In this document: positions 1 to 64,000 of the stretch, piece by piece
Numbering within the stretch: position 1 is the stretch's first letter
How the letters are laid out: the number at the start of each line of letters is the position of its first letter
Assembly (NCBI GenBank): GCA_008690995.1
Contig: VRMN01000001.1
Coordinates: 1,984,001 to 2,048,000, forward strand
DNA from: Porphyridium purpureum
Taxonomy: Eukaryota
DNA length: 64,000 nucleotides
Reading direction: 5' to 3'
Position numbers and translations under genes: made by a program
Notes under the pieces: generated by a model
What the model was told of the DNA's origin: nothing
The model's database searches: none
What the model saw: the letters and a program-made list of their open reading frames with translations, nothing else

Positions 1-814
1 GTCAGAGAAAACCATGAAGGAGCTGGGTATTGCGGGTGGCCTTGAATATGATTTACCGGATAACGTACTCGAAGTCAATGACGGGAACTTTTTCCCGACA
101 TCGCTATTGCATGGGGCACTGGAAACAATTGCTACTTCGTCACTTTCAGAGAGGCTCGCGTGCTGGACTGCGGGAGGCTACAAATTCGCCGCACATGTCA
201 CGTCAGAAGAGGACACTTTTCGTGTCCAGCGGGACATTCTCGAAGCAGGTCGGGCCCAAGTCCCAGTACCGATGGATACCGCTCAGGAGAGGGAAGCACT
301 GAAGCTGATGACCCTAATTTCAGGTGCTGGGGCCGAAGGTTTGGTGTTGCCAGTTCAACATCGTGCGGTTCTAGTACATCTGGAAGCTAGGGGGCTCATA
401 GCGGTGGCTTCAAAGCCGAACCTGAAATGTTCATCGGTTGAGATAGAGCAGAACCTTTTTGTTATTGACTCTGAGCATGCGTCGCGTTTCTTTGTAAGTA
501 GGAGCTTTGGAGGTGTAGCTCCAACGTGGGTTTTGCCAGCGCCTTGGAGATTACCTTTCGACTCGATGGACAATTGCACCACTTTCAATAAGTATTTGAA
601 ACTTTTGGCCCTGCAGATGAAAGGAGTCAGGGTAAGGATATCTTGCGAGGAGCTTGGGAATTTTCTCGAGAGCCAATTCGCTCTCTCTCCGCGCATGTGT
701 GAGGAGTTGATTGGATATTTTGTCCAGAGTCAAAGAAAGGAGCATGGCGCGAGCGCAATAGAGCCTAAGTGCATGCTTGCCGGTGGGTTATGGCATTCGG
801 CATTTGTCACCTAG
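1..814 (+). CDS. C-terminal part of an unidentified protein; frame is open off the left edge of the window
   Basis: 266-aa ORF from 14. The same frame is open back to nt 2 (tca gag aaa acc ATG). It ends convergent with the next gene 14 bp away. No motif recognised. Confidence 0.55.
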   Translation, partial: SEKTMKELGIAGGLEYDLPDNVLEVNDGNFFPTSLLHGALETIATSSLSERLACWTAGGYKFAAHVTSEEDTFRVQRDILEAGRAQVPVPMDTAQEREALKLMTLISGAGAEGLVLPVQHRAVLVHLEARGLIAVASKPNLKCSSVEIEQNLFVIDSEHASRFFVSRSFGGVAPTWVLPAPWRLPFDSMDNCTTFNKYLKLLALQMKGVRVRISCEELGNFLESQFALSPRMCEELIGYFVQSQRKEHGASAIEPKCMLAGGLWHSAFVT

Positions 815-828
815 CACATGCAATCGAC

Positions 829-1713
829 CTACGTAGGAAAGAAGATAGACTTGGAGGCGTCTGCAAAGTCATGCAAACTCCATGCGCCATGAATCGCACC
901 ACCAGTCGGATCCTTGCCGGTACATACCCGGGAAGCCTGATGTGCGTCTCGTAGATGGGCCAACTCACACTGACAAAATTGGTCGCCAATAATCACACCT
1001 TTCACGCCCAATTGCTGAGCCGCTCTCACGTTTCGAACGCTGTCATCTAGAAAGAGGCACTGCGCAAAGGTACCAGCACGTGACAGAGCCAGCGCCCGCT
1101 GGAAGGCAATCGGCTCGGGCTTGTTCGCGAACTGCATGGCCTCGACGTCAATCACACCAGTGAATGTCGACTCTGCCAAATGTAATGCGCTCAGCACTGC
1201 GCGCACATGCGCTGCGTCTGCGTTCGTCAAAATCCACTTGTTCTTCAATGGGATGGCGGAGGAGACGACGTGCTCCAGCGCCGGATCCGGATGAATGAGT
1301 GAGGCATAAGGCAACGCAGCGTGAATCTCATCCCAGTACTTGTGTGCATCGACGTGATATTTTTCCTGTAAGCCGCGCAGCGTGGTTCCATACCGCAGAA
1401 AGAGCTCTTCACGCATCTTTTCGGCACGAAGGACGAGCTCCGGTGACACATTTCCACTGCCCGTCGTGTCCAGAATGTGACGAAGGATGTACTTGTCAAT
1501 ATTCACACGAACTTGCTCTGCCACTCCACACGAACGTGGGTACAACGTGTCATCCAAATCTAGCCACAAGGTGTCTAGCTCGTGACGCGTACCTGCGCAA
1601 AACACTCCTCTCTCTGATACCCAGTGAATGCCTTCGACTGCGGCGTCTTGAGTGCGCGCCTTCACCATCACCACATCCACACCGTTCGATTCGACAGCCT
1701 CTGGCGGATGCAT
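829..1713 (-). CDS. HAD-superfamily pyrimidine/pyridine 5'-nucleotidase (Sdt1/Ssm1-like)
   Basis: HAD motif I WLDLDDTLY, YGTTLRGL, motif II ILTNAD, NKPEP and motif IV FLDDSVRN. Confidence 0.88.
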   Translation of the reverse strand: MHPPEAVESNGVDVVMVKARTQDAAVEGIHWVSERGVFCAGTRHELDTLWLDLDDTLYPRSCGVAEQVRVNIDKYILRHILDTTGSGNVSPELVLRAEKMREELFLRYGTTLRGLQEKYHVDAHKYWDEIHAALPYASLIHPDPALEHVVSSAIPLKNKWILTNADAAHVRAVLSALHLAESTFTGVIDVEAMQFANKPEPIAFQRALALSRAGTFAQCLFLDDSVRNVRAAQQLGVKGVIIGDQFCQCELAHLRDAHQASRVCTGKDPTGGAIHGAWSLHDFADASKSIFFPT

Positions 1714-3087
1714 GGCGTTTCCGTTCCCTTTCTTCCTGCACTCAAGCGATATTCAGGACGACGCGTTTCAGACAGGGCCGGAGTCTGCAAAATGCGTGCG
1801 CACGTATCGGAGAATGCGAAAGGGACACGCGCAGCTGATTTACTTTCTCGTCCCGTTCAACCAAGACGTAAAGAGCTCATGTTTCAGAATTTTTCTTTAT
1901 CTTTTGGACTGCTGATTATGAGGACCAATCAAGCGCGGGCTCTCAGAAAGGGATTTGGGTAACCTGGCCTGTTTATTGGCGGCCGCGCCGCGGGCGATTC
2001 AATGCGGTCATTTTCATTTTCCTTCGCCGCTCGCGTTCGCTTTGCAGCCCACATGTTCCAAGCCCACTGCTTTTGCTCGGCACCTCACGGCGTGATCCAG
2101 TCGGCGGTCTACTCGTCAGCCTTGAGCACGAGGCCCGTATGGACGGGAGCGGCCTACTCTTTCATTGCCCATGCTTCTGTGTCCAGTCTCCGCAGTGGGC
2201 TGCTCCTTGCTTGTGTCTGTTGCTACACATCGGATTGTGAGCTCACACAACTGCCTCTCGTTTGCCACGGGCATCACATTGGTAACTGGAGCCTGATTGT
2301 CAGGCAGTGGATTCTTACGCCATCACCAGGTTCAAGCCTTTCAAGACTCGCCGACAGCAATGCGTGGACGCTCCACGCCGACCACATTTTGCGTGGTTGT
2401 GAATATCATCTGCGCGTGCTGTGCAGCACGAAGGTCGTGCAGCAATCAGCAAGCAGGCAGGCTGCGCGAGCGCCATTGCGGAATGCATACAGGACTCCTC
2501 GCATCATTCACGCTCTCTCTATAGATGCTCCCCAAAAAATGACAAGGAATCTCGTCCAGACTGAAGGAGACGGACGAAACGACCGACACTGTACGAAAGG
2601 TGCAGAGAAGTCTCGAAATAGGACAGGCTCCAATGGCGCGATGTATGCCGTGGAAATTCTTCACACGCATCTGCTTGTTCACATTCCCGGTTCCATGCCT
2701 AGACCATACTCTTGGATAAGGAGCCGCGCGAGAGAACTTTGTGCGACTGCTAGCACTGCCCCGACGAGCTTGCAGAAAGGAATGCGTTCTCACAGCTTAT
2801 GCCAAACTGCAGGTCTCCCATCGTGGTCGGAAGATTCTGAACGAGATGTTTGGAGCGCGGAATCCTTTCCCGGCACACACATTAGATCCGCTGCTCGTTT
2901 GAACAGACTTTGACCATGCTCTATCGCTTCAAAGGAACGAGTCGACAATTCCGTCTCAAATCGCGGTGCATCATACAAACGAGGACAAATGAGTGCAGCC
3001 GAGCTCGCCTATGTGCTTCCGTGAACCAACGCATTGGAAATTTGCTCACGCTGGCGCTCGAAAGCACAGATGGCTTCTCACCAGCAG

Positions 3088-4065
3088 TCATTGCTGTTTT
3101 AATATTTGTGATGCTGTTCGTGGAGGAGGCGCGCGCTCACCAGGAGCACTCTGTGTCTGCTGAGTGGGCGCCGGCGCGGAAAGCTTACTCGCATCCGAGC
3201 CTGCCCGCTCCCGCGCCTCGCGCTCGTACCTGCGCGCGGCGCGCTGCAGCTTGCGGAACCGGAATTTAACCTCCTGGTCATCAAATGCACCGCCGAGCTC
3301 GGACGCAATCATTCCCCACCAGCCGCCGTGGCGCTCCGCGAGCTCGAGGATGAGCGCATCTTGCTCTGGCGTGAATGTCCGCGGGGGCCGATTAGGTTTG
3401 CTTACATAGTAGACCCAGCGAGCTCGCAGCTGCTGACCAGTGCGGTACGGAATGTGTTCTTCCGCGAGCCGTTGCCAGGAAAGCCCCTGCGAGCTTTGCA
3501 CGATTTGTCTAAGCAGCTCGTCCTCGTCTGGCGTCCAAGGTCGCCGCCGCGGCGGTTTCGTGACGGGGCTACCGCTTAGAGCGTCTGGCTCTTCGCAGAC
3601 CATGCTTCTGCCTGCCCCAACGCTCGTTTTCGCAGGCGAGCTTGCGCATTGCTCATGGGCAGTGTAGTCCGACACGCCACTTGACGACTGTGACGTCAAC
3701 GGCGGCGCACTGTGCAAGTGCTTGCGTTGCGCGCTGTCCACAGAGGTTGCAGGCGGGAGCCATCGCGTCGGTTTACCTGCAGAATGTGGCGCCTGCGCTG
3801 GATAAGGCGTCGCGGGCGGCACCGGATTCAAAATGAACGCCAGCGACATCTTATCCAGCGAGGTGATTTGGTCGTCTTGCAGAGCGTTGAATTGCGACCC
3901 CTCACTGCTTCTCCTCTGCGCGGCCCAAGGCGCCGGCAGCTGGCTTGCAAACCCCTGCGGATTCCGCTGCATGTCTGATTCTGTCTGGTCGAGCAAGTGC
4001 CCTGCTCGAATCAACAGCGCCGATCGGGCGTGCCAGGCGACAGCGAACAGCGGCGCCAGAGCCAT
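3088..4065 (-). CDS. MYB/SANT transcription factor with two repeats (R2R3-like); start could be at 3972 or 3849
   Basis: RRPWTPDEDELL..SWQRLA..RTGQQLRARW followed by FTPEQDALIL..WGMIASEL. Confidence 0.88.
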   Translation of the reverse strand: MALAPLFAVAWHARSALLIRAGHLLDQTESDMQRNPQGFASQLPAPWAAQRRSSEGSQFNALQDDQITSLDKMSLAFILNPVPPATPYPAQAPHSAGKPTRWLPPATSVDSAQRKHLHSAPPLTSQSSSGVSDYTAHEQCASSPAKTSVGAGRSMVCEEPDALSGSPVTKPPRRRPWTPDEDELLRQIVQSSQGLSWQRLAEEHIPYRTGQQLRARWVYYVSKPNRPPRTFTPEQDALILELAERHGGWWGMIASELGGAFDDQEVKFRFRKLQRAARRYEREARERAGSDASKLSAPAPTQQTQSAPGERAPPPRTASQILKQQ

Positions 4066-5382
4066 AGACGCAGGCTAACACCTGCCACGTTGTTGCTACT
4101 GTCGGCCTCACAGCGTCGCTGCTCCAAACTCCAGTGCGCAGGAATCGCTTCCCGCGTCCGTTTCGGCGCAATGAGGTTGGAGCGTTCTGACTGACTCCGT
4201 GTTAGGCCCCGCTCCACCGCAGTTGCAGCGCGGTGCCTTTTACAGAAGCCATTGGTCTGCTCACGTTGCGTGCGCTGTCTGCCTGTCTATTTGGCGCGCC
4301 TGGCCAGAGCTTGCTTGCAGACGTCGCTCGGTAAGGGGCCAAAATAACATGTAAGGATCTCGTGCTTGATCACATGAAGTCACAGGAAGTCCAAAAATGA
4401 CCAACCGCGCAACCAAGACTTCGCTCACGTCTCCCGGCAAACCAAACAAAAAACAACAACACAACGAGCGCTTAACACGGTATCTGGCATGATACTGCAA
4501 TCAGCGAACGGAAATCATCGAAATCGCCTCGATGTGGTGCGATTTGCGATGATGTGAACCGCACCGATCGACCGCCCGCGGTTACGCCTTCATCGTGCTC
4601 GGTGGAAAGAGGACTCGCGCGGAGCTATTGGTAGGACGCGCCGAATATTAGAAAGGGGGAATAACGACGCCAAAGTGGCTCCTGAAGAGCCAGCTGGAAT
4701 CCGCTTTGGAAGGGAAAAAAAGAAGAAGAGCGTGCATCGATACTTGAGGGCGGAACGGGAACGTCTCGTCGTGCACACAAAACACACAGGCGCGTGAGTC
4801 GACCCACACTGCACCGTCTCGCGTGGCAAAGCGGTTGGTCGTGTGCCGATGGCCACTACCGAGCGTGTCTTTCGCGCGTCATCAAGCGTCCAATCGGTTT
4901 GCATGCTGGCGCGTCCTCCTCCGCCGAAAATGAAAAATCAAAAATCAAAAACCACCACAAAAGAGGGATAGATTTGTTTCGATGAAAATGGGGCGGAATG
5001 GGCATAGTGACGTGGCAACGTTGACCTTGACCCACATAATCTCGCAGCACATGCAAGCGAACGCACCAAAACTCACTAGAATAGCACATGTTGTGGTGGA
5101 TGAACGGCATCCGTTTTTTTCCATCGGAAGGGTGCACTGCTGAAATGATGACCCATCAGGTTGCACGGAACAAGGTGGATCAGGAAGGAGCGTGCACGCC
5201 GCTGGGGCATGCGACTCGCTCACCATGCCACGTCCACTCGGGCTGATTTCGCTTTGGGTCAGCGTTTGTCTTCCCCTGGTCACCATGCCTCCCGCTTCCT
5301 ACGACGTGCAACAACGTTCTTGTTTCTAAGCCTCTAGGTCGAGCGCCCGCACAATCTCGTCTTGGCCTCCACTTCCAACGTT

Positions 5383-6276
5383 TCATTGACCACGTGCACG
5401 CCACGCAGCAAAGTCCTTGGAAAGTCCGGCGAGCAAAGTTGATTTCGCGCGCTCCAACACAGTGCTACACACGCGGTTGCCCATCGCTTCGAATGCCGCG
5501 ACGGGAATCAGCGCCGCGGCGCCTCGCGGTCGCGGCAGCAGGATCTCAATTTCCACCGAGCCGTGGAGCATGTCGCCATGCGCGACGGCGACCCCGCGGG
5601 TACCTTGTTGACGGAGCCGCCGCTCGCGGCGGCGCTGCTGTTCGGTCGTCGCGGCTTGGTCGCGCTCGCGATCCTCAGCTCGCGTCGAATTGGGCGACTT
5701 GCGGTCTACGCGCAGCGTGCCCGTCACGCTGAGATCCACGTGCTTGAGCACGTCCGGACCCAGCACGCGCGCAAGCCCCTTGAGATCCCACGCGACTGTT
5801 TCAAACTGCAGTCCCTCGCTCGATTCCAGAACGCGAACACGCATGACGGTCTCTGGCTCGAGCCTGATACCCACAATCTCAAACGCGCCAACGCTAATGC
5901 GGTACAGCTTCCCGGCATCATCGCGGCTGTTTGGTCTGCTGGTCATACGCTTGTCGCCCCACTCCCTGTCGCTCCACGGCGCCTCGGCGCTCAAGGGTGA
6001 AATGCGATGGCGTTCAAAGCATGCAAGCAGCACATTCTGCGGCACTGTTTCAAAGTACTCTTGCCAAAGCGCAGCGTCACCGTCCCTCGCATCAGGATTC
6101 AGCACCTGCAACCGCTCGCGCATCTGCGTTTGCGCGCGAAATTGCACGCGCGTGTCGTGCGCCACTTGCATGTGCAGCTTCCCTGTGCGCGACGACAGAG
6201 GCCTACACATGCCCTCGCGTTCACGCGACCGCCATTTGCCTGGCGAACACAGCCATATGCCGAATGCTGCTGCCAT
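5383..6276 (-). CDS. Probable plastid-targeted DUF1997-like protein
   Basis: Transit-peptide-like N-terminus (MAAAF..). C-terminal pattern EAMGNRVCSTVLER..LLAGLSKDFAAW resembles cyanobacterial/algal DUF1997. Confidence 0.55.
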   Translation of the reverse strand: MAAAFGIWLCSPGKWRSREREGMCRPLSSRTGKLHMQVAHDTRVQFRAQTQMRERLQVLNPDARDGDAALWQEYFETVPQNVLLACFERHRISPLSAEAPWSDREWGDKRMTSRPNSRDDAGKLYRISVGAFEIVGIRLEPETVMRVRVLESSEGLQFETVAWDLKGLARVLGPDVLKHVDLSVTGTLRVDRKSPNSTRAEDRERDQAATTEQQRRRERRLRQQGTRGVAVAHGDMLHGSVEIEILLPRPRGAAALIPVAAFEAMGNRVCSTVLERAKSTLLAGLSKDFAAWRARGQ

Positions 6277-6639
6277 GCCACGACGGCTCGGCCAACCGTG
6301 CGACGCACGATTTTAACCGCCCCGCCCAAGCTCCCTGATCAACCTCTTATGTAAACTTACCTCCCCTCCCCCCTCCTGTTCCCGAATTTCCCCTCCTTCC
6401 AGTTGCTCCTCCGGGGGGTTTCAAAGGTACAGTTCCGCGAGAAAGCAGTTCGCCTTGTCTCCGCCGCGGGAGCTGTACACCCACTCTACCTGCTCATCAG
6501 AGTATCGAATCTGTAGAGGCCGTCATTTGTAGGATCAGTTGATTCAATGCTTGCGTGCATCCACCACATGTGACGGCCGGCTCTATTTCAACTGAAACAT
6601 GACCGAGCAATAGTTCGTGAACTTATAATAACTGAGATT

Positions 6640-7671
6640 ATGAGCACGTCTGCATTGGTGAGACGGCGCGACTACAGTGCATGCGTGATCGTGATTGACG
6701 AGTCAGAGTTTCATGTTGGCATATGCTGTAGCACAAGGATGAACAAGGCGATTGTCGAAGGAAAGTACTACGCCTCGCCGCCCACGAGCCGGGCGTCGAC
6801 GGCAAAGCACGAGCGCACCGACTCGAGCTTCTCGCTCGACTCGCTCGCAAGTCGAAAGGTGGTTGGAAATGTAGTGCTCTCGCCGCGATCCGCCGCGTCG
6901 AGTTCCTTGGAACATCTGAGCCGCGAATCGTCTTCGAGCTCCAACACATCAAGTTCGTTCCTTCGCTCAAGTTCCGGCCGCGCCACGACATACATTAGTC
7001 AGAAGCTGGCGGGGACCAAGACGACACCCGTGGGGATGTTGGCCTCGACACCGCAAAAGGAGCCGCGAAAAACGGGCAACAAGGCGCCATTGTCAGATAT
7101 CGCGATGCGCGACGTACTGACAAGGAAGTGGAACGCTCAACTCAAAGAGAACAAGATGCGAGGTGATCAAGTGCGCCTGACGATCAAGGATACGGAGAAC
7201 CGCACGCTCGAGTTCCGTCCGATGCATTCGGATGGTAATTGCGGATTCAACGCGATTGCAGCAGCCATGACGCGGCACGGTCGGCCAATAGACGCGCTGG
7301 GCGTCCGAACAGCGCTTCAACGGGAGCTGCAGACTAACCGCCTGTTCTACCGTCAGGAGGCGCGGATAAACGAGGCGTTCCGCTACCAGAGAGCAAGTGT
7401 TTCGACTGGTAAACTCATAACGCTTGTGGGGCAGAATGGACCCAACGGGTTCTGGCTCGGCTCGGCGTGGGGACCCATGGAGGTGCTTGCGATCGCCAAA
7501 GCGCTAGGTGTGACAATTGAGCTGATGTCGTTTGACAGAAACGGCACTCAAGTGCGATCGTACGCGAAATACACGTACGGTGACGCGTGGATTGGGTTGC
7601 TTTTCACTGGCAAGCACGATCACGGGCATTTTGACATGCTCTGGCTCGATGTAGAGGCCGACCGACTTTGA
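6640..7671 (+). CDS. OTU-family cysteine protease / deubiquitinase with a Ser-rich disordered N-terminus
   Basis: Catalytic loop SDGNCGFNAIA, WG..EVLAIA and C-terminal GHFD. Confidence 0.8.
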   Translation: MSTSALVRRRDYSACVIVIDESEFHVGICCSTRMNKAIVEGKYYASPPTSRASTAKHERTDSSFSLDSLASRKVVGNVVLSPRSAASSSLEHLSRESSSSSNTSSSFLRSSSGRATTYISQKLAGTKTTPVGMLASTPQKEPRKTGNKAPLSDIAMRDVLTRKWNAQLKENKMRGDQVRLTIKDTENRTLEFRPMHSDGNCGFNAIAAAMTRHGRPIDALGVRTALQRELQTNRLFYRQEARINEAFRYQRASVSTGKLITLVGQNGPNGFWLGSAWGPMEVLAIAKALGVTIELMSFDRNGTQVRSYAKYTYGDAWIGLLFTGKHDHGHFDMLWLDVEADRL

Positions 7672-7989
7672 CTGCCAACTGAGATAATGTAATTTATGAG
7701 CTTGATGTAAAAAAATTAAAAGAAAACAAATACGGACGAAATCACGTTGCCAATCGGTCAAGGCGAAGGAATGGTACAGCTGCATGAACGCCACTATGTA
7801 ATTTGAATGCGCCCAATGCGATGTCGCACAGTGCCACGGCTTCGAAGTTATGCTACCTCACACTTGGCGCGGCTGCAGACCTTTCAGAGCGGCCGCAGGG
7901 TCAAGTCCGTTCAGTTGAAATAACATAATTGGAATCTCGTGCTTGGACGAAAACAGGGCGTGCATAAATAAGTGCGAGTCTCGTACGGG

Positions 7990-8532
7990 TTACCACTTAA
8001 TACGGCGCGCCTTGTTTTTCGGATGGCGCGAGCTCTTCCGAATCACGCTTGGGTGCACACCGACTAGTTTTTCACGTTTTTTCCGGTACTCCTTTTTTGT
8101 GCCCTTCTTTGAGGATTTCCACACACCTTCTACTTCCATCAGAACATCCTCATCGCCGTCGTCTCCCACGGCCATCGCCACATCCTTCACCCTCTTCTCC
8201 TTGCGTGTGGCCATGCTTGCCTGCTCGAGCGCAGCGACAGCCATCTCCTCCAGGTGCGCGTCATCCACCCCCGCGCGCGGGCCATGTACGCGGTTCAGTG
8301 CTGGACGCGCGTGGTTTGGCACGTAATTTGTGCGCGGCACAAACCCGCCATGCTTGTAGACGGCCGCCTGGGCATTACTCGGCAGCTCAGCGTCCACGTC
8401 CTGCGCAAACCCGGCAATCGCGTGCTGCTTACGCGCAAGCTTGTCCAACCGTTCGTCCTCCTTGCGCTCAATCACCTTTCGTTTGAGCCCGCGGTACGTC
8501 CGCTTCACCTTACTCCTCAGACTCTTCGCCAT
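7990..8532 (-). CDS. LLP homolog / LAPS18-like basic nucleolar protein
   Basis: N-terminus MAKSLRSKVKR..R.LKR, Lys-rich tail ending in KW; ATG at 8532. Confidence 0.7.
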   Translation of the reverse strand: MAKSLRSKVKRTYRGLKRKVIERKEDERLDKLARKQHAIAGFAQDVDAELPSNAQAAVYKHGGFVPRTNYVPNHARPALNRVHGPRAGVDDAHLEEMAVAALEQASMATRKEKRVKDVAMAVGDDGDEDVLMEVEGVWKSSKKGTKKEYRKKREKLVGVHPSVIRKSSRHPKNKARRIKW

Positions 8533-8855
8533 CCTGCCCCACAACACGCACGAACGCTCCCACCTGTTTCGACTCTGTCGTCAGCCACCAGACGCCACCG
8601 CACGCGACCGCCACTCACACTCGCACGCCACACCGGCCGCCAGCGCGAATGTTGCGGGTGTACATTGTTTACTGTACCTTTACGCGGATGCTGATTCTGC
8701 GTAATGCACATTATAATGTAATGCTGAATTCCACCGCTGGCTTCAAAAGCGGTCGCTTGCGGAGCCGGGATGCGGAACGTGGGTCGCGTGGGTGTGGGTG
8801 TGCATGTGAGAAGGCAGCAGAGACGCGCGGCGTGTTTGTTGTGCATGCGGTGGAC

Positions 8856-9548
8856 ATGGAGCGGAAGGGCGCGCGCGATGAGTTTGTACTGGCTGCAAAT
8901 GCGGTTACGCAGCTGTACCGCGCGGGGGAGCGCATGTGCGAGGAAGCGCGTGGCGCGGGAGAGCGCGACGCGTACATGAGCGTGCTGGACTGGCTTGAAG
9001 GTGGTAGCAAGAGGCAACGACATGACCTCGGTGAAAGCCTAAATAGAGACCGAGCAGAATTTGTCGTAGATGGAGACGCGCTGGCTGCGTTCCTGCGCTC
9101 GCGGCTTGCTCACACTGGCGGTGAGGTGTCGCGAGGTGATTCGTGGGACATCTGTGAACGCCGCACGGAACGAATGCCGACCTTGCATGCACAGCTCTGT
9201 CCTCCAGCATGCGAGAAGGAGAGCGTTCACCGTGCGGCATCTGTGCCGGTAGTATCGCGTCCAAGAAAGAATGGGAAGGGGAACACCGCCCATCACCCGC
9301 GCACTGACTCTGCGAATCGTGCCTTGTCCGGGCCACATCATTCAGACGTTGAAGGACTTGACATTTGCATAACTTGCGGTCAGCAGAAAGCAGGGCCTGA
9401 GAATGAGCACATGCGCAAACGAGCGCGTTTCTCTGACTTCGTGGCCGACGATGACCATGCCAACCGAAGGCATGCTCCCGAGAGCGATGACGAGAATGCT
9501 TGGGCGCATCCCTTCGTGCTGAAAGTGAACAACATCTCGCTCAGATAA
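8856..9548 (+). CDS. HAPSTR1/C16orf72 (DUF4588)-like protein
   Basis: EFVLAANAVTQLYR..GERDAY..VLDW resembles the conserved F..AA.AV.QLY motif; C-terminal NLS-like RKRARF. Start chosen at ATG 8856. Confidence 0.5.
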   Translation: MERKGARDEFVLAANAVTQLYRAGERMCEEARGAGERDAYMSVLDWLEGGSKRQRHDLGESLNRDRAEFVVDGDALAAFLRSRLAHTGGEVSRGDSWDICERRTERMPTLHAQLCPPACEKESVHRAASVPVVSRPRKNGKGNTAHHPRTDSANRALSGPHHSDVEGLDICITCGQQKAGPENEHMRKRARFSDFVADDDHANRRHAPESDDENAWAHPFVLKVNNISLR

Positions 9549-9835
9549 GCCGCCCAGGACGCATGTACGCAGCTAGTATCAGGTTTATAGCGTTCGACGG
9601 CACCGTGTCTGCATGTGCTGCCTGGCAGAGGTGGAAGGGCACGAGGCGAACGTCTGCCGAATCTCCATATACCTTTGCCGGGTTGGTCAATGCCTCTAAC
9701 ACGGAAGGAGTCTTGCAAACCTTGCACTCCAGTGACGGCATTCAAGCGTTCTCGGAGTCTCGGCAAAAGAAGCCACGTCGCTCATTAAAGAAAGAAATTT
9801 ATTTGCAGCTAGTAAATGCGTCGCTACAGCTCGGC

Positions 9836-11362
9836 TTAGAGGGAAAACATGCTTTCTAGGCTCCTCAGCAGGTTCGCACGTTCCTCAACATCCTGGGTGC
9901 CTCTTAGTTGAGCCATGGGCCCATGAATCATCTTCGAAACAATACCTCGGGTAAGCTTCTCTACCGCGGCGCGCTCGGCGTCTGTGAGCGCGCTCAGCTT
10001 GCCACTCATTTTGTCAAGCTCTTCCTGGCGAATCGTTTCGGCGCGCTCCTGCAGCTTGGTGATGGTGGGTACACTTCCAAGCGAATGGTGCCAGTTGTTA
10101 AAATCGGCGCGCTCCTGTTCGAGCAGCTTCTCGGCCTCCAAAAGTAAACGACGACGGCGCGACTGGTTTCGTGCAACTACCGCCTTGAGATCATCCACGT
10201 TGTACGCATTCACGCCATCAATGTTCCCAACGTCTTCAGCCACGTTGCGCGGCACCGAAATGTCGATAAGCATGGCGCGATTCCCGTCCAGGACGGGGCG
10301 CAAGTTGTCCTCAAACAAAATCGGCTCCTCAGCACCTGTTGACGCAAAGGTGATGTCCGCTTTGCTCACGGCGTCCAGCATACTTTCCATACCCAGCAGC
10401 TCAAGCTCAAAGTCTGGGAACATCTTTTGCAGCTCGTCCATTCGTTCCCTCGAGCGATTTACGACGGCGATGTGCTGAACGTTGCGTGACGTCAGGTGCT
10501 GCACGAGCAAGCGCGACATTTTTCCGGCCCCCAGAATGCAAATGCGGCAGTCCTGGATCATCTTCAGAACATCTCCGTCGCACTTGAGCTCCGCAAGCTC
10601 CACGGCCGCCGAAGAAATCGACACCGCGCCCTTGGCAATCTGCGTCTCACTGCGGACACGCTTTCCTGCAGACACCGCAATGTTCAACAGTTTGTTCAAA
10701 ACCTTGCCGGCACCACCTTTCTTCTCAGTTGCGATTTGGTAGCACTTCTTGACCTGAGCCAGAATCTGGCCTTCGCCAATCACGAGCGAGTCAAGACCCG
10801 CAGATACGCGCAGCAGGTGCCAAATGGCTTCCTCGGCTGAAAGCATAAACAGATACTCTCTGAGCTCCCGCACTGGCACTCCGCTTCTCTTTGACAGGAA
10901 CTTGCACACGTGCAGAATCGCGGCAGGCGCCATGTCACCTTCGGCGACCAGATAGACCTCGAAGCGATTGCAGGTCGAGAGCACTGCGGCCTCCTTCACG
11001 AACGGAAGCGTGCACATCTCGGCGCCGACCTCCAACCATTCTGCCTCCGGGATACTCAGCTTCTCTCGCACGCTCACGGTCGCGGTATGGTGGCTCAACC
11101 CGACCGCGACCACGCACCCGGTTGTGGCGGCCGACGACTGGCTTACCTTCACCTTCTCGACCGTCACCTTCACACCGTTCGCCGCGGCCGCAGACGCGTC
11201 CGGCTTCTCCTGCTCGACCTTCTGCATGCACATGCGCGCTCTGGACGCCGAGCTGGCCACTGCGCGCTGACCGGCCACCCCGTGCCGCTGCGACGCCGCC
11301 ACCGCCGCGGCCTGCACGCGCGCGTGCACCGCGTGACCCGCCCCGCTCACAAACGCACTCAT
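9836..11362 (-). CDS. hemA: Glutamyl-tRNA reductase, plastid-targeted
   Basis: VGLSHHTA, LSTCNRFE, GLDSLVIGEGQILAQVK, GAGKM and DISVPRNV; transit peptide MSAFV.. at ATG 11362. Confidence 0.97.
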   Translation of the reverse strand: MSAFVSGAGHAVHARVQAAAVAASQRHGVAGQRAVASSASRARMCMQKVEQEKPDASAAAANGVKVTVEKVKVSQSSAATTGCVVAVGLSHHTATVSVREKLSIPEAEWLEVGAEMCTLPFVKEAAVLSTCNRFEVYLVAEGDMAPAAILHVCKFLSKRSGVPVRELREYLFMLSAEEAIWHLLRVSAGLDSLVIGEGQILAQVKKCYQIATEKKGGAGKVLNKLLNIAVSAGKRVRSETQIAKGAVSISSAAVELAELKCDGDVLKMIQDCRICILGAGKMSRLLVQHLTSRNVQHIAVVNRSRERMDELQKMFPDFELELLGMESMLDAVSKADITFASTGAEEPILFEDNLRPVLDGNRAMLIDISVPRNVAEDVGNIDGVNAYNVDDLKAVVARNQSRRRRLLLEAEKLLEQERADFNNWHHSLGSVPTITKLQERAETIRQEELDKMSGKLSALTDAERAAVEKLTRGIVSKMIHGPMAQLRGTQDVEERANLLRSLESMFSL

Positions 11363-12103
11363 CCCAGCACACACGCAGAGATCCCTCGATCCTTCTCGCC
11401 ACGATTGGCCACCACCCCACCTCCGAGATTCGCCCCTTCCCCACTTTCTTCCCATATTCTCCCACTTGCTCACTCCCGTCCAAACCATCCAAACGTCCCG
11501 TCTTTCCGGCCTCTATCAGCGACGGCCCACACGGAATCGTCACAAACGAAACCCTGGCAGGAAAATTGGTGCGTGTCGAGCTCACAGCGCATACATGTAC
11601 CACAAAGTAACGATCTTTCAGCGACACATAACGCGCTCCGCCCATCGCGCGCCTTGTGTTCAGCTGCAGCTCGCGCTGCGGAGAATCGCCGCCGCGGAAT
11701 ATCTCTCACAGGTGGGATGGCGTCCATACCAAAAACAGCCGGTTTTGATAGAAAGCGCCCGGGTTTGGGCCGAGGAAACGGGGGTGAGTGTACCCCCTTC
11801 GTCATGATGTACAGCGATTTGTGAAATGGGGCATGCATATGTCATTCTGTGTCAAACGCTTGTGAGCGCGCGGTTTTTTGGGAGCGACGCAACAGGGCAA
11901 AACGCGCATGAAACCGCTACGCGCTGTGGCCATGCGGGGTAAAGTGGCCGTCAAGCAGTGCGCGAGAGACAAGTCGGCAAGGAGCAAACGCGCGAAGACG
12001 ACTTGACTTGCCGCACGCAAATCGACGCGTACGACTTTGGCGTCCAAGCTGGGAAGATAGATTGCTCGTCTCTGCTGCCGTTTTCCTTCATTTGCTCGTG
12101 ACC

Positions 12104-12517
12104 ATGAAACGCTGTCTCTCGGACGTTTACGACGGAGCATGCAAGGAAACGGGCCGAGGCGACAAGAGCACGCACGAAATGGCCTCCAGTGCACAGAGAC
12201 TCGAAGCGGGGAGGAATTCGCGACGTTTTCAAATTCCCATGCTGCCTCACAAGCTGGAACTGCTCTGGGACGGTCACTGGTTCAGTGCGACGGCCGTTGC
12301 AAAGCAGACTGTCCCAAACCCCGTTCTCGGCGGACCTTTCGGCATGCTCCAAAAGTATGAGATCCTGTATGACGACGAGTCCACCGAGAACGTGTTCTAC
12401 GATGGCCAGATGCTGTTGTTCGATCGAGAACTCAAACAATGCATCCAGTGGCGCGTGGACAAGAATGATGTCATTGCGGAAAAGATCGCTACACGCATGC
12501 TTAAGGTTATGGCGTGA
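12104..12517 (+). CDS. Small hypothetical protein, possibly Tudor/SH3-like fold
   Basis: ELLWDGHWFSATAV...KYEILYDDESTE pattern typical of Tudor-like barrels; ATG at 12104. Confidence 0.55.
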   Translation: MKRCLSDVYDGACKETGRGDKSTHEMASSAQRLEAGRNSRRFQIPMLPHKLELLWDGHWFSATAVAKQTVPNPVLGGPFGMLQKYEILYDDESTENVFYDGQMLLFDRELKQCIQWRVDKNDVIAEKIATRMLKVMA

Positions 12518-12803
12518 GCACGTCGACTTATGCACAAAATGTTTGATGATGGCTTGCGTCGCGTCTTTGCGTGTGCATTCCTTCCGCTCAGGTGGGACAG
12601 CAGCGCAAAAGGGCGTTGGTTGACATGGTGGGAAATGCACAACGAGGCGTGTTTGCTGCGCTTGGGATGTAAAGATGCACCGTGGCTCACACTCTTGCTC
12701 GAGTCGTAATAATAGTAATAAATGATTCTGATCTTTTCTTTTGCCCGAAAAGGCAAAGCAATGTGCATACACACAGACTTATTGCCTGCATTCCACCATG
12801 CGA

Positions 12804-13514
12804 CTAGCTCCTAAAGCGCCGCAAATCACGTCCGCGCGGTGCAGGAAAGTCTGTTGACGCAGCTGCCGGGCCGACAGGAGCTGGGGCGGTGACCCCTGGA
12901 CTACTTGATGGTCCTGTGTTTTGCTCGCGCGAGACGGCGACGCCTGAGCTCAAAGCGTGCAGGGAGTTGAGAATTTCCAGCACGGACGGCTGGATTCGGG
13001 CAATCTCCATGCGCGACAAGTCATTGAACTTAAAGACGGCTCCGGCTGTATCGGCGGTGATATTCCGTCGCATTGTTGCGCGCAGCTTGTTGGCGCGCAC
13101 GTTGGTGATGTCTTCGAGCAGGAAGCGTACGCGGCGAAGGTGGGGAATATCGTCGGGCGCGCAGTGGAGGAGCACAGACGACAGCTCCAGAAACGCCGGC
13201 GGCATTGTCTGCAGCAGGTTCTTTTCGCGCTGCTCCTCCTCCAGCTTTCGTGCTAACCACGGCACCTCCATCCAGAACGGCGGCGCGATGCGGCACTTCT
13301 TCAGCTTCTTGAGGGACAGCGCAAGCCACAGCGGCACCTGCATCGGAATGCCTGCCTCAAATGGCCCATAATCGCCACAGATCAGATGCACCTGCTCGGC
13401 CATGCTAAAGTTCGGCACCATCACAACCAATTGCTCCATGGCCACGTGCTCCAGCTCCAGGTACCTTACCGCTGGTCCCCCCAAAAGCACCTCATTTTCT
13501 TCGCTGGCGTCCAT
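12804..13514 (-). CDS. PSF2: GINS complex subunit Psf2
   Basis: VPNF, LICGDYGPF..PMQVPLWLALSLKK.KKCRI.PP.WM and DDIP..VR.LLEDI..VR.NKL. Confidence 0.95.
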   Translation of the reverse strand: MDASEENEVLLGGPAVRYLELEHVAMEQLVVMVPNFSMAEQVHLICGDYGPFEAGIPMQVPLWLALSLKKLKKCRIAPPFWMEVPWLARKLEEEQREKNLLQTMPPAFLELSSVLLHCAPDDIPHLRRVRFLLEDITNVRANKLRATMRRNITADTAGAVFKFNDLSRMEIARIQPSVLEILNSLHALSSGVAVSREQNTGPSSSPGVTAPAPVGPAAASTDFPAPRGRDLRRFRS

Positions 13515-13871
13515 CGCACTTTTTCTCAAACCGACGACTGCACCAATCTACTCACCATCCCGCTCGTCTGTCCACCTCTCTTCCTCTCGCGACGTCCGAG
13601 CAAACGTCCGCTCTGGCGTCCGCTTCCGTGTCGTCACGTCTCTTGCGCTTGGCTCTCATCACACACCTTCCCTGCCCTCGATCGGCTACACGCGCCGGCT
13701 CCACCAGTTTCGCGCCAATTTTACGGATGACACAAATGTCATCTTTAAACCATTAGTGTACACCCATCAAATCGCAAGGAGTACAGCGTGAATGATTCAA
13801 GTAATGCGAGAAGGAAAGAAGGGTTTGGGAGGGGAGCTGGCTAGTTGGATCAACACGGGCACGAGAGCGTC

Positions 13872-14552
13872 ATGGACAATTTGGGGATTCTGGTGATCGA
13901 TTGTCAGAATGATTTCTGCGAGGGCGGGAGTCTGGCAGTGCCACACGCTGAACGCGCCATCGCGCAAATCAATGCGCTGCGCCGCGTGGTGCCTCGCGAC
14001 AAGGTGAGTCTCGTGGTGACTACCGCTGACTACCATCCGCCACGGCATGTCTCGTTCGCGGCGACGCACGGCGACGCGGTCGCTCCGTTCACGACAATTC
14101 AGGTTCCGGCGAGGAGATCTGACGACGCAGAGGTCCAGCGGCCGGCGCACGAGCAGATTCTGTGGCCACAGCATTGCGTGGCAGGTACGAAAGGCGCAGA
14201 CTTGCACCCGGCGCTCGAGTTAGACGGCGCCGAGCTGCTCTTTCATAAGGGTGTGGAGGAGCACGTCGACGCGTACTCGGCGTTCTTCGATAACACGCGC
14301 ACCTTGCACACAGGACTGCACGACGTCCTCAGCTCCCACAAGGTAACGCGGCTAGTGTGCGTGGGCATTGCCACAGACGTTTGCGTCTATGAAACGGTCA
14401 AGCACGCGCTAGAGTTGGGCTACCAGGTTCTCGTCGTCACGGAATGCTGCGCGGCCGTCAGCGAGGAAAACGCCCGCGCCGCTCTTGCAGATATGCAAGC
14501 GCGTGGTGCCATCGTCGTCCCCGACGCCAACGCTTTGGTCCAAACCATCTAA
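13872..14552 (+). CDS. PNC1: Nicotinamidase / pyrazinamidase (isochorismatase family)
   Basis: VIDCQNDFCEGGSL, DYHPPRHVSF, LWPQHCV, KG..VDAYSAF and GIATDVCV. Confidence 0.93.
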   Translation: MDNLGILVIDCQNDFCEGGSLAVPHAERAIAQINALRRVVPRDKVSLVVTTADYHPPRHVSFAATHGDAVAPFTTIQVPARRSDDAEVQRPAHEQILWPQHCVAGTKGADLHPALELDGAELLFHKGVEEHVDAYSAFFDNTRTLHTGLHDVLSSHKVTRLVCVGIATDVCVYETVKHALELGYQVLVVTECCAAVSEENARAALADMQARGAIVVPDANALVQTI

Positions 14553-14653
14553 ATAAAGGGTGCACAGTTGACTGCCAGTGGTGAATTTGTCGGAAGGGGG
14601 AAAGCGGGATTCGGGAGGGCCAGTGCGGGAAATCCCTTTTCGCGTGTGAGGCG

Positions 14654-14827
14654 ATGAGTGCGGTGTCCGAATTCCTGTCAGACTACGGCCCGGAAGCATA
14701 CAAGTTTGTGAAGGGGGCCGTCCTTGTGCCGTTCATGACTGGCCTGTTTTCGGGTTTCTTCGGCGAGGCGTTCAGCGTGTACAAGTTGCGAAAGACAAGC
14801 GCATCCGTGCTGGTTGCGCGGAAATAA
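14654..14827 (+). CDS. 57-aa single-pass membrane microprotein, Mim1/Tom13-like (not in the ORF track)
   Basis: Hand translation: MSAVSEFLSDYGPEAYKFVKGAVLVPFMTGLFSGFFGEAFSVYKLRKTSASVLVARK*. It has GC3-rich codons and fills the gap between PNC1 and the DHHC gene. Confidence 0.6.
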   Translation: MSAVSEFLSDYGPEAYKFVKGAVLVPFMTGLFSGFFGEAFSVYKLRKTSASVLVARK

Positions 14828-15041
14828 GACCTCTTCCGCGAGATTCAAGTGGAGATCTCTATGACCCGTGTTGCGCAGCAGCTGAAGTAGAAGAGGAGGA
14901 GGGAGATCGGTTCCGGAACGGCGCGAGCGCCCAACGTGTTGTGATTACTGCCTGGCAGGGAGGAGTTCTGTTTATGTAGAAAAGCGTCAAACATAGTTGA
15001 GCCGAAGCCGTTGGGGAGGTGAAGGTTTTCGTCGAAATCGA

Positions 15042-16142
15042 ATGCATGTAGGTGCAGAAAAATCAAAAGGCCCTCGGTCCAGGATGCTTGGCCCGTGTGG
15101 AAATGCGGTGAGGAAATTCGTGCTCGGCGATGCGCGCCTGCGGCCCATTCTGGGGTGCGCCGATGTTGTCGCATGCGCAACGCCGCTGTTCTCTCTAATC
15201 ATTGCCATTGGAGCCGGCGAGTATTTGGTGGTTTTGCGTTCGATTTGGTTCGGTCAGGGTGCAGACAGCTCCATGTCATCCGGAATCAAAAACCTCTCGA
15301 TTGCGGCATGGGCATGGATCGTGCTCTTTCAATTCCTGGTGTCCAGTATTTTTGCTTGCTTCGCTCTTTGCGTTCTGGTGGATCCGAGCGTCCGAGCGCT
15401 CGACTTGGACAACGGCTTAGAAGCAGCTCCGAGCCGGACGCCTCGCTTTTGCAGCAAGTGCTCCATACACAAGCCCCCGCGCGCGCACCACTGCAACAAG
15501 TGCGAGGCATGTGTTTTACGCATGGATCATCACTGTGCATACCTTTCCAACTGCGTGGGCCATGCCAACCTCAAGTTCTTTGTGTTGTTGCTGCTTTTTA
15601 GCGAGACTGCATGTGTCTGGAGCGTGGCCGTAAGCTGGCGTCCATTCATGCACGCCATTCGTGTGCACGACCAATTCATGGATAGCCCTTCGAAAAGCCT
15701 GCCGCCTGAGGTTTTCGCAGAGTTCAAGCACATGCCAATCCTGTTTGTATCGTTTACCGTCATCGCAGCCCTCGCCTTTGCGCTCTCTTTCTTTGTACCC
15801 TTCCATCTCTATTTGCTGTGCAAGGATCTAACGACCATTGACCTTGCCCAGGCGTACAGATCGAGAAACAGCCGCGGTGCCAGCAGTACGTCTAGCGTGG
15901 GGGGTGGAGGCAGTGTGCTGGAGAATTTGCGGCTCAACTGTGGAGATGCAGGCTGGTGGTGGTGGTGTGTGCCCGTCCGATACGGTATTCGAAGTCCTCT
16001 GGAATACGGAGTCCAAGACTACAATGTCGCTGTTGCACCCAGCGACGCGCGTGGATACACAGCCGTGACTCTCTCCGATGAGCAGAAACCCGAGAACAAC
16101 TTGCTTACTGTACCCCCTCTTGATGAAGTACAGTGCGTGTAA
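15042..16142 (+). CDS. DHHC-type protein S-palmitoyltransferase
   Basis: CSKCSIHKPPRAHHCNKCEACVLRMDHHCAYLSNCVGHANLKFF, TT motif and four hydrophobic segments; start 15042 or 15084. Confidence 0.95.
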   Translation: MHVGAEKSKGPRSRMLGPCGNAVRKFVLGDARLRPILGCADVVACATPLFSLIIAIGAGEYLVVLRSIWFGQGADSSMSSGIKNLSIAAWAWIVLFQFLVSSIFACFALCVLVDPSVRALDLDNGLEAAPSRTPRFCSKCSIHKPPRAHHCNKCEACVLRMDHHCAYLSNCVGHANLKFFVLLLLFSETACVWSVAVSWRPFMHAIRVHDQFMDSPSKSLPPEVFAEFKHMPILFVSFTVIAALAFALSFFVPFHLYLLCKDLTTIDLAQAYRSRNSRGASSTSSVGGGGSVLENLRLNCGDAGWWWWCVPVRYGIRSPLEYGVQDYNVAVAPSDARGYTAVTLSDEQKPENNLLTVPPLDEVQCV

Positions 16143-16375
16143 GCAAGACCCGTCCCGCGCGTTTCACGTCATATTTACCAGCATCACGTGAAGGGACCTC
16201 AAGTCGAATAGCCTGCGTGTCGTCTCTAGAATGGGATTGCCGCTCACGATAATGATGATGACCATGATGCCACGGTGCATGCGAGGATTGTGCCAACATT
16301 GATTTCGTTCGCAGCGATGTCGCACACTTGGCACCACGAGCCGTCGGTGGTCTTAGCTTCAGTCATTTCCTCGTC

Positions 16376-16382
16376 TATAAAA
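16376..16382 (+). promoter_or_regulatory. TATA box upstream of Hcp-like copy A
   Basis: TATAAAA 184 nt before ATG 16560; a matching element sits upstream of copy B. Confidence 0.5.
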
Positions 16383-16559
16383 GAGCGTGAAGTCGAATCT
16401 GGCGGATGGCTGCAACAGACATGTAATTCAAGGCGGGAAGAGGAACAGGGAAGAGGATAGTGGCTTGAACTGTTGACGTTAGGGAGTGGACATCGTGTCG
16501 GGTACTGTTTTCCTCGGATTTGCTTTCGGTCAAATATCTACCGGGCTTTGATTGCAGCC

Positions 16560-17060
16560 ATGATGCGCGCATCGCCTCTGCTGTTTACGGTTTTGGTCGG
16601 CGCTGCCTGCCTGTCTGTTGCGGACGCTGCCGTTTTTGCTTAGTACGAAGGCGTCAAAGGAGACGTGGCTGCGGAAGGCTTCGTCGGTTGGATTCCAGTG
16701 CAGCCGGCTTTAGTGACCTCTGTGCAGGGCCCATATCAGCTCACGTTCAAATCAAGTGCCGAGGCTATGCGCTTAGTACAGTACATGGTGCAGACGACGC
16801 CGCTGGAAGAGGTGGTGATCGAATTTTATCCGGACGAAGGAGGGTGCACAAGGCTGCCTTATCTTCGCTACAAGCTGAAGAGCGTTCCGGTGACGAGCTA
16901 CTTGTCGTCTGCGGGGACATCTGGATTGCCGACTGAAGAGGTTGCGTTCCTGTACGACGAGATCGAGGGCACCTTTTTGGAAGCCGACGCGGCGTGCTCT
17001 GAAGCGAAGCCGCAGGAGGCGTTCTTTGTCCGTTGTGATCGTTCCACTTCGACACGTTAG
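16560..17060 (+). pseudogene. Secreted Hcp (T6SS tube protein)-like gene, copy A, with in-frame TAG at 16641-16643
   Basis: MMRASPLLFTVLVGAACLSVADA-AVFA*YEGVKGD..GWIPV..PYLRYKLKSVPVTSY..PTEEVAFLY. It is collinear with copy B, and the TAG replaces the Lys (AAG) of AYIKFDG. Confidence 0.75.
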
Positions 17061-17679
17061 ATTATCTCAGTTTTGAAAAGGCGCCGCACCAATTGACCCT
17101 CGCCACTTGCCACTCGAACATAAAGCATTCCGCGTGGAGTTGTCAAAACAAGCCTGACCATTGACGAGCAGAAAGGTCCAGGTCCGTTTGTCACACAGAA
17201 ACACGCGAAGCCGCACTTGCCCGAGACCGGCACGTCCACGTGAATTGAAATGGCGTAAACTAACAGTACTTATCACTGTACTTTCGGAAAGGCAGACGTT
17301 TTGATTCTTGCTGACCGTGGCACACACGACACGCATTACACGAGATACGCAGCGTGAGATGCTGCAGCTCGCTTGCTGCCACGCTGCGAACATTACAGGG
17401 TCCGACACATCCGTGGCATCAATCACGACACGTACGCAAGCAAGCAAGCCACGAACTCGTCCACTCAAAGGTATTCGACTGCGCGATTCCCACGGTGGAT
17501 TGCGAAGGCTCGGTTCAAAAACCAGCCAGACCGTAGATAAAGAATTTGGGGCACGGCAAGCAGGCTACGGCGCCCTCTGGTGCCTTTTGCCTGGCATGCA
17601 AGCGTGCCAACACTGGCCCGCGCAGACGATGTCAGTTCCATTACACCTCGGGAACCAACAGCTGAGCCCACAAATCTCC

Positions 17680-17686
17680 TATAAAA
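17680..17686 (+). promoter_or_regulatory. TATA box upstream of Hcp-like copy B
   Basis: TATAAAA 170 nt before ATG 17850. Confidence 0.5.
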
Positions 17687-17849
17687 GGACATCGTGTCCC
17701 CAACGCTGCGCCTCGACTCGGTCTTTGATCGAAAGGCACGACATCAAAAGAAGAACAAGCCAGAGAGGATCGAGCAAAAGACGGAGGCATCGAAGAAAAT
17801 CGAGTAGTCCTGAGACGGCCAGGGCCTACGCGTCCACTCTTTGAAAATC

Positions 17850-18353
17850 ATGCGTGCATCGATCGTGGGAATTCTCGTGCTGCTTTGCGCGGTCTGCGTG
17901 TCGTGTGTGCACGCCGCGGCTTACATAAAGTTCGATGGAGTTGATGGAGAGTCTACGTCGAGCGACGACCCTCACAAAGAATGGATTCCAATCTTGTCTT
18001 CGTCCTTGACATCCGTGCAGGGACCTTTCCGGCTTTCGTTTCTTGCAAGTGCGAAAACCATGCGTCTGGTGCAGCATTTGGTGGCACGTGAACGTCTAAC
18101 GGAGGTGGTCATCGAGTTCGTCCAGGACGATGAGACCCCGCAGAACAAGAGCGATAACTGCGCGCTTCCGTATCTCAGGTACGAGCTCAAGGATGTACTG
18201 ATCAGCAGCTACTCTGTCTCTGGAGCAGCCTCGGGTGTGCCCACGGAGGAGGTCGCATTCAACTATGCTGTCGTTCAGGGAACATTCTATGAAGTAGATT
18301 CTGATTGCACATCTTCCAGGCCTGCCCAAGCGTTTTCCGCGATGAATCAGTGA
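17850..18353 (+). CDS. Secreted Hcp (type VI secretion tube protein)-like protein, copy B, intact
   Basis: Signal peptide MRASIVGILVLLCAVCVSCVHA, then Hcp hallmarks AYIKFDGVDGES..D.HKEWI.ILS and YLRYELKDVLISSYSVSG..PTEEVAFNY; AATAAA at 18485. Confidence 0.85.
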   Translation: MRASIVGILVLLCAVCVSCVHAAAYIKFDGVDGESTSSDDPHKEWIPILSSSLTSVQGPFRLSFLASAKTMRLVQHLVARERLTEVVIEFVQDDETPQNKSDNCALPYLRYELKDVLISSYSVSGAASGVPTEEVAFNYAVVQGTFYEVDSDCTSSRPAQAFSAMNQ

Positions 18354-18569
18354 AAACGGCCGAGCACTGTTCATTCATGGATGACACAGCCACAATATCT
18401 CACGGCATCCCTTGTGCACGCAAGCCCTAAGCGATGAGACTTCGTGAAAACCCCTGATCAAATTGAATTCCCCAATCTTCAGACAATAAAGTACGACATG
18501 TTCACTGCGCATAGAACGTTGTGGTCCTTCGACGGGCTGAAGTGCTTTGGAACAAAGAGCTTTGTGCCA

Positions 18570-20177
18570 ATGGAGCATGACTCGGCACACTCCGCACGCT
18601 CGTCGTCTGCTTCGACCTCTTCTGCGGTGGCGGCCGCGACAGTTCTAAAAGGGGAAACGTCGGCTGCAGCCGCGAGTGAGCGAGAGCTTGCGATGCAAGC
18701 CGATTTTGACGACGAAGGCGATAGCGTTGATGAAGCGCTCGTGCTGGATGAAAACTGGATTTACACACTGAGCCAACAGAGCCAGGAGGCGAAAAAAGGA
18801 GAAGAGGTCCAAAATCATGAACGAAATGAATCTGGGCAGAACGATGGTGATACAACGGACGGGGCCGCAAACACAGCCACGGTAAGGCGGACGTCGCGGA
18901 GATTTAGCGAGAAGTACACCACAGTCGCAGGGGCATCAGGCGCAAAGGGAGACCATTTGCCTCGTCAATCTTTGAGTAGCGAAGAAGCATTTGACGAGGA
19001 ATGCCTGACTGGCGAAGGGAAGCGGAAACGAGGACTTGCGTTCGAGGGTCATTTCGTGAACGGAAGGAGAAAGCATTTGTCGGCCTCCGCCTCGAAGCGA
19101 GGGAGACGGCGACCAGATACCAGCCGAGAGTTGACTTTGGAGCAGATTCGATTGGTCAACACAAAATTTGACGAGGCGTACCCAAAAAGCTCGTCAAATT
19201 CGGATCTTCTGAACAGGCTGGCGGACAGGGAGTACCAGGGAAATGGGACAGAAGAGCTGCTTAGAGTGCTAAAGAGTTGGTCAGATCGGCGCTGGGGTTT
19301 GCAGTTCAAATTTCAAAAGATGATACAGGAGTTGTACGTGACGGACGACAAAATTTTGCGGGATGGAGAGCTTCGCAAGCGGATTAAGGCTTTCAAATTC
19401 AACCATGGAGCTTTGCCAGTACCAGAAACTCTTTTGCCCTTTTACCCGGAGCATGAGTCGAAGCAGAATACTAGAAAAGCAAGGAAGAATAGAGGAGAGC
19501 CTCTCGCTGACGACGTGGTGGCATTCCGCAACGACAAGGATGACGAACGTCGCTGCTGGCGGCTTGGCGTGATTCGTCGTATTGAAATTGCAGGCTCCGT
19601 TTTGGTGCGGGACGTGTCGCCACTGTTTGCTTGTTCTGAGACAAGCTCCAAGGATGGGGAAGAGCTCGAATTTCGGGATTCTCAGGACGCAATGTCGCTC
19701 TGTGCCGCGACGCCTGCAGACCAGAACGACCAAAAGAAGCCGCCATCGCAGCGAAAGAGCCGTCGACTGTCTGGCTCTGGCCGCAGCAACAATCTGCTTG
19801 ATTTTGAAAGAGCGCTTCAGCGCGTGCGTGCAATGTCATCGAAAGAGGCCGCAGTCGAAAACGCTGGAACCACATTATGCACAGTCCCCGACGATGAGCA
19901 GCACTTGCGCGTTTTGTGTCGTGGCGGTCTGGAAACCTGGATCGGAATTTTACTGGCATGTCACAGACAGAAGCAAACCGCACTGGCGAAGAATGTCAGG
20001 CCACGAAAAAGCTTGGCGTTTGGCGACCGCGTGTGGGCGTTCTGCTCGAACCTACTTGAATCTGGTAGCTTTCATCCGGCAAAAATCGAGGACCCAACTC
20101 CAAGGAATTTGCCGTACGTGCGATTTGATGAGGACAACATGCTACGGCGCGTCCCTTTCAATGCGATATTCATGTGA
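18570..20177 (+). CDS. Hypothetical nuclear protein with an acidic/basic disordered N-terminus and a C-terminal Tudor-like domain
   Basis: Long ORF with NLS-like GKRKR. C-terminal LAFGDRVWAF..SFHPAKI..YVRFDED is Tudor-like. Start 18498 or 18570. Confidence 0.65.
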   Translation: MEHDSAHSARSSSASTSSAVAAATVLKGETSAAAASERELAMQADFDDEGDSVDEALVLDENWIYTLSQQSQEAKKGEEVQNHERNESGQNDGDTTDGAANTATVRRTSRRFSEKYTTVAGASGAKGDHLPRQSLSSEEAFDEECLTGEGKRKRGLAFEGHFVNGRRKHLSASASKRGRRRPDTSRELTLEQIRLVNTKFDEAYPKSSSNSDLLNRLADREYQGNGTEELLRVLKSWSDRRWGLQFKFQKMIQELYVTDDKILRDGELRKRIKAFKFNHGALPVPETLLPFYPEHESKQNTRKARKNRGEPLADDVVAFRNDKDDERRCWRLGVIRRIEIAGSVLVRDVSPLFACSETSSKDGEELEFRDSQDAMSLCAATPADQNDQKKPPSQRKSRRLSGSGRSNNLLDFERALQRVRAMSSKEAAVENAGTTLCTVPDDEQHLRVLCRGGLETWIGILLACHRQKQTALAKNVRPRKSLAFGDRVWAFCSNLLESGSFHPAKIEDPTPRNLPYVRFDEDNMLRRVPFNAIFM

Positions 20178-20331
20178 CTCGATGACTCAGTCTATTTTGT
20201 CCCGGGAGAAAAGTCTCCCGATGATTTTGAGCGTCAAACTATCAAAGAAAAGATCCAACCTTTGACGCAAAAACGTCATTCTCACTGCCTTTTCCAATGG
20301 ATAGCTGGAGAACGCAACGCCGCAAACGCCT

Positions 20332-21735
20332 CTACTCGGACGGATTTTTCAACAGCCGAAAGAGCCCTGCAGCCTCTCGAATGCGACTGAACTCGATACA
20401 GAACGCTTGGACCTCGACAAATAGGTCCTGCACGTGAATGTTCTTGTTTCGGATCAAGTTCTGCAGAAAGACGCTCACCAGCCTCACAAGACGGTTTTGC
20501 ATGTACTTGTCGCGGATGTTCTCGCAGCTGTGTATGCAATTACTAATATACATATGCACGAATTCAGACGGCAGGTCGACCGAGCTGATGAGGCGGTTGA
20601 CGACTTCCATGCTGTGGATACTCATGTCCATTGCCAGCAGTGCGTCCAAAAACTCACTGATGCGGTTACTACTTGACATGCGTAACATCATTTCCACCGC
20701 AATTTCCGGATTGTACTCGACCAGGTCAGGCAGCTTACTTGGAGTGAGACCAACGGTGAAGACCATGCCTGGGTCCCGCTCGAACTGGCTGGCCAGTATT
20801 TGTTGCTGTGCTGGTTGCAGCGGCGACTTGAAGGCTTTGGCCATGAGCTCGTGGATCTCTGCACCGCGTGTCTCGGCGGATGTATCGTGAGACATGTCCC
20901 AAACAGAGTCGCAAACTGGTTCCGGTTGCAGCCACATGAGCTCTGAGTCTTGGATGGGTAATAATGGTGGCACTGGCCGGATGAAGCGAGGTACAAAGTC
21001 ATCGGTGCGCAGGGAGTCCGCCCCACCCACAGCTTCCGCAAACGACGCCGGTTGGTGAAAAGAGGAAGCCTTTCCATCCTCAGGAGCTGGGATAACGTTG
21101 CTGACGAGGTGTGATGGGCGAAACCCTGATTGAAATACGGTCTGCTCCAGTCTGGCCTGAAAAGTAGCACGCAATGTGTGTATGGCATCTGAATCCGGCG
21201 TAATACTGGGCGAAACGCCCTCTACGTCTTTCGCGGCAGCAACGTGTAGCACATTGGCTAGTTGCGCGGGCGTCATTTCCATAAAGTTGCGAGGCAGAAC
21301 AGAGTGTTTCTTCTCATTCTGGTTGCCCGTCGATGGCAAAAGCGCGGCAATAAATAAGCGCTCCTCATATCTCGTTGCGCTACCAAGAGCATCAAGGAGA
21401 AGCACCGTCGCGGGTGACTTGGAGTAAACCTCCAGAGCTTCTGCGGCCTGTGTGTCAAAGACAAATTCCGCGGTCCGATGCACGGAACGTCCAGCTTTCA
21501 CCAACACTACGTTCCACAATGCAAACCACCCCAGCAACGCGGCCGATAACGGTGAGTCTCGAAGAAGCCCGAGCTGGATTATCGCAGCAATGGCGGCCGC
21601 CAGCGCGCCATCATCATGAGACGTGTGTTCGGGCCCAAAAACCGACGTGATAATCGCAAGGAATGAAGTCCCTTGAAGCACGCCCTGCCGCTCATCCAGC
21701 GCATCTAGGAGTCGAGATATCCCATTTGCGCCCAT
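20332..21735 (-). CDS. CNOT11: CCR4-NOT complex subunit 11 (DUF2363)
   Basis: [44 protein letters not shown] and [23 protein letters not shown]. Confidence 0.95.
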
Positions 21736-21911
21736 AATCGACTGTCTCACCTTTCCAGCGCCAATCGACACTTAGATGAACCGCCTCCCGCACCCTCACG
21801 CGACAGCCGATGAAGTGAACTTTCCCGCGATTTCAGTTCGCACCTTGTTTCTGAAGAATCGCCCGTTTTTATTCGTCATTTTGGCCTCGATCAATCTACG
21901 TGCCGTGCAGA

Positions 21912-24478
21912 ATCATGCAGCACCAAACGAAGTCAGGAAGCGGGAGATCTCGGCTTCAAGCATGGGCGCCAGCGCAAGCGCGGCGGCGACGGACAAATGA
22001 TGGTCGTCGATGTCACACACTTGGAATCCTTCAAACACAGCCAAGCTGAACTCCTTACGAATCTCGCTCGTCATAGAATCACTCGCGGAATCGTTCGACG
22101 TGCTCAGCATGGCGGACTCCGTCTCTGCAGGTCTCCCGCTCTTCGCTTTCACCTCGAGAGCAGGCAAAAAGTCTATCACCCCAACCTCAATCTCCGACTC
22201 TGTCAACAGCCGCAGAATCTCCAAGTGACGAAAGGACCACTCCGGGTCCATCGCAAACGTCTTCGGACAGTTTTGCAGCCCGCGGTTCTCGATGCAACGG
22301 ACCAACTTGTCTGGAAGGTGTGGGGGGTTCAGAATGAGCACCACACGATGCTTAAGCGATCGAAGCCACTGCACGGTCTCGCGCAGCCGGAAACGACATG
22401 CCATCAATTTGCCAGACTCTTCCGCAATCCACTGGTTGGGCCTCCTGCACCATCCGTCCATGTATTCAGTGACGAAAATGACGCTCGGCTCCATGGCCTC
22501 AAGCTTTTTCTTCACGGAATCGAAGAGGGCTTTGCATTCAGAAACCTTGCCACCGCTAACTGCTTCCCAGTCAAACATCAGGTCCGCACGGCACCCGCTC
22601 CATGCGTGCATCATAAACGACACGTTCCGGTTCACTCCAATGTTGTGAATCGCGGGACGCAAAGCTAGCATCATCGAGTCCCCGACAAACACCGCCTTGC
22701 TGCGAGCTCCGTGCTCGACAGCGCCGAGCTCGCAGTTCTGGCTCCTGTCTGCGTTAGTCTTGTTTCCCTTGAAGCAGTAAATGTCGTGCTTTGGAAAAAC
22801 CGGGAGCTCAATGGGGTACGGAAAGCAGGAGCGCGCCACCGCATCAGAAAGTGGGTCTCCAAATGCCAGCGCTTCCCCCTTGTCTTTACACATGCGTGTC
22901 AAGGAATAGATGTCGCCTGCCCCAGCGTCCTGCCATCCTTCCGCGGGATGGGTTGCATACGCTGCTGGTGCACCCCCAAATAGCGCCACGCTGTCGACTC
23001 GGATGCCGGCTTGCGCCCCCAGCACCATGCTCACAGTAGCCGCAATGCCGCCTGCCATAGCCAGCATTCGCAGTGCGCTCACAGACCCGCCCGACGACCC
23101 GCCCGACGACCCGCCCGACGACCCGCCCGACGACCCGCCAAGCCGCAGTCTCGCCTCCACCGCTTCGTACTGCACCGTGCCCAACATCATCGACCCCACG
23201 AACAGCAGCACTCCAACAACCACGCGCGGCACCGAGCATGCCCAGCTGCCATCTCCAGACACAAGGCAGTACCCGTCAAACGCCACGCGTAGCGGCCAGT
23301 GCACCAGGTACACCGAGTACGACACCTTGCCCACGAACCGCAGCAAACGGTGCGACAGCACCCACGTGCACAGCCAGCTGCGCGGAAACAGGATCAGCAC
23401 CGCACCGCCAACCACACACGGAAAGATCGCCACCGCGTTCACGCGTCCCACGGCTTCCTCGCTCACAAACGCACACGATCCCACAATGGCAAAGAGCCCG
23501 CAGAACGAGCACACATCGACCCACAGGCCTTCCCACCCACTCACAATACCGTACAGCTCCACCAGAACACCACCCACGCAGAACTCCCACGCCCGGAACG
23601 GAACCAGGAAGAACACCGCAGACCCGTCCGTCTTGGACAGCACCTGGCTGGCCACGAGCGACGCTACCCCAACCACGCTGATCCCCAAGCTCCGCCGCAA
23701 CGAAACCACACTCCAAGTGCTTTCTTCATCTCCGCCGCTCCAAACCACGCACCGCGCCGCAAACGTGAGCACGATCAGCACTGCCGGCCACACCACGTAG
23801 AACTGCTCCTCCACCGACAACGACCACGTGTGCAGAAGCGGCTTGGTACCCGCGCTCGCATCCCAGTACCCGGCCTCGCTGTAGAACACAAAGTTCGACA
23901 CCGACGCCAGCGAGCCCAGCGCAGACACGGCGTACGGCTGCACCCATGACCGTGGCATGCACGTCAGCGCATACACCGCCGTCCACGCCACCGTGAACAG
24001 TGAGCTCGGGTACAGACGCCAGAAGCGGCGGACGTAGAACTGGCCCAGCGCCGCGCACAGGTTGCTTGGCACGCCTGTGCGCAGCATGGACGAATACAGG
24101 TTGCGCGTGATCAGAAAGCCCGACAGAACAAAGAACAGGTCCACGCCCAGGAAGCCACCGGGCATGTACAGGTCAAAGTGAAACGCGAGCACGCCCACCA
24201 GCGCAAGCGCGCGCAGGCCGTCCAGATGCTCGAGGTATATGTGGGTATGTGCGCTCTTCACAGGCGAGTGCAGCTCGTCCTCCGCACGGCCGGGCTGCGT
24301 GCTACTCCAGTCCTTGGCGTTCTTGTGGTCTGTCTGCGCACGTGCCGGGCCCTCCAATCCAGGGATCGAGACGCACACCGCGCCTGGCGCACCAGCATGC
24401 TCGAGAGGAGCACGCTGGTGCAGCTCGTGCTGTCTTGCAGTCTGAGAAAGCTCACTCGCAGGCGATTGCTCAAGGTCT
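21912..24478. repeat. Segmental direct duplication, unit 1 (about 2.57 kb; partner 26570-29135)
   Basis: Line-by-line near identity at an offset of 4658/4657 nt. Confidence 0.95.
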
Positions 24479-24549
24479 CGGTCTGCAAGCGCGCCATTCG
24501 GCACTGCCTTCGGCAGCTCCGTCTGGCGCGTCATCCAAGCGCTCCACAT
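21913..24549 (-). CDS. Acyltransferase-3 plus SGNH fusion O-acyltransferase (OafA/OatA-like), copy 1, intact
   Basis: LDGLRALA..FH, GGFLGVDLFFVLSGFLIT, FYVRRFWRLYP, LLHTWSLSVEEQFY, GKVSYSVYLVHWP; SGNH GDS and D..H (DDHHLS). Confidence 0.9.
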   Translation of the reverse strand: MWSAWMTRQTELPKAVPNGALADRDLEQSPASELSQTARQHELHQRAPLEHAGAPGAVCVSIPGLEGPARAQTDHKNAKDWSSTQPGRAEDELHSPVKSAHTHIYLEHLDGLRALALVGVLAFHFDLYMPGGFLGVDLFFVLSGFLITRNLYSSMLRTGVPSNLCAALGQFYVRRFWRLYPSSLFTVAWTAVYALTCMPRSWVQPYAVSALGSLASVSNFVFYSEAGYWDASAGTKPLLHTWSLSVEEQFYVVWPAVLIVLTFAARCVVWSGGDEESTWSVVSLRRSLGISVVGVASLVASQVLSKTDGSAVFFLVPFRAWEFCVGGVLVELYGIVSGWEGLWVDVCSFCGLFAIVGSCAFVSEEAVGRVNAVAIFPCVVGGAVLILFPRSWLCTWVLSHRLLRFVGKVSYSVYLVHWPLRVAFDGYCLVSGDGSWACSVPRVVVGVLLFVGSMMLGTVQYEAVEARLRLGGSSGGSSGGSSGGSSGGSVSALRMLAMAGGIAATVSMVLGAQAGIRVDSVALFGGAPAAYATHPAEGWQDAGAGDIYSLTRMCKDKGEALAFGDPLSDAVARSCFPYPIELPVFPKHDIYCFKGNKTNADRSQNCELGAVEHGARSKAVFVGDSMMLALRPAIHNIGVNRNVSFMMHAWSGCRADLMFDWEAVSGGKVSECKALFDSVKKKLEAMEPSVIFVTEYMDGWCRRPNQWIAEESGKLMACRFRLRETVQWLRSLKHRVVLILNPPHLPDKLVRCIENRGLQNCPKTFAMDPEWSFRHLEILRLLTESEIEVGVIDFLPALEVKAKSGRPAETESAMLSTSNDSASDSMTSEIRKEFSLAVFEGFQVCDIDDHHLSVAAALALAPMLEAEISRFLTSFGAA
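23084..23139. repeat. 12-bp tandem repeat (GACCCGCCCGAC)x4.7 encoding a (GGSS)n linker
   Basis: Seen directly; same copy number at 27742-27797. Confidence 0.95.
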
Positions 24550-25402
24550 CGCGGCTCCCACGAAGAACACCTAGCTCGCTCTGGAACCGACCTTGACGGT
24601 CGTTCCAACATGCAAGCTTGCGCCCTTGTCATCCCTGTGCGTGCCTTTAAGTCGGCGGGCGCGCGGCGCTCCTTGTTTGGGGCGGTTTCCTGCCAGACAA
24701 CGGAGACTGCATAGTGTGGAGCGCGCTGTTGTGATTTTCCACGTCCGGAACAGAATCAACACCGCGCGTTTCGTTTACGCCGTGTCCACAGTTGGCCCAC
24801 ACTCCCCCCCCTCCATCGCATTCAAAGGCATGGTTTGACGTGCACAGTTCGAAACACGCAGTTTCATGCATGCATGCATGCATTCATTCATACACGCACC
24901 TCATCCGCAAGCGAGTGACGCGTGTCCATCCATCGTGCGGCGGCCCTTTGCGCGCGCGCGGCGCCACAGCAACCGCTGTACGCATCCATAGTGGAACGCC
25001 CACGCCTTGACATCCCCGCTCACCACTCGCTCCACGTGACACGCCGCATCCCGAATCACACACGCCCCAAAAAAGGCAAACACCCACCGTTGAGTTCACC
25101 GAATCAAATAGACAGTTCAGTGCTCCTTGGTGGGTTCAACGCGTCGTGTGTGTCAGCATTCCACGGCTAAAATTGAAGGAACACACGCAACCGTACTTAC
25201 GTACAAGTGCACGCCACAATCATCATTCGACCGCGTTCTATTCTTAACTCACACTGGGACACCCACGCACTGACAATGACAGAACGTGGAAGAAAAATAG
25301 GAATGCACCAAACAGTGCACGACGTTTAATTTTTGTTCTTCATTTTTTCGAATTATTTGTGGTTGTTTAGGAACTCACCCGCCGCGAGGTGGAAGCAACG
25401 CC

Positions 25403-25404
25403 GT

Positions 25405-25435
<31 letters not shown>
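25403..25435. repeat. (GT)n microsatellite
   Basis: GT dinucleotide run with one interruption. Confidence 0.95.
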
Positions 25436-26569
25436 CGTGCGTCGGTAGGCGAGCTTGCGCGAGCAAAAGGCGTGGCGGAAGGCGCAGCGGCGATCTTTCG
25501 GCGTCGCCGTTCCGCTGCCGCCCTGGCCTCGGCCGCGCTCGAGCCCGCGCGGTTCATGGCGCTCTGTCGCCATTGAGCTGCAGCGCCGTCTGTTTCATTC
25601 GGGATGGGGACAGGCATATACGTGTGCTCCGGTGATCCCCAACATTACACATCAGCCGGCCAAAGGTCGCAGCCGCCTTGAGGATTTTACATGTGCGCGC
25701 GAGTGCAAGCCTCAGCTACACGACAGTGCATGTCCTTGCTCGAGCGCCGGCTGCCTTGGGTGCCGCGTCGTACTCGAGCTTCGTGCGTCCGGGACAGGCG
25801 GACTTTGGGATGACTTTCTCGCACGGGAGCTTCTCGTACAGCGTGGAGGAAGCGACAATGGTGCTTGCGTCCTGCAGTTTTGGCCACGAAGCAACACACG
25901 TGACGGGACATCCCGGCGGCACTGCAGGCCTTCCCCTCCCGACCACAAACGAGGCAAAATGTTTGAACGAACTGCGAGGATCGGTCACTGCCTCAGAGGC
26001 TCAGGCCCGTGGCAGAGGATGAGAAGAGAACTTGCTTGATGCAGGCAATCGACAGGGATCCTCGTCGCAAGATGTTCAAGACGAAGGGCTGGAGTGCTTA
26101 TCGGCCGCCGCAGGCAGTCTGGCACGCTCTTACAATAATCGCTTAGCGTGGCCCACCAAGAGTCGGGCACGAGTGAGTTTCCGGCTCGGCCTTTGCTTGC
26201 GTAAATTATGGCTCGTAGCTGACGGCCTTCATCGAACTCACCAGAGTGGCACGTGAACAGTAGGGCAGGCTTCCTCAGGGTAGCACGCAAACTAGGAGCT
26301 ATATATCGCGCGGCTACGAGCCGCACGTGGACACCCTTGTAAACTGCGCATGTCAAAGGCTAGAACAGGTAATGAGGTTCCCTTTCTGTCTCATCCATGC
26401 ATTTGTCGTCGCGTCGAATCGTCCTAAAGTTATGTTAGCTACATGATCACGACCTTTTGCGCAATCTCACGCGCTGGTGCGCTGGGGACAAGATGTTAGT
26501 GATATCCTTTCTCTACACGTGCTGTCATGGCAGGAAGTGTGGCCCCGATCATTCAATATAGCATGAAGA

Positions 26570-29135
26570 ATCATGCCTTACCAAACAAAGTCAGAAGGCG
26601 GGAGATCTCGGCTTCAAGCATGGGCGCCAGCGCCAGCGTAGCGGCCCGGGATAAATGATGCTCATCTATATCATGCACTTGAAATCTTTCAAACACAGCC
26701 AAGCTGAACTCCTTACGAATCTCGCTCGTTTTCGAATCGCTCGCGGAATCGTTCGACGTGCTCAGCATGGCGGACTCCGTCTCCGCAGGTCTCCCGCTCT
26801 TCGCTTTCACCTCGAGAGCAGGCAAAAAGTCTATCACCCCAACCTCAATCTCCGACTCTGTCAACAGCCGCAGAATCTCCAAGTGACGAAAGGACCACTC
26901 CGGGTCCATCGCAAACGTCTTCGGACAGTTTTGCAGCCCGCGGTTCTCGATGCAACGGACCAAATTGTCTGGAAGGTGTGGGGGGTTCAGACTGAGCACT
27001 ACACGATGCTTAAGCGATCGAAGCCACTGCACGGTCTCGCGCAGCCGGAAACGACATGCCATCAATTTGCCAGACTCTTCCGCAATCCACTGGTTGGGCC
27101 TCCTGCACCATCCGTCAAAGTATTCAGTGACGAAAATGACGCTCGGCTCCATGGCCTCAAGCTTTGTCTTCACGGAATCGAAGCGGCCTTTGCATTCAGA
27201 AACCTTGCCACCGCTAACTGCTTCCCAGTCATACATCAGGTCCGCACGGCACCCGCTCCATGCATGCATCATAAACGACACGTTCCGGTTCACTCCAATG
27301 TTGTGAATCGCGGGACGCAAAGCTAGCATCATCGAGTCCCCGACAAACACCGCCTTGCTGCGAGCTCCGTGCTCGACGGCGCCGAGCTCGCAGTTCTGGC
27401 TCCTGTCTGCGTCGGTCTTGTTTCCCTTGAAGCAGTAAATGTCGTGCTTTGGAAAAACCGGGAGCTCAATGGGGTACGGAAGGCAAGAGCGCGCCACCGC
27501 ATCTGAAAGTGGGTCTCCAAATGCCAGCGCTTCCCCCTTGTCTTTACACATGCGCGTCAAGGAATAGATGTCGCCTGCCCCAGCGTCCTGCCATCCTTCC
27601 GCGGGGTGGGTTGCATACGCTGCTGGTGCACCCCCAAAGAGCACCACGCTGTCGACTCGGATGCCGGCTCGCGCCCCCAGCACCATGCTCACAGTAGCCG
27701 CAATGCCGCCTGCCATAGCCAGCATTCGCAGTGCGCTCACAGACCCGCCCGACGACCCGCCCGACGACCCGCCCGACGACCCGCCCGACGACCCGCCAAG
27801 CCGCAGTCTCGCCTCCACCGCTTCGTACTGCACCGTGCCCAACATCATCGACCCCACGAACAGCAGCACTCCAACAACCACGCGCGGCACCGAGCATGCC
27901 CAGCTGCCACCTCCAGACACAAGGCAGTACCCGTCAAACGCCACGCGCAGCGGCCAGTGCACCAGGTACACCGAGTACGACACCTTGCCCACGAACCGCA
28001 GCAAACGGTGCGACAGCACCCACGTGCACAGCCAGCTGCGCGGAAACAGGATCAGCACCGCACCGCCAACCACACACGGAAAGATCGCCACCGCGTTCAC
28101 GCGTCCCACGGCTTCCTCGCTCACAAACGCACACGATCCCACAATGGCAAAGAGCCCGCAGAACGAGCACACATCGACCCACAGGCCTTCCCACCCACTC
28201 ACAATACCGTACAGCTCCACCAGAACACCTCCCACGCAGAACTCCCACGCCCGGAACGGAACCAAAAAGAACACCGCAGACCCGTCCGTCTTGGACAGCA
28301 CCTGGCTAGCCACGAGCGACGCTACCCCAACCACGCTGATCCCCAAGCTCCGCCGCAACGAAACCACACTCCAAGTGCTTTCTTCATCTCCGCCGCTCCA
28401 AACCACGCACCGCGCCGCAAACGTGAGCACGATCAGCACTGCCGGCCACACCACGTAGAACTGCTCCTCCACCGACAACGACCACGTGTGCAGAAGCGGC
28501 TTGGTACCCGCGCTCGCATCCCAGTACCCGGCCTCGCTGTAGAACACAAGTTCGACACCGACGCCAGCGAGCCCAGCGCAGACACGGCGTACGGCTGCAC
28601 CCATGACCGTGGCATGCACGTCAGCGCATACACCGCCGTCCACGCCACCGTGAACAGTGAGCTCGGGTACAGACGCCAGAAGCGGCGGACGTAGAACTGG
28701 CCCAGCGCCGCGCACAGGTTGCTTGGCACGCCTGTGCGCAGCATGGACGAGTACAGGTTGCGCGTGATCAGAAAGCCCGACAGAACAAAGAACAGGTCCA
28801 CGCCCAGGAAGCCACCGGGCATGTACAGGTCAAAGTGAAACGCGAGCACGCCCACCAGCGCAAGCGCGCGCAGGCCGTCCAGATGCTCGAGGTATGTGTG
28901 GGCGCGTGCGCTCTTCACAGACGAGTACAGCTCGTCCTCCGCACGGCCGGGCTGCGTGCTACTCCAGTCTTTGGCGTTCTCGTGGTCTGTCTGCGCACGT
29001 GCCGGGCCCTCCAATCCAGGGATCGAGACGTACGCCGCGCCTGGCGCACCAGCGTGCTCGAGAGGAGCACGCTGGTGCAGCTCGTGCTGTCTTGCAGTCT
29101 GAGAAACCTCACTCGCAGGCGATTGCTCAAGGTCT
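26570..29135. repeat. Segmental direct duplication, unit 2
   Basis: Near-identical to 21912-24478. Confidence 0.95.
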
Positions 29136-29314
29136 TGCTCGGGCGGTAACGCTCTGCTCTGGTCATGGTCTTGTTCACGCCCCAACGGAGCTTCGTGCCC
29201 ATGGTCTCGCTCGACACGCTCGCCGTGAACTGCTCCCAGTAGACGCGCCTTTCTGCGCGCCACCTTGGCAGATGCTTTCCACATCACATTTGTCTGCCAA
29301 AAGCAACGAAGCAT
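26571..29314 (-). pseudogene. AT3-SGNH O-acyltransferase copy 2, frameshifted by a 1-bp deletion at about 28548 (real or assembly error)
   Basis: ORFs 28433-29314 and 26571-28715 join into a full-length paralog. AAA at 23890-23892 in copy 1 is AA at 28548-28549 here. Confidence 0.8.
27742..27797. repeat. 12-bp tandem repeat encoding a (GGSS)n linker (copy 2)
   Basis: Seen directly. Confidence 0.95.
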
Positions 29315-29570
29315 TCATACGGTCCCATGAACACTTGCCCTTGAGCTACCGACATACATTCCTCCGCCCCGAACCCCGAGTCCGCTGGGAGCCCGTGTCT
29401 CGGTGGTAACCCGGACTGATCGAGCAGCGGACGTTGTCAGTTAGGGCACCGTGCAGCTTACGTCTCTACCCTCTGCAAGTCTTCCAGATTGCGCGAGAAA
29501 ATGCTTTTGCCCTCCCTCGCACCTCCCGCAAACGCGAACCTTTTTCTGAGAGTCGGGGTTGGTCGTCAGC

Positions 29571-31553
29571 ATGCGGAGCTCCGTCTTTGTCATTCTGTTG
29601 TTGATTGTGATAGAACTGCTAGTTCCGCGCCATGCGGAAACATGCGTGGACATATCCTTGGCGCCACCGTTTCCGCCAGAAGCCTGGAGTTGGCAATGTG
29701 CGGCTTCAGACCGCAGCTCGGATGGACCGGATGCTGACATGAGCTACGCATCGTCCGCACGGCATACGTGTGTCGATGCTGTCGTGACCGTGTACACATA
29801 TGATCGTCCGCGCTATTTGCTCGCTCTTCTGCGCGACTTGCGTCGCGAGAGCCGCGCGGCGGAGATTCGCGTGGCCGTACACGTGATCGACGACAATTCC
29901 ATGGACTGCACGTTTGCGTCCTCAGACGTCAATTATTTCGAATCGCAGACGAGAAGCAAAGACGCAACTGATTCTTTGCTGGTTGAGGTGACTCAAGAAT
30001 GGTTCCATGGCGACCGTCAGGAGAGTCAGCGACCGAGGTGCGTTTCTGCAGCGCGGATGAAAGACGCGGCAGACTTTATTTTTGAGCAAGAAGAGCCGCA
30101 GTGGCGGCTGTACACGAGCAAGTACCGTCACGGCAGGCGCCGGTACTGGAATTTAATTCGCGAATCGTATGCGCTTTTGGAACAATGGGGACTGCCCGAC
30201 TCGTCCTGCTCAACTGATGCGCACCCCTTGTATTTTTACTTCCTGCCGGATGACGTACGTCTTTGCAACAACTTTTTCTCCAGAAGTATGGCGCTGTGGA
30301 ACATGATCCGTGACGAGGATGAGGGCTCAAACGGTGAGGAGAAGATCAGTCTCATGCTGCATATTGAGAAAAGTCGCGAGCACGAAGCGGTGTGGACAAA
30401 TATACGGCCTTCACGGCTTTCTTACAGTGAGAAGATTTTGCGCATAGGGTGGGTCGAATCCGGCAACTTTATGGCCTCGCGCAGATTCTTAGAAGAGATG
30501 GGCTTTTCTTTTCCATACTTGTCACCTGAACGATGGATCAATAACCCGAATATCTCATCAGGCGTGGGCGCCACGCTTTCCGCGCTCTTTGTGCAGCGGA
30601 AGAAGGCCATGTACCGCACATCACATTCGCTCTTGGCTCACGTGGGCGTGGGCGCGAGGAGCAAAATGAATGCCGGCATTGAGCGTGGATCAACGCACCA
30701 CACAATCCATTACATGGACGGCGAGAGTGCGTATAAGCACCTGCTCCGCAAGCATGCATACACGGTGGCGGTGAGTATTGCGTCTAAATGGAGCCGCGCG
30801 ATTGCTCTACATGGCGTGGTGGATTCACTTGCCTCACAAGTCGACTCGCTGCACGTATATCTGAACGACTATGAATTTGTGCCTTCTTTCTTGTCCGGGG
30901 CGTCGTGGATTCACGTGCTTCAGAGTCAGAGTGACTCCGCAGGTGGCGACATTGGCGATATCGGCAAGTTCTGGTGGGCGGGCGGGGTCCACTTTTCATA
31001 TATGGAAAGCCACTTTGATTATCATTTGACATGTGATGACGATCTGATGTATCCGAGTGACTACGTGGAACGAATGGTCGCTGCCGCGCAAAGTTACGAT
31101 GGCGCGGTGTTTGTAGGATTGCATGGAATCCAAATCGACTCGGGTCGTCTCATGGGAAGGGGTCGGAACAGTGGATATTATGCGTCACGCACCGTGTTTT
31201 TATGGTCGGACAAACTGGAGCACGACACTGTTGTGCATGCGCTCGGTACTGGGACGCTTTGCTATGACATTCATCAAGTCGGGCCAATTCCTCTCGGCTT
31301 GTTTGGAGCACCAAATATGGCCGACTTATGGGTTGCGAGGTTTGCACAGGGCCGTCAGATCCCGATGGTCGCCGTTCAGAGGCCACAGGGCTGGTTGAAG
31401 GAGGTGTCCGGTACCTTTGAGGATAGTCTGTATGTGCAGCTCAACAAACGAGAGAACAAGAAGAAGGAACGGTTCGTCACACAGGTCGCAAAAGACGGCG
31501 TGCCTTGGGCCCTCTTTCCTGCAGCTCTTAAATCCAAACAGGATGAAGGGTGA
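29571..31553 (+). CDS. Type II membrane / secreted glycosyltransferase-like protein with two GT-A-like modules
   Basis: N-terminal anchor MRSSVFVILLLIVIELL. Module 1: VTVYTYDRP..HVIDDNS..YFLPDD. Module 2: VSIAS..SLASQVDSLHVYLN..GDIGKF..LTCDDDLMYPSDY..LGTGT..NMADLW. Confidence 0.75.
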   Translation: MRSSVFVILLLIVIELLVPRHAETCVDISLAPPFPPEAWSWQCAASDRSSDGPDADMSYASSARHTCVDAVVTVYTYDRPRYLLALLRDLRRESRAAEIRVAVHVIDDNSMDCTFASSDVNYFESQTRSKDATDSLLVEVTQEWFHGDRQESQRPRCVSAARMKDAADFIFEQEEPQWRLYTSKYRHGRRRYWNLIRESYALLEQWGLPDSSCSTDAHPLYFYFLPDDVRLCNNFFSRSMALWNMIRDEDEGSNGEEKISLMLHIEKSREHEAVWTNIRPSRLSYSEKILRIGWVESGNFMASRRFLEEMGFSFPYLSPERWINNPNISSGVGATLSALFVQRKKAMYRTSHSLLAHVGVGARSKMNAGIERGSTHHTIHYMDGESAYKHLLRKHAYTVAVSIASKWSRAIALHGVVDSLASQVDSLHVYLNDYEFVPSFLSGASWIHVLQSQSDSAGGDIGDIGKFWWAGGVHFSYMESHFDYHLTCDDDLMYPSDYVERMVAAAQSYDGAVFVGLHGIQIDSGRLMGRGRNSGYYASRTVFLWSDKLEHDTVVHALGTGTLCYDIHQVGPIPLGLFGAPNMADLWVARFAQGRQIPMVAVQRPQGWLKEVSGTFEDSLYVQLNKRENKKKERFVTQVAKDGVPWALFPAALKSKQDEG

Positions 31554-31807
31554 AAGGTGTACGGGCAAGTGACTGTGTGGTTTCACCGCTCGCACTTGGA
31601 TACTCGCGTGTGAGTTGAGTTGGGCACAGCAGTATTACACATGCCATACATTTTCTGTGGAAGCAGATTGTATGCTATTCATCGCGCGATAGATACGTGA
31701 ACATTGTCCGCGCAGCAGTGTGGACGCGAGAGGCATGCAACATGCCTTGCGACAGCCTTCGAAGCGTGCTCCGCACTTGGTATGATGAGGCAAACCTGCA
31801 ATCGCCA

Positions 31808-31831
31808 TTTAGCCGTTTAGCCGTTTAGCCG
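31808..31831. repeat. 8-bp tandem repeat (TTTAGCCG)x3 upstream of VTI1
   Basis: Seen directly. Confidence 0.8.
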
Positions 31832-31944
31832 CCCAGTTGATTGAATGGCGCCCAGCTGATCCAAGTGCTGTGGTTTCTGGACTCGCGGTTGCGCTCAAGG
31901 CATCGGAGAGGGAGCGGGGAGAACGCAAGCTTGACCGGCTCATC

Positions 31945-32643
31945 ATGAGCGAGACATTCCGGCTCTATGAGCGAGAGGCGCAGGACATGTTGTCCAGCGG
32001 ACTCGGCTTGTTGTCCAGTGCGCGCGGGAGCGGAGCAGATACAGGAACCGTAGGGACATCGGCTCTGAGCGCGACAGCGCACAAGGAAGTGGACGCTCTG
32101 CTTGCGGAACTTCAAGCGCTCGTGCGATCAATGGAGCTGGAGGCAGCGTCGCACCCGTCGCGCAGAGACAGCGATATCCGCAAGTCGATGGACGCGCGAG
32201 TGGGTGATGTGCGCGCGCAGATTGTGGAGCTACGTGCTCAGCTCAAGCATGACAAGCAGCAGCTGCAGAGCCGGATGCTGCTGGATGGTGGAGGAGGAGG
32301 ATCAAGTGCGGCGACGCGGGAAGGTGATAGGCGGAACATGCAGAAGCAGACGGAGCAGCTGGAACGGGCCAGCGAGAGGGTCAAGGAGAGCCAGAGAGTC
32401 GCGGCAGACACAGAGTTGATGGGTGCGCAGATCTTATCTGACCTCAGCGGCCAGGGCGCTGTCCTAGCTCGCGCGCGCGAAAACTTGGGCGGGGTCAATG
32501 AAGACTTGACGCGAAGCCATGGCGTCATGGGAGCGATTAACCGGCGCGAATTCACCAACCGGCTTGTCATGTATTCCGTCGCAGCGGCGGTGGTTCTGGT
32601 CCTCCTGATCGTGCTGTTCTTTCGCTTCAACCGACACAGTTGA
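31945..32643 (+). CDS. VTI1: Qb-SNARE Vti1
   Basis: MSETFRLYE, SMELEA, SNARE coiled coil ESQRVAADTE.MG.QILSDL.GQ and a C-terminal TM helix. Confidence 0.9.
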   Translation: MSETFRLYEREAQDMLSSGLGLLSSARGSGADTGTVGTSALSATAHKEVDALLAELQALVRSMELEAASHPSRRDSDIRKSMDARVGDVRAQIVELRAQLKHDKQQLQSRMLLDGGGGGSSAATREGDRRNMQKQTEQLERASERVKESQRVAADTELMGAQILSDLSGQGAVLARARENLGGVNEDLTRSHGVMGAINRREFTNRLVMYSVAAAVVLVLLIVLFFRFNRHS

Positions 32644-32842
32644 CATGCCCGCCATCACAGCGCAGTCAAGTATTTCCGTACGCAACGCAGTCACAGCTCA
32701 TACAGTAAAACGGTACTAATGTTTAAGAACCCTGATTCTAACCGCGGAGAGCAGTTAAGTTTAGGGTCGCGGGAGCTCTCCTTTTCGATGCGAGAACGGC
32801 CGGACGGACCTCCGCGCATCCCATCCGAGCAAGTTTGTCATA

Positions 32843-34705
32843 ATGGCGTGCATCTCTGAGGCTTCAAGTGCGGCGTTTGCGCTCGCCTGCAGCGGTGCTG
32901 CTCTGTTTCACCTTGATAAATCGACATGTCGCGCGGTGCGCCCTTCTCTGGCGAATGTCCGAAGAAGCCGCCGGTGCGGACGGGCAAATCTGGCCGCGGG
33001 AAACAGTCGCATAAACATGGTGTTGGAAGAAGACGCCGTGTCGAATACTGACGGCAGTGTCGTCGCAGAGAAACGCGAAATTGAGCGACGACGGAATTTG
33101 GCAGTCATCTCGCACCCGGACAGCGGAAAGACAACATTTACGGAGAAGCTTTTGCTTTATGGAGGCGCCATCAACCAGGCTGGCGCGGTTCGTGCGCGCC
33201 GCAATTCGGCTCAGAAAATGGCTGTGTCGGACTGGATGAAAATGGAACAAGAGCGAGGCATTTCAATCACGTCGACCGTGCTCACCTTTGAGCACAACGG
33301 CATGTGCGTGAACATCCTTGACACCCCGGGCCACAACGACTTCTCAGAGGACACTTTCCGCACACTGGCAGCTGCCGACAACGTAGTTATGCTCATGGAC
33401 GCGGCTAAAGGCCTCGAGCCTCAGACGCGCAAGCTTTTTGAAGTCGCACGCATGCGCCAGCTTCCGCTCATGACGTTCGTGAACAAGATGGACCGACCGG
33501 CCATGAGCCCGTACGAACTTTGCGACCAGATAGAGCTCGAATTTGGAATTCAAACGTGCCCAATGGTGTGGCCAATCGGAGACGGCGAGCGATTTAAAGG
33601 AGTCCTCGAGCGAGATACGCAGCTCGTGCATCTATTCCAGCGCGCGGAGCGCACCAAGAAGGCTACGGCGCAGGCTGTGCTACACATGGAGCGCGACGCG
33701 CATGCACTGCAGGAGCTTTTGGAGCCAGATTTGTGGGAGCAACTGCAAGAAGACCACGCCATTCTTTCGGAGATGGCGCATGCATGGGATCTGGACGCCT
33801 TTCTGAGCGGTGATCTCACACCCGTTTTTTTCGGAAGCGCAATCACCAACTTTGGTGTCGAACTCCTCTTGAAATATTTTCTTCAGTATGGTCGCGCGCC
33901 AGCGCCGCGTGAATTAGCATCAGGTGAGCACATAGAGCCGAACCATTCCGAGTTCACAGGCTTCATTTTTAAGTTGCAGGCGAATATGGACCCAAAGCAT
34001 CGTGACCGCGTCGCGTACATGCGTATCGTGTCGGGCAAGTTTTCACGCGGCATGAAAGTTTCGCATAGTCGCTTGAAGGCCGGCAAACAGCTGACGCTGT
34101 CGCGGCCGAGCAAACTATTTGGGAGTGATCGCGAAATCGTAGAAATTGCGTACCCAGGAGATGTGGTGGGTCTCGCAAATCCGGGGGCATTTGCAATCGG
34201 TGATTCGTTGTACACGGGAAGCTCTCGTATCCGCTTTCCAGCGATTCCGAGTTTCAGCCCGGAGCTGTTTGCGTACGTACAAAACCCTCAGCCTGGCCAG
34301 CGCAAGAATTTTCTGAAAGGTTTGGACCAGCTCCTCCAGGAAGGGGCTGTGCAGATGCTACGAGCGCGTTCAGATCAAGGTATGGAAACACCCATCTTGG
34401 CCGCTGTAGGCCAGCTGCAGTACGAAGTTGTATTGCAGCGCCTGAAGGACGAGTACGGAGTAGACGCAAGGCTGGAGCCATTGCCATATACAATCGCGCG
34501 ATGGGTGGCGCCGCCCGCAGGCTCGAGCACCAGCGCTTGGGATGCTTTAGACTCGTGTGGGAAATTGTACAACGTATTTTACGCGAAGGACGCATACGAG
34601 CGGCCCGTAATTCTGCTCAAGAATGAGTGGAATCTCAACGCGCTTGTAGAAGATCATCCAAAACTCGAGTTGCGCAGCTTTATGTATGCACCAGACGAGG
34701 ATTAA
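32843..34705 (+). CDS. prfC: Peptide chain release factor 3, organelle (plastid)-targeted
   Basis: RRRNLAVISHPDSGKTT, SDWMKMEQERGISITS, DTPGHNDFSEDT, NKMDR and FKLQANMDPKHRDR; transit-peptide-like N-terminus. Confidence 0.96.
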   Translation: MACISEASSAAFALACSGAALFHLDKSTCRAVRPSLANVRRSRRCGRANLAAGNSRINMVLEEDAVSNTDGSVVAEKREIERRRNLAVISHPDSGKTTFTEKLLLYGGAINQAGAVRARRNSAQKMAVSDWMKMEQERGISITSTVLTFEHNGMCVNILDTPGHNDFSEDTFRTLAAADNVVMLMDAAKGLEPQTRKLFEVARMRQLPLMTFVNKMDRPAMSPYELCDQIELEFGIQTCPMVWPIGDGERFKGVLERDTQLVHLFQRAERTKKATAQAVLHMERDAHALQELLEPDLWEQLQEDHAILSEMAHAWDLDAFLSGDLTPVFFGSAITNFGVELLLKYFLQYGRAPAPRELASGEHIEPNHSEFTGFIFKLQANMDPKHRDRVAYMRIVSGKFSRGMKVSHSRLKAGKQLTLSRPSKLFGSDREIVEIAYPGDVVGLANPGAFAIGDSLYTGSSRIRFPAIPSFSPELFAYVQNPQPGQRKNFLKGLDQLLQEGAVQMLRARSDQGMETPILAAVGQLQYEVVLQRLKDEYGVDARLEPLPYTIARWVAPPAGSSTSAWDALDSCGKLYNVFYAKDAYERPVILLKNEWNLNALVEDHPKLELRSFMYAPDED

Positions 34706-34743
34706 AAGTAGATGGTTTACATAAGAGCCCAGCACATCAGCAC

Positions 34744-37167
34744 TCATTGCCCATGTCCTTCTTGGGTCGCCGCGAGTTTCTTCAGGCTCTTGCGCAAGTG
34801 GTCGACCGAGTAAAGATCCACGCCATGCTGGTCTTTTCGGAGCTCCTGCAGAACATATTCGCTAGCAAGTTCCATGCCTTCCTTGTTGCCTATTGAACTG
34901 ATTTGGATGGCTTGCAGGATCTCATCCAGGCGCACCATGCCGTCGTTATCCACGTCCAATAGCTTCAGCTTGATTCCGACTTTCATGTCCACCTTTTCGA
35001 TTTCCTTCTCTAATTTGAGAATCATCTTATTCAGCTTTTTCACCTGGGAGTCGCCCTTGGACTCGTCTAGCTTACCAGTTGCCTCACGGAGCTCAGCTTT
35101 CAGCTGCTCCAGTTCAAGCCGTTCCTGGTTCACTGCGCTCACGTCCATCATGCGCAGCAACATCTGAGCCACCTTTTGTACGTTTTGCTGCGACTCAATG
35201 TTCGACTCAACATCAACGTGTTCTTGCTGTGATGCAGGAGGTTGAGCCTGAAGCTGAGGCGGCAGCGTCGGCGCTTGCTGCTGTTTCTGCGGTGATGATG
35301 GGTACGAAGGCGTCGAGATGCCTTCTTGTGGCGCTGCGGCAGCTTCCGCGGAGTCGCCAAACAGTTGCTTCTCGAGCATTGCCTCCTTTTTAGCAATGTC
35401 AGCTGACTCTTCCCAGGCACCGAATTCTTGGTCAGGTGCCGTCGGTGCTACGCCAGGTTCTGTGACTACTTTTTCTCCCTCAAGCTGTGGAGCACGTCCA
35501 TCCAACCCACCACTTTCTTCCTCACGCTTCATTTTGAGCTCAAGCTCCTGTTGCATTTTTGCCTTCCTTTTCTCTTCTTCTTCTTTTTCGCGAGCTACTT
35601 CAATTTCGACGAGCTTCTCCTGTCTTCTCACCTCCTTCAGACGCTCTTCCGATGACATACTCGACTCGCTTTGTGTAGCACCATGCACGTCATCCAGCAC
35701 GTCCTGCGGCAAAGAACTTAGCGTTTCCTTGAGCGCCTCCTTCGGAAGATCCGTGTAAAACAATGCGCGGCTTATAATCATCAGTGTCGCAGGCACTTCG
35801 CGGTTCTGACTCATCTGGAGCCAGTCACTGAGCTGCGCACGGAGACGACGCTTAGAAACCGATGACGTTCGTATGCCCCGATCCCGGCAGGCTTTCAACA
35901 GCTCGTCTTCGGACAGCGAGTCCACGCCTCCCTCCCACATGATCTGCATATCGTCTTGCTTGATACTCGCCAGTCGCTGCCGCAATCGAATGCGCAAGAA
36001 GGCATCAGATCCGTACGGCTGAATGCCCATGTACTTGCACATGGCGACAAGCTGCGGACGAACTGCCCCTTCGAGAGTGTATTCGTCCGAGAAGAGACGC
36101 GCGAAACGGAACACATCTGTTTCGATCACGGGCTTACCCGCTCGCAGATCGCTCAAGAAGTTAGACAGCTCTGTAGCCTGCGCTTTGACTTGATCGTCCT
36201 TGTTGGAAGAGGTACGAATAACTTTTGCCTTTTCCTCCACGACGTCCTGCAGGTACTTTGCAAGCTCGAGACGCAGCTTCAGCTGTCTTTTCAAGTCCTC
36301 CTCGCGCTTCACACTGTCTTGAAATTGCGACGGCAGCATGTTTGGGAATAGCTTGAGCGCAAAAGGAAGCGCAAATTCCATGAACGGCACAATCAAGAAG
36401 AAGCTGAAGGGGACAAGTCGCGCAAGATCCGCTCCAGTCGACACCAGCAGGTTCCTCTCTCGCCGTGACAGCTGCTTACCTGCGAGCACGCGCTTCACAA
36501 TTTTGTACGACACACGCACGTCCGCCGCAAGGAGTTTCATGCCAGACCATGTGTGCTTGAGGAAGTGAACCAGGTCTGATGGTGCTCGTTTCAGTAAGAT
36601 CCATAGCTTTTTTGGGTCACGCGCTTCTTTCCACGACACCGTTGCTGGATCGATTGGCCCAGCGTGATCCGCCGCGCTTTTCTTTTCGCTTCCTGCGGGC
36701 TCTGTTATGCTAGCTGTTTTCGAGGACGCGACGTTCTCGGCGGCGTTCGGATTCGGTTTCCCGTTCTGCACAGAAGATGACGTCGTACTTGCTGATGCGG
36801 ACGTCGATATCGCTCCCAATTCAGATCGGGCACCTGATGGAGTGCTTTGACCCGGCATACTCGCTTCGGATTTTTGGTCCTGTTCTTCTCGCTGCTGTTG
36901 CTGCTGTTGTTGCAAAAGCGTGCGCACGCTGTTTGTGATCTGACGCTGGTACATACCCTGGTCGAGGAGCTGCATGCGCTCCGCCAGCGCGCGGTTTTTC
37001 GCACACAGAGACCGATATTCACCGAGGACATAACTGGTCGGGCCGCGCTGGCTCACTGATGGCATACACCATATCTCTCGGCGCGCCGTCGCGCCGGCAG
37101 ACAGAGGCGCACGGAGCGTACGCGCGGGACTTAGAATGCCCGCTAGCCTGCTTAGCCTCAGCGACAT
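34744..37167 (-). CDS. LETM1: LETM1/Mdm38 mitochondrial inner-membrane protein with an EF-hand
   Basis: LSRRER..DLARLVPFSFFLIVPFMEFALP..LKLFPNMLPS, ACRDRG, WLQMS..VP; EF-hand DVDNDGMV; presequence-like N-terminus. Confidence 0.95.
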   Translation of the reverse strand: MSLRLSRLAGILSPARTLRAPLSAGATARREIWCMPSVSQRGPTSYVLGEYRSLCAKNRALAERMQLLDQGMYQRQITNSVRTLLQQQQQQQREEQDQKSEASMPGQSTPSGARSELGAISTSASASTTSSSVQNGKPNPNAAENVASSKTASITEPAGSEKKSAADHAGPIDPATVSWKEARDPKKLWILLKRAPSDLVHFLKHTWSGMKLLAADVRVSYKIVKRVLAGKQLSRRERNLLVSTGADLARLVPFSFFLIVPFMEFALPFALKLFPNMLPSQFQDSVKREEDLKRQLKLRLELAKYLQDVVEEKAKVIRTSSNKDDQVKAQATELSNFLSDLRAGKPVIETDVFRFARLFSDEYTLEGAVRPQLVAMCKYMGIQPYGSDAFLRIRLRQRLASIKQDDMQIMWEGGVDSLSEDELLKACRDRGIRTSSVSKRRLRAQLSDWLQMSQNREVPATLMIISRALFYTDLPKEALKETLSSLPQDVLDDVHGATQSESSMSSEERLKEVRRQEKLVEIEVAREKEEEEKRKAKMQQELELKMKREEESGGLDGRAPQLEGEKVVTEPGVAPTAPDQEFGAWEESADIAKKEAMLEKQLFGDSAEAAAAPQEGISTPSYPSSPQKQQQAPTLPPQLQAQPPASQQEHVDVESNIESQQNVQKVAQMLLRMMDVSAVNQERLELEQLKAELREATGKLDESKGDSQVKKLNKMILKLEKEIEKVDMKVGIKLKLLDVDNDGMVRLDEILQAIQISSIGNKEGMELASEYVLQELRKDQHGVDLYSVDHLRKSLKKLAATQEGHGQ

Positions 37168-37717
37168 CGCGATGGAAGTCTACGGCCGCTGACGATGGCA
37201 CGAAGCGCTGCAGAGCCAGTTCTTTTGAGCCCGCTCCGCACACTGAGGGGCAGCGCCGCGATAGAGCGGGGGGAGCCCCTGTGCCGCTCCCTTCGGTGCG
37301 TGCGCCCGGAAATCACTTCTCACCGTTTCCACGCGCCCGCTTTTGCTCCGCGTCAGGCACGACTGAATGGTTCCGCACGTCATCTGTCGCTCCCTTCACC
37401 ACAAGCTCTGTGACACCAGTCACGCAGAGCACTCAGTGGGGTGACAACCCTAAAAGTTGGAACGGCCTGTGCCTGTAGGACGAGACGAGAGACCGGACAA
37501 AATCGAGAAAGTCGTTTTATTCCGAGATACGCAGCAGCGCATAGCTCGCAAGTGACACCCTGAAACGCGCGCACTGCCAGCTTGGCTATCGTGCGACAAT
37601 GTGAGACACGCCTAGTGAAATGCGGATCAGGACACACAAAACGACCCACGAGGCAACAAAGGCCAGCTAAACACAAAACAACGAAGAAACGGAAAAGGAT
37701 CAGTGTGGGCGTGTGCC

Positions 37718-38365
37718 TTATTCCGGTTGCTTCTCCCCTGCAAGCTTGACGGCACGGGCGACCTTGACGGCCGGCGCATTGATGGCACGCGCAACCTTGG
37801 TGTTGACCTGGTTGATACCCACCGCAATCTGCTGGTAAAGCTCCTGTTTTGTCGGCAGCTTGGAGAGTGCCACAATGCCATCGGCGTCGTATGCCTCGCC
37901 GCCAAAGACGCCTCCGTTGATTGCGTTCGTGTCGGCCTTCTTGGACGTTTTCAGAAAGCCGGTGATGCCCTCCACGGTGCCGCGCACACTCTCCTCCGGG
38001 ATGAACACCCACAGGTTATGACCCTTGGTCAGCTCGCTTCCAGATTCCAGAACGGAGTACTCTGTGTCTGCGACGGCGCGCTTGACGATCGTGTTCTTGA
38101 CGCAGCGCACCGTGACGCCTTCCGGCACCGCGGCCTTCAGCTCGTTGACCTGCTTGACCGTGAGCCCCTCCAGCGGCAGCGAGAGCACCATGGTGCTTTG
38201 CTGCATGGTCGCACTCACCTCGCTCACCAACTTGGACTTCTTCTCCAACGCCGAGGCGCACGCCATCCGCACCACCGAGCGCGCGCACGTCGCCCTTCTC
38301 TGCGCGGCCGCCGCCCGCGCACCTCCTACCACGCCCGCTCCATTCGCGCTCACAAAACCAGCCAT
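37718..38365 (-). CDS. rplJ: Plastid 50S ribosomal protein L10 (uL10c), nucleus-encoded
   Basis: KKSKLVSEV, GLTVKQVNELK, VKNTIVKRA and LSKLPTKQEL; transit peptide MAGFVS.. at ATG 38365. Confidence 0.92.
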   Translation of the reverse strand: MAGFVSANGAGVVGGARAAAAQRRATCARSVVRMACASALEKKSKLVSEVSATMQQSTMVLSLPLEGLTVKQVNELKAAVPEGVTVRCVKNTIVKRAVADTEYSVLESGSELTKGHNLWVFIPEESVRGTVEGITGFLKTSKKADTNAINGGVFGGEAYDADGIVALSKLPTKQELYQQIAVGINQVNTKVARAINAPAVKVARAVKLAGEKQPE

Positions 38366-38518
38366 CTCTCCTTCTCTCTCTCCCCCTCCCCTTCTCCCTC
38401 CCCCGTTCCCTCTCCTCCCTCTCACCGCCCAAGCCCTCGCTTCACCCCACTCCAATCTGGCCCCCATGTCACAAGAGCTCATTCAATCACACCACCGCCA
38501 TTTCCACGACTACCCTTT

Positions 38519-38554
38519 ACCACTACTACTACTACTACCACTACTCCTACTACT
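38519..38554. repeat. Imperfect (CTA)n trinucleotide repeat within a G-poor low-complexity tract
   Basis: cactactactactactaccactactcctactact. Confidence 0.85.
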
Positions 38555-39443
38555 GTTCCTAATAAAAACCATCTAACTGCATAGAAAACACACCGCTTCT
38601 CTCTCAACCCACGCGGGGGTTCCCGTCGCCGACGACTCCCCGCCTTCTTCCCTCTTCCTCCCCTAGCTCCCCCCTCCCTCCCTCCCCATCCACCTTTTCA
38701 CCTTTTCACCTTGTTCCTTTAAGAAACAAAAAAAAAACCCTTCTAGCCTCTCCACCTCCTTCTTCAGTATTTAAGCCTACTACGTTGCTGTACAACCCTT
38801 GTACTAAACATGCGATGCAATTCACATTACATCGTCATCCTCCTCTTCTTTTGTCCTCGTGTGTGTGTGTGTGTCCTGTACTTTGTTGAACGCAGCAACG
38901 GTGAGTTGATTGTACTCACGTGCTTGTGGGTACAGCGGTTTGGGGCGCTCGGGCGCTCCGGTTCCTCATGCGCGCTGCTTCCACCATCTACGGCAGGTCC
39001 AACGCCGGTCGGAAACGGTTGCGGTTGTGGTTGCGGTTTGGGATTTGGCCGCTTTGGATGGGGTTTCTGGTGGGGAGGGGGGCGGGAATGCGAAAGCTCG
39101 GTTGTGCAGCGAGCAGGAGCGCGTGAGCCAGAGCTGGCTCCAACGCCGCACGCACGTTGCGCGCCGCAAACGCTCGGAATGGATGGTTCTGCTTCAGACA
39201 CCCGTGCGCGCGCACGTGGACGCCGCGCACGTTGGCCGAAACGGCAGCGACAGAGCGCCACGCATCATAGCAGACCTGACAGGATTTCTCCCGCGCCACC
39301 CTGGCCAGACAGCTTGCGTATAAGTAGCCGTGAGATTTCTTCTTGTTCAGCGGGAGGTCTGAGAACGTGAAGGATACTGCAGTGGAGTGCAGGTCGGGTT
39401 GCTACGAGATACGGTCAAGGTGAGCAGGCGTTGGAACTGCAGA

Positions 39444-41487
39444 ATGGAAGGCGCGCACATCATAGAAGTGCAAGGCCTGGGTGACGCCGTCCAGCCCAGT
39501 GGCACGGACCTCGGCGCGCCAGGCAAAGTCGCAAAGAGCGGAAGTAGTGAAAGCGACCAGTCGCAGTGGTTTGGCACACAAGCGCCGCAGAAAGCTGGCA
39601 TCGACTTTGATCCATACTTCACGGAACATGATGATATCGAAGCGCAGCGCCACGACGAGACATCGTTCACAGAGCGTCGCCGAGTTGATTTGCACTGGAA
39701 GGACTTGCGCTTCGACGTCGGAATCAAGCGCAAGCTCGGCGGCAAGGTGGACGACTCGAACCGCAAGACAATTCTCAGGGGCATTTCAGGCGAGGTGCGA
39801 GCGGGCACCATGCTGGCCATCATGGGCAGTTCGGGCGCTGGCAAGACAACGCTCCTCAATTTGCTGGCGGGTCGGCTGACGAGCAGCAAGGACTATGAAG
39901 TCTCAGGCGAGATCTTGGTGAACGGCGCCAAGCGCAACCCATCCACATTTAAGCGGCAGTCGGCGTACGTCGAGCAGGAAGATAAGATCTTTGCCGAAGT
40001 GACCGTGTACGAGCAGCTCAAGTTTGCCGCCGACTTGCGTCTTCCCAAAAAGATGCCTTCGGACGTCAAGGAGCAGCGCGTGCTGAGCACGATTCAGGAA
40101 CTCGGCTTGATGAAGGTCAAGGACTCGTATGTGGGCGGCGAGCAGGTGCGCGGCGTGTCTGGCGGCGAGAAGAAGCGAGTGAACGTGGGAACCGAGCTTG
40201 TGACAGACCCGTCGCTGCTGTTCCTTGACGAGCCGACGTCCGGGCTTGACAGCTTCAACGCGCTGAACGTGATGTACACGCTGCGCAAACTGGCGTCGAA
40301 CGGGCGCACGATTGTGACCACGATTCACCAGCCGCGCTCGAACATCTTTTCGATGTTTGACTACTTTTGCCTGCTAGCGGAGGGGCAGGTGATGTTCTTC
40401 GGGCCGGCGCAGGACGCGGTCGAGTACTTTGCGAGGCTGCACTTCCGGTGCCCGGAACGGTTCAACCCGGCGGACTATTTCGTGGACCTGGTTTCGGTGG
40501 ACCCGCGTTATCCCGCAGGCCGAGGGCAAGTCGCGCGCGCGCATCGAATACTTTGCGGAGGAGTTTGAAGAGACCAAGAAAACCATTGATGCGGACTTCA
40601 GCAAAGTAGAGTCGACAGTATCTTCTGACACGGCGAAGAGCAAGTTTGCGTCAAGCTGGACTTACGAATTTGGCAAGGTGCTGAAGAGACAGTGGCAATT
40701 GACAACGCGGGAGCGCGTCGCTAATACTGCGCGCATTGGGCAGACGGTCTTTTTCGCCATCTTGTTGGGTCTCATTTGGCTGAACAATGGCCGGGTCGAT
40801 TGGAGCGATCCTGATGTTGCCAGTTCACAAGCATTTAACATTGGGGGCGTAATCTTCTTCACTGTCGTGAATCAAGCGTTTTCGGGTATCTTCAACGTAC
40901 TGTTCGTCTATCCACTCGAGCGAAACGTCGTGCTCAAGGAGCGTGCGTCCGGCACGTACCGCGTTTCCACCTACACCTTTGCTCGCATGGTAGCCGACCT
41001 ACCCCGGTCCTTGTTCCAGGATATCTTTTTCGTGTCGGTCTTGTACTGGATGGTCGGACTTCGCGCTGACGTAGGCGCCTTTTTCCTGATGTGTTATATT
41101 GTGCTGATGGTCGCGATGATCACAGAGGGCTTCACGTTCGCGCTCATGACTGTGTTTCCGGATCCGCAGGCTGCTGCGGCTCTGGCGCCGGTTTACGTCA
41201 TCCTCTCTATGTTGTTCGGCGGGTTCTTGATTGACGTGGAAAGCATTCCGGCCGCAGTGGCGTGGATACGATGGGTGTCATTTGTGAACTATGCATTTGG
41301 CGCGGCTATGCAGAACCAATTTGGATGTGGCCCAGAATGCGGTGAGCAAATCCTCTCGAGTCCGTTCCAGGTTGAAATCAGTCTTACGGCTGGTTGCCTT
41401 GCGCTGCTTGGATTTAATGTTTTCTTCCGTGTCCTGTGGTACGTCATCTTGCGCGTGAACGGTCCGAAGCTCGCCAAGGCGTTGTAG
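39444..41487 (+). pseudogene. ABCG (White-type) half transporter copy A, with a +1 frameshift at about 40509-40511 (real or assembly error)
   Basis: Walker A GSSGAGKTT, signature VSGGEKKR and LDEPTSGLD in ORF 39387-40568; TMD in ORF 40429-41487. CGTTATCCCG here versus CGTAACCCG in the paralog. Confidence 0.8.
39771..40604. repeat. Inverted repeat arm 1 (about 830 bp, ABCG NBD; partner 42590-43422)
   Basis: Near-identical reverse complement; the translated NBDs are almost residue-for-residue identical. Confidence 0.93.
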
Positions 41488-41709
41488 TATTGTGAAAGAA
41501 ATTATTCATTTGACAGGTAAACGCCTTGTGGACACGTGATCGTACCGATATTATCGTGCGAAACAAGAATGTTTAGACGATGACACACCGTGCCTAAGGT
41601 CGCTAACGTCCCACACATAGATGAAAGAACAGTCGCAGAGATAATCAACTAGACAAGCAGGACAGTTTTACCAGAATTTATCGCTCCCACGACACGTCGT
41701 AATTGTCAC

Positions 41710-43761
41710 TTACAGCTCAGACGCGAGCTTGGGACCCGTGAGTCTCAGAATGGTGTACCACAAGACACGGAAAAACACGTAAAAGCCGAGCAACGCAAGA
41801 CAACCTGTGGCAAGCGAAATCTCGACGGTAAATGGGTCGGTGAGCAGAGCCTCCCCACATTCTGGGCCACATCCAAACTGGTTGATAATCAGGGTTTGAA
41901 ATGCATAGTTGATAAAGCTCACCCAGCGGATCCAACTGATCCAATCGTATATGGCGTCCGGATTGATGAGAAATCCACCGAAGAGCATAGACAAAATAAT
42001 GAATACAGGCACAATGGCACTGGCCGCCTGCGGATCGGGCAAGACAGTACTGATGCAGAATGTGAGGCCCTCGGCAATGTTTTGCGTCATGAACACCACG
42101 TACAGCATAACGAAAAAGGGTCCAGCTTCCGAGCGGAAACCAACCATGAAGTAAATGATCACAACGAATAGCAGAACTTGTAAAAGTGTGCGCGGAAAGT
42201 CAGCCGTCATTCGAGCCAACACATATGCAGACACGCGATACGTGCCAGACGCACGCTCTTTCAGAACAACACTCCGCTCAAGAGGATAAACAAACAGCAC
42301 GTTAAAAACGCCTGCAAACGCCTGGTTGATAGAAATGAAGAATACAATGCCACCAATATTGAAAGCTTCCTGACTCGCAACCACTGGATTGCCCCAGTCG
42401 ATTCGACCATTGTTCAGCCAAATCAGGCCCAGGAGAACAGAGAAAAATATTGTCTGGCCGAAGCGCGCGGTGTTCGCAATTTTCTCTCGCGTATTTAACT
42501 TCCACACCCGCCCTGTGAGTTTCGAGTACTCATGGAACCAATTCGATGCGTATTTGCTCTGATGCTCTTGCTGCACCGTTGAATCGACCTTGCTGAACTC
42601 CGCATCAATGGTTTTCTTGGTCTCTTCAAACTCCTCCGCAAAGTATTCGATGCGCGCGCGCGACTTGCCCTCGGCCTGCGGGTTACGCGGGTCCACCGAA
42701 ACCAGGTCCACGAAATAGTCCGCCGGGTTGAACCGTTCCGGGCACCGGAAGTGCAGCCTCGCAAAGTACTCGACCGCGTCCTGCGCCGGCCCGAAGAACA
42801 TCACCTGCCCCTCCGCTAGCAGGCAAAAGTAGTCAAACATCGAAAAGATGTTCGAGCGCGGCTGGTGAATCGTGGTCACAATCGTGCGCCCGTTCGACGC
42901 CAGTTTGCGCAGCGTGTACATCACGTTCAGCGCGTTGAAGCTGTCAAGCCCGGACGTCGGCTCGTCAAGGAACAGCAGCGACGGGTCTGTCACAAGCTCG
43001 GTTCCCACGTTCACTCGCTTCTTCTCGCCGCCAGACACGCCGCGCACCTGCTCGCCGCCCACATACGAGTCCTTGACCTTCATCAAGCCGAGTTCCTGAA
43101 TCGTGCTCAGCACGCGCTGCTCCTTGACGTCCGAAGGCATCTTTTTGGGCAGTCGCAAGTCGGCGGCAAACTTGAGCTGCTCGTACACGGTCACTTCGGC
43201 AAAGATCTTATCTTCCTGCTCGACGTACGCCGACTGCCGCTTAAATGTGGATGGGTTGCGCTTGGCGCCGTTCACCAAAATCTCGCCTGAGACTTCATAG
43301 TCCTTGCTGCTCGTCAGCCTACCGGCAAGCATGTTGAGGAGCGTTGTCTTGCCAGCGCCCGAACTGCCCATGATGGCCAGCATGGTGCCCGCTCGCACCT
43401 CGCCTGAAATGCCCCTGAGAATGGCCTTTCGATTTGAGTCGTCTGTTTTCCCGAGTTTTTTGTGCTTCACGCCTACATCAAACGACAGGTGCCGCCAGCG
43501 CAAGTCCACTCGGCGGCGTTCCGTGAACGACGTCTGCCCGTGCTTCTCGCCGTCCTCTCCCAAGTCCAGCTCTGCAGTTTCCGTGAAGAACGGGTCAAAT
43601 TCCAGCCCTTTCGTGCCTTGCATATCCGTCGGAGCCTCGACATCCTCGAGCATCACATCCGAAGCGCGCTCACCTCCATTCCACGCCATGGCTTTCGCAT
43701 CCGCGCCGGCATTCGCCTGTGCTTCCGCGGCCGCCACACTCGCATACGCCGCTGCGTCCAT
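41710..43761 (-). CDS. ABCG (White-type) half transporter copy B, intact
   Basis: NBD-TMD order; GSSGAGKTT, VSGGEKKR, TIHQP, NPADY and ER.V..KERASG.Y. Confidence 0.96.
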   Translation of the reverse strand: MDAAAYASVAAAEAQANAGADAKAMAWNGGERASDVMLEDVEAPTDMQGTKGLEFDPFFTETAELDLGEDGEKHGQTSFTERRRVDLRWRHLSFDVGVKHKKLGKTDDSNRKAILRGISGEVRAGTMLAIMGSSGAGKTTLLNMLAGRLTSSKDYEVSGEILVNGAKRNPSTFKRQSAYVEQEDKIFAEVTVYEQLKFAADLRLPKKMPSDVKEQRVLSTIQELGLMKVKDSYVGGEQVRGVSGGEKKRVNVGTELVTDPSLLFLDEPTSGLDSFNALNVMYTLRKLASNGRTIVTTIHQPRSNIFSMFDYFCLLAEGQVMFFGPAQDAVEYFARLHFRCPERFNPADYFVDLVSVDPRNPQAEGKSRARIEYFAEEFEETKKTIDAEFSKVDSTVQQEHQSKYASNWFHEYSKLTGRVWKLNTREKIANTARFGQTIFFSVLLGLIWLNNGRIDWGNPVVASQEAFNIGGIVFFISINQAFAGVFNVLFVYPLERSVVLKERASGTYRVSAYVLARMTADFPRTLLQVLLFVVIIYFMVGFRSEAGPFFVMLYVVFMTQNIAEGLTFCISTVLPDPQAASAIVPVFIILSMLFGGFLINPDAIYDWISWIRWVSFINYAFQTLIINQFGCGPECGEALLTDPFTVEISLATGCLALLGFYVFFRVLWYTILRLTGPKLASEL
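42590..43422. repeat. Inverted repeat arm 2
   Basis: Reverse complement of 39771-40604. Confidence 0.93.
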
Positions 43762-45443
43762 CTCTCCAGCACTGCCTCCTTTCCTCGCGCCTCTCAGCCA
43801 CCCACTCCGAACGTCAGGCGCGGCTGCTCAGGCACCTTTATACACCTACCTGACGCACAGCCTTTGCCGCACCACTAGCCCTTCGGCTCACTCACTCCCA
43901 CATCGCTCGCCGCCCAGGACGTGCGCGCATGTTTCTACTAGAACAGCCCCATTCTTCTAATACCTTGCGCTCCACGCGTGTGCCGTTTTGGCAGCCGTGG
44001 TCGTTCTCCCATTCCTCCACATTCCACATCTGCGCCTGCCGTTTTCATTTTCTTCCGTGGTTGCAAAGCAGCCACGCATCGGCGTGCTCGGTTTGCGCGT
44101 TGGGTTTCGATGAGCCGGAGGGGCGAATGTCGCGCCGAGATGCTAGTTGCGCAGCACTGCGCACGCACTGATCTGGCGCAACGTCCTGACGCCATCAGCG
44201 ATATGCAGTCTCGCCAGCAAGGCGATGGCTGTGACGGACGGAATGGTGGGATGCGTGAATGGCTGGTTTGGCGCAGAAGCGATGAGCTAGAGCCGGGTAT
44301 GAATCACGGAAGGAGTTTCTCTGCGCGAGGAATGGCTGGTTTAAAAGCGCAGAAGCGTAGCGGCGGGATGCTCGGCTCCTGTTCGTTCGCAGGGGAAGAA
44401 AACACGTTCGTGGTCGTGGAATCGTTCAATGGCGAAGAACGTCTCGCGCTGGTCCTCACGCAACGGCAAACTTTTCCGAGGCCCCCGCCGCGCGGAAAAT
44501 TGTTTCGGTACCTTCGGCTGCGACGCCGACCTATGGAGCGCGCCGTCTTGACAGCTGGCCATAGACGACATCAGCTGCGGCGCATCTTGGTGTCACGTGG
44601 ATGTGTGCTGATTTTACGATGACTGGGTACATGCGCATCATTCGGCTCGTCACTCACCGCTTGGCTATGGCTATACTTCAGGTGATCCAAGAAAGCGAAC
44701 ATGCTCGTCGCTCGTGCTCTTGTGCCCATGAGCCAAGGCAACGAATTTTCACTCAATGGCAAATGTGGAGTGCGTATGTAATTGCATCGAGCCTTTCGCT
44801 CCCTCGTGGGGTCATCTTGGCACCCTGCTCCTAGAATCACTGCACCTCGTGCACCTTTCTTTTACCCTCAACTGTCTTTAATATGAACGCATGCGTCCCG
44901 TCGACAGAGACTGGATTGTTCCGGCTATCAAAGCCAGCCATGTGCACTGAAACACGTGCAACTCTTGGTCCTGTCTTTTTCACCCATCCTCACGCGGCTT
45001 GCGCGTCACATACCGAGGTGTCTACGCCGCCGTCTATCGAGGGTTGATCTGAGACGCGATTTCAACAAAGGCTGCCGGCGCTCTGAGACGGTGCAGCGTT
45101 TCTTCACGTCAAACGCCTTGCCTCGGCAGCAGGCAGCGAGCAGCCAGGCCATCGCGAGACGCGTTTTCAGATAATGGTTATTTTAACACTTTAATTAACA
45201 ATAAATTAATTATACTTGTAGAGTGTCACTGTACACAAAAAACACGATCGTGACGTTTTTAAATGTTTGAAAAATGAGGACGAGTCGGGGAAGGGTCGAG
45301 GATGGGCACGTGCAGAGCCGAGAGCGCAAGGGTGGATTGACACAGGAAGGCCTCGTCTGTCTTGGCAAGTAGCACACACAGGACGCACGCAAAAGAACAG
45401 CGGAAGGAGACAAGCCGCAAGGTAGGTGGCTTAATTCTGGAAT

Positions 45444-46043
45444 ATGCCCGACGCGCGTCTGGACGCGGCGCGGATTGCGTTCCATGCGGCCGTGGAGGAT
45501 GCACTGAGAAACGGTCTAGCAGACCATGGGGCGTTCTTTCACGCAGTGTGGAAGTCGCCACAGGAACAGCTCTCGAGCGATGCGGACATGAGGTCGGACA
45601 AGGCGCAGGAATCACGGCTCCGCCCTGATGTCCTGCAGCGGGAAAGAACGCGTATGTTGAGAATCCAGTTCGAGCAGCTACTTCGCAGAAATGTGCTCGC
45701 ACAGTTTGAACGCGTGAGCTCAGAATTTGACTGTGAGCAGACAATAAGCGCCAATGAAAGTGCTCGCGCGCACGCGGCCACCATGGACGTCCTAGGCGGC
45801 GCAAGAGTGGGAATTGATGACGAATCCTCACATGCGCTTCGTTCAGAGCTAGACACAGCTACCGCAAACGCGCCCGTGGAAGCCCTTCGCGCCGCACTTG
45901 AGAAAGAAAGGCAACTTCTCGACGAGGAGCGGGAGCGCGCTTCGCAGGCCCGCGAGCAACTCGACACGTACCGCGCCGCACTGGAGCAGACCGTCAGGGC
46001 CGCAGTCAGTGCTGTGAACGATTCAGCCGCATCTCGAGTTTGA
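45444..46043 (+). CDS. Coiled-coil protein, possibly Nnf1/PMF1 (MIS12 complex)-like
   Basis: 199-aa helical ORF. RL..F..AVEDAL, QFEQLLRRNVLAQFE.V..E and a C-terminal coiled coil resemble the Nnf1 layout. Family call is weak. Confidence 0.5.
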   Translation: MPDARLDAARIAFHAAVEDALRNGLADHGAFFHAVWKSPQEQLSSDADMRSDKAQESRLRPDVLQRERTRMLRIQFEQLLRRNVLAQFERVSSEFDCEQTISANESARAHAATMDVLGGARVGIDDESSHALRSELDTATANAPVEALRAALEKERQLLDEERERASQAREQLDTYRAALEQTVRAAVSAVNDSAASRV

Positions 46044-46352
46044 CACAGAAAAAGACCATTGGGCCAAACACGGTTCTCCGATGTTGTGAAAGGAGCCCGT
46101 ACGACGGATCGAATCAATCCACGGTACTCCTGGAGTGCGCTGTCTTAAGGAAAACGCCTGCCCGGGAAACTCTCTGCGCTGACATATTAAAATGGCCAGC
46201 ACGTGCAAGTCTTCCATAGATCCGCATTCTTCGCGGCCCCGGCTCCGCGTCTTCTACCCCGTCGACGGCCCATTACCTAACGACGTACGCCGGACGACGA
46301 GAGAGGAGTAGAGAAGAGATTGGGGCGACGTGTGCGTACGCAGCGCCGGAGT

Positions 46353-47597
46353 ATGTCTGATGGCACTGACGCGCACAGCGCGCCTCGTAATGAGGATGAC
46401 ACCAGCACAAAAAATGCAGTGAGTGTGATTGTGGGGACGTACGGCGCCGAGCTTGCAGGAGCGCGGCTCGATCTATCGAACACGCGGTTGGTTCCGACGT
46501 TTGGCTATGCGGCGCATCGCGCCGCGGTGCGCGCGTTAGACTCGCACGGTCATCTGCTTGCGTCCGGGAGTAATGACGAGTCGATCAAGGTATATGATTT
46601 GCGCGTGTGGCGCGAGATAGCAGAGGTCAGCACCGAGGGTGCGACGGTGAACGCGCTGTCTTTCTCCGCAGCCGAAGAGTGTCTGCTGAGCGGCGGCTCG
46701 GATGGCATCGTGTCTCTATGGAATAGTGGTGGGGAAGAAGATTTTGCCTTACTACGCACACGCAAAGCCACAACAGCGCCGATTTTGGAGCTCGCCGCAC
46801 ACCCTTTCTTGCCGGCTTATGCCGCTCTGTCCAGCTCGGATGAGCTCGTTCTTTCATCGCTTGCATTCCGCAAGGTCGCGCGCGTGCGTTTGCAGGCGGC
46901 GCGCGGGCTGGCGCTTGCCTGGCAGCCGTCTGGAGAAGCTGTTGCGTTCTCTGCGTCAAAAAGCATAGCCGGTGCAAACGTGCGAAGTGCAAGTGGTAGT
47001 GGAAGTGCTCGCATTGATGCCCTGCATCAGGTGCGACTAGTGTCCGCCCAGGCGGCCTCCGAGGATGCTCATGCATCGGCCGTTCTACCGCATGAAAGCC
47101 GTGTGACCACGCTGTGCTTTGTAGACAATCAAACTCTCCTGACTGGTTCGGATGCGGCAGAAGTGCTACTTTGGGACTTGCGGACGAGCTCAAAGCAGGC
47201 GGGTGCCATCGCAAATCATGCCTCTCGCGTACGTGGGCTCGCTGTTCTCCCGTCCGGTGCTGCCATCGGCTCGGAAGCAGGCGCCTCGCACCTTGTGGTA
47301 AGCGTGGACTCCGCAGCCGAACTGTATATTACGGATTTGAGATCGCCTGGCGAGCCGATGGTCAAGTTCTCGTTCGGACAAGGTCTACGTGCCACCTGCA
47401 TGCAGATAGCGTGCGTTGGTTCACCGCCCGTGCGGCCAGGATCCAGATCTAAACGCGGCGGTATCCCGTCTCGCGCGGCGCGGCAAACCGGAAACAAGCC
47501 GCAAAATTTAGAGCATGAACATCGCAGCGGTGACATCTCAACGCAGGCCAAGAAACGAAAAAGTCACAGGTCCGCAACCAAAGAATCGAAGCCGTGA
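46353..47597 (+). CDS. WD40 protein, Mak11/PAK1IP1-like (60S biogenesis)
   Basis: VIVGTY..L.G, F..AAH..AVRAL, LASGSNDESIKVYDL, LLSGGSDG and a basic C-tail. Confidence 0.8.
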   Translation: MSDGTDAHSAPRNEDDTSTKNAVSVIVGTYGAELAGARLDLSNTRLVPTFGYAAHRAAVRALDSHGHLLASGSNDESIKVYDLRVWREIAEVSTEGATVNALSFSAAEECLLSGGSDGIVSLWNSGGEEDFALLRTRKATTAPILELAAHPFLPAYAALSSSDELVLSSLAFRKVARVRLQAARGLALAWQPSGEAVAFSASKSIAGANVRSASGSGSARIDALHQVRLVSAQAASEDAHASAVLPHESRVTTLCFVDNQTLLTGSDAAEVLLWDLRTSSKQAGAIANHASRVRGLAVLPSGAAIGSEAGASHLVVSVDSAAELYITDLRSPGEPMVKFSFGQGLRATCMQIACVGSPPVRPGSRSKRGGIPSRAARQTGNKPQNLEHEHRSGDISTQAKKRKSHRSATKESKP

Positions 47598-47780
47598 ACC
47601 AGACACACGGTTCATGGGCATCAAGTAAGTTCAGATAGTCGCGTAAACGCGGGAGACTTGGAATCAGGCGAGATTTTCATCTCAAATATGTCCGCACAAA
47701 TATTGACAGACCCGACGTCGGGCATGTCACTGGTCTTTATACAGTCATGTTCAAGCAGAGCAAGACTCAAAACTCTTATC

Positions 47781-48392
47781 CTAGTGGGGAGTCACTTTCT
47801 TGCCGCGGGAAAGGATGCGTGAGAACATAAACTTATTGGACTGGTCGCGCTCCTTCAAGGACTTGCCCGGAATAAACTCGACGTGCGTAACTTCAAAGTC
47901 ACCTATGCTGTTGACATCGACAAAATCCGCCGTCGCTGCTGAAGGCGGAGAAACAGATCCCGTGAGCCGTTTTAGAGACATCACGGGAGATATTATTGTG
48001 CTTGTTGTGATATCCTCCACGTCATCTGCACTTATCGAGCTCTGGCTCTTCCGCCCAGAATGCCGAAGATACACAGACAGATCGTTTTTGCTTGACGTCG
48101 TTGTGCCTGTCTCAGATATGAACCTATTTGTGCGCGTGCGCTTGATTTCTTCTTTGCGCACTCCCGCGGGTGAACTCGTGCTCTTCTCCGAGGTCGCTCG
48201 GGGTAAATGAAATTTAAACGTGCCACTATCACGTGTGGCCGTGTGAGACGACCTCTCAGGTTCCATGGACGCCGGACTCACGAAATCTGCGTAAAATTTG
48301 ACGGCGTGCATGTCTGACCGAGGACGATCCTCACGGTTCCCTGTCAGATTTGTCACCCCTGACAGCGAGTGCTCGTGACGCAATGTATCCAT
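47781..48392 (-). CDS. Hypothetical Ser/Thr-rich protein
   Basis: About 200-aa ORF filling the gap convergent with the WD40 gene; no motif recognised. Confidence 0.5.
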   Translation of the reverse strand: MDTLRHEHSLSGVTNLTGNREDRPRSDMHAVKFYADFVSPASMEPERSSHTATRDSGTFKFHLPRATSEKSTSSPAGVRKEEIKRTRTNRFISETGTTTSSKNDLSVYLRHSGRKSQSSISADDVEDITTSTIISPVMSLKRLTGSVSPPSAATADFVDVNSIGDFEVTHVEFIPGKSLKERDQSNKFMFSRILSRGKKVTPH

Positions 48393-48627
48393 CGCTGCTC
48401 GGTGCCGGGTGGGCTTCAACTGCGCCGTCACTTTCCGGTCGTTTTACTTCCCAAAACTTGCGCCGCTCCCGCGAGTCCCGGGGTAGCAAATATGTCAACG
48501 CAACCAGCGAATGATGGAAGACCCGCTCGCGCCTTCCAAGCTGCACTCCCCTGCAGCGTTCCACAACTGGAGTTCCGAGACCCGCTCGGCTCCCACGTTC
48601 GTCTCAGTAGGTCCGACCAAACCCAAA

Positions 48628-48656
48628 GCGCTCGCCGCGCTCGCCGCGCTCGCTGC
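48628..48656. repeat. 9-bp tandem repeat (GCGCTCGCC)x~3
   Basis: gcgctcgccgcgctcgccgcgctcgctgc. Confidence 0.75.
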
Positions 48657-50107
48657 TTCTACCGCCTTCCTGCCCTTATCCTCGCTACGCCCCAACCCGG
48701 GAGCCTGGACGATATGCCGATCCGCACGCCAAATTGCCGCCGCGCGGGAAATGCAATGAAAGGACCCACGCACGCACTGCCGCGACCCCACACCAACGTT
48801 TTTGCACACGCAAATCCGAGCCACGCAATGCGGTTCTTCTTCTCCTTCTGGTTCCGACTTGCGTTTCAAACGCACCGCGGAAACTCCCTACCGCGCCCGA
48901 GCAGCGCGCCTGGCACCCACGCGCACGTCCCAGTCCCCAACGCACACCGCGCACCGTCACGCGCCCCACCTGTGAGTCCGTCTCCGAATTCAGCGCCCTC
49001 TACCCACGCCTCTCGTTCCAACGCGTGTCCCCGCCGCGCTTGAAATCCTCACTTTTCGTCGCGGCCCCCTTCGCAGTTCCCAACACTCTCACCAACCGCA
49101 AGAACCGCAAACACTCCAAACGCCTTCGCTCTTCCAACGTCATACACCCCCCTAATTTTCACCCACGCCCTCATACAAATTCGCGGCTGGTTTAGTAGTC
49201 ATCCCGCCCTATCCCACATTTGAATCTGGCTCGGTCATCCCTGCTTTCTGCTTCTTTCTTATTTTCCGCACTCGGCTATTTTTATCAATTGTGGTGCGCC
49301 CGTGTGCCAAAATTCCGAGAATCGCTTGAAACAGCATGTTTTTATTTCTGCCGTGTTTCAACAACACAGTCATCAGCATCTCAAACAGCTTTGGGAACGA
49401 ATTTTATTCGAAGAAGAAGAAGTGCGGCAGAGGGAATGGGAGGGGAGGAATCGGAAAGGGAGGGTGGTGGCCCTGAGCGCTCTAAATCTGGACCGGGTGA
49501 CCGACAGACACTCACAGCAAGAGAAAAGGAATAGGAGTAACAGTCGGAGTACTGAGGACCCAATATGAGTTGATGTGAGCGTCATGGGCGCCGGTCGGGA
49601 AAGCGATATGCTTTGAACACCAGCGAAGGAGCCGGAGAGAGAGAGGGAGGAGGGCCGCAACAGATTGGTGCTGCTGAGGTGGAATGCTGCGGTGTGCGTG
49701 TGTGCGAGCCGTGCTGCTGCTGCGGCTGCGGTGCACGTGGCGAATTCGCGCGTGAGTGCGCGATGCAGCGGCAGACAGGGCGGTGGGGAGACACGCTGGA
49801 CTTACACTGATCCCGAAGTAAACCCTGGAACTCACCGCGGCAAAGAGTGGCTTCGGTGCCAGTCACGGTTAGAATGAGGGTTTGGGTGTTGAGTGCGCGG
49901 AGTACAGTTGGAGCGGTCAGTTGGTGTTGGGTTCAGGCGCAGACATAAACTGCAACACGCGGAGCAGGTGAGAAAAGACGGTCTGGGACTGTGTGGCTTA
50001 GTGAGAGAGTGGTCGCGAGGGGGAAAAGGTGTGAGGGGAGTAGTCTTGGGAAGAAAGGAGGAGCGCACGGGTAGGAGAGTCCGCGGCTTGCATTCTGAAC
50101 TCGCGCC

Positions 50108-51313
50108 ATGTCGACCGCGGCGCCCGGGAATCTGGACGGCGACCTGTCTGCGTCGCTGCAGGGCATGAAGGTCGAGGAGGTGGGCGATCATCACAAGTAC
50201 ACCGACGAGCGCGAAATCGACTACGGGGAGCACGCGCCGGACAGCGGCGTGTCCGTGATTAAGGTGGCAAAGGAGCTGCTCGGGAGCGTCAAGAAGGGCT
50301 CGGATGTCACGGGCGTGAACCTCCCGGCTTCGGTGCTGGACCCCATGAGCTCGCTGGAGAAGGGCGCAAAGTCGCTCCAGCGCGGCGAGCTCATTCCGGT
50401 GATCTGCAGCATGAAGACGCCCGAGGAGCGCTTCCTCGGTATCGTCAAGTTTCAGCTAGCCGGACTGCCAAAGGAGCGGTTTGGCAAGAAGCCGTACAAC
50501 CCGGTTTTGGGAGAAGTCTTCCGCTGCTGCTTCAAACACAAGGACAGTTCGGTCACAATGCTGTACGCAGAGCAGGTCTCGCACCATCCGCCGATCACGG
50601 CGCTCCATCTGCACAATCCGACGCACGGCTTCACCATGAACTCGTTCATGCGGCCTGAACCAAAATACTGGGGAAACTCGGTCGAGGTGCGGCTGTCTGG
50701 TCTGATCCGGATCTCATTGGACAAGTACAATGAGACATACGAGCTCGTGCGCCCGCAAATCTGGACCAGCGGCCTCCTCGGCATCGGCAAGCAGCGCGTT
50801 GAGTTTTTGGGTGAAACAACGATCCGATGTGAGGCGAGCGGGCTCGAAGCCTCTTTTGAGTACAAGGGGAAGGGCATGATGGGCATGCGCGGAGACGCCA
50901 ACGTAGTAACGGGCACGGTGAAGGAAATCGCGTCAGGCAAGACTTTGTATGAGATCAACGGGATCTGGGACCAGCAAGTCAAGGTCAAGGACGTGCGAAC
51001 AAAGCAAGAGTCGGTGCTGTTTGATTATGAACAGGTGAAGAAGGACTATTCGATGAAAATGTGGGTGCCACCCAAGGAAGACCTGGAGCCAAACAACTCG
51101 CTCGTCTTGTGGGCCAAGTGCTCCGAAGCGATCTGGGCTGCAGACACACCTGGGGCAAACGAGGAGAAGAAGCTGGTGGAGGACTACCAGCGCTCTCTTC
51201 GAAAGAAACGTGAGGAAATGAACATTGTTTGGGAAAGCGCGTACTTTGATGTAGATGGCGATGGGTACAAGTTCAAGTCTCACCTGGAGGACCGCCTCAA
51301 GGCGGCAAATTAA
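50108..51313 (+). CDS. Oxysterol-binding protein-related protein (short ORP)
   Basis: KKPYNPVLGEVF and the signature EQVSHHPP; EKKLVEDYQR. Confidence 0.96.
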   Translation: MSTAAPGNLDGDLSASLQGMKVEEVGDHHKYTDEREIDYGEHAPDSGVSVIKVAKELLGSVKKGSDVTGVNLPASVLDPMSSLEKGAKSLQRGELIPVICSMKTPEERFLGIVKFQLAGLPKERFGKKPYNPVLGEVFRCCFKHKDSSVTMLYAEQVSHHPPITALHLHNPTHGFTMNSFMRPEPKYWGNSVEVRLSGLIRISLDKYNETYELVRPQIWTSGLLGIGKQRVEFLGETTIRCEASGLEASFEYKGKGMMGMRGDANVVTGTVKEIASGKTLYEINGIWDQQVKVKDVRTKQESVLFDYEQVKKDYSMKMWVPPKEDLEPNNSLVLWAKCSEAIWAADTPGANEEKKLVEDYQRSLRKKREEMNIVWESAYFDVDGDGYKFKSHLEDRLKAAN

Positions 51314-51504
51314 GATCCCAGTAAATACTTAAATATTCGCATTGAGATGGAGCCACGTGCGGCTTGCCTTTATATCTTTATAGAAAACGGGCACCATAAA
51401 CCAGCGCTACGCCGGCGCTCGAAGTTGCAAAGGGAAGGGGTTCGTGCTGCCAGGCTATTGTTCATCTCTTGACAGGACGGCACCTTGAACGAATTCGTTT
51501 GACG

Positions 51505-52830
51505 ATGCCCAGGCGCTCATCGATGAGGCGGAAGGGCCGCGACGAGCTTGAGGATTCTGCGTCGCCGACAAAACACCACCCACGTTCTTCGGCAAATGGC
51601 CTTAATCTGGAAAGAGGACGTGGTCGCAGTCGTGGACGCGGCACGTCTCCTGCGCCGCGCGTGGAAGAACCTGACGTTTATAAATCGCACGAAAGAAATG
51701 GAGCGCTTCAGCATGACATCGAGAATGATGCGATCCGAAATGAGAAGGCAGGGCACGTGGAGCTCGACCACGACTGTGCGCCGCATGTACCTAGAACATT
51801 CAACTATTTCCAGGCCGCAGAAAAGAGCCGGAAAGGAGGCGCGGCCGCCAGCAAGAGGCATGCGCAAGTATCCTGGCCCAGCGCCACGGAGATCCAGGCA
51901 TCCTTGCTCCGTCAATATGAGCGTGGTATCTCGCTGGATCAAGTACCGGGCTTCAAGGAGCTTGAAGCGCTCGAGTTTGAGCGCTGGGCGCGTCTCCTTA
52001 GCCATGGCGCCAACTTGCTAGTATACGGCGTAGGTTCAAAGCAGGCGCTGCTGCAACATTTTGCCGAGCGGTATAGCGCTGAGGCTGGCGTATCTGTGAT
52101 ATTCGGATACCATCCTCGCGCAAGCGTTTCGGATCTTTTGGTCAACATCCAAAAAGCGATTGAGCCGTCGCTTCATGTTGACGAGAGCGCTGCGCGTGTC
52201 GAAGCTGCGAATGATATGCTCGACTGGATTGCTGGCCATCCACAAGCGCACGTATGGGTGGTCGTACATAATATAGATGGTGCTAATTTGCGCTCGCAGG
52301 AGGATCAGGAGGTATTGTGCCGTCTTTCCGTACTTGAAAACATTCACATGATTGCTTCAATTGATCACATACATGCAGAGATGATGGGGAGCAGCGTGAT
52401 TCACGCAAAGTTTGCATGGATCAAGATATGCGTCGACACTTGTATGTACTATGCGAATGAAAGCTCATTACTTCCAAACTCGTTTGGTAGCTTTGATGAA
52501 AAGCCCGAACTGCAGCTAGAAGGTGCCATCATCACTTTGCAGAGTCTGACGGTGAATGCGCGCAAGGCATTCGCACTGCTGGCGGCGGCGCAGGCAAAGA
52601 GTGCCGAGGGCGGCACTGCAGCTGTAGGCTCCGCCGTGGGCTTTCATGAGCTGCTCGATAATTGCCGCATGGAGTGGATTCTGGCCACTCCGGCTGATCT
52701 GAAGCTTGTATTAAACGAGCTTCGAGATCATGGGCTCATTCAAATCGACCGTACAGGCGAGCAAGGCGATCGAATAAGCATCCCGCTTGCGCAAGAGATG
52801 CTCGACAGTATTCTTCAGACTATTGCATAG
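51505..52830 (+). CDS. ORC2: Origin recognition complex subunit 2
   Basis: GANLLVYGVGSK, VVVHNIDG..LR, HMIASIDH, LQSLTVNAR and L.ELRDHGLI. Confidence 0.93.
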   Translation: MPRRSSMRRKGRDELEDSASPTKHHPRSSANGLNLERGRGRSRGRGTSPAPRVEEPDVYKSHERNGALQHDIENDAIRNEKAGHVELDHDCAPHVPRTFNYFQAAEKSRKGGAAASKRHAQVSWPSATEIQASLLRQYERGISLDQVPGFKELEALEFERWARLLSHGANLLVYGVGSKQALLQHFAERYSAEAGVSVIFGYHPRASVSDLLVNIQKAIEPSLHVDESAARVEAANDMLDWIAGHPQAHVWVVVHNIDGANLRSQEDQEVLCRLSVLENIHMIASIDHIHAEMMGSSVIHAKFAWIKICVDTCMYYANESSLLPNSFGSFDEKPELQLEGAIITLQSLTVNARKAFALLAAAQAKSAEGGTAAVGSAVGFHELLDNCRMEWILATPADLKLVLNELRDHGLIQIDRTGEQGDRISIPLAQEMLDSILQTIA

Positions 52831-52893
52831 ACTGATGGAAAAAATTTTCCCCAAGTGTGACGTAGGGCACCAGCTTTTGTGTGACAAAGATCG

Positions 52894-54984
52894 CTAAAGC
52901 TTAGGGTCCTCGTAAAGGACAATGTTCACCAATCGACTAAGCAGGTACATGAGGACCGCAGAAAACGCAGAATACGCCTCCACATCATTTTGAGCGGGTT
53001 TCAGAAGTCCAATACTCGTCCCGGGGGGGATATCTAAAGTAGACGCAAGGTCAACCTTGTTGCGAAGCATTTCAGACATCATCGCCAGTTCAGTACCTTG
53101 AAATATTTCAGATGTGCCGGAGCCCGCTGAGACCTCGCTCAAGCGAATACGTGCTAGGGGCGTTCGTCCATTCACAATTTCTGTGATCTGAGCCTCCGCT
53201 GCGCGCGCAGGTGGGAACTCGCGCCAGTCTATCACGATGATGTTTGCAGCAGGCGATGCAAGATTCTCAATCACGCTCTCTACGTGGCCCCGGTGTAGCG
53301 CCTCGAGATACCACAGCTCGACAGCAGATTCCGAGTCGTCCCCGCGGAGACGCATGCGATCGTAACAGGTGGCAGGGTCCGCATGAAGGTACAGAATCCA
53401 GTCAGGCGCATGCGTCTCGCGCTCGGCAAGGGAGCAGTATACACTGTACTCGTCGGGCGAAATGCGCCCCAGCATGCGATTGGTGTTCGCAAAGACTCGA
53501 TTTCCGAACAAAGACCGATCAATGATTGAGACGGCGGAAGCCGTACGCTTCGAGTTCTGTGATGTATCTCGGGCCTCGCGAAACGCGTCTGCACTCCTTG
53601 CAAGACAGTTTTGAAGCATGTATATTTGAAACGCAAAGCCATACCGCGACGCGTCCTTGTAGAATTGATCGAGAAACAACTTGTTTGGCCTCTCCTGATG
53701 TACAATGCATCGAACTTTGTTTGGCAGAAAAAAGTCATCGCGCAGGCTCTGAGCCCATGTTGATTTGCCAACGCCGATGTTGCCTTCAATTGCGAACACA
53801 GATCCCGTCCAACTCTGCCACGGACCTGGTGTTTCTACGTCGGGTTCCGCCGGCGCGATATCGAGGCGCCCTGACTCTGTAATCCTCGCTTTCTCATTTT
53901 CAGCCCCAGTCAAAGACGATGATGGCTTCTTTGGTGAGACCAGTAAGAAACCATCCGAGATGGGTGCAATTAGAGAATAAACACGCGGATCGGTTGCCGC
54001 AACCTCGTTTGTCTCCCGGATGCCAACAGTCTCCGGGTCTCGTACCGACGCATCCGCAACACGGCCAGACCAGAGCGCGTCGTCAAATACGATAACCCCG
54101 TGAGGAGCTACTAGCTTCAAGCACAGCTCGTAGTAAGTCGGATAAGCTTCCTTGTTCGCATCGATAAAGATCAAGTCAAAACGCTGATTCTCACTGTTCT
54201 CCTCCACAAGTTGCCCCAGAACGGCTACGCCATCACCGCACCGCAAAGTAATCTTTGCGCTCAAGCCAGGATCTTCCCGCACTGCAGCCTGCGCGAAAGA
54301 CAACGCACGAGCATCGCAGTCGATGCTCAGCAGTGAGCCGTCGCTAGGCAATGCCGATGCCATGCTGATGGTGCTGTAGCCTGTGAAACATCCTACTTCG
54401 AGGCATCGCGCTGCTTTCGATGTTCTCACGAGCATGGCAAGGAATTGTCCTTGTTCGGGAGACACCATCATCATGCTCTGGTCGCTCGGGAAATTGAGTA
54501 CGGTAGTCGCCCGAATTCTACGAAGTACATCAGACTCTGCTTGCTTGCAGCGTTCTTTCAGATATCGCGCAAGTTCGGTGCTCTTGCTAACCGAGGATTC
54601 GAACCCCTCTCCGCCGTACAACCCTGCTAGATCCTGGCCCAGGGAGCTCTGCGTATCTCCGCTGATCACCGAATGCAGGTCGGCAAAATCCGACGGCAGC
54701 AAGCCACCGAACACCGTGCCCGGATCCGTGCTCAGAATGGGAACATCAGAAGCTGGACGCACGCTTCCGTTCTCCCGAATGCTTTCTTCGTCGCGCGCTT
54801 CACCGTCTGCATTGGACGCGCACGGCGCTGGCGTGCTCCAACGCCATTGTTTCACCGTTCGATAACTGCTGGCGGCTGGCTTGGTCGAGCGCCCGGTGCT
54901 GCATCTCTGTCGTGCCGCGCCATGTGGACCAGTGCGGAGCTCTATCCCACCGTGCACTGCGACAAAGGCGGCTCCCTTCCCCAT
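52894..54984 (-). CDS. Fusion protein: transit peptide, class I O-methyltransferase (CCoAOMT/COMT family 3) and deoxynucleoside kinase
   Basis: OMT: MMVSPEQGQFL, LEVGCFTGYS, FDLIFIDANK, FDDALWSG, PISDG. dNK: AIEGNIGVGKST, FAFQIYML, IIDRS, YLHADP..CYDRM..RG..E. Single uninterrupted frame. Confidence 0.88.
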   Translation of the reverse strand: MGKGAAFVAVHGGIELRTGPHGAARQRCSTGRSTKPAASSYRTVKQWRWSTPAPCASNADGEARDEESIRENGSVRPASDVPILSTDPGTVFGGLLPSDFADLHSVISGDTQSSLGQDLAGLYGGEGFESSVSKSTELARYLKERCKQAESDVLRRIRATTVLNFPSDQSMMMVSPEQGQFLAMLVRTSKAARCLEVGCFTGYSTISMASALPSDGSLLSIDCDARALSFAQAAVREDPGLSAKITLRCGDGVAVLGQLVEENSENQRFDLIFIDANKEAYPTYYELCLKLVAPHGVIVFDDALWSGRVADASVRDPETVGIRETNEVAATDPRVYSLIAPISDGFLLVSPKKPSSSLTGAENEKARITESGRLDIAPAEPDVETPGPWQSWTGSVFAIEGNIGVGKSTWAQSLRDDFFLPNKVRCIVHQERPNKLFLDQFYKDASRYGFAFQIYMLQNCLARSADAFREARDTSQNSKRTASAVSIIDRSLFGNRVFANTNRMLGRISPDEYSVYCSLAERETHAPDWILYLHADPATCYDRMRLRGDDSESAVELWYLEALHRGHVESVIENLASPAANIIVIDWREFPPARAAEAQITEIVNGRTPLARIRLSEVSAGSGTSEIFQGTELAMMSEMLRNKVDLASTLDIPPGTSIGLLKPAQNDVEAYSAFSAVLMYLLSRLVNIVLYEDPKL

Positions 54985-55690
54985 CTTCGACACTTCACCA
55001 GCCTACAATGCAACTGGACGAGAGGATGGAGGCTAGAGAACGCTGACAGAATGACGACCAAATACATTCAGGCGCGACAGCGATTAAACAGAGCGTGGTG
55101 TGCCGGGGAACGCCTGGCAGGTCGTTGGCATGGACAGGCGGAGGAGACGCACGTCATATGCCGGAGCGCATACGTCTGACGCTTGAAACGCTAGAAGCCT
55201 GCGTGTATGCGGCGGAACTTAAACACAATGTTCGGAGCGCAGTTTGACGGCTTCTCGAGTACTAGGTGCTGGGTCTACATCCGCGTCCGTACCGTACAAA
55301 GTTGTCATGTCATCCAGACGTGCAGCGTTCTTTGTGGATATTGCGGATGTTAAGAATGACGCGATTAATTGTGAAACTTTGGACGCATGTGCCAGAGACG
55401 ACGCTGCCGTTTTCGCGTCAAGCCGTATTCAGGCGTCGACGTCGGTCGACGTCAAAAGCGCTGCGATATGCGACTCACCCAGTGAGCTGCGCTCTGGTCC
55501 TGTCGTGGGGAGTGCTGATGTAAACACCGACCAGACATTTCAATACCACTCGAGAACTTGACCGGCCCCGCCCACGTTCCGCACTTCTGCCTTTCTGCCT
55601 CTCGCCGGAGTCACGAGCAGTCCAGTTCGCAAAGTCCTGCATTGGCTTGCTGCGCAAGCTTTCATTGCATTCGCTGCAGAGGAGCGTGTG

Positions 55691-56082
55691 TGTTGAACAG
55701 GCGTGCCCGAAAGAACCGTGGGGATGGTGTTACCGAAGGTGAGCGCCATGATGATTTGCAAGTGAAGACTGCTATTCTCCTGTATCACCTTACTTCCTTT
55801 ACTGAAGCCCTACGCATGCAATCGTGGGGCGAGGCGCTCTTTATATAATGCGGCGGTGTGCCCTGCAGGGCAGGTGAAGGCAACACGCGCTGCATGTGCG
55901 GACGTGCTTGTCCCCGAGAGTAATTGCACGGCAGCCCGGACGGGTTGCGACGCCCTGCCAGCACGGCAAGGGGTCGTCACGCCCTTTCCGCCTTTTGCGC
56001 CATCCGCAGGACACGTCGCGGTTCGCGACCCCACGTGCTCCGGCTCCTGCATAAGGTGGCTGTGTACAGTGATATCTTCACA
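55691..56082 (-). repeat. 3' LTR
   Basis: TGTTGAAC...CTTCACA; no mismatch found versus 60431-60822. Confidence 0.97.
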
Positions 56083-59000
56083 CGCCCCCTCGCTGGCAGC
56101 AGCCACCTGCACAACCTGGTCTCGATGTCGGAGGAACTTGTCAGCGCTTAAAGCCTTGGTAAACATATCCGCAGTGTTCGCCTTTGTATCAATCCTCACC
56201 AGTAACGCCAGCCCTGCTAACTCGGTAACTTCGTGGATCCACGCGACTTCGACTCCATGTGTTTTTGACATATGCAGTAGCTTATCTGACCACCCTCTCC
56301 TCACGCATGCAATCGCAGCCTCATTATCGCAGCGCAAGATTGCGCGCATTGGACCTCTTTTGTCATTTGGTGGCATCAGATCTTCTTGCATCAACCAGGC
56401 AGGCATTAAACCAATCTTCAGTGAACTAGCCATTGCCGCAAGCTCAGCTTCAGTTGTGCTTGTGCTGCATGATCGCTGCCGGCTAGAGTGCCACTCCAAC
56501 AAATACACAAGCGCCCCCGATCGGGCAAAAACCACAAAGCCTGTAGTCGAGCGTCGAGTACTCAGACATCCCGCGAAATCTGCGTCACAAAATACCTCCA
56601 GTCGAAATGAGAGTAGACCGTTTTTGTCTGCCTCCGGTGGGCGCGGATACACAACGCTAGCGTTTTTGTGCCACAACAGGTATCGCAGTACTCGGTCGAG
56701 CGCCGACGAAGCGCGGTCGTCCCAAGCGTCGACGTACCGCGCCACCCACGCAGCGGCGTGGGCAAGATCAGGCCTGGCAGCTCTTGCAAGCCACATGAGC
56801 TGGCCGACAGTAGTGCGAATCCATGGCTCACACGCAACGGTTCCTGATGAGCGCTGGGTCTCACAGCTTGCCTGGACATCACTGAGCGGTGTTTTCGCTT
56901 TGCGACACACCCAGCTCCCATTTTCGAATCGATACCCAAGTTTGGGAAGCGCGTTGTTCAGTATTAATGTCGAATAGCCGTTACTGTGCAATGACCATGC
57001 GTCCGGGCCTGCGTCTACTGTCATACCCAGGAAGGTAACTTTTCCACCCTTCGACATTCTCTCAATTGCTTTGGATATTTTGAAGATGGCGCAGATCTCC
57101 AGAATGGCCTTGTCGACTGCCTCCGGGTCGCCCGCAAGCAGACCGTCGTCCACGTAAAGAGCCATGAGGACCTTCGCGCATCCGAAAGCTTTAAAGTACA
57201 TGTTCATATCTCCGGATGCCTGAGCCCACCCTTGCTTGATAATCTTCTGCCTTGCATCCGCCCCAAAGTCTGCGCCTGACCGCGGCAACCCATATAGCGC
57301 TTTAATCAGTGGGACGACGGGTCGAGCGAAGCGAATTCCCCACGACTCAGGGCGTGCTTCCATTGGCAATTCCAGGAACGTTTTCGGCCCCTTCAGTTCC
57401 GTCGAAAGATACGCAGAGTCTACGTCGAACGTTGCCAAATCTCCTGCGATCCTTCCATGCGCAATGGCGATTCTGGCTGATCGCAACCCGATGGGCTTTT
57501 CGTACTGGAATGTATTGTCTCGCACGAGATGTCCATTGCAGTCGTAGATGAGGCATCCTTGTGCTACAAGCCGAGCTTTCAGAACTCGCCGATTAGCGTC
57601 CTGCTCCACGAATTTCTCAGATACGATTAGTTTGCCTCGTACAAATTGCGCACCGATATGTTTTCGAGCCTCGTCATATTCGATGACGGAGTCTGGGTCG
57701 AATACGGACATGCTGATCATGGCGCCCAATTCCTTCTTGATTGCCTCCTTTGCCTCCATAGTTTCAAGCTCTTCCTTCTGCGTGATTAATCGTGTCACAT
57801 AGGCGCACGGAGTTGGCTCCGTAGCCATCACGACAGATAAGTGCGCATCTTCCGGGCTGTTCCAAAAACGCGCGGGTGGTCGCCGGAGACGTTCTGAACG
57901 CCTCGGCGCGGGTGGCGGCGAGTCCTGCTGCACTGGTTCGCCTCGTTCATGCTGATATCGTGGCGTCATCGTGTGCGTCAAACCTTGCTCTTCGCTCGCA
58001 CTGCGTCCGCGTTGTGCTCCAGCGTCTTCTTCGCTCTCATTCACGTACAGCATTTCGCGAAAGTTCTGTTCGGTGAGGCCAAGATCACGTGCTCGCTGGA
58101 GGATCTCCAGAGGTGACCTCCGACGCAGATCATCGTGTTCCGCGGCTCTCTCGAAGTTCCACCCATTGGAGATGAGCGAATTGGCCATCGCCTCATCCTC
58201 ATCAAGCGTCCAGGCATGCTCTTCCGTCGTGACTTGTCGGCGTTCGCTGGCCAGACCGGTATTGTCAGCTGTGTCTCCGCCGGATTCGTGCAGTAATCTT
58301 GGTACATCTGGTCCGTTGTTGTGTACAAGTCCGGTCGCTGTTTCCGTCTCGGCGCGCGTCGCCTCCAGCTCATGTGCCTGGTCTTCCTCTATTATTCTCA
58401 CATTCGTTGCCTCGACAACTGTTTGTGTTCCATTCAGCAAGATTCTGTACACTTTGTGTCTTTCACCGTAGCCGACCAGGATACCTGCGCGAGCTCGGGC
58501 GTCGAGCTTGTCTGGGCCCCTTTCGTAAACATATGCGCGAGAACCGAGTACACGTAAGTGGTCCAAATCGCCCGATTTTCCACAGGCCACGATAGGAACT
58601 GTTCCTCGTGTATTGGGGCTTCGATTGAGAACGTAACAGACTGCCGGGGCCAATTCCGGCCACAAATGTTTGTTCAGTCCCTTCGCCAGTACGACCGCAC
58701 GGACTCGCTCGAGTAGTGTTCGATTGAAGCGTTCCGCGCTTCCGTTCATCTGCGGCACGAACGGAGGTCCAGATTCAAGGCGTATTCCTGACGCATCGGC
58801 CCACGCTCGAGTGGGTGCGTTAACGTACTCAGTACCTTTGTCCGTGCGAAGCGCCCGAACGCTATGCCCGCACATGGCTTCCATTGCGCGCACCATGCTT
58901 TTCAGAGCGGTGAGCGTTTCACTTTTGTGTCGTATCGGGAAGCAACCCGCCAACCCAGTTGCGTCGTCCAGCAGCGTAACCACGTATCGCTCACCTCGGA

Positions 59001-60489
59001 ATCCTTGCGGTGTTATCGTGAGCAAGTCGGAGTGAACGAGCTCAAGGGGTTTCTCTGCTCGCTGGCTTGATGCCGGATAGCTGCGTCGTGCGGCTTTTGC
59101 TCTTACGCAAGTGTCACAAAATGATTCATCAGATGGGTGACACAGCCTTTGGTGCTCGAGCTTTGCGCGGGTTTGAGCGGTACTCGAACGAAGCGCGTAC
59201 AGTCCACCTTGCAGCTTTCCTTCCAGTTTCCAGTTGACATTTTTGCCTTCGACGCAGCAGCGGTCATGCTCAAATTTGACCCTTGCTCCTTCTGCCGTGA
59301 GCGCAGGAACAGATATGAGACTGTGTGCGAGTCCGGGGACGAAGAGTACATTGGAAAGCAACACATTAGAAACCCAAGCGTCCCCTACCGCTGACGCCGA
59401 CACCTCTCGGTCGTCTGCCACTCGTATGCGTTCCGAACACGCTCTTATGTTCTCAAGAAGGTTTCGATTTGCTGTCATGTGTCTCGACGCCCCGGAGTCA
59501 ATTATCCAGCGAGCGTCCGGAATCGTTGATTTCGTTGGCTGCGTCTTGGTAAGCACATGCGCACGGGCGGCGTCCGCGTATGACTTCGTCATCAGAGCGA
59601 AGCACGCTGCTCCAAGGCTTCCGACTGGAGAGGAGCCATCTGTTCCATGCCCACCCTTGTCCGTGTTTTGCGGACAATTCCGCCTAGTGTGGCCCTCGCG
59701 CCCGCATTTCCAACATGCTCCGCGGAAGGTCGTGCGTGCTTGTGCTGATCCGTGGGAGTGACGGTAATCGCCCGGATTTCCCCGCGCGCGCGTGAGCAGC
59801 GCTGCGCCCTCGACGGCTGCGTTTGCATGTCGCGCCATCTGTCTTTCAACGGCGAGCAACATGGCGTGCAGTTCATCTACGCTTGCTTTTCCGCCGCCGG
59901 ATATCCATGCTTGCTCCGTGGCCGCGAACTCGACAGGCAGTGCTTCGAACAATGCCTGTACGTATTCTGCCTCAGATAGTTCCACACCCAACAAACGCAA
60001 TTCTCTGCGCAACACTGCCATGATTCCGAGCAAATTCCCAACCGGCTTACCGGTGTTTTGGCCAAAATTAGCGAGCTGTTTGCGGAGCTCGCGCTCGTAA
60101 ACCGGCGCGGCGGATTTCGCCATCTTCTCAAGCTTGGTCCATGCTTCTGCCGCCGTCTCCGAGTCGGCCACAACGTGCATCAGCGTCTCATCGACCATGG
60201 ATCCAATCAAGCCCTTCGCCTTCTGATCTTTCACGGCGTCCACTGCTGTGTCTCGAGATGTCGACATTGATGCACCTGCAGTCGCCGCTTCTCCGGGCGC
60301 CGCACCAGTCGTTTTTCCTCCAACGACTACTTCCCATACTTCCTTCTCGCAAAGAAGCAACTTCACCCTCACGCACCAACTCGGAAAATTCGCACAATCG
60401 GCTCGCAGCACAAAGGCTGGGCTCATAACCTGTTGAACAGGCGTGCCCGAAAGAACCGTGGGGATGGTGTTACCGAAGGTGAGCGCCAT
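55810..60489 (-). CDS. Copia Gag-Pol polyprotein (Gag, PR, IN, RT, RNase H); start at 60489 or 60426
   Basis: Zn knuckle CWKCGREGHTRRNC; PR WIIDSGASRHM; IN VHSD..RTDKGTEY..NGSAERFNRTL; RT KARLVAQG, DVDSAYL, LYGL, YVDD; RH CDADFAG, TEAEL, CDN, ADMFTK. IN precedes RT. Confidence 0.97.
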   Translation of the reverse strand: MALTFGNTIPTVLSGTPVQQVMSPAFVLRADCANFPSWCVRVKLLLCEKEVWEVVVGGKTTGAAPGEAATAGASMSTSRDTAVDAVKDQKAKGLIGSMVDETLMHVVADSETAAEAWTKLEKMAKSAAPVYERELRKQLANFGQNTGKPVGNLLGIMAVLRRELRLLGVELSEAEYVQALFEALPVEFAATEQAWISGGGKASVDELHAMLLAVERQMARHANAAVEGAALLTRARGNPGDYRHSHGSAQARTTFRGACWKCGREGHTRRNCPQNTDKGGHGTDGSSPVGSLGAACFALMTKSYADAARAHVLTKTQPTKSTIPDARWIIDSGASRHMTANRNLLENIRACSERIRVADDREVSASAVGDAWVSNVLLSNVLFVPGLAHSLISVPALTAEGARVKFEHDRCCVEGKNVNWKLEGKLQGGLYALRSSTAQTRAKLEHQRLCHPSDESFCDTCVRAKAARRSYPASSQRAEKPLELVHSDLLTITPQGFRGERYVVTLLDDATGLAGCFPIRHKSETLTALKSMVRAMEAMCGHSVRALRTDKGTEYVNAPTRAWADASGIRLESGPPFVPQMNGSAERFNRTLLERVRAVVLAKGLNKHLWPELAPAVCYVLNRSPNTRGTVPIVACGKSGDLDHLRVLGSRAYVYERGPDKLDARARAGILVGYGERHKVYRILLNGTQTVVEATNVRIIEEDQAHELEATRAETETATGLVHNNGPDVPRLLHESGGDTADNTGLASERRQVTTEEHAWTLDEDEAMANSLISNGWNFERAAEHDDLRRRSPLEILQRARDLGLTEQNFREMLYVNESEEDAGAQRGRSASEEQGLTHTMTPRYQHERGEPVQQDSPPPAPRRSERLRRPPARFWNSPEDAHLSVVMATEPTPCAYVTRLITQKEELETMEAKEAIKKELGAMISMSVFDPDSVIEYDEARKHIGAQFVRGKLIVSEKFVEQDANRRVLKARLVAQGCLIYDCNGHLVRDNTFQYEKPIGLRSARIAIAHGRIAGDLATFDVDSAYLSTELKGPKTFLELPMEARPESWGIRFARPVVPLIKALYGLPRSGADFGADARQKIIKQGWAQASGDMNMYFKAFGCAKVLMALYVDDGLLAGDPEAVDKAILEICAIFKISKAIERMSKGGKVTFLGMTVDAGPDAWSLHSNGYSTLILNNALPKLGYRFENGSWVCRKAKTPLSDVQASCETQRSSGTVACEPWIRTTVGQLMWLARAARPDLAHAAAWVARYVDAWDDRASSALDRVLRYLLWHKNASVVYPRPPEADKNGLLSFRLEVFCDADFAGCLSTRRSTTGFVVFARSGALVYLLEWHSSRQRSCSTSTTEAELAAMASSLKIGLMPAWLMQEDLMPPNDKRGPMRAILRCDNEAAIACVRRGWSDKLLHMSKTHGVEVAWIHEVTELAGLALLVRIDTKANTADMFTKALSADKFLRHRDQVVQVAAASEGACEDITVHSHLMQEPEHVGSRTATCPADGAKGGKGVTTPCRAGRASQPVRAAVQLLSGTSTSAHAARVAFTCPAGHTAALYKERLAPRLHA
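56083..56094 (-). other. Polypurine tract
   Basis: Minus strand AGCGAGGGGGCG immediately 5' of the 3' LTR. Confidence 0.75.
60417..60430 (-). other. Primer-binding site, half-tRNA(iMet) type
   Basis: Minus strand GGTTATGAGCCCAG abuts the 5' LTR and is complementary to the initiator tRNA anticodon arm (CUGGGCUCAUAACC). Confidence 0.85.
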
Positions 60490-60822
60490 GATGATTTGCA
60501 AGTGAAGACTGCTATTCTCCTGTATCACCTTACTTCCTTTACTGAAGCCCTACGCATGCAATCGTGGGGCGAGGCGCTCTTTATATAATGCGGCGGTGTG
60601 CCCTGCAGGGCAGGTGAAGGCAACACGCGCTGCATGTGCGGACGTGCTTGTCCCCGAGAGTAATTGCACGGCAGCCCGGACGGGTTGCGACGCCCTGCCA
60701 GCACGGCAAGGGGTCGTCACGCCCTTTCCGCCTTTTGCGCCATCCGCAGGACACGTCGCGGTTCGCGACCCCACGTGCTCCGGCTCCTGCATAAGGTGGC
60801 TGTGTACAGTGATATCTTCACA
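60431..60822 (-). repeat. 5' LTR, with a TATA-like TATATAAA on the minus strand near 60580-60587
   Basis: Identical to 55691-56082. Confidence 0.97.
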
Positions 60823-60859
60823 GTGTGCCTCCAGATCAGAGCGCCAGCTGCGCGGAAAA

Positions 60860-61783
60860 ATGCTGCCCTTCGATGGCGTCGTCCTCGGCGTGGTTCTTGC
60901 CGCGACAGCGGCCGTGGTGTTGGCAGTTGAAGGTTCGAAGCAATACGCCCGGCGACGCACGCGCGCTTGTTTTGCCGGGAGGCATGTTTGGGTGGTCGGT
61001 GCGTCGCAAGGAATCGGCGAGGCATTGGTGAAGCGCCTCGTGGCTCTTGGCGCGCGTGTGACCGTGTCAGCTCGCAATGAGGCGGCCTTGCACCGCGTGG
61101 CGGCATCTGCGGTGAAGCTAGCACAAGGAGGCAACGTGCATGTGCAGCCATTGGACGTCACGGCCGGCGCCGAGGCGATTCAAAGCGCGCATGGAGCGAT
61201 CGTGCGACGGATGGGACGCATTGAGATTCTTATCGCTAATGCAGGCGTCAATCACGGGGGCAAGTGCTTCAAGGAACTGAAGTACGAAGAGATTGCGCGC
61301 GTGGTCGATGTGAATTTGCTTGGTGTTGCATACTGTATCCGCGTCTGCTTAAACGACATGCTCGAATTGGCTTCGTCTACTGCCCCTCATCCTGTGATTG
61401 CCGTCGTGAGCTCACTCTCTGCGTACCGAGGTCTACCAGGGGGAAGCGTGTATGGTGCTTCAAAAGCGGCGGCTTCGCATTTGTTAGAGGCGCTGCGCGT
61501 AGAAAATTACGGCTGCGGGATTCAGTTTACGAGCTTGAACCCGGGCTTTGTGGCTACGCCTGCTATTGAGCACCTGCACCACCCCAAACCGTTCCAGATA
61601 AGCAGCGACACATGCGCCGAGCTCATGTTGGACGCCGTGGCGAGCGGTAAGCGCGACTACGGCTTTCCATTTTTCATGGAACACGTCGCGATGCGCTTTT
61701 CCCGTGTCCTGCCTGGTTGTTTGTATGAACCTATTCTCTTCCTGGTGCACAGCGCGAACGCCAAGAAAGAAGCTAAATCATAA
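60860..61783 (+). CDS. Short-chain dehydrogenase/reductase with an N-terminal membrane anchor
   Basis: VVGASQGIG, IANAG, VSS, YGASK and NPGFV.T. True ATG at 60860; the longer ORF-track call runs into the LTR. Confidence 0.92.
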   Translation: MLPFDGVVLGVVLAATAAVVLAVEGSKQYARRRTRACFAGRHVWVVGASQGIGEALVKRLVALGARVTVSARNEAALHRVAASAVKLAQGGNVHVQPLDVTAGAEAIQSAHGAIVRRMGRIEILIANAGVNHGGKCFKELKYEEIARVVDVNLLGVAYCIRVCLNDMLELASSTAPHPVIAVVSSLSAYRGLPGGSVYGASKAAASHLLEALRVENYGCGIQFTSLNPGFVATPAIEHLHHPKPFQISSDTCAELMLDAVASGKRDYGFPFFMEHVAMRFSRVLPGCLYEPILFLVHSANAKKEAKS

Positions 61784-61806
61784 GGAAAAGCTGCGTTCAT
61801 GATTTT

Positions 61807-63633
61807 CTAATCCGGATTGTTGTCTGACGCATCCTCCTCCATACCATCGTCTTGGTCTTCGTCTTGGTCTTCGTCTTCGTCGTCATCCGGATCGCTGCCA
61901 CCGTCCACATCGACGTGAACTGTCCCGTTGAGATTGATTGCGTCGAAGCGAGTCAGCAAGTCATTCAGTCGATGAAGATAGGTTGGCGGCGACTGAGTCA
62001 AAGCCCTGTATTGTTCCACGGGGTTGCGGCTAAAGAACACACTTGCAATCCAGTACGCGAGCAGGAATGGTTCTCGGCTCGGATCCGGGTATCTGCCTAG
62101 CGAATCTTCGACTAGAGACATGGTTTGCGGGTTCACAAAGTGCTGGAACGTTTCATTCAACCGAAAGGCGACTTGGCGGTCTTCATCTGTCGGAGAGGGA
62201 TCATCCATGTACTCAATCCTGGCCTGGTGATACCCGTCCAGCATTCCTCGCTCAAGCACTCGGAAGCGCTTGTAACCCACTGTCTCGATGAAGGAGCGAC
62301 CATCCGGGAGGACGGACTGCGAGGTGATGTGCATCATGGTTCCGATCGATGCAAACGGCATATCCGCATCAGCCCGGTTCCCAGCGAGCATCGACACATC
62401 GCCGTGCGTGCAAATACCAAACTTACGATCTCCAGCGATGGCGCGCCGCATCATCAAACGGTAGCGCGGTTCAAATATGTGGAGATTGCACGGCAGGCCC
62501 GGGAACGAGACCGACAACACAAAGATGGGGAAGAACCGATTTGCCGTTGATTGGCTCATCTCTGCCGCCTCTCGCGCGACATCCTCTTGACGCTTGGCAA
62601 ATTCCTCGGGCAGACACTGCTCGCAGAGCCACGCCAGCATCCTGTTCGCAAGCTGCGGCTCACCAGACAGCCAGTCGTTTGAATGAAACCATGCAACGTA
62701 TGCCTGCAACGGCATGCGCGTCATCGGACAAATGGGCGGCGCAGCCATTCCTGTGCTGGGGTCGGTTACCTCCAGGCAACGAATGACGCACTGCTGACAC
62801 AAGGAGTGACCGCTTGGCAAAGTGGTCGGCTTGTAGACCAGGCACGAACAGAGCAGACACTCAAACTCTTCTCGCACGTCCTGCGTCACCTTTTCAGTCG
62901 CAATATTCGATGGTAGGGCGTCAAGATGCGCCTCACCTTCCGGAAAGATTGACGCGGCTACATCGCCGTACGTTTCGTGTACCCCGACCGCTGCAAGAAA
63001 CACGGCCTTTTCCTCGCTGACACGAAGCGCTTCGCTCAGCGTATCAAGGGCGCAAATTGTCATATAGCGCGAGGTCCTACGCGGGATCTGCAACATTAAG
63101 ACTATTTTTTGTATACTTTCCGCAACACGTCCCTGTTTGAGTAAGCGCGCCGCAAGTTGCACGCACTCTTTCGCCGCTGCGTCTGGTGACAAGCCTCTCA
63201 ATTTCTCAGAGCTGAGCTCGACAGTTTCGCTGATCCCGACGCTACTGCATCGCGTCCTGTCCAAAAGTCTTGGCACAAGCCATTTCAGCTTGATGTCAGG
63301 CACTGGGTCGGTGGCATCCACGCCCGGCACAAAGAAATCGGCGTAGTAAGGCTCACCGCGTACTGCTTTGTAGCATTGCTCGCAAAGCGTCCGACCCTTG
63401 ACGGTCGTCGTAGGATGCAAAGGAACAACACTGCATACTGGACACAGCCAAGTAGCGTCATCCAAGCACCCTTCATCCTCGCACCCCCGTATGGCTAATG
63501 GTGCTGCGGCGCCGCGCCCAAACCGTTCGGCACACAGCTCAAGAAACACTTGCAGAGCCGCGACGCGCTTTTCCACCGAAAGCCTTGTGCGCAAGACATC
63601 GTTCCATGCCTGCAGACGCTTCGACTGCTGCAT
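61807..63633 (-). CDS. LON peptidase N-terminal domain and RING finger protein (LONRF-like E3 ligase)
   Basis: Two RING-like regions (CPVC..PTT..G.TLCEQC; CLLC..PTTLPSGHSLCQQC..CPMTR) and a LON-N domain PIFVL..FPG.P..LHIFEPRYRLMMRR, PDGRS. Start uncertain. Confidence 0.9.
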   Translation of the reverse strand: MQQSKRLQAWNDVLRTRLSVEKRVAALQVFLELCAERFGRGAAAPLAIRGCEDEGCLDDATWLCPVCSVVPLHPTTTVKGRTLCEQCYKAVRGEPYYADFFVPGVDATDPVPDIKLKWLVPRLLDRTRCSSVGISETVELSSEKLRGLSPDAAAKECVQLAARLLKQGRVAESIQKIVLMLQIPRRTSRYMTICALDTLSEALRVSEEKAVFLAAVGVHETYGDVAASIFPEGEAHLDALPSNIATEKVTQDVREEFECLLCSCLVYKPTTLPSGHSLCQQCVIRCLEVTDPSTGMAAPPICPMTRMPLQAYVAWFHSNDWLSGEPQLANRMLAWLCEQCLPEEFAKRQEDVAREAAEMSQSTANRFFPIFVLSVSFPGLPCNLHIFEPRYRLMMRRAIAGDRKFGICTHGDVSMLAGNRADADMPFASIGTMMHITSQSVLPDGRSFIETVGYKRFRVLERGMLDGYHQARIEYMDDPSPTDEDRQVAFRLNETFQHFVNPQTMSLVEDSLGRYPDPSREPFLLAYWIASVFFSRNPVEQYRALTQSPPTYLHRLNDLLTRFDAINLNGTVHVDVDGGSDPDDDEDEDQDEDQDDGMEEDASDNNPD

Positions 63634-64000
63634 CGCAGTGGCTCCACCGCGTCCCGACTTCCGCCGGGATCCCGCACGTCTGTGTGCCACGGCTTACTTG
63701 CCTGCTGCCTCTTTGCCTTCGTGCGCTTTCTCACGCGTGGAATAATCTCCTAACGGTTCAAGGCACTTGCATTGAACCGAATGTGTGGCGCACAGCCGGA
63801 ACATAGACAGACTGACAAACAGACAGCCGGACATGGACAGCCTTTGACGGAGCCTGGTCCAAGCGGATGTCTCGGACTGCGAAGCTCTAGTTCTTGCCAT
63901 GGCCTGAGCGACGTGCGTCGTAGGTGTATCGGAGGTATGTAGCCATTGAGTCCTTCGGTTTATGATAAGATTATGTTGTTAGCTTTCAGGACGGCTCGAA

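Follow-up and report, generated by a model that had tools for sequence, protein, structure and literature searches.

Two adjacent genes on the + strand of a 64,000-nucleotide stretch of Porphyridium purpureum DNA (hereafter the window), placed at 16376..18490 by the original prediction, are genuine, expressed and horizontally acquired Hcp genes, of which one (copy B) is intact and the other (copy A) is probably newly dead. Hcp serves as a marker of the T6SS and is viewed as a tube subunit that has no signal peptide. The reading that we favor here, at a probability of about one half, is that a single transfer from an Hcp-exporting prokaryote founded the pair, that copy B would act as a secreted single ring that does not stack, and that copy A would be a young pseudogene that is still expressed.

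Copy B (17850..18353, + strand) is an intact ORF of 167 amino acids, recognized as an Hcp-fold protein from its reading frame, from Pfam and from its predicted fold, and it contains the Hcp motifs that had been quoted from it in the original prediction. The family assignment is borne out by profile search, since T6SS_HCP (Pfam PF05638) matches copy B at E 7.6e-15 and the part of copy A that follows its stop at 4.1e-9, with scores (55.8 and 37.2 bits) that both exceed the curated cut-off of 23.5 bits. The best sequence matches of copy B among solved structures are Hcps, and its AlphaFold2 model, built on a 37-sequence Hcp alignment (pLDDT 84.7), displays the predicted Hcp fold of a beta-barrel with a single helix. 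Foldseek relates this model to Hcp crystal structures at E 4.3e-11, and comparison with an Hcp crystal structure yields a Z of 18.8 and an rmsd of 2.1 over 134 residues, whereas phage and eCIS tube proteins remain well below, at a Z of about 10. The signal-peptide-like N-termini proposed for both copies are found in both sequences and, for copy B, by a hydrophobicity heuristic; the N-terminal hydrophobic stretch measures 22-23 residues in each copy by such a heuristic, and the predicted signal of copy B covers residues ~1-22. Copy B also has one N-glycosylation sequon (Asn99), two cysteines (Cys104 and Cys153) and no ER-retention motif in its sequence. The expectation of two ORFs of ~165 amino acids holds for copy B and fails for copy A (16560..17060, + strand), which comprises a predicted signal peptide (~codons 1-23) and an Hcp domain but reads as 27 codons, a TAG and then 138 codons. 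This in-frame TAG (codon 28, 16641..16643, + strand) lies opposite a Lys codon of copy B, ~4 codons past the predicted signal cleavage site.

Both copies are nuclear genes of P. purpureum. Their upstream neighbor is a eukaryotic DHHC palmitoyltransferase gene (15042..16142, + strand), as originally proposed and as confirmed by Pfam, whose transcript is polyadenylated separately, at 16397 (4 reads of one run). The downstream flank is a weakly transcribed ORF of 559 amino acids (18498..20177, + strand) that has no Pfam match at E<=1, and its former label of Tudor-like is not retained. Since the first ATG of this ORF is located inside the 3' end of the copy B mRNA (18498-18511), its true start is probably further 3'. 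The eukaryotic character of the surrounding DNA is equally clear from PSF2, CNOT11, ORC2, a v-SNARE, Myb and other neighbors, and GC3 is 0.64 and 0.61 for the Hcp copies vs 0.57-0.74 in six neighboring genes. A profile scan of 40 ORFs of the window found no T6SS family, with neither ClpV nor VgrG, sheath or baseplate genes among them, in agreement with what had been stated for vgrG, sheath and baseplate, and a six-frame profile search of the window returned only two Hcp stretches, copies A and B.

Each copy is preceded by a TATA-box-like CTATAAAAG (16375..16383 for copy A and 17679..17687 for copy B, + strand). This 9-mer, common to both copies, was assigned by its count, with 2 matches for 0.12 expected and at least 2 matches in 0 of 100 shuffles. 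The TATAAAA reported before each copy starts at 16376 and 17680, 184 and 170 nt 5' of the respective ATGs, and these two are the only ones in the window. RNA 5' ends cluster at 16438-16442 for copy A and at 17749-17750 for copy B, and stranded reads define a separate sense mRNA for each gene, unspliced, free of joints and polyadenylated: 16438..17148 for copy A (5' ends 16438/16442, poly(A) at 17148 in runs X22 and X24) and 17749..18511 for copy B (poly(A) at 18511 in the same two runs, with an AATAAA at 18485-18490), both on the + strand. Reads were mapped from three raw RNA runs of one study and from one contig set of another study; all four sets exhibit the same fixed differences from the window (~20 in 5.6 kb) and therefore belong to another strain. 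Mean depth in the three runs was 150, 68 and 207 over copy A, 78, 50 and 318 over copy B, 55, 36 and 69 over the DHHC gene, and 5-8 over the downstream ORF, the mRNA of copy A being 0.7-1.9 fold as abundant as that of copy B. Between the two Hcp genes, at 17269, five reads of run X23 continue into ~99 unrelated letters.

Every relative that was detected is a prokaryotic or metagenomic protein, a situation that contamination or a chimeric assembly would produce. Such an origin is nevertheless very unlikely, because the neighbors are eukaryotic, because one independent contig runs across DHHC, copy A and copy B with 8 substitutions and no gaps, which also largely answers the earlier concern about a chimeric join, and because the two genes have separate poly(A) mRNAs, TATA boxes, and a GC3 and SNP density that are host-like. 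In 20 of the 24 runs listed (8 studies), half or more of the words of 15000-19500 are also present, 8 of these 20 runs being a possible source of the assembly. The two copies are integrated, transcribed with host signals and ameliorated, and they bear the mark of purifying selection.

In the public annotation, copy A is concealed by a false fusion to the DHHC gene. The model KAA8498371.1 ('putative protein S-acyltransferase 16') consists of the DHHC ORF and the copy A sequence after the stop, which requires an intron at 16026-16643 with the copy A TAG as splice acceptor. No joints were found in the reads, and the DHHC mRNA ends at 16397 while that of copy A starts at 16438-16442; this fusion is probably an annotation artefact.

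Elsewhere in the window, a 2.6-kb tandem duplication (21882-24478 and 26540-29135, 97% identical, one gap) contains an AT3-SGNH acyltransferase gene, the second copy of which is split into two ORFs near 28436-28604. Since this family is typical of bacteria, the gene is possibly another transfer. Two ABCG-type transporter genes, 80% identical and inverted relative to each other, occupy 39444-43761, with the + strand copy in two ORFs that are separated by an intron or a lesion, and a single ORF of 696 amino acids at 52894-54984 fuses an O-methyltransferase to a deoxynucleoside kinase domain. A Copia-type LTR retrotransposon (55691-60822) encodes an ORF of 1559 amino acids and has identical LTRs of 392 bp, indicating a very recent insertion.

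The closest proteins to the algal copies are prokaryotic Hcps in which a signal-like N-terminus is joined to the same motif, the signal peptide being placed directly before an AAYIKFDG-type motif in the alga as in this prokaryotic class. Single-domain Hcps with a signal-like N-terminus account for 118 of the 184 proteins retrieved, B included (hydrophobicity heuristic), in a pool that is biased by a query that included the signal peptide. With the mature domain alone as query, the top 11 matches of B and the top 7 of A belong to the signal-peptide class, and the median mature-domain scores of the signal and signal-less classes are equal (49.6 vs 48.9). Class profiles score 108 (signal) vs 76 bits (signal-less) on B and 63 vs 37 on A, the signal-class profile being broader and so favoring divergent queries. 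At the level of genomes, 74 Hcp loci were collected, 60 with a Met-Ala-Ala-like start and no signal and 14 with an N-terminal extension. VgrG lies beside hcp in 9 of the 10 signal-less loci scanned (10 of 60; 60 of 80 picked ORFs), the tenth having DUF2169 genes. T6SS core genes were found within 6 kb of none of 12 of the 14 extended loci, for which 110 of 114 picked ORFs were scanned, the ORF picker sometimes taking the wrong strand and one locus having a broken extension. A six-frame search detected the sheath gene VipB in 1 of 10 signal-class genomes, nine of them MAGs that may be incomplete; in Luteolibacter marinus, 6 Hcp matches were found but no VipB.

This signal-peptide class is found in Verrucomicrobiota, Omnitrophota, Chloroflexota, Planctomycetota and Nitrosopumilus, and one of its metagenomic loci sits among predicted surface proteins. 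A second Hcp-domain ORF directly follows the first in 10 of the 12 signal-class loci. In ten tandem loci, from bacteria and Nitrosopumilus, this second gene encodes a signal-peptide Hcp with a long C-terminal extension, and no T6SS genes were found near them; the tandem pair looks like a conserved two-gene exported module. In one retrieved protein and in an Atlas cluster (57 members, 98% PEP-CTERM), Hcp ends in a fused PEP-CTERM sorting tail, which points to an exported Hcp that is anchored at the surface. Eleven proteins and others similar to them, of 1000-2200 amino acids, display about six Hcp domains per chain, several with planctomycete-style N-termini, and six Hcp repeats in one chain would amount to a covalent hexameric ring.

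The original prediction was that the alga itself had routed a captured tube protein to its secretory pathway. This part is probably wrong, since the best matches are prokaryotic signal-peptide Hcps without T6SS neighbors: judging from these comparisons, the signal peptide was probably inherited from the prokaryotic donor rather than being algal, and the donor was likely a prokaryote in which export of a stand-alone Hcp was already in place. Capture of a T6SS tube Hcp followed by addition of a signal peptide in the alga is rather unlikely. It could draw on the ease with which signal peptides, as low-complexity sequences, are gained, on signal-less T6SS Hcps of Planctomycetota that share the N-terminal motif (best score 60.4 vs 67.8 bits), and on its compatibility with both trees described below; yet an abundant, pre-adapted class with the same junction between signal and mature part exists, both the mature-only scores and the class profiles favor this class, and shortened or variable loops occur only in the signal class among the aligned rows.

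Copies A and B are sisters with a support of 98 in a quick tree of 64 rows. A second tree of 54 rows left out copy A and nine long or doubtful rows, its careful search being unfinished, and in neither tree is the position of B supported or do rows with and without a signal separate. Since A and B are sisters with a common deletion and a common cysteine pair, the algal tandem appears to be a duplication separate from the prokaryotic pair. The horizontal acquisition and the duplication of the original prediction, the latter within the algal line, are supported, as is expression, by Pfam, by the tree (98), by pS/pN and by the poly(A) mRNAs.

The genes look lineage-limited from the searches performed. 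In protein searches for other eukaryotic Hcps, the only eukaryotic matches were P. purpureum's own models (39 matches in all among 120 candidates with copy B at near length, 1 among 16 with copy A, and 4 among 1303 with copy B for longer proteins). A search of 50% cluster representatives, where B's own cluster would mask any orthologue above 50% identity, gave 575 matches, most of them unnamed proteins; among the 150 listed, 20 name look-ups pointed to no further eukaryote. A metagenome scan recovered 3 loci, two of which were examined and look prokaryotic, and the Atlas clusters with Hcp are prokaryotic. Viral contigs contributed 2 loci at 30% identity, and no viral vector appears to be indicated. 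In the literature searched, we found no description of an algal or eukaryotic Hcp, although gene-transfer or protein lists in the genome paper and in the supplement of PMC10866757 could name these genes, and none of a signal-peptide Hcp; Hcp is mentioned neither in passages of PMC10866757 nor, by a term search, in PMC3777023.

Copy A was a coding gene through most of its history, as pN is lower than pS between the copies, including in the mature part 5' of Met70. Aligned end to end, 73 of 158 residues are identical between A and B, with a saturated pS of 0.77 vs a pN of 0.34; the mature part 5' of Met70 gives a pS of 0.70 and a pN of 0.37, and the 3' part 0.88 and 0.32. For copy A, this selection is historical. 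The TAG is one substitution away from a Lys codon. As 4.2% of point changes lead to a stop, a single stop in 166 codons without any frameshift bounds the neutral decay of copy A at ~0.14 substitutions per site. The branch of copy A is also longer than that of copy B in the quick tree of 64 rows. No variant or joint is listed at 16641-16643 in the RNA reads (5% threshold; 50-169 reads at the adjacent site 16617), which argues against both an assembly error and RNA editing at the TAG; two strains or haplotypes ~0.4% apart (the window and the mRNA of the second strain) have this stop in common. Folding copy A from its sequence alone, with the stop read through, gave no useful model (pLDDT 39.8). 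The simplest reading of the sequence is that copy A is likely a recent pseudogene that is still expressed. Several other accounts of the stop were discarded: an intron ending at the TAG, as the reads are without joints; RNA editing, as no variant reaches 5%; reassignment of TAG, which is a normal stop that terminates 8 of the 30 long ORFs in the window; and long-standing use of Met70 as the start of the product under selection, as the mature part upstream is constrained too.

The abundance of the copy A mRNA, equal to that of copy B, counts against a pseudogene, as a dead gene need not show it. Copy A might instead still supply a minor subunit to mixed A/B rings, its protein being made by UAG read-through or by a new start at Met70; this we regard as unlikely, although the mRNA level speaks for it. 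Lysine is one of the residues that are inserted at UAG. The stop is maintained in both haplotypes, the frame is otherwise intact and constrained on either side of Met70, a structure of an Hcp heterohexamer exists (9vne), and mRNA stability is tied to translation in P. purpureum according to the abstract of PMC10866757. These points are met by the normal use of TAG as a stop in this window, by the single substitution from a Lys codon that suffices to explain it, by the long branch of copy A, and by its retention of 16 of 49 conserved Hcp columns vs 27 in copy B; re-initiation at Met70 would in addition drop the signal and the first strands. The UAG-UAC context is also not known to be a read-through motif.

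A feature that sets the algal copies apart is the loss of a loop. The spacing between Trp45 and the helix is 27 in both copies, compared with 43-45 in 89 of 89 signal-less T6SS-type rows and with 28-53 (median 42) in 129 signal-class rows, so that the algal value is shorter than all of them. About 17 residues of the ring-stacking loop L2,3 are missing in both copies, the missing stretch being assigned to this loop by its position between strands 2 and 3. In passages of PMC4650826, loop L2,3 mutants of a T6SS Hcp are described as keeping their hexamers and losing stacking. The algal copies also share two cysteines at matching places, both of which are found in only 2 of 221 prokaryotic rows. 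With the stacking loop absent and this cysteine pair present in both copies, a secreted single ring seems likelier than a nanotube, an idea of the original prediction that is weakened by the deletion. The loss would still be compatible with stacking, since compact Hcps (120-127 residues in structures) serve working T6SS in Bacteroidota. Stacking of secreted B into capsular nanotubes or filaments is improbable, even though its model keeps the Hcp/tail-tube fold, the added cysteines could cross-link subunits, and engineered inter-ring disulfides yield Hcp tubes (PMC4650826). Copy B may, on the other hand, no longer oligomerise like Hcp, because 22 of the 49 conserved columns are lost. A complex prediction for three copies of mature B, which used no alignment, was uninformative (score 0.22, mark 0.32).

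In the reading that we favor, one horizontal transfer from a prokaryote with an exported stand-alone Hcp would have delivered a gene whose Sec signal was re-used for entry into the ER. Copy B would be cleaved after about residue 22, would form a Cys104-Cys153 disulfide and may be glycosylated at Asn99 and, having no ER-retention motif, would leave the cell. Six copies would form the hexameric ring typical of Hcp, with a cavity in the middle, rather than a tube, and this ring would operate as a binding or scaffolding protein at the cell surface or within the polysaccharide capsule; its job would probably be that of the exported Hcps of prokaryotes. After the transfer the gene would have been duplicated, copy A diverging faster and recently gaining its stop.

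The alternative in which B, as a decoy or sink, traps T6SS effectors or surface structures of attacking bacteria is weakened by the way in which effectors travel: they are injected, and a ring outside the cell would not encounter them. Most relatives moreover come from T6SS-free genomes, and we consider this alternative doubtful. It would be in line with the role of Hcp as a chaperone of effectors (introduction of PMC4650826), with the Hcp-effector structures 9qpe and 9vnd, and with the ~six-fold variation of copy B depth vs ~two-fold for DHHC, which in three unreplicated runs is compatible with regulation. Equally doubtful is a more elaborate scheme, in which a disulfide-locked and possibly glycosylated secreted Hcp ring, with a second subunit throttled by read-through, would bind or neutralize bacterial products in its cavity within the capsule, making it the first eukaryote-encoded Hcp and one derived from an undescribed, T6SS-independent exported class of prokaryotes.

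The algal copies resemble the T6SS inner tube protein Hcp/TssD (PF05638; PDB 1Y12, 3EAA, 8YUN, 7FCF) in sequence family and predicted fold. They differ from it in being nuclear genes with signal peptides, TATA boxes and poly(A), without T6SS genes in the window, and in their deleted loop L2,3 and added cysteine pair. With the stand-alone signal-peptide Hcps of Verrucomicrobiota, Omnitrophota, Chloroflexota and Nitrosopumilus they share the signal and motif, a tandem arrangement and the lack of T6SS neighbors, but identity is at most ~41% (tree alignment) and the algal pair are sisters, indicating a duplication and no co-transferred pair. Dae genes are reportedly T6SS Tae amidase effectors that were domesticated in ticks and other eukaryotes, where they are enzymes with a known target. 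Like them, the algal Hcp is a T6SS-related gene that moved to a eukaryote and is secreted by the ER route (predicted for Hcp); unlike them, it is a structural ring protein without a catalytic site and probably arrived with its signal.

An expressed and long-retained eukaryotic copy suggests that the Hcp fold has a second, machine-independent job that is useful enough to cross domains. As P. purpureum is transformable and tagged proteins are well secreted by it (passages of PMC10866757), it offers a direct route to the job of a prokaryotic Hcp class whose members are mostly uncultured. Besides, a naturally non-stacking, secretable Hcp ring would be of interest to protein engineers. Less expected is the probable source of the genes, an undescribed class of prokaryotic Hcp that was already exported when the alga borrowed from it.
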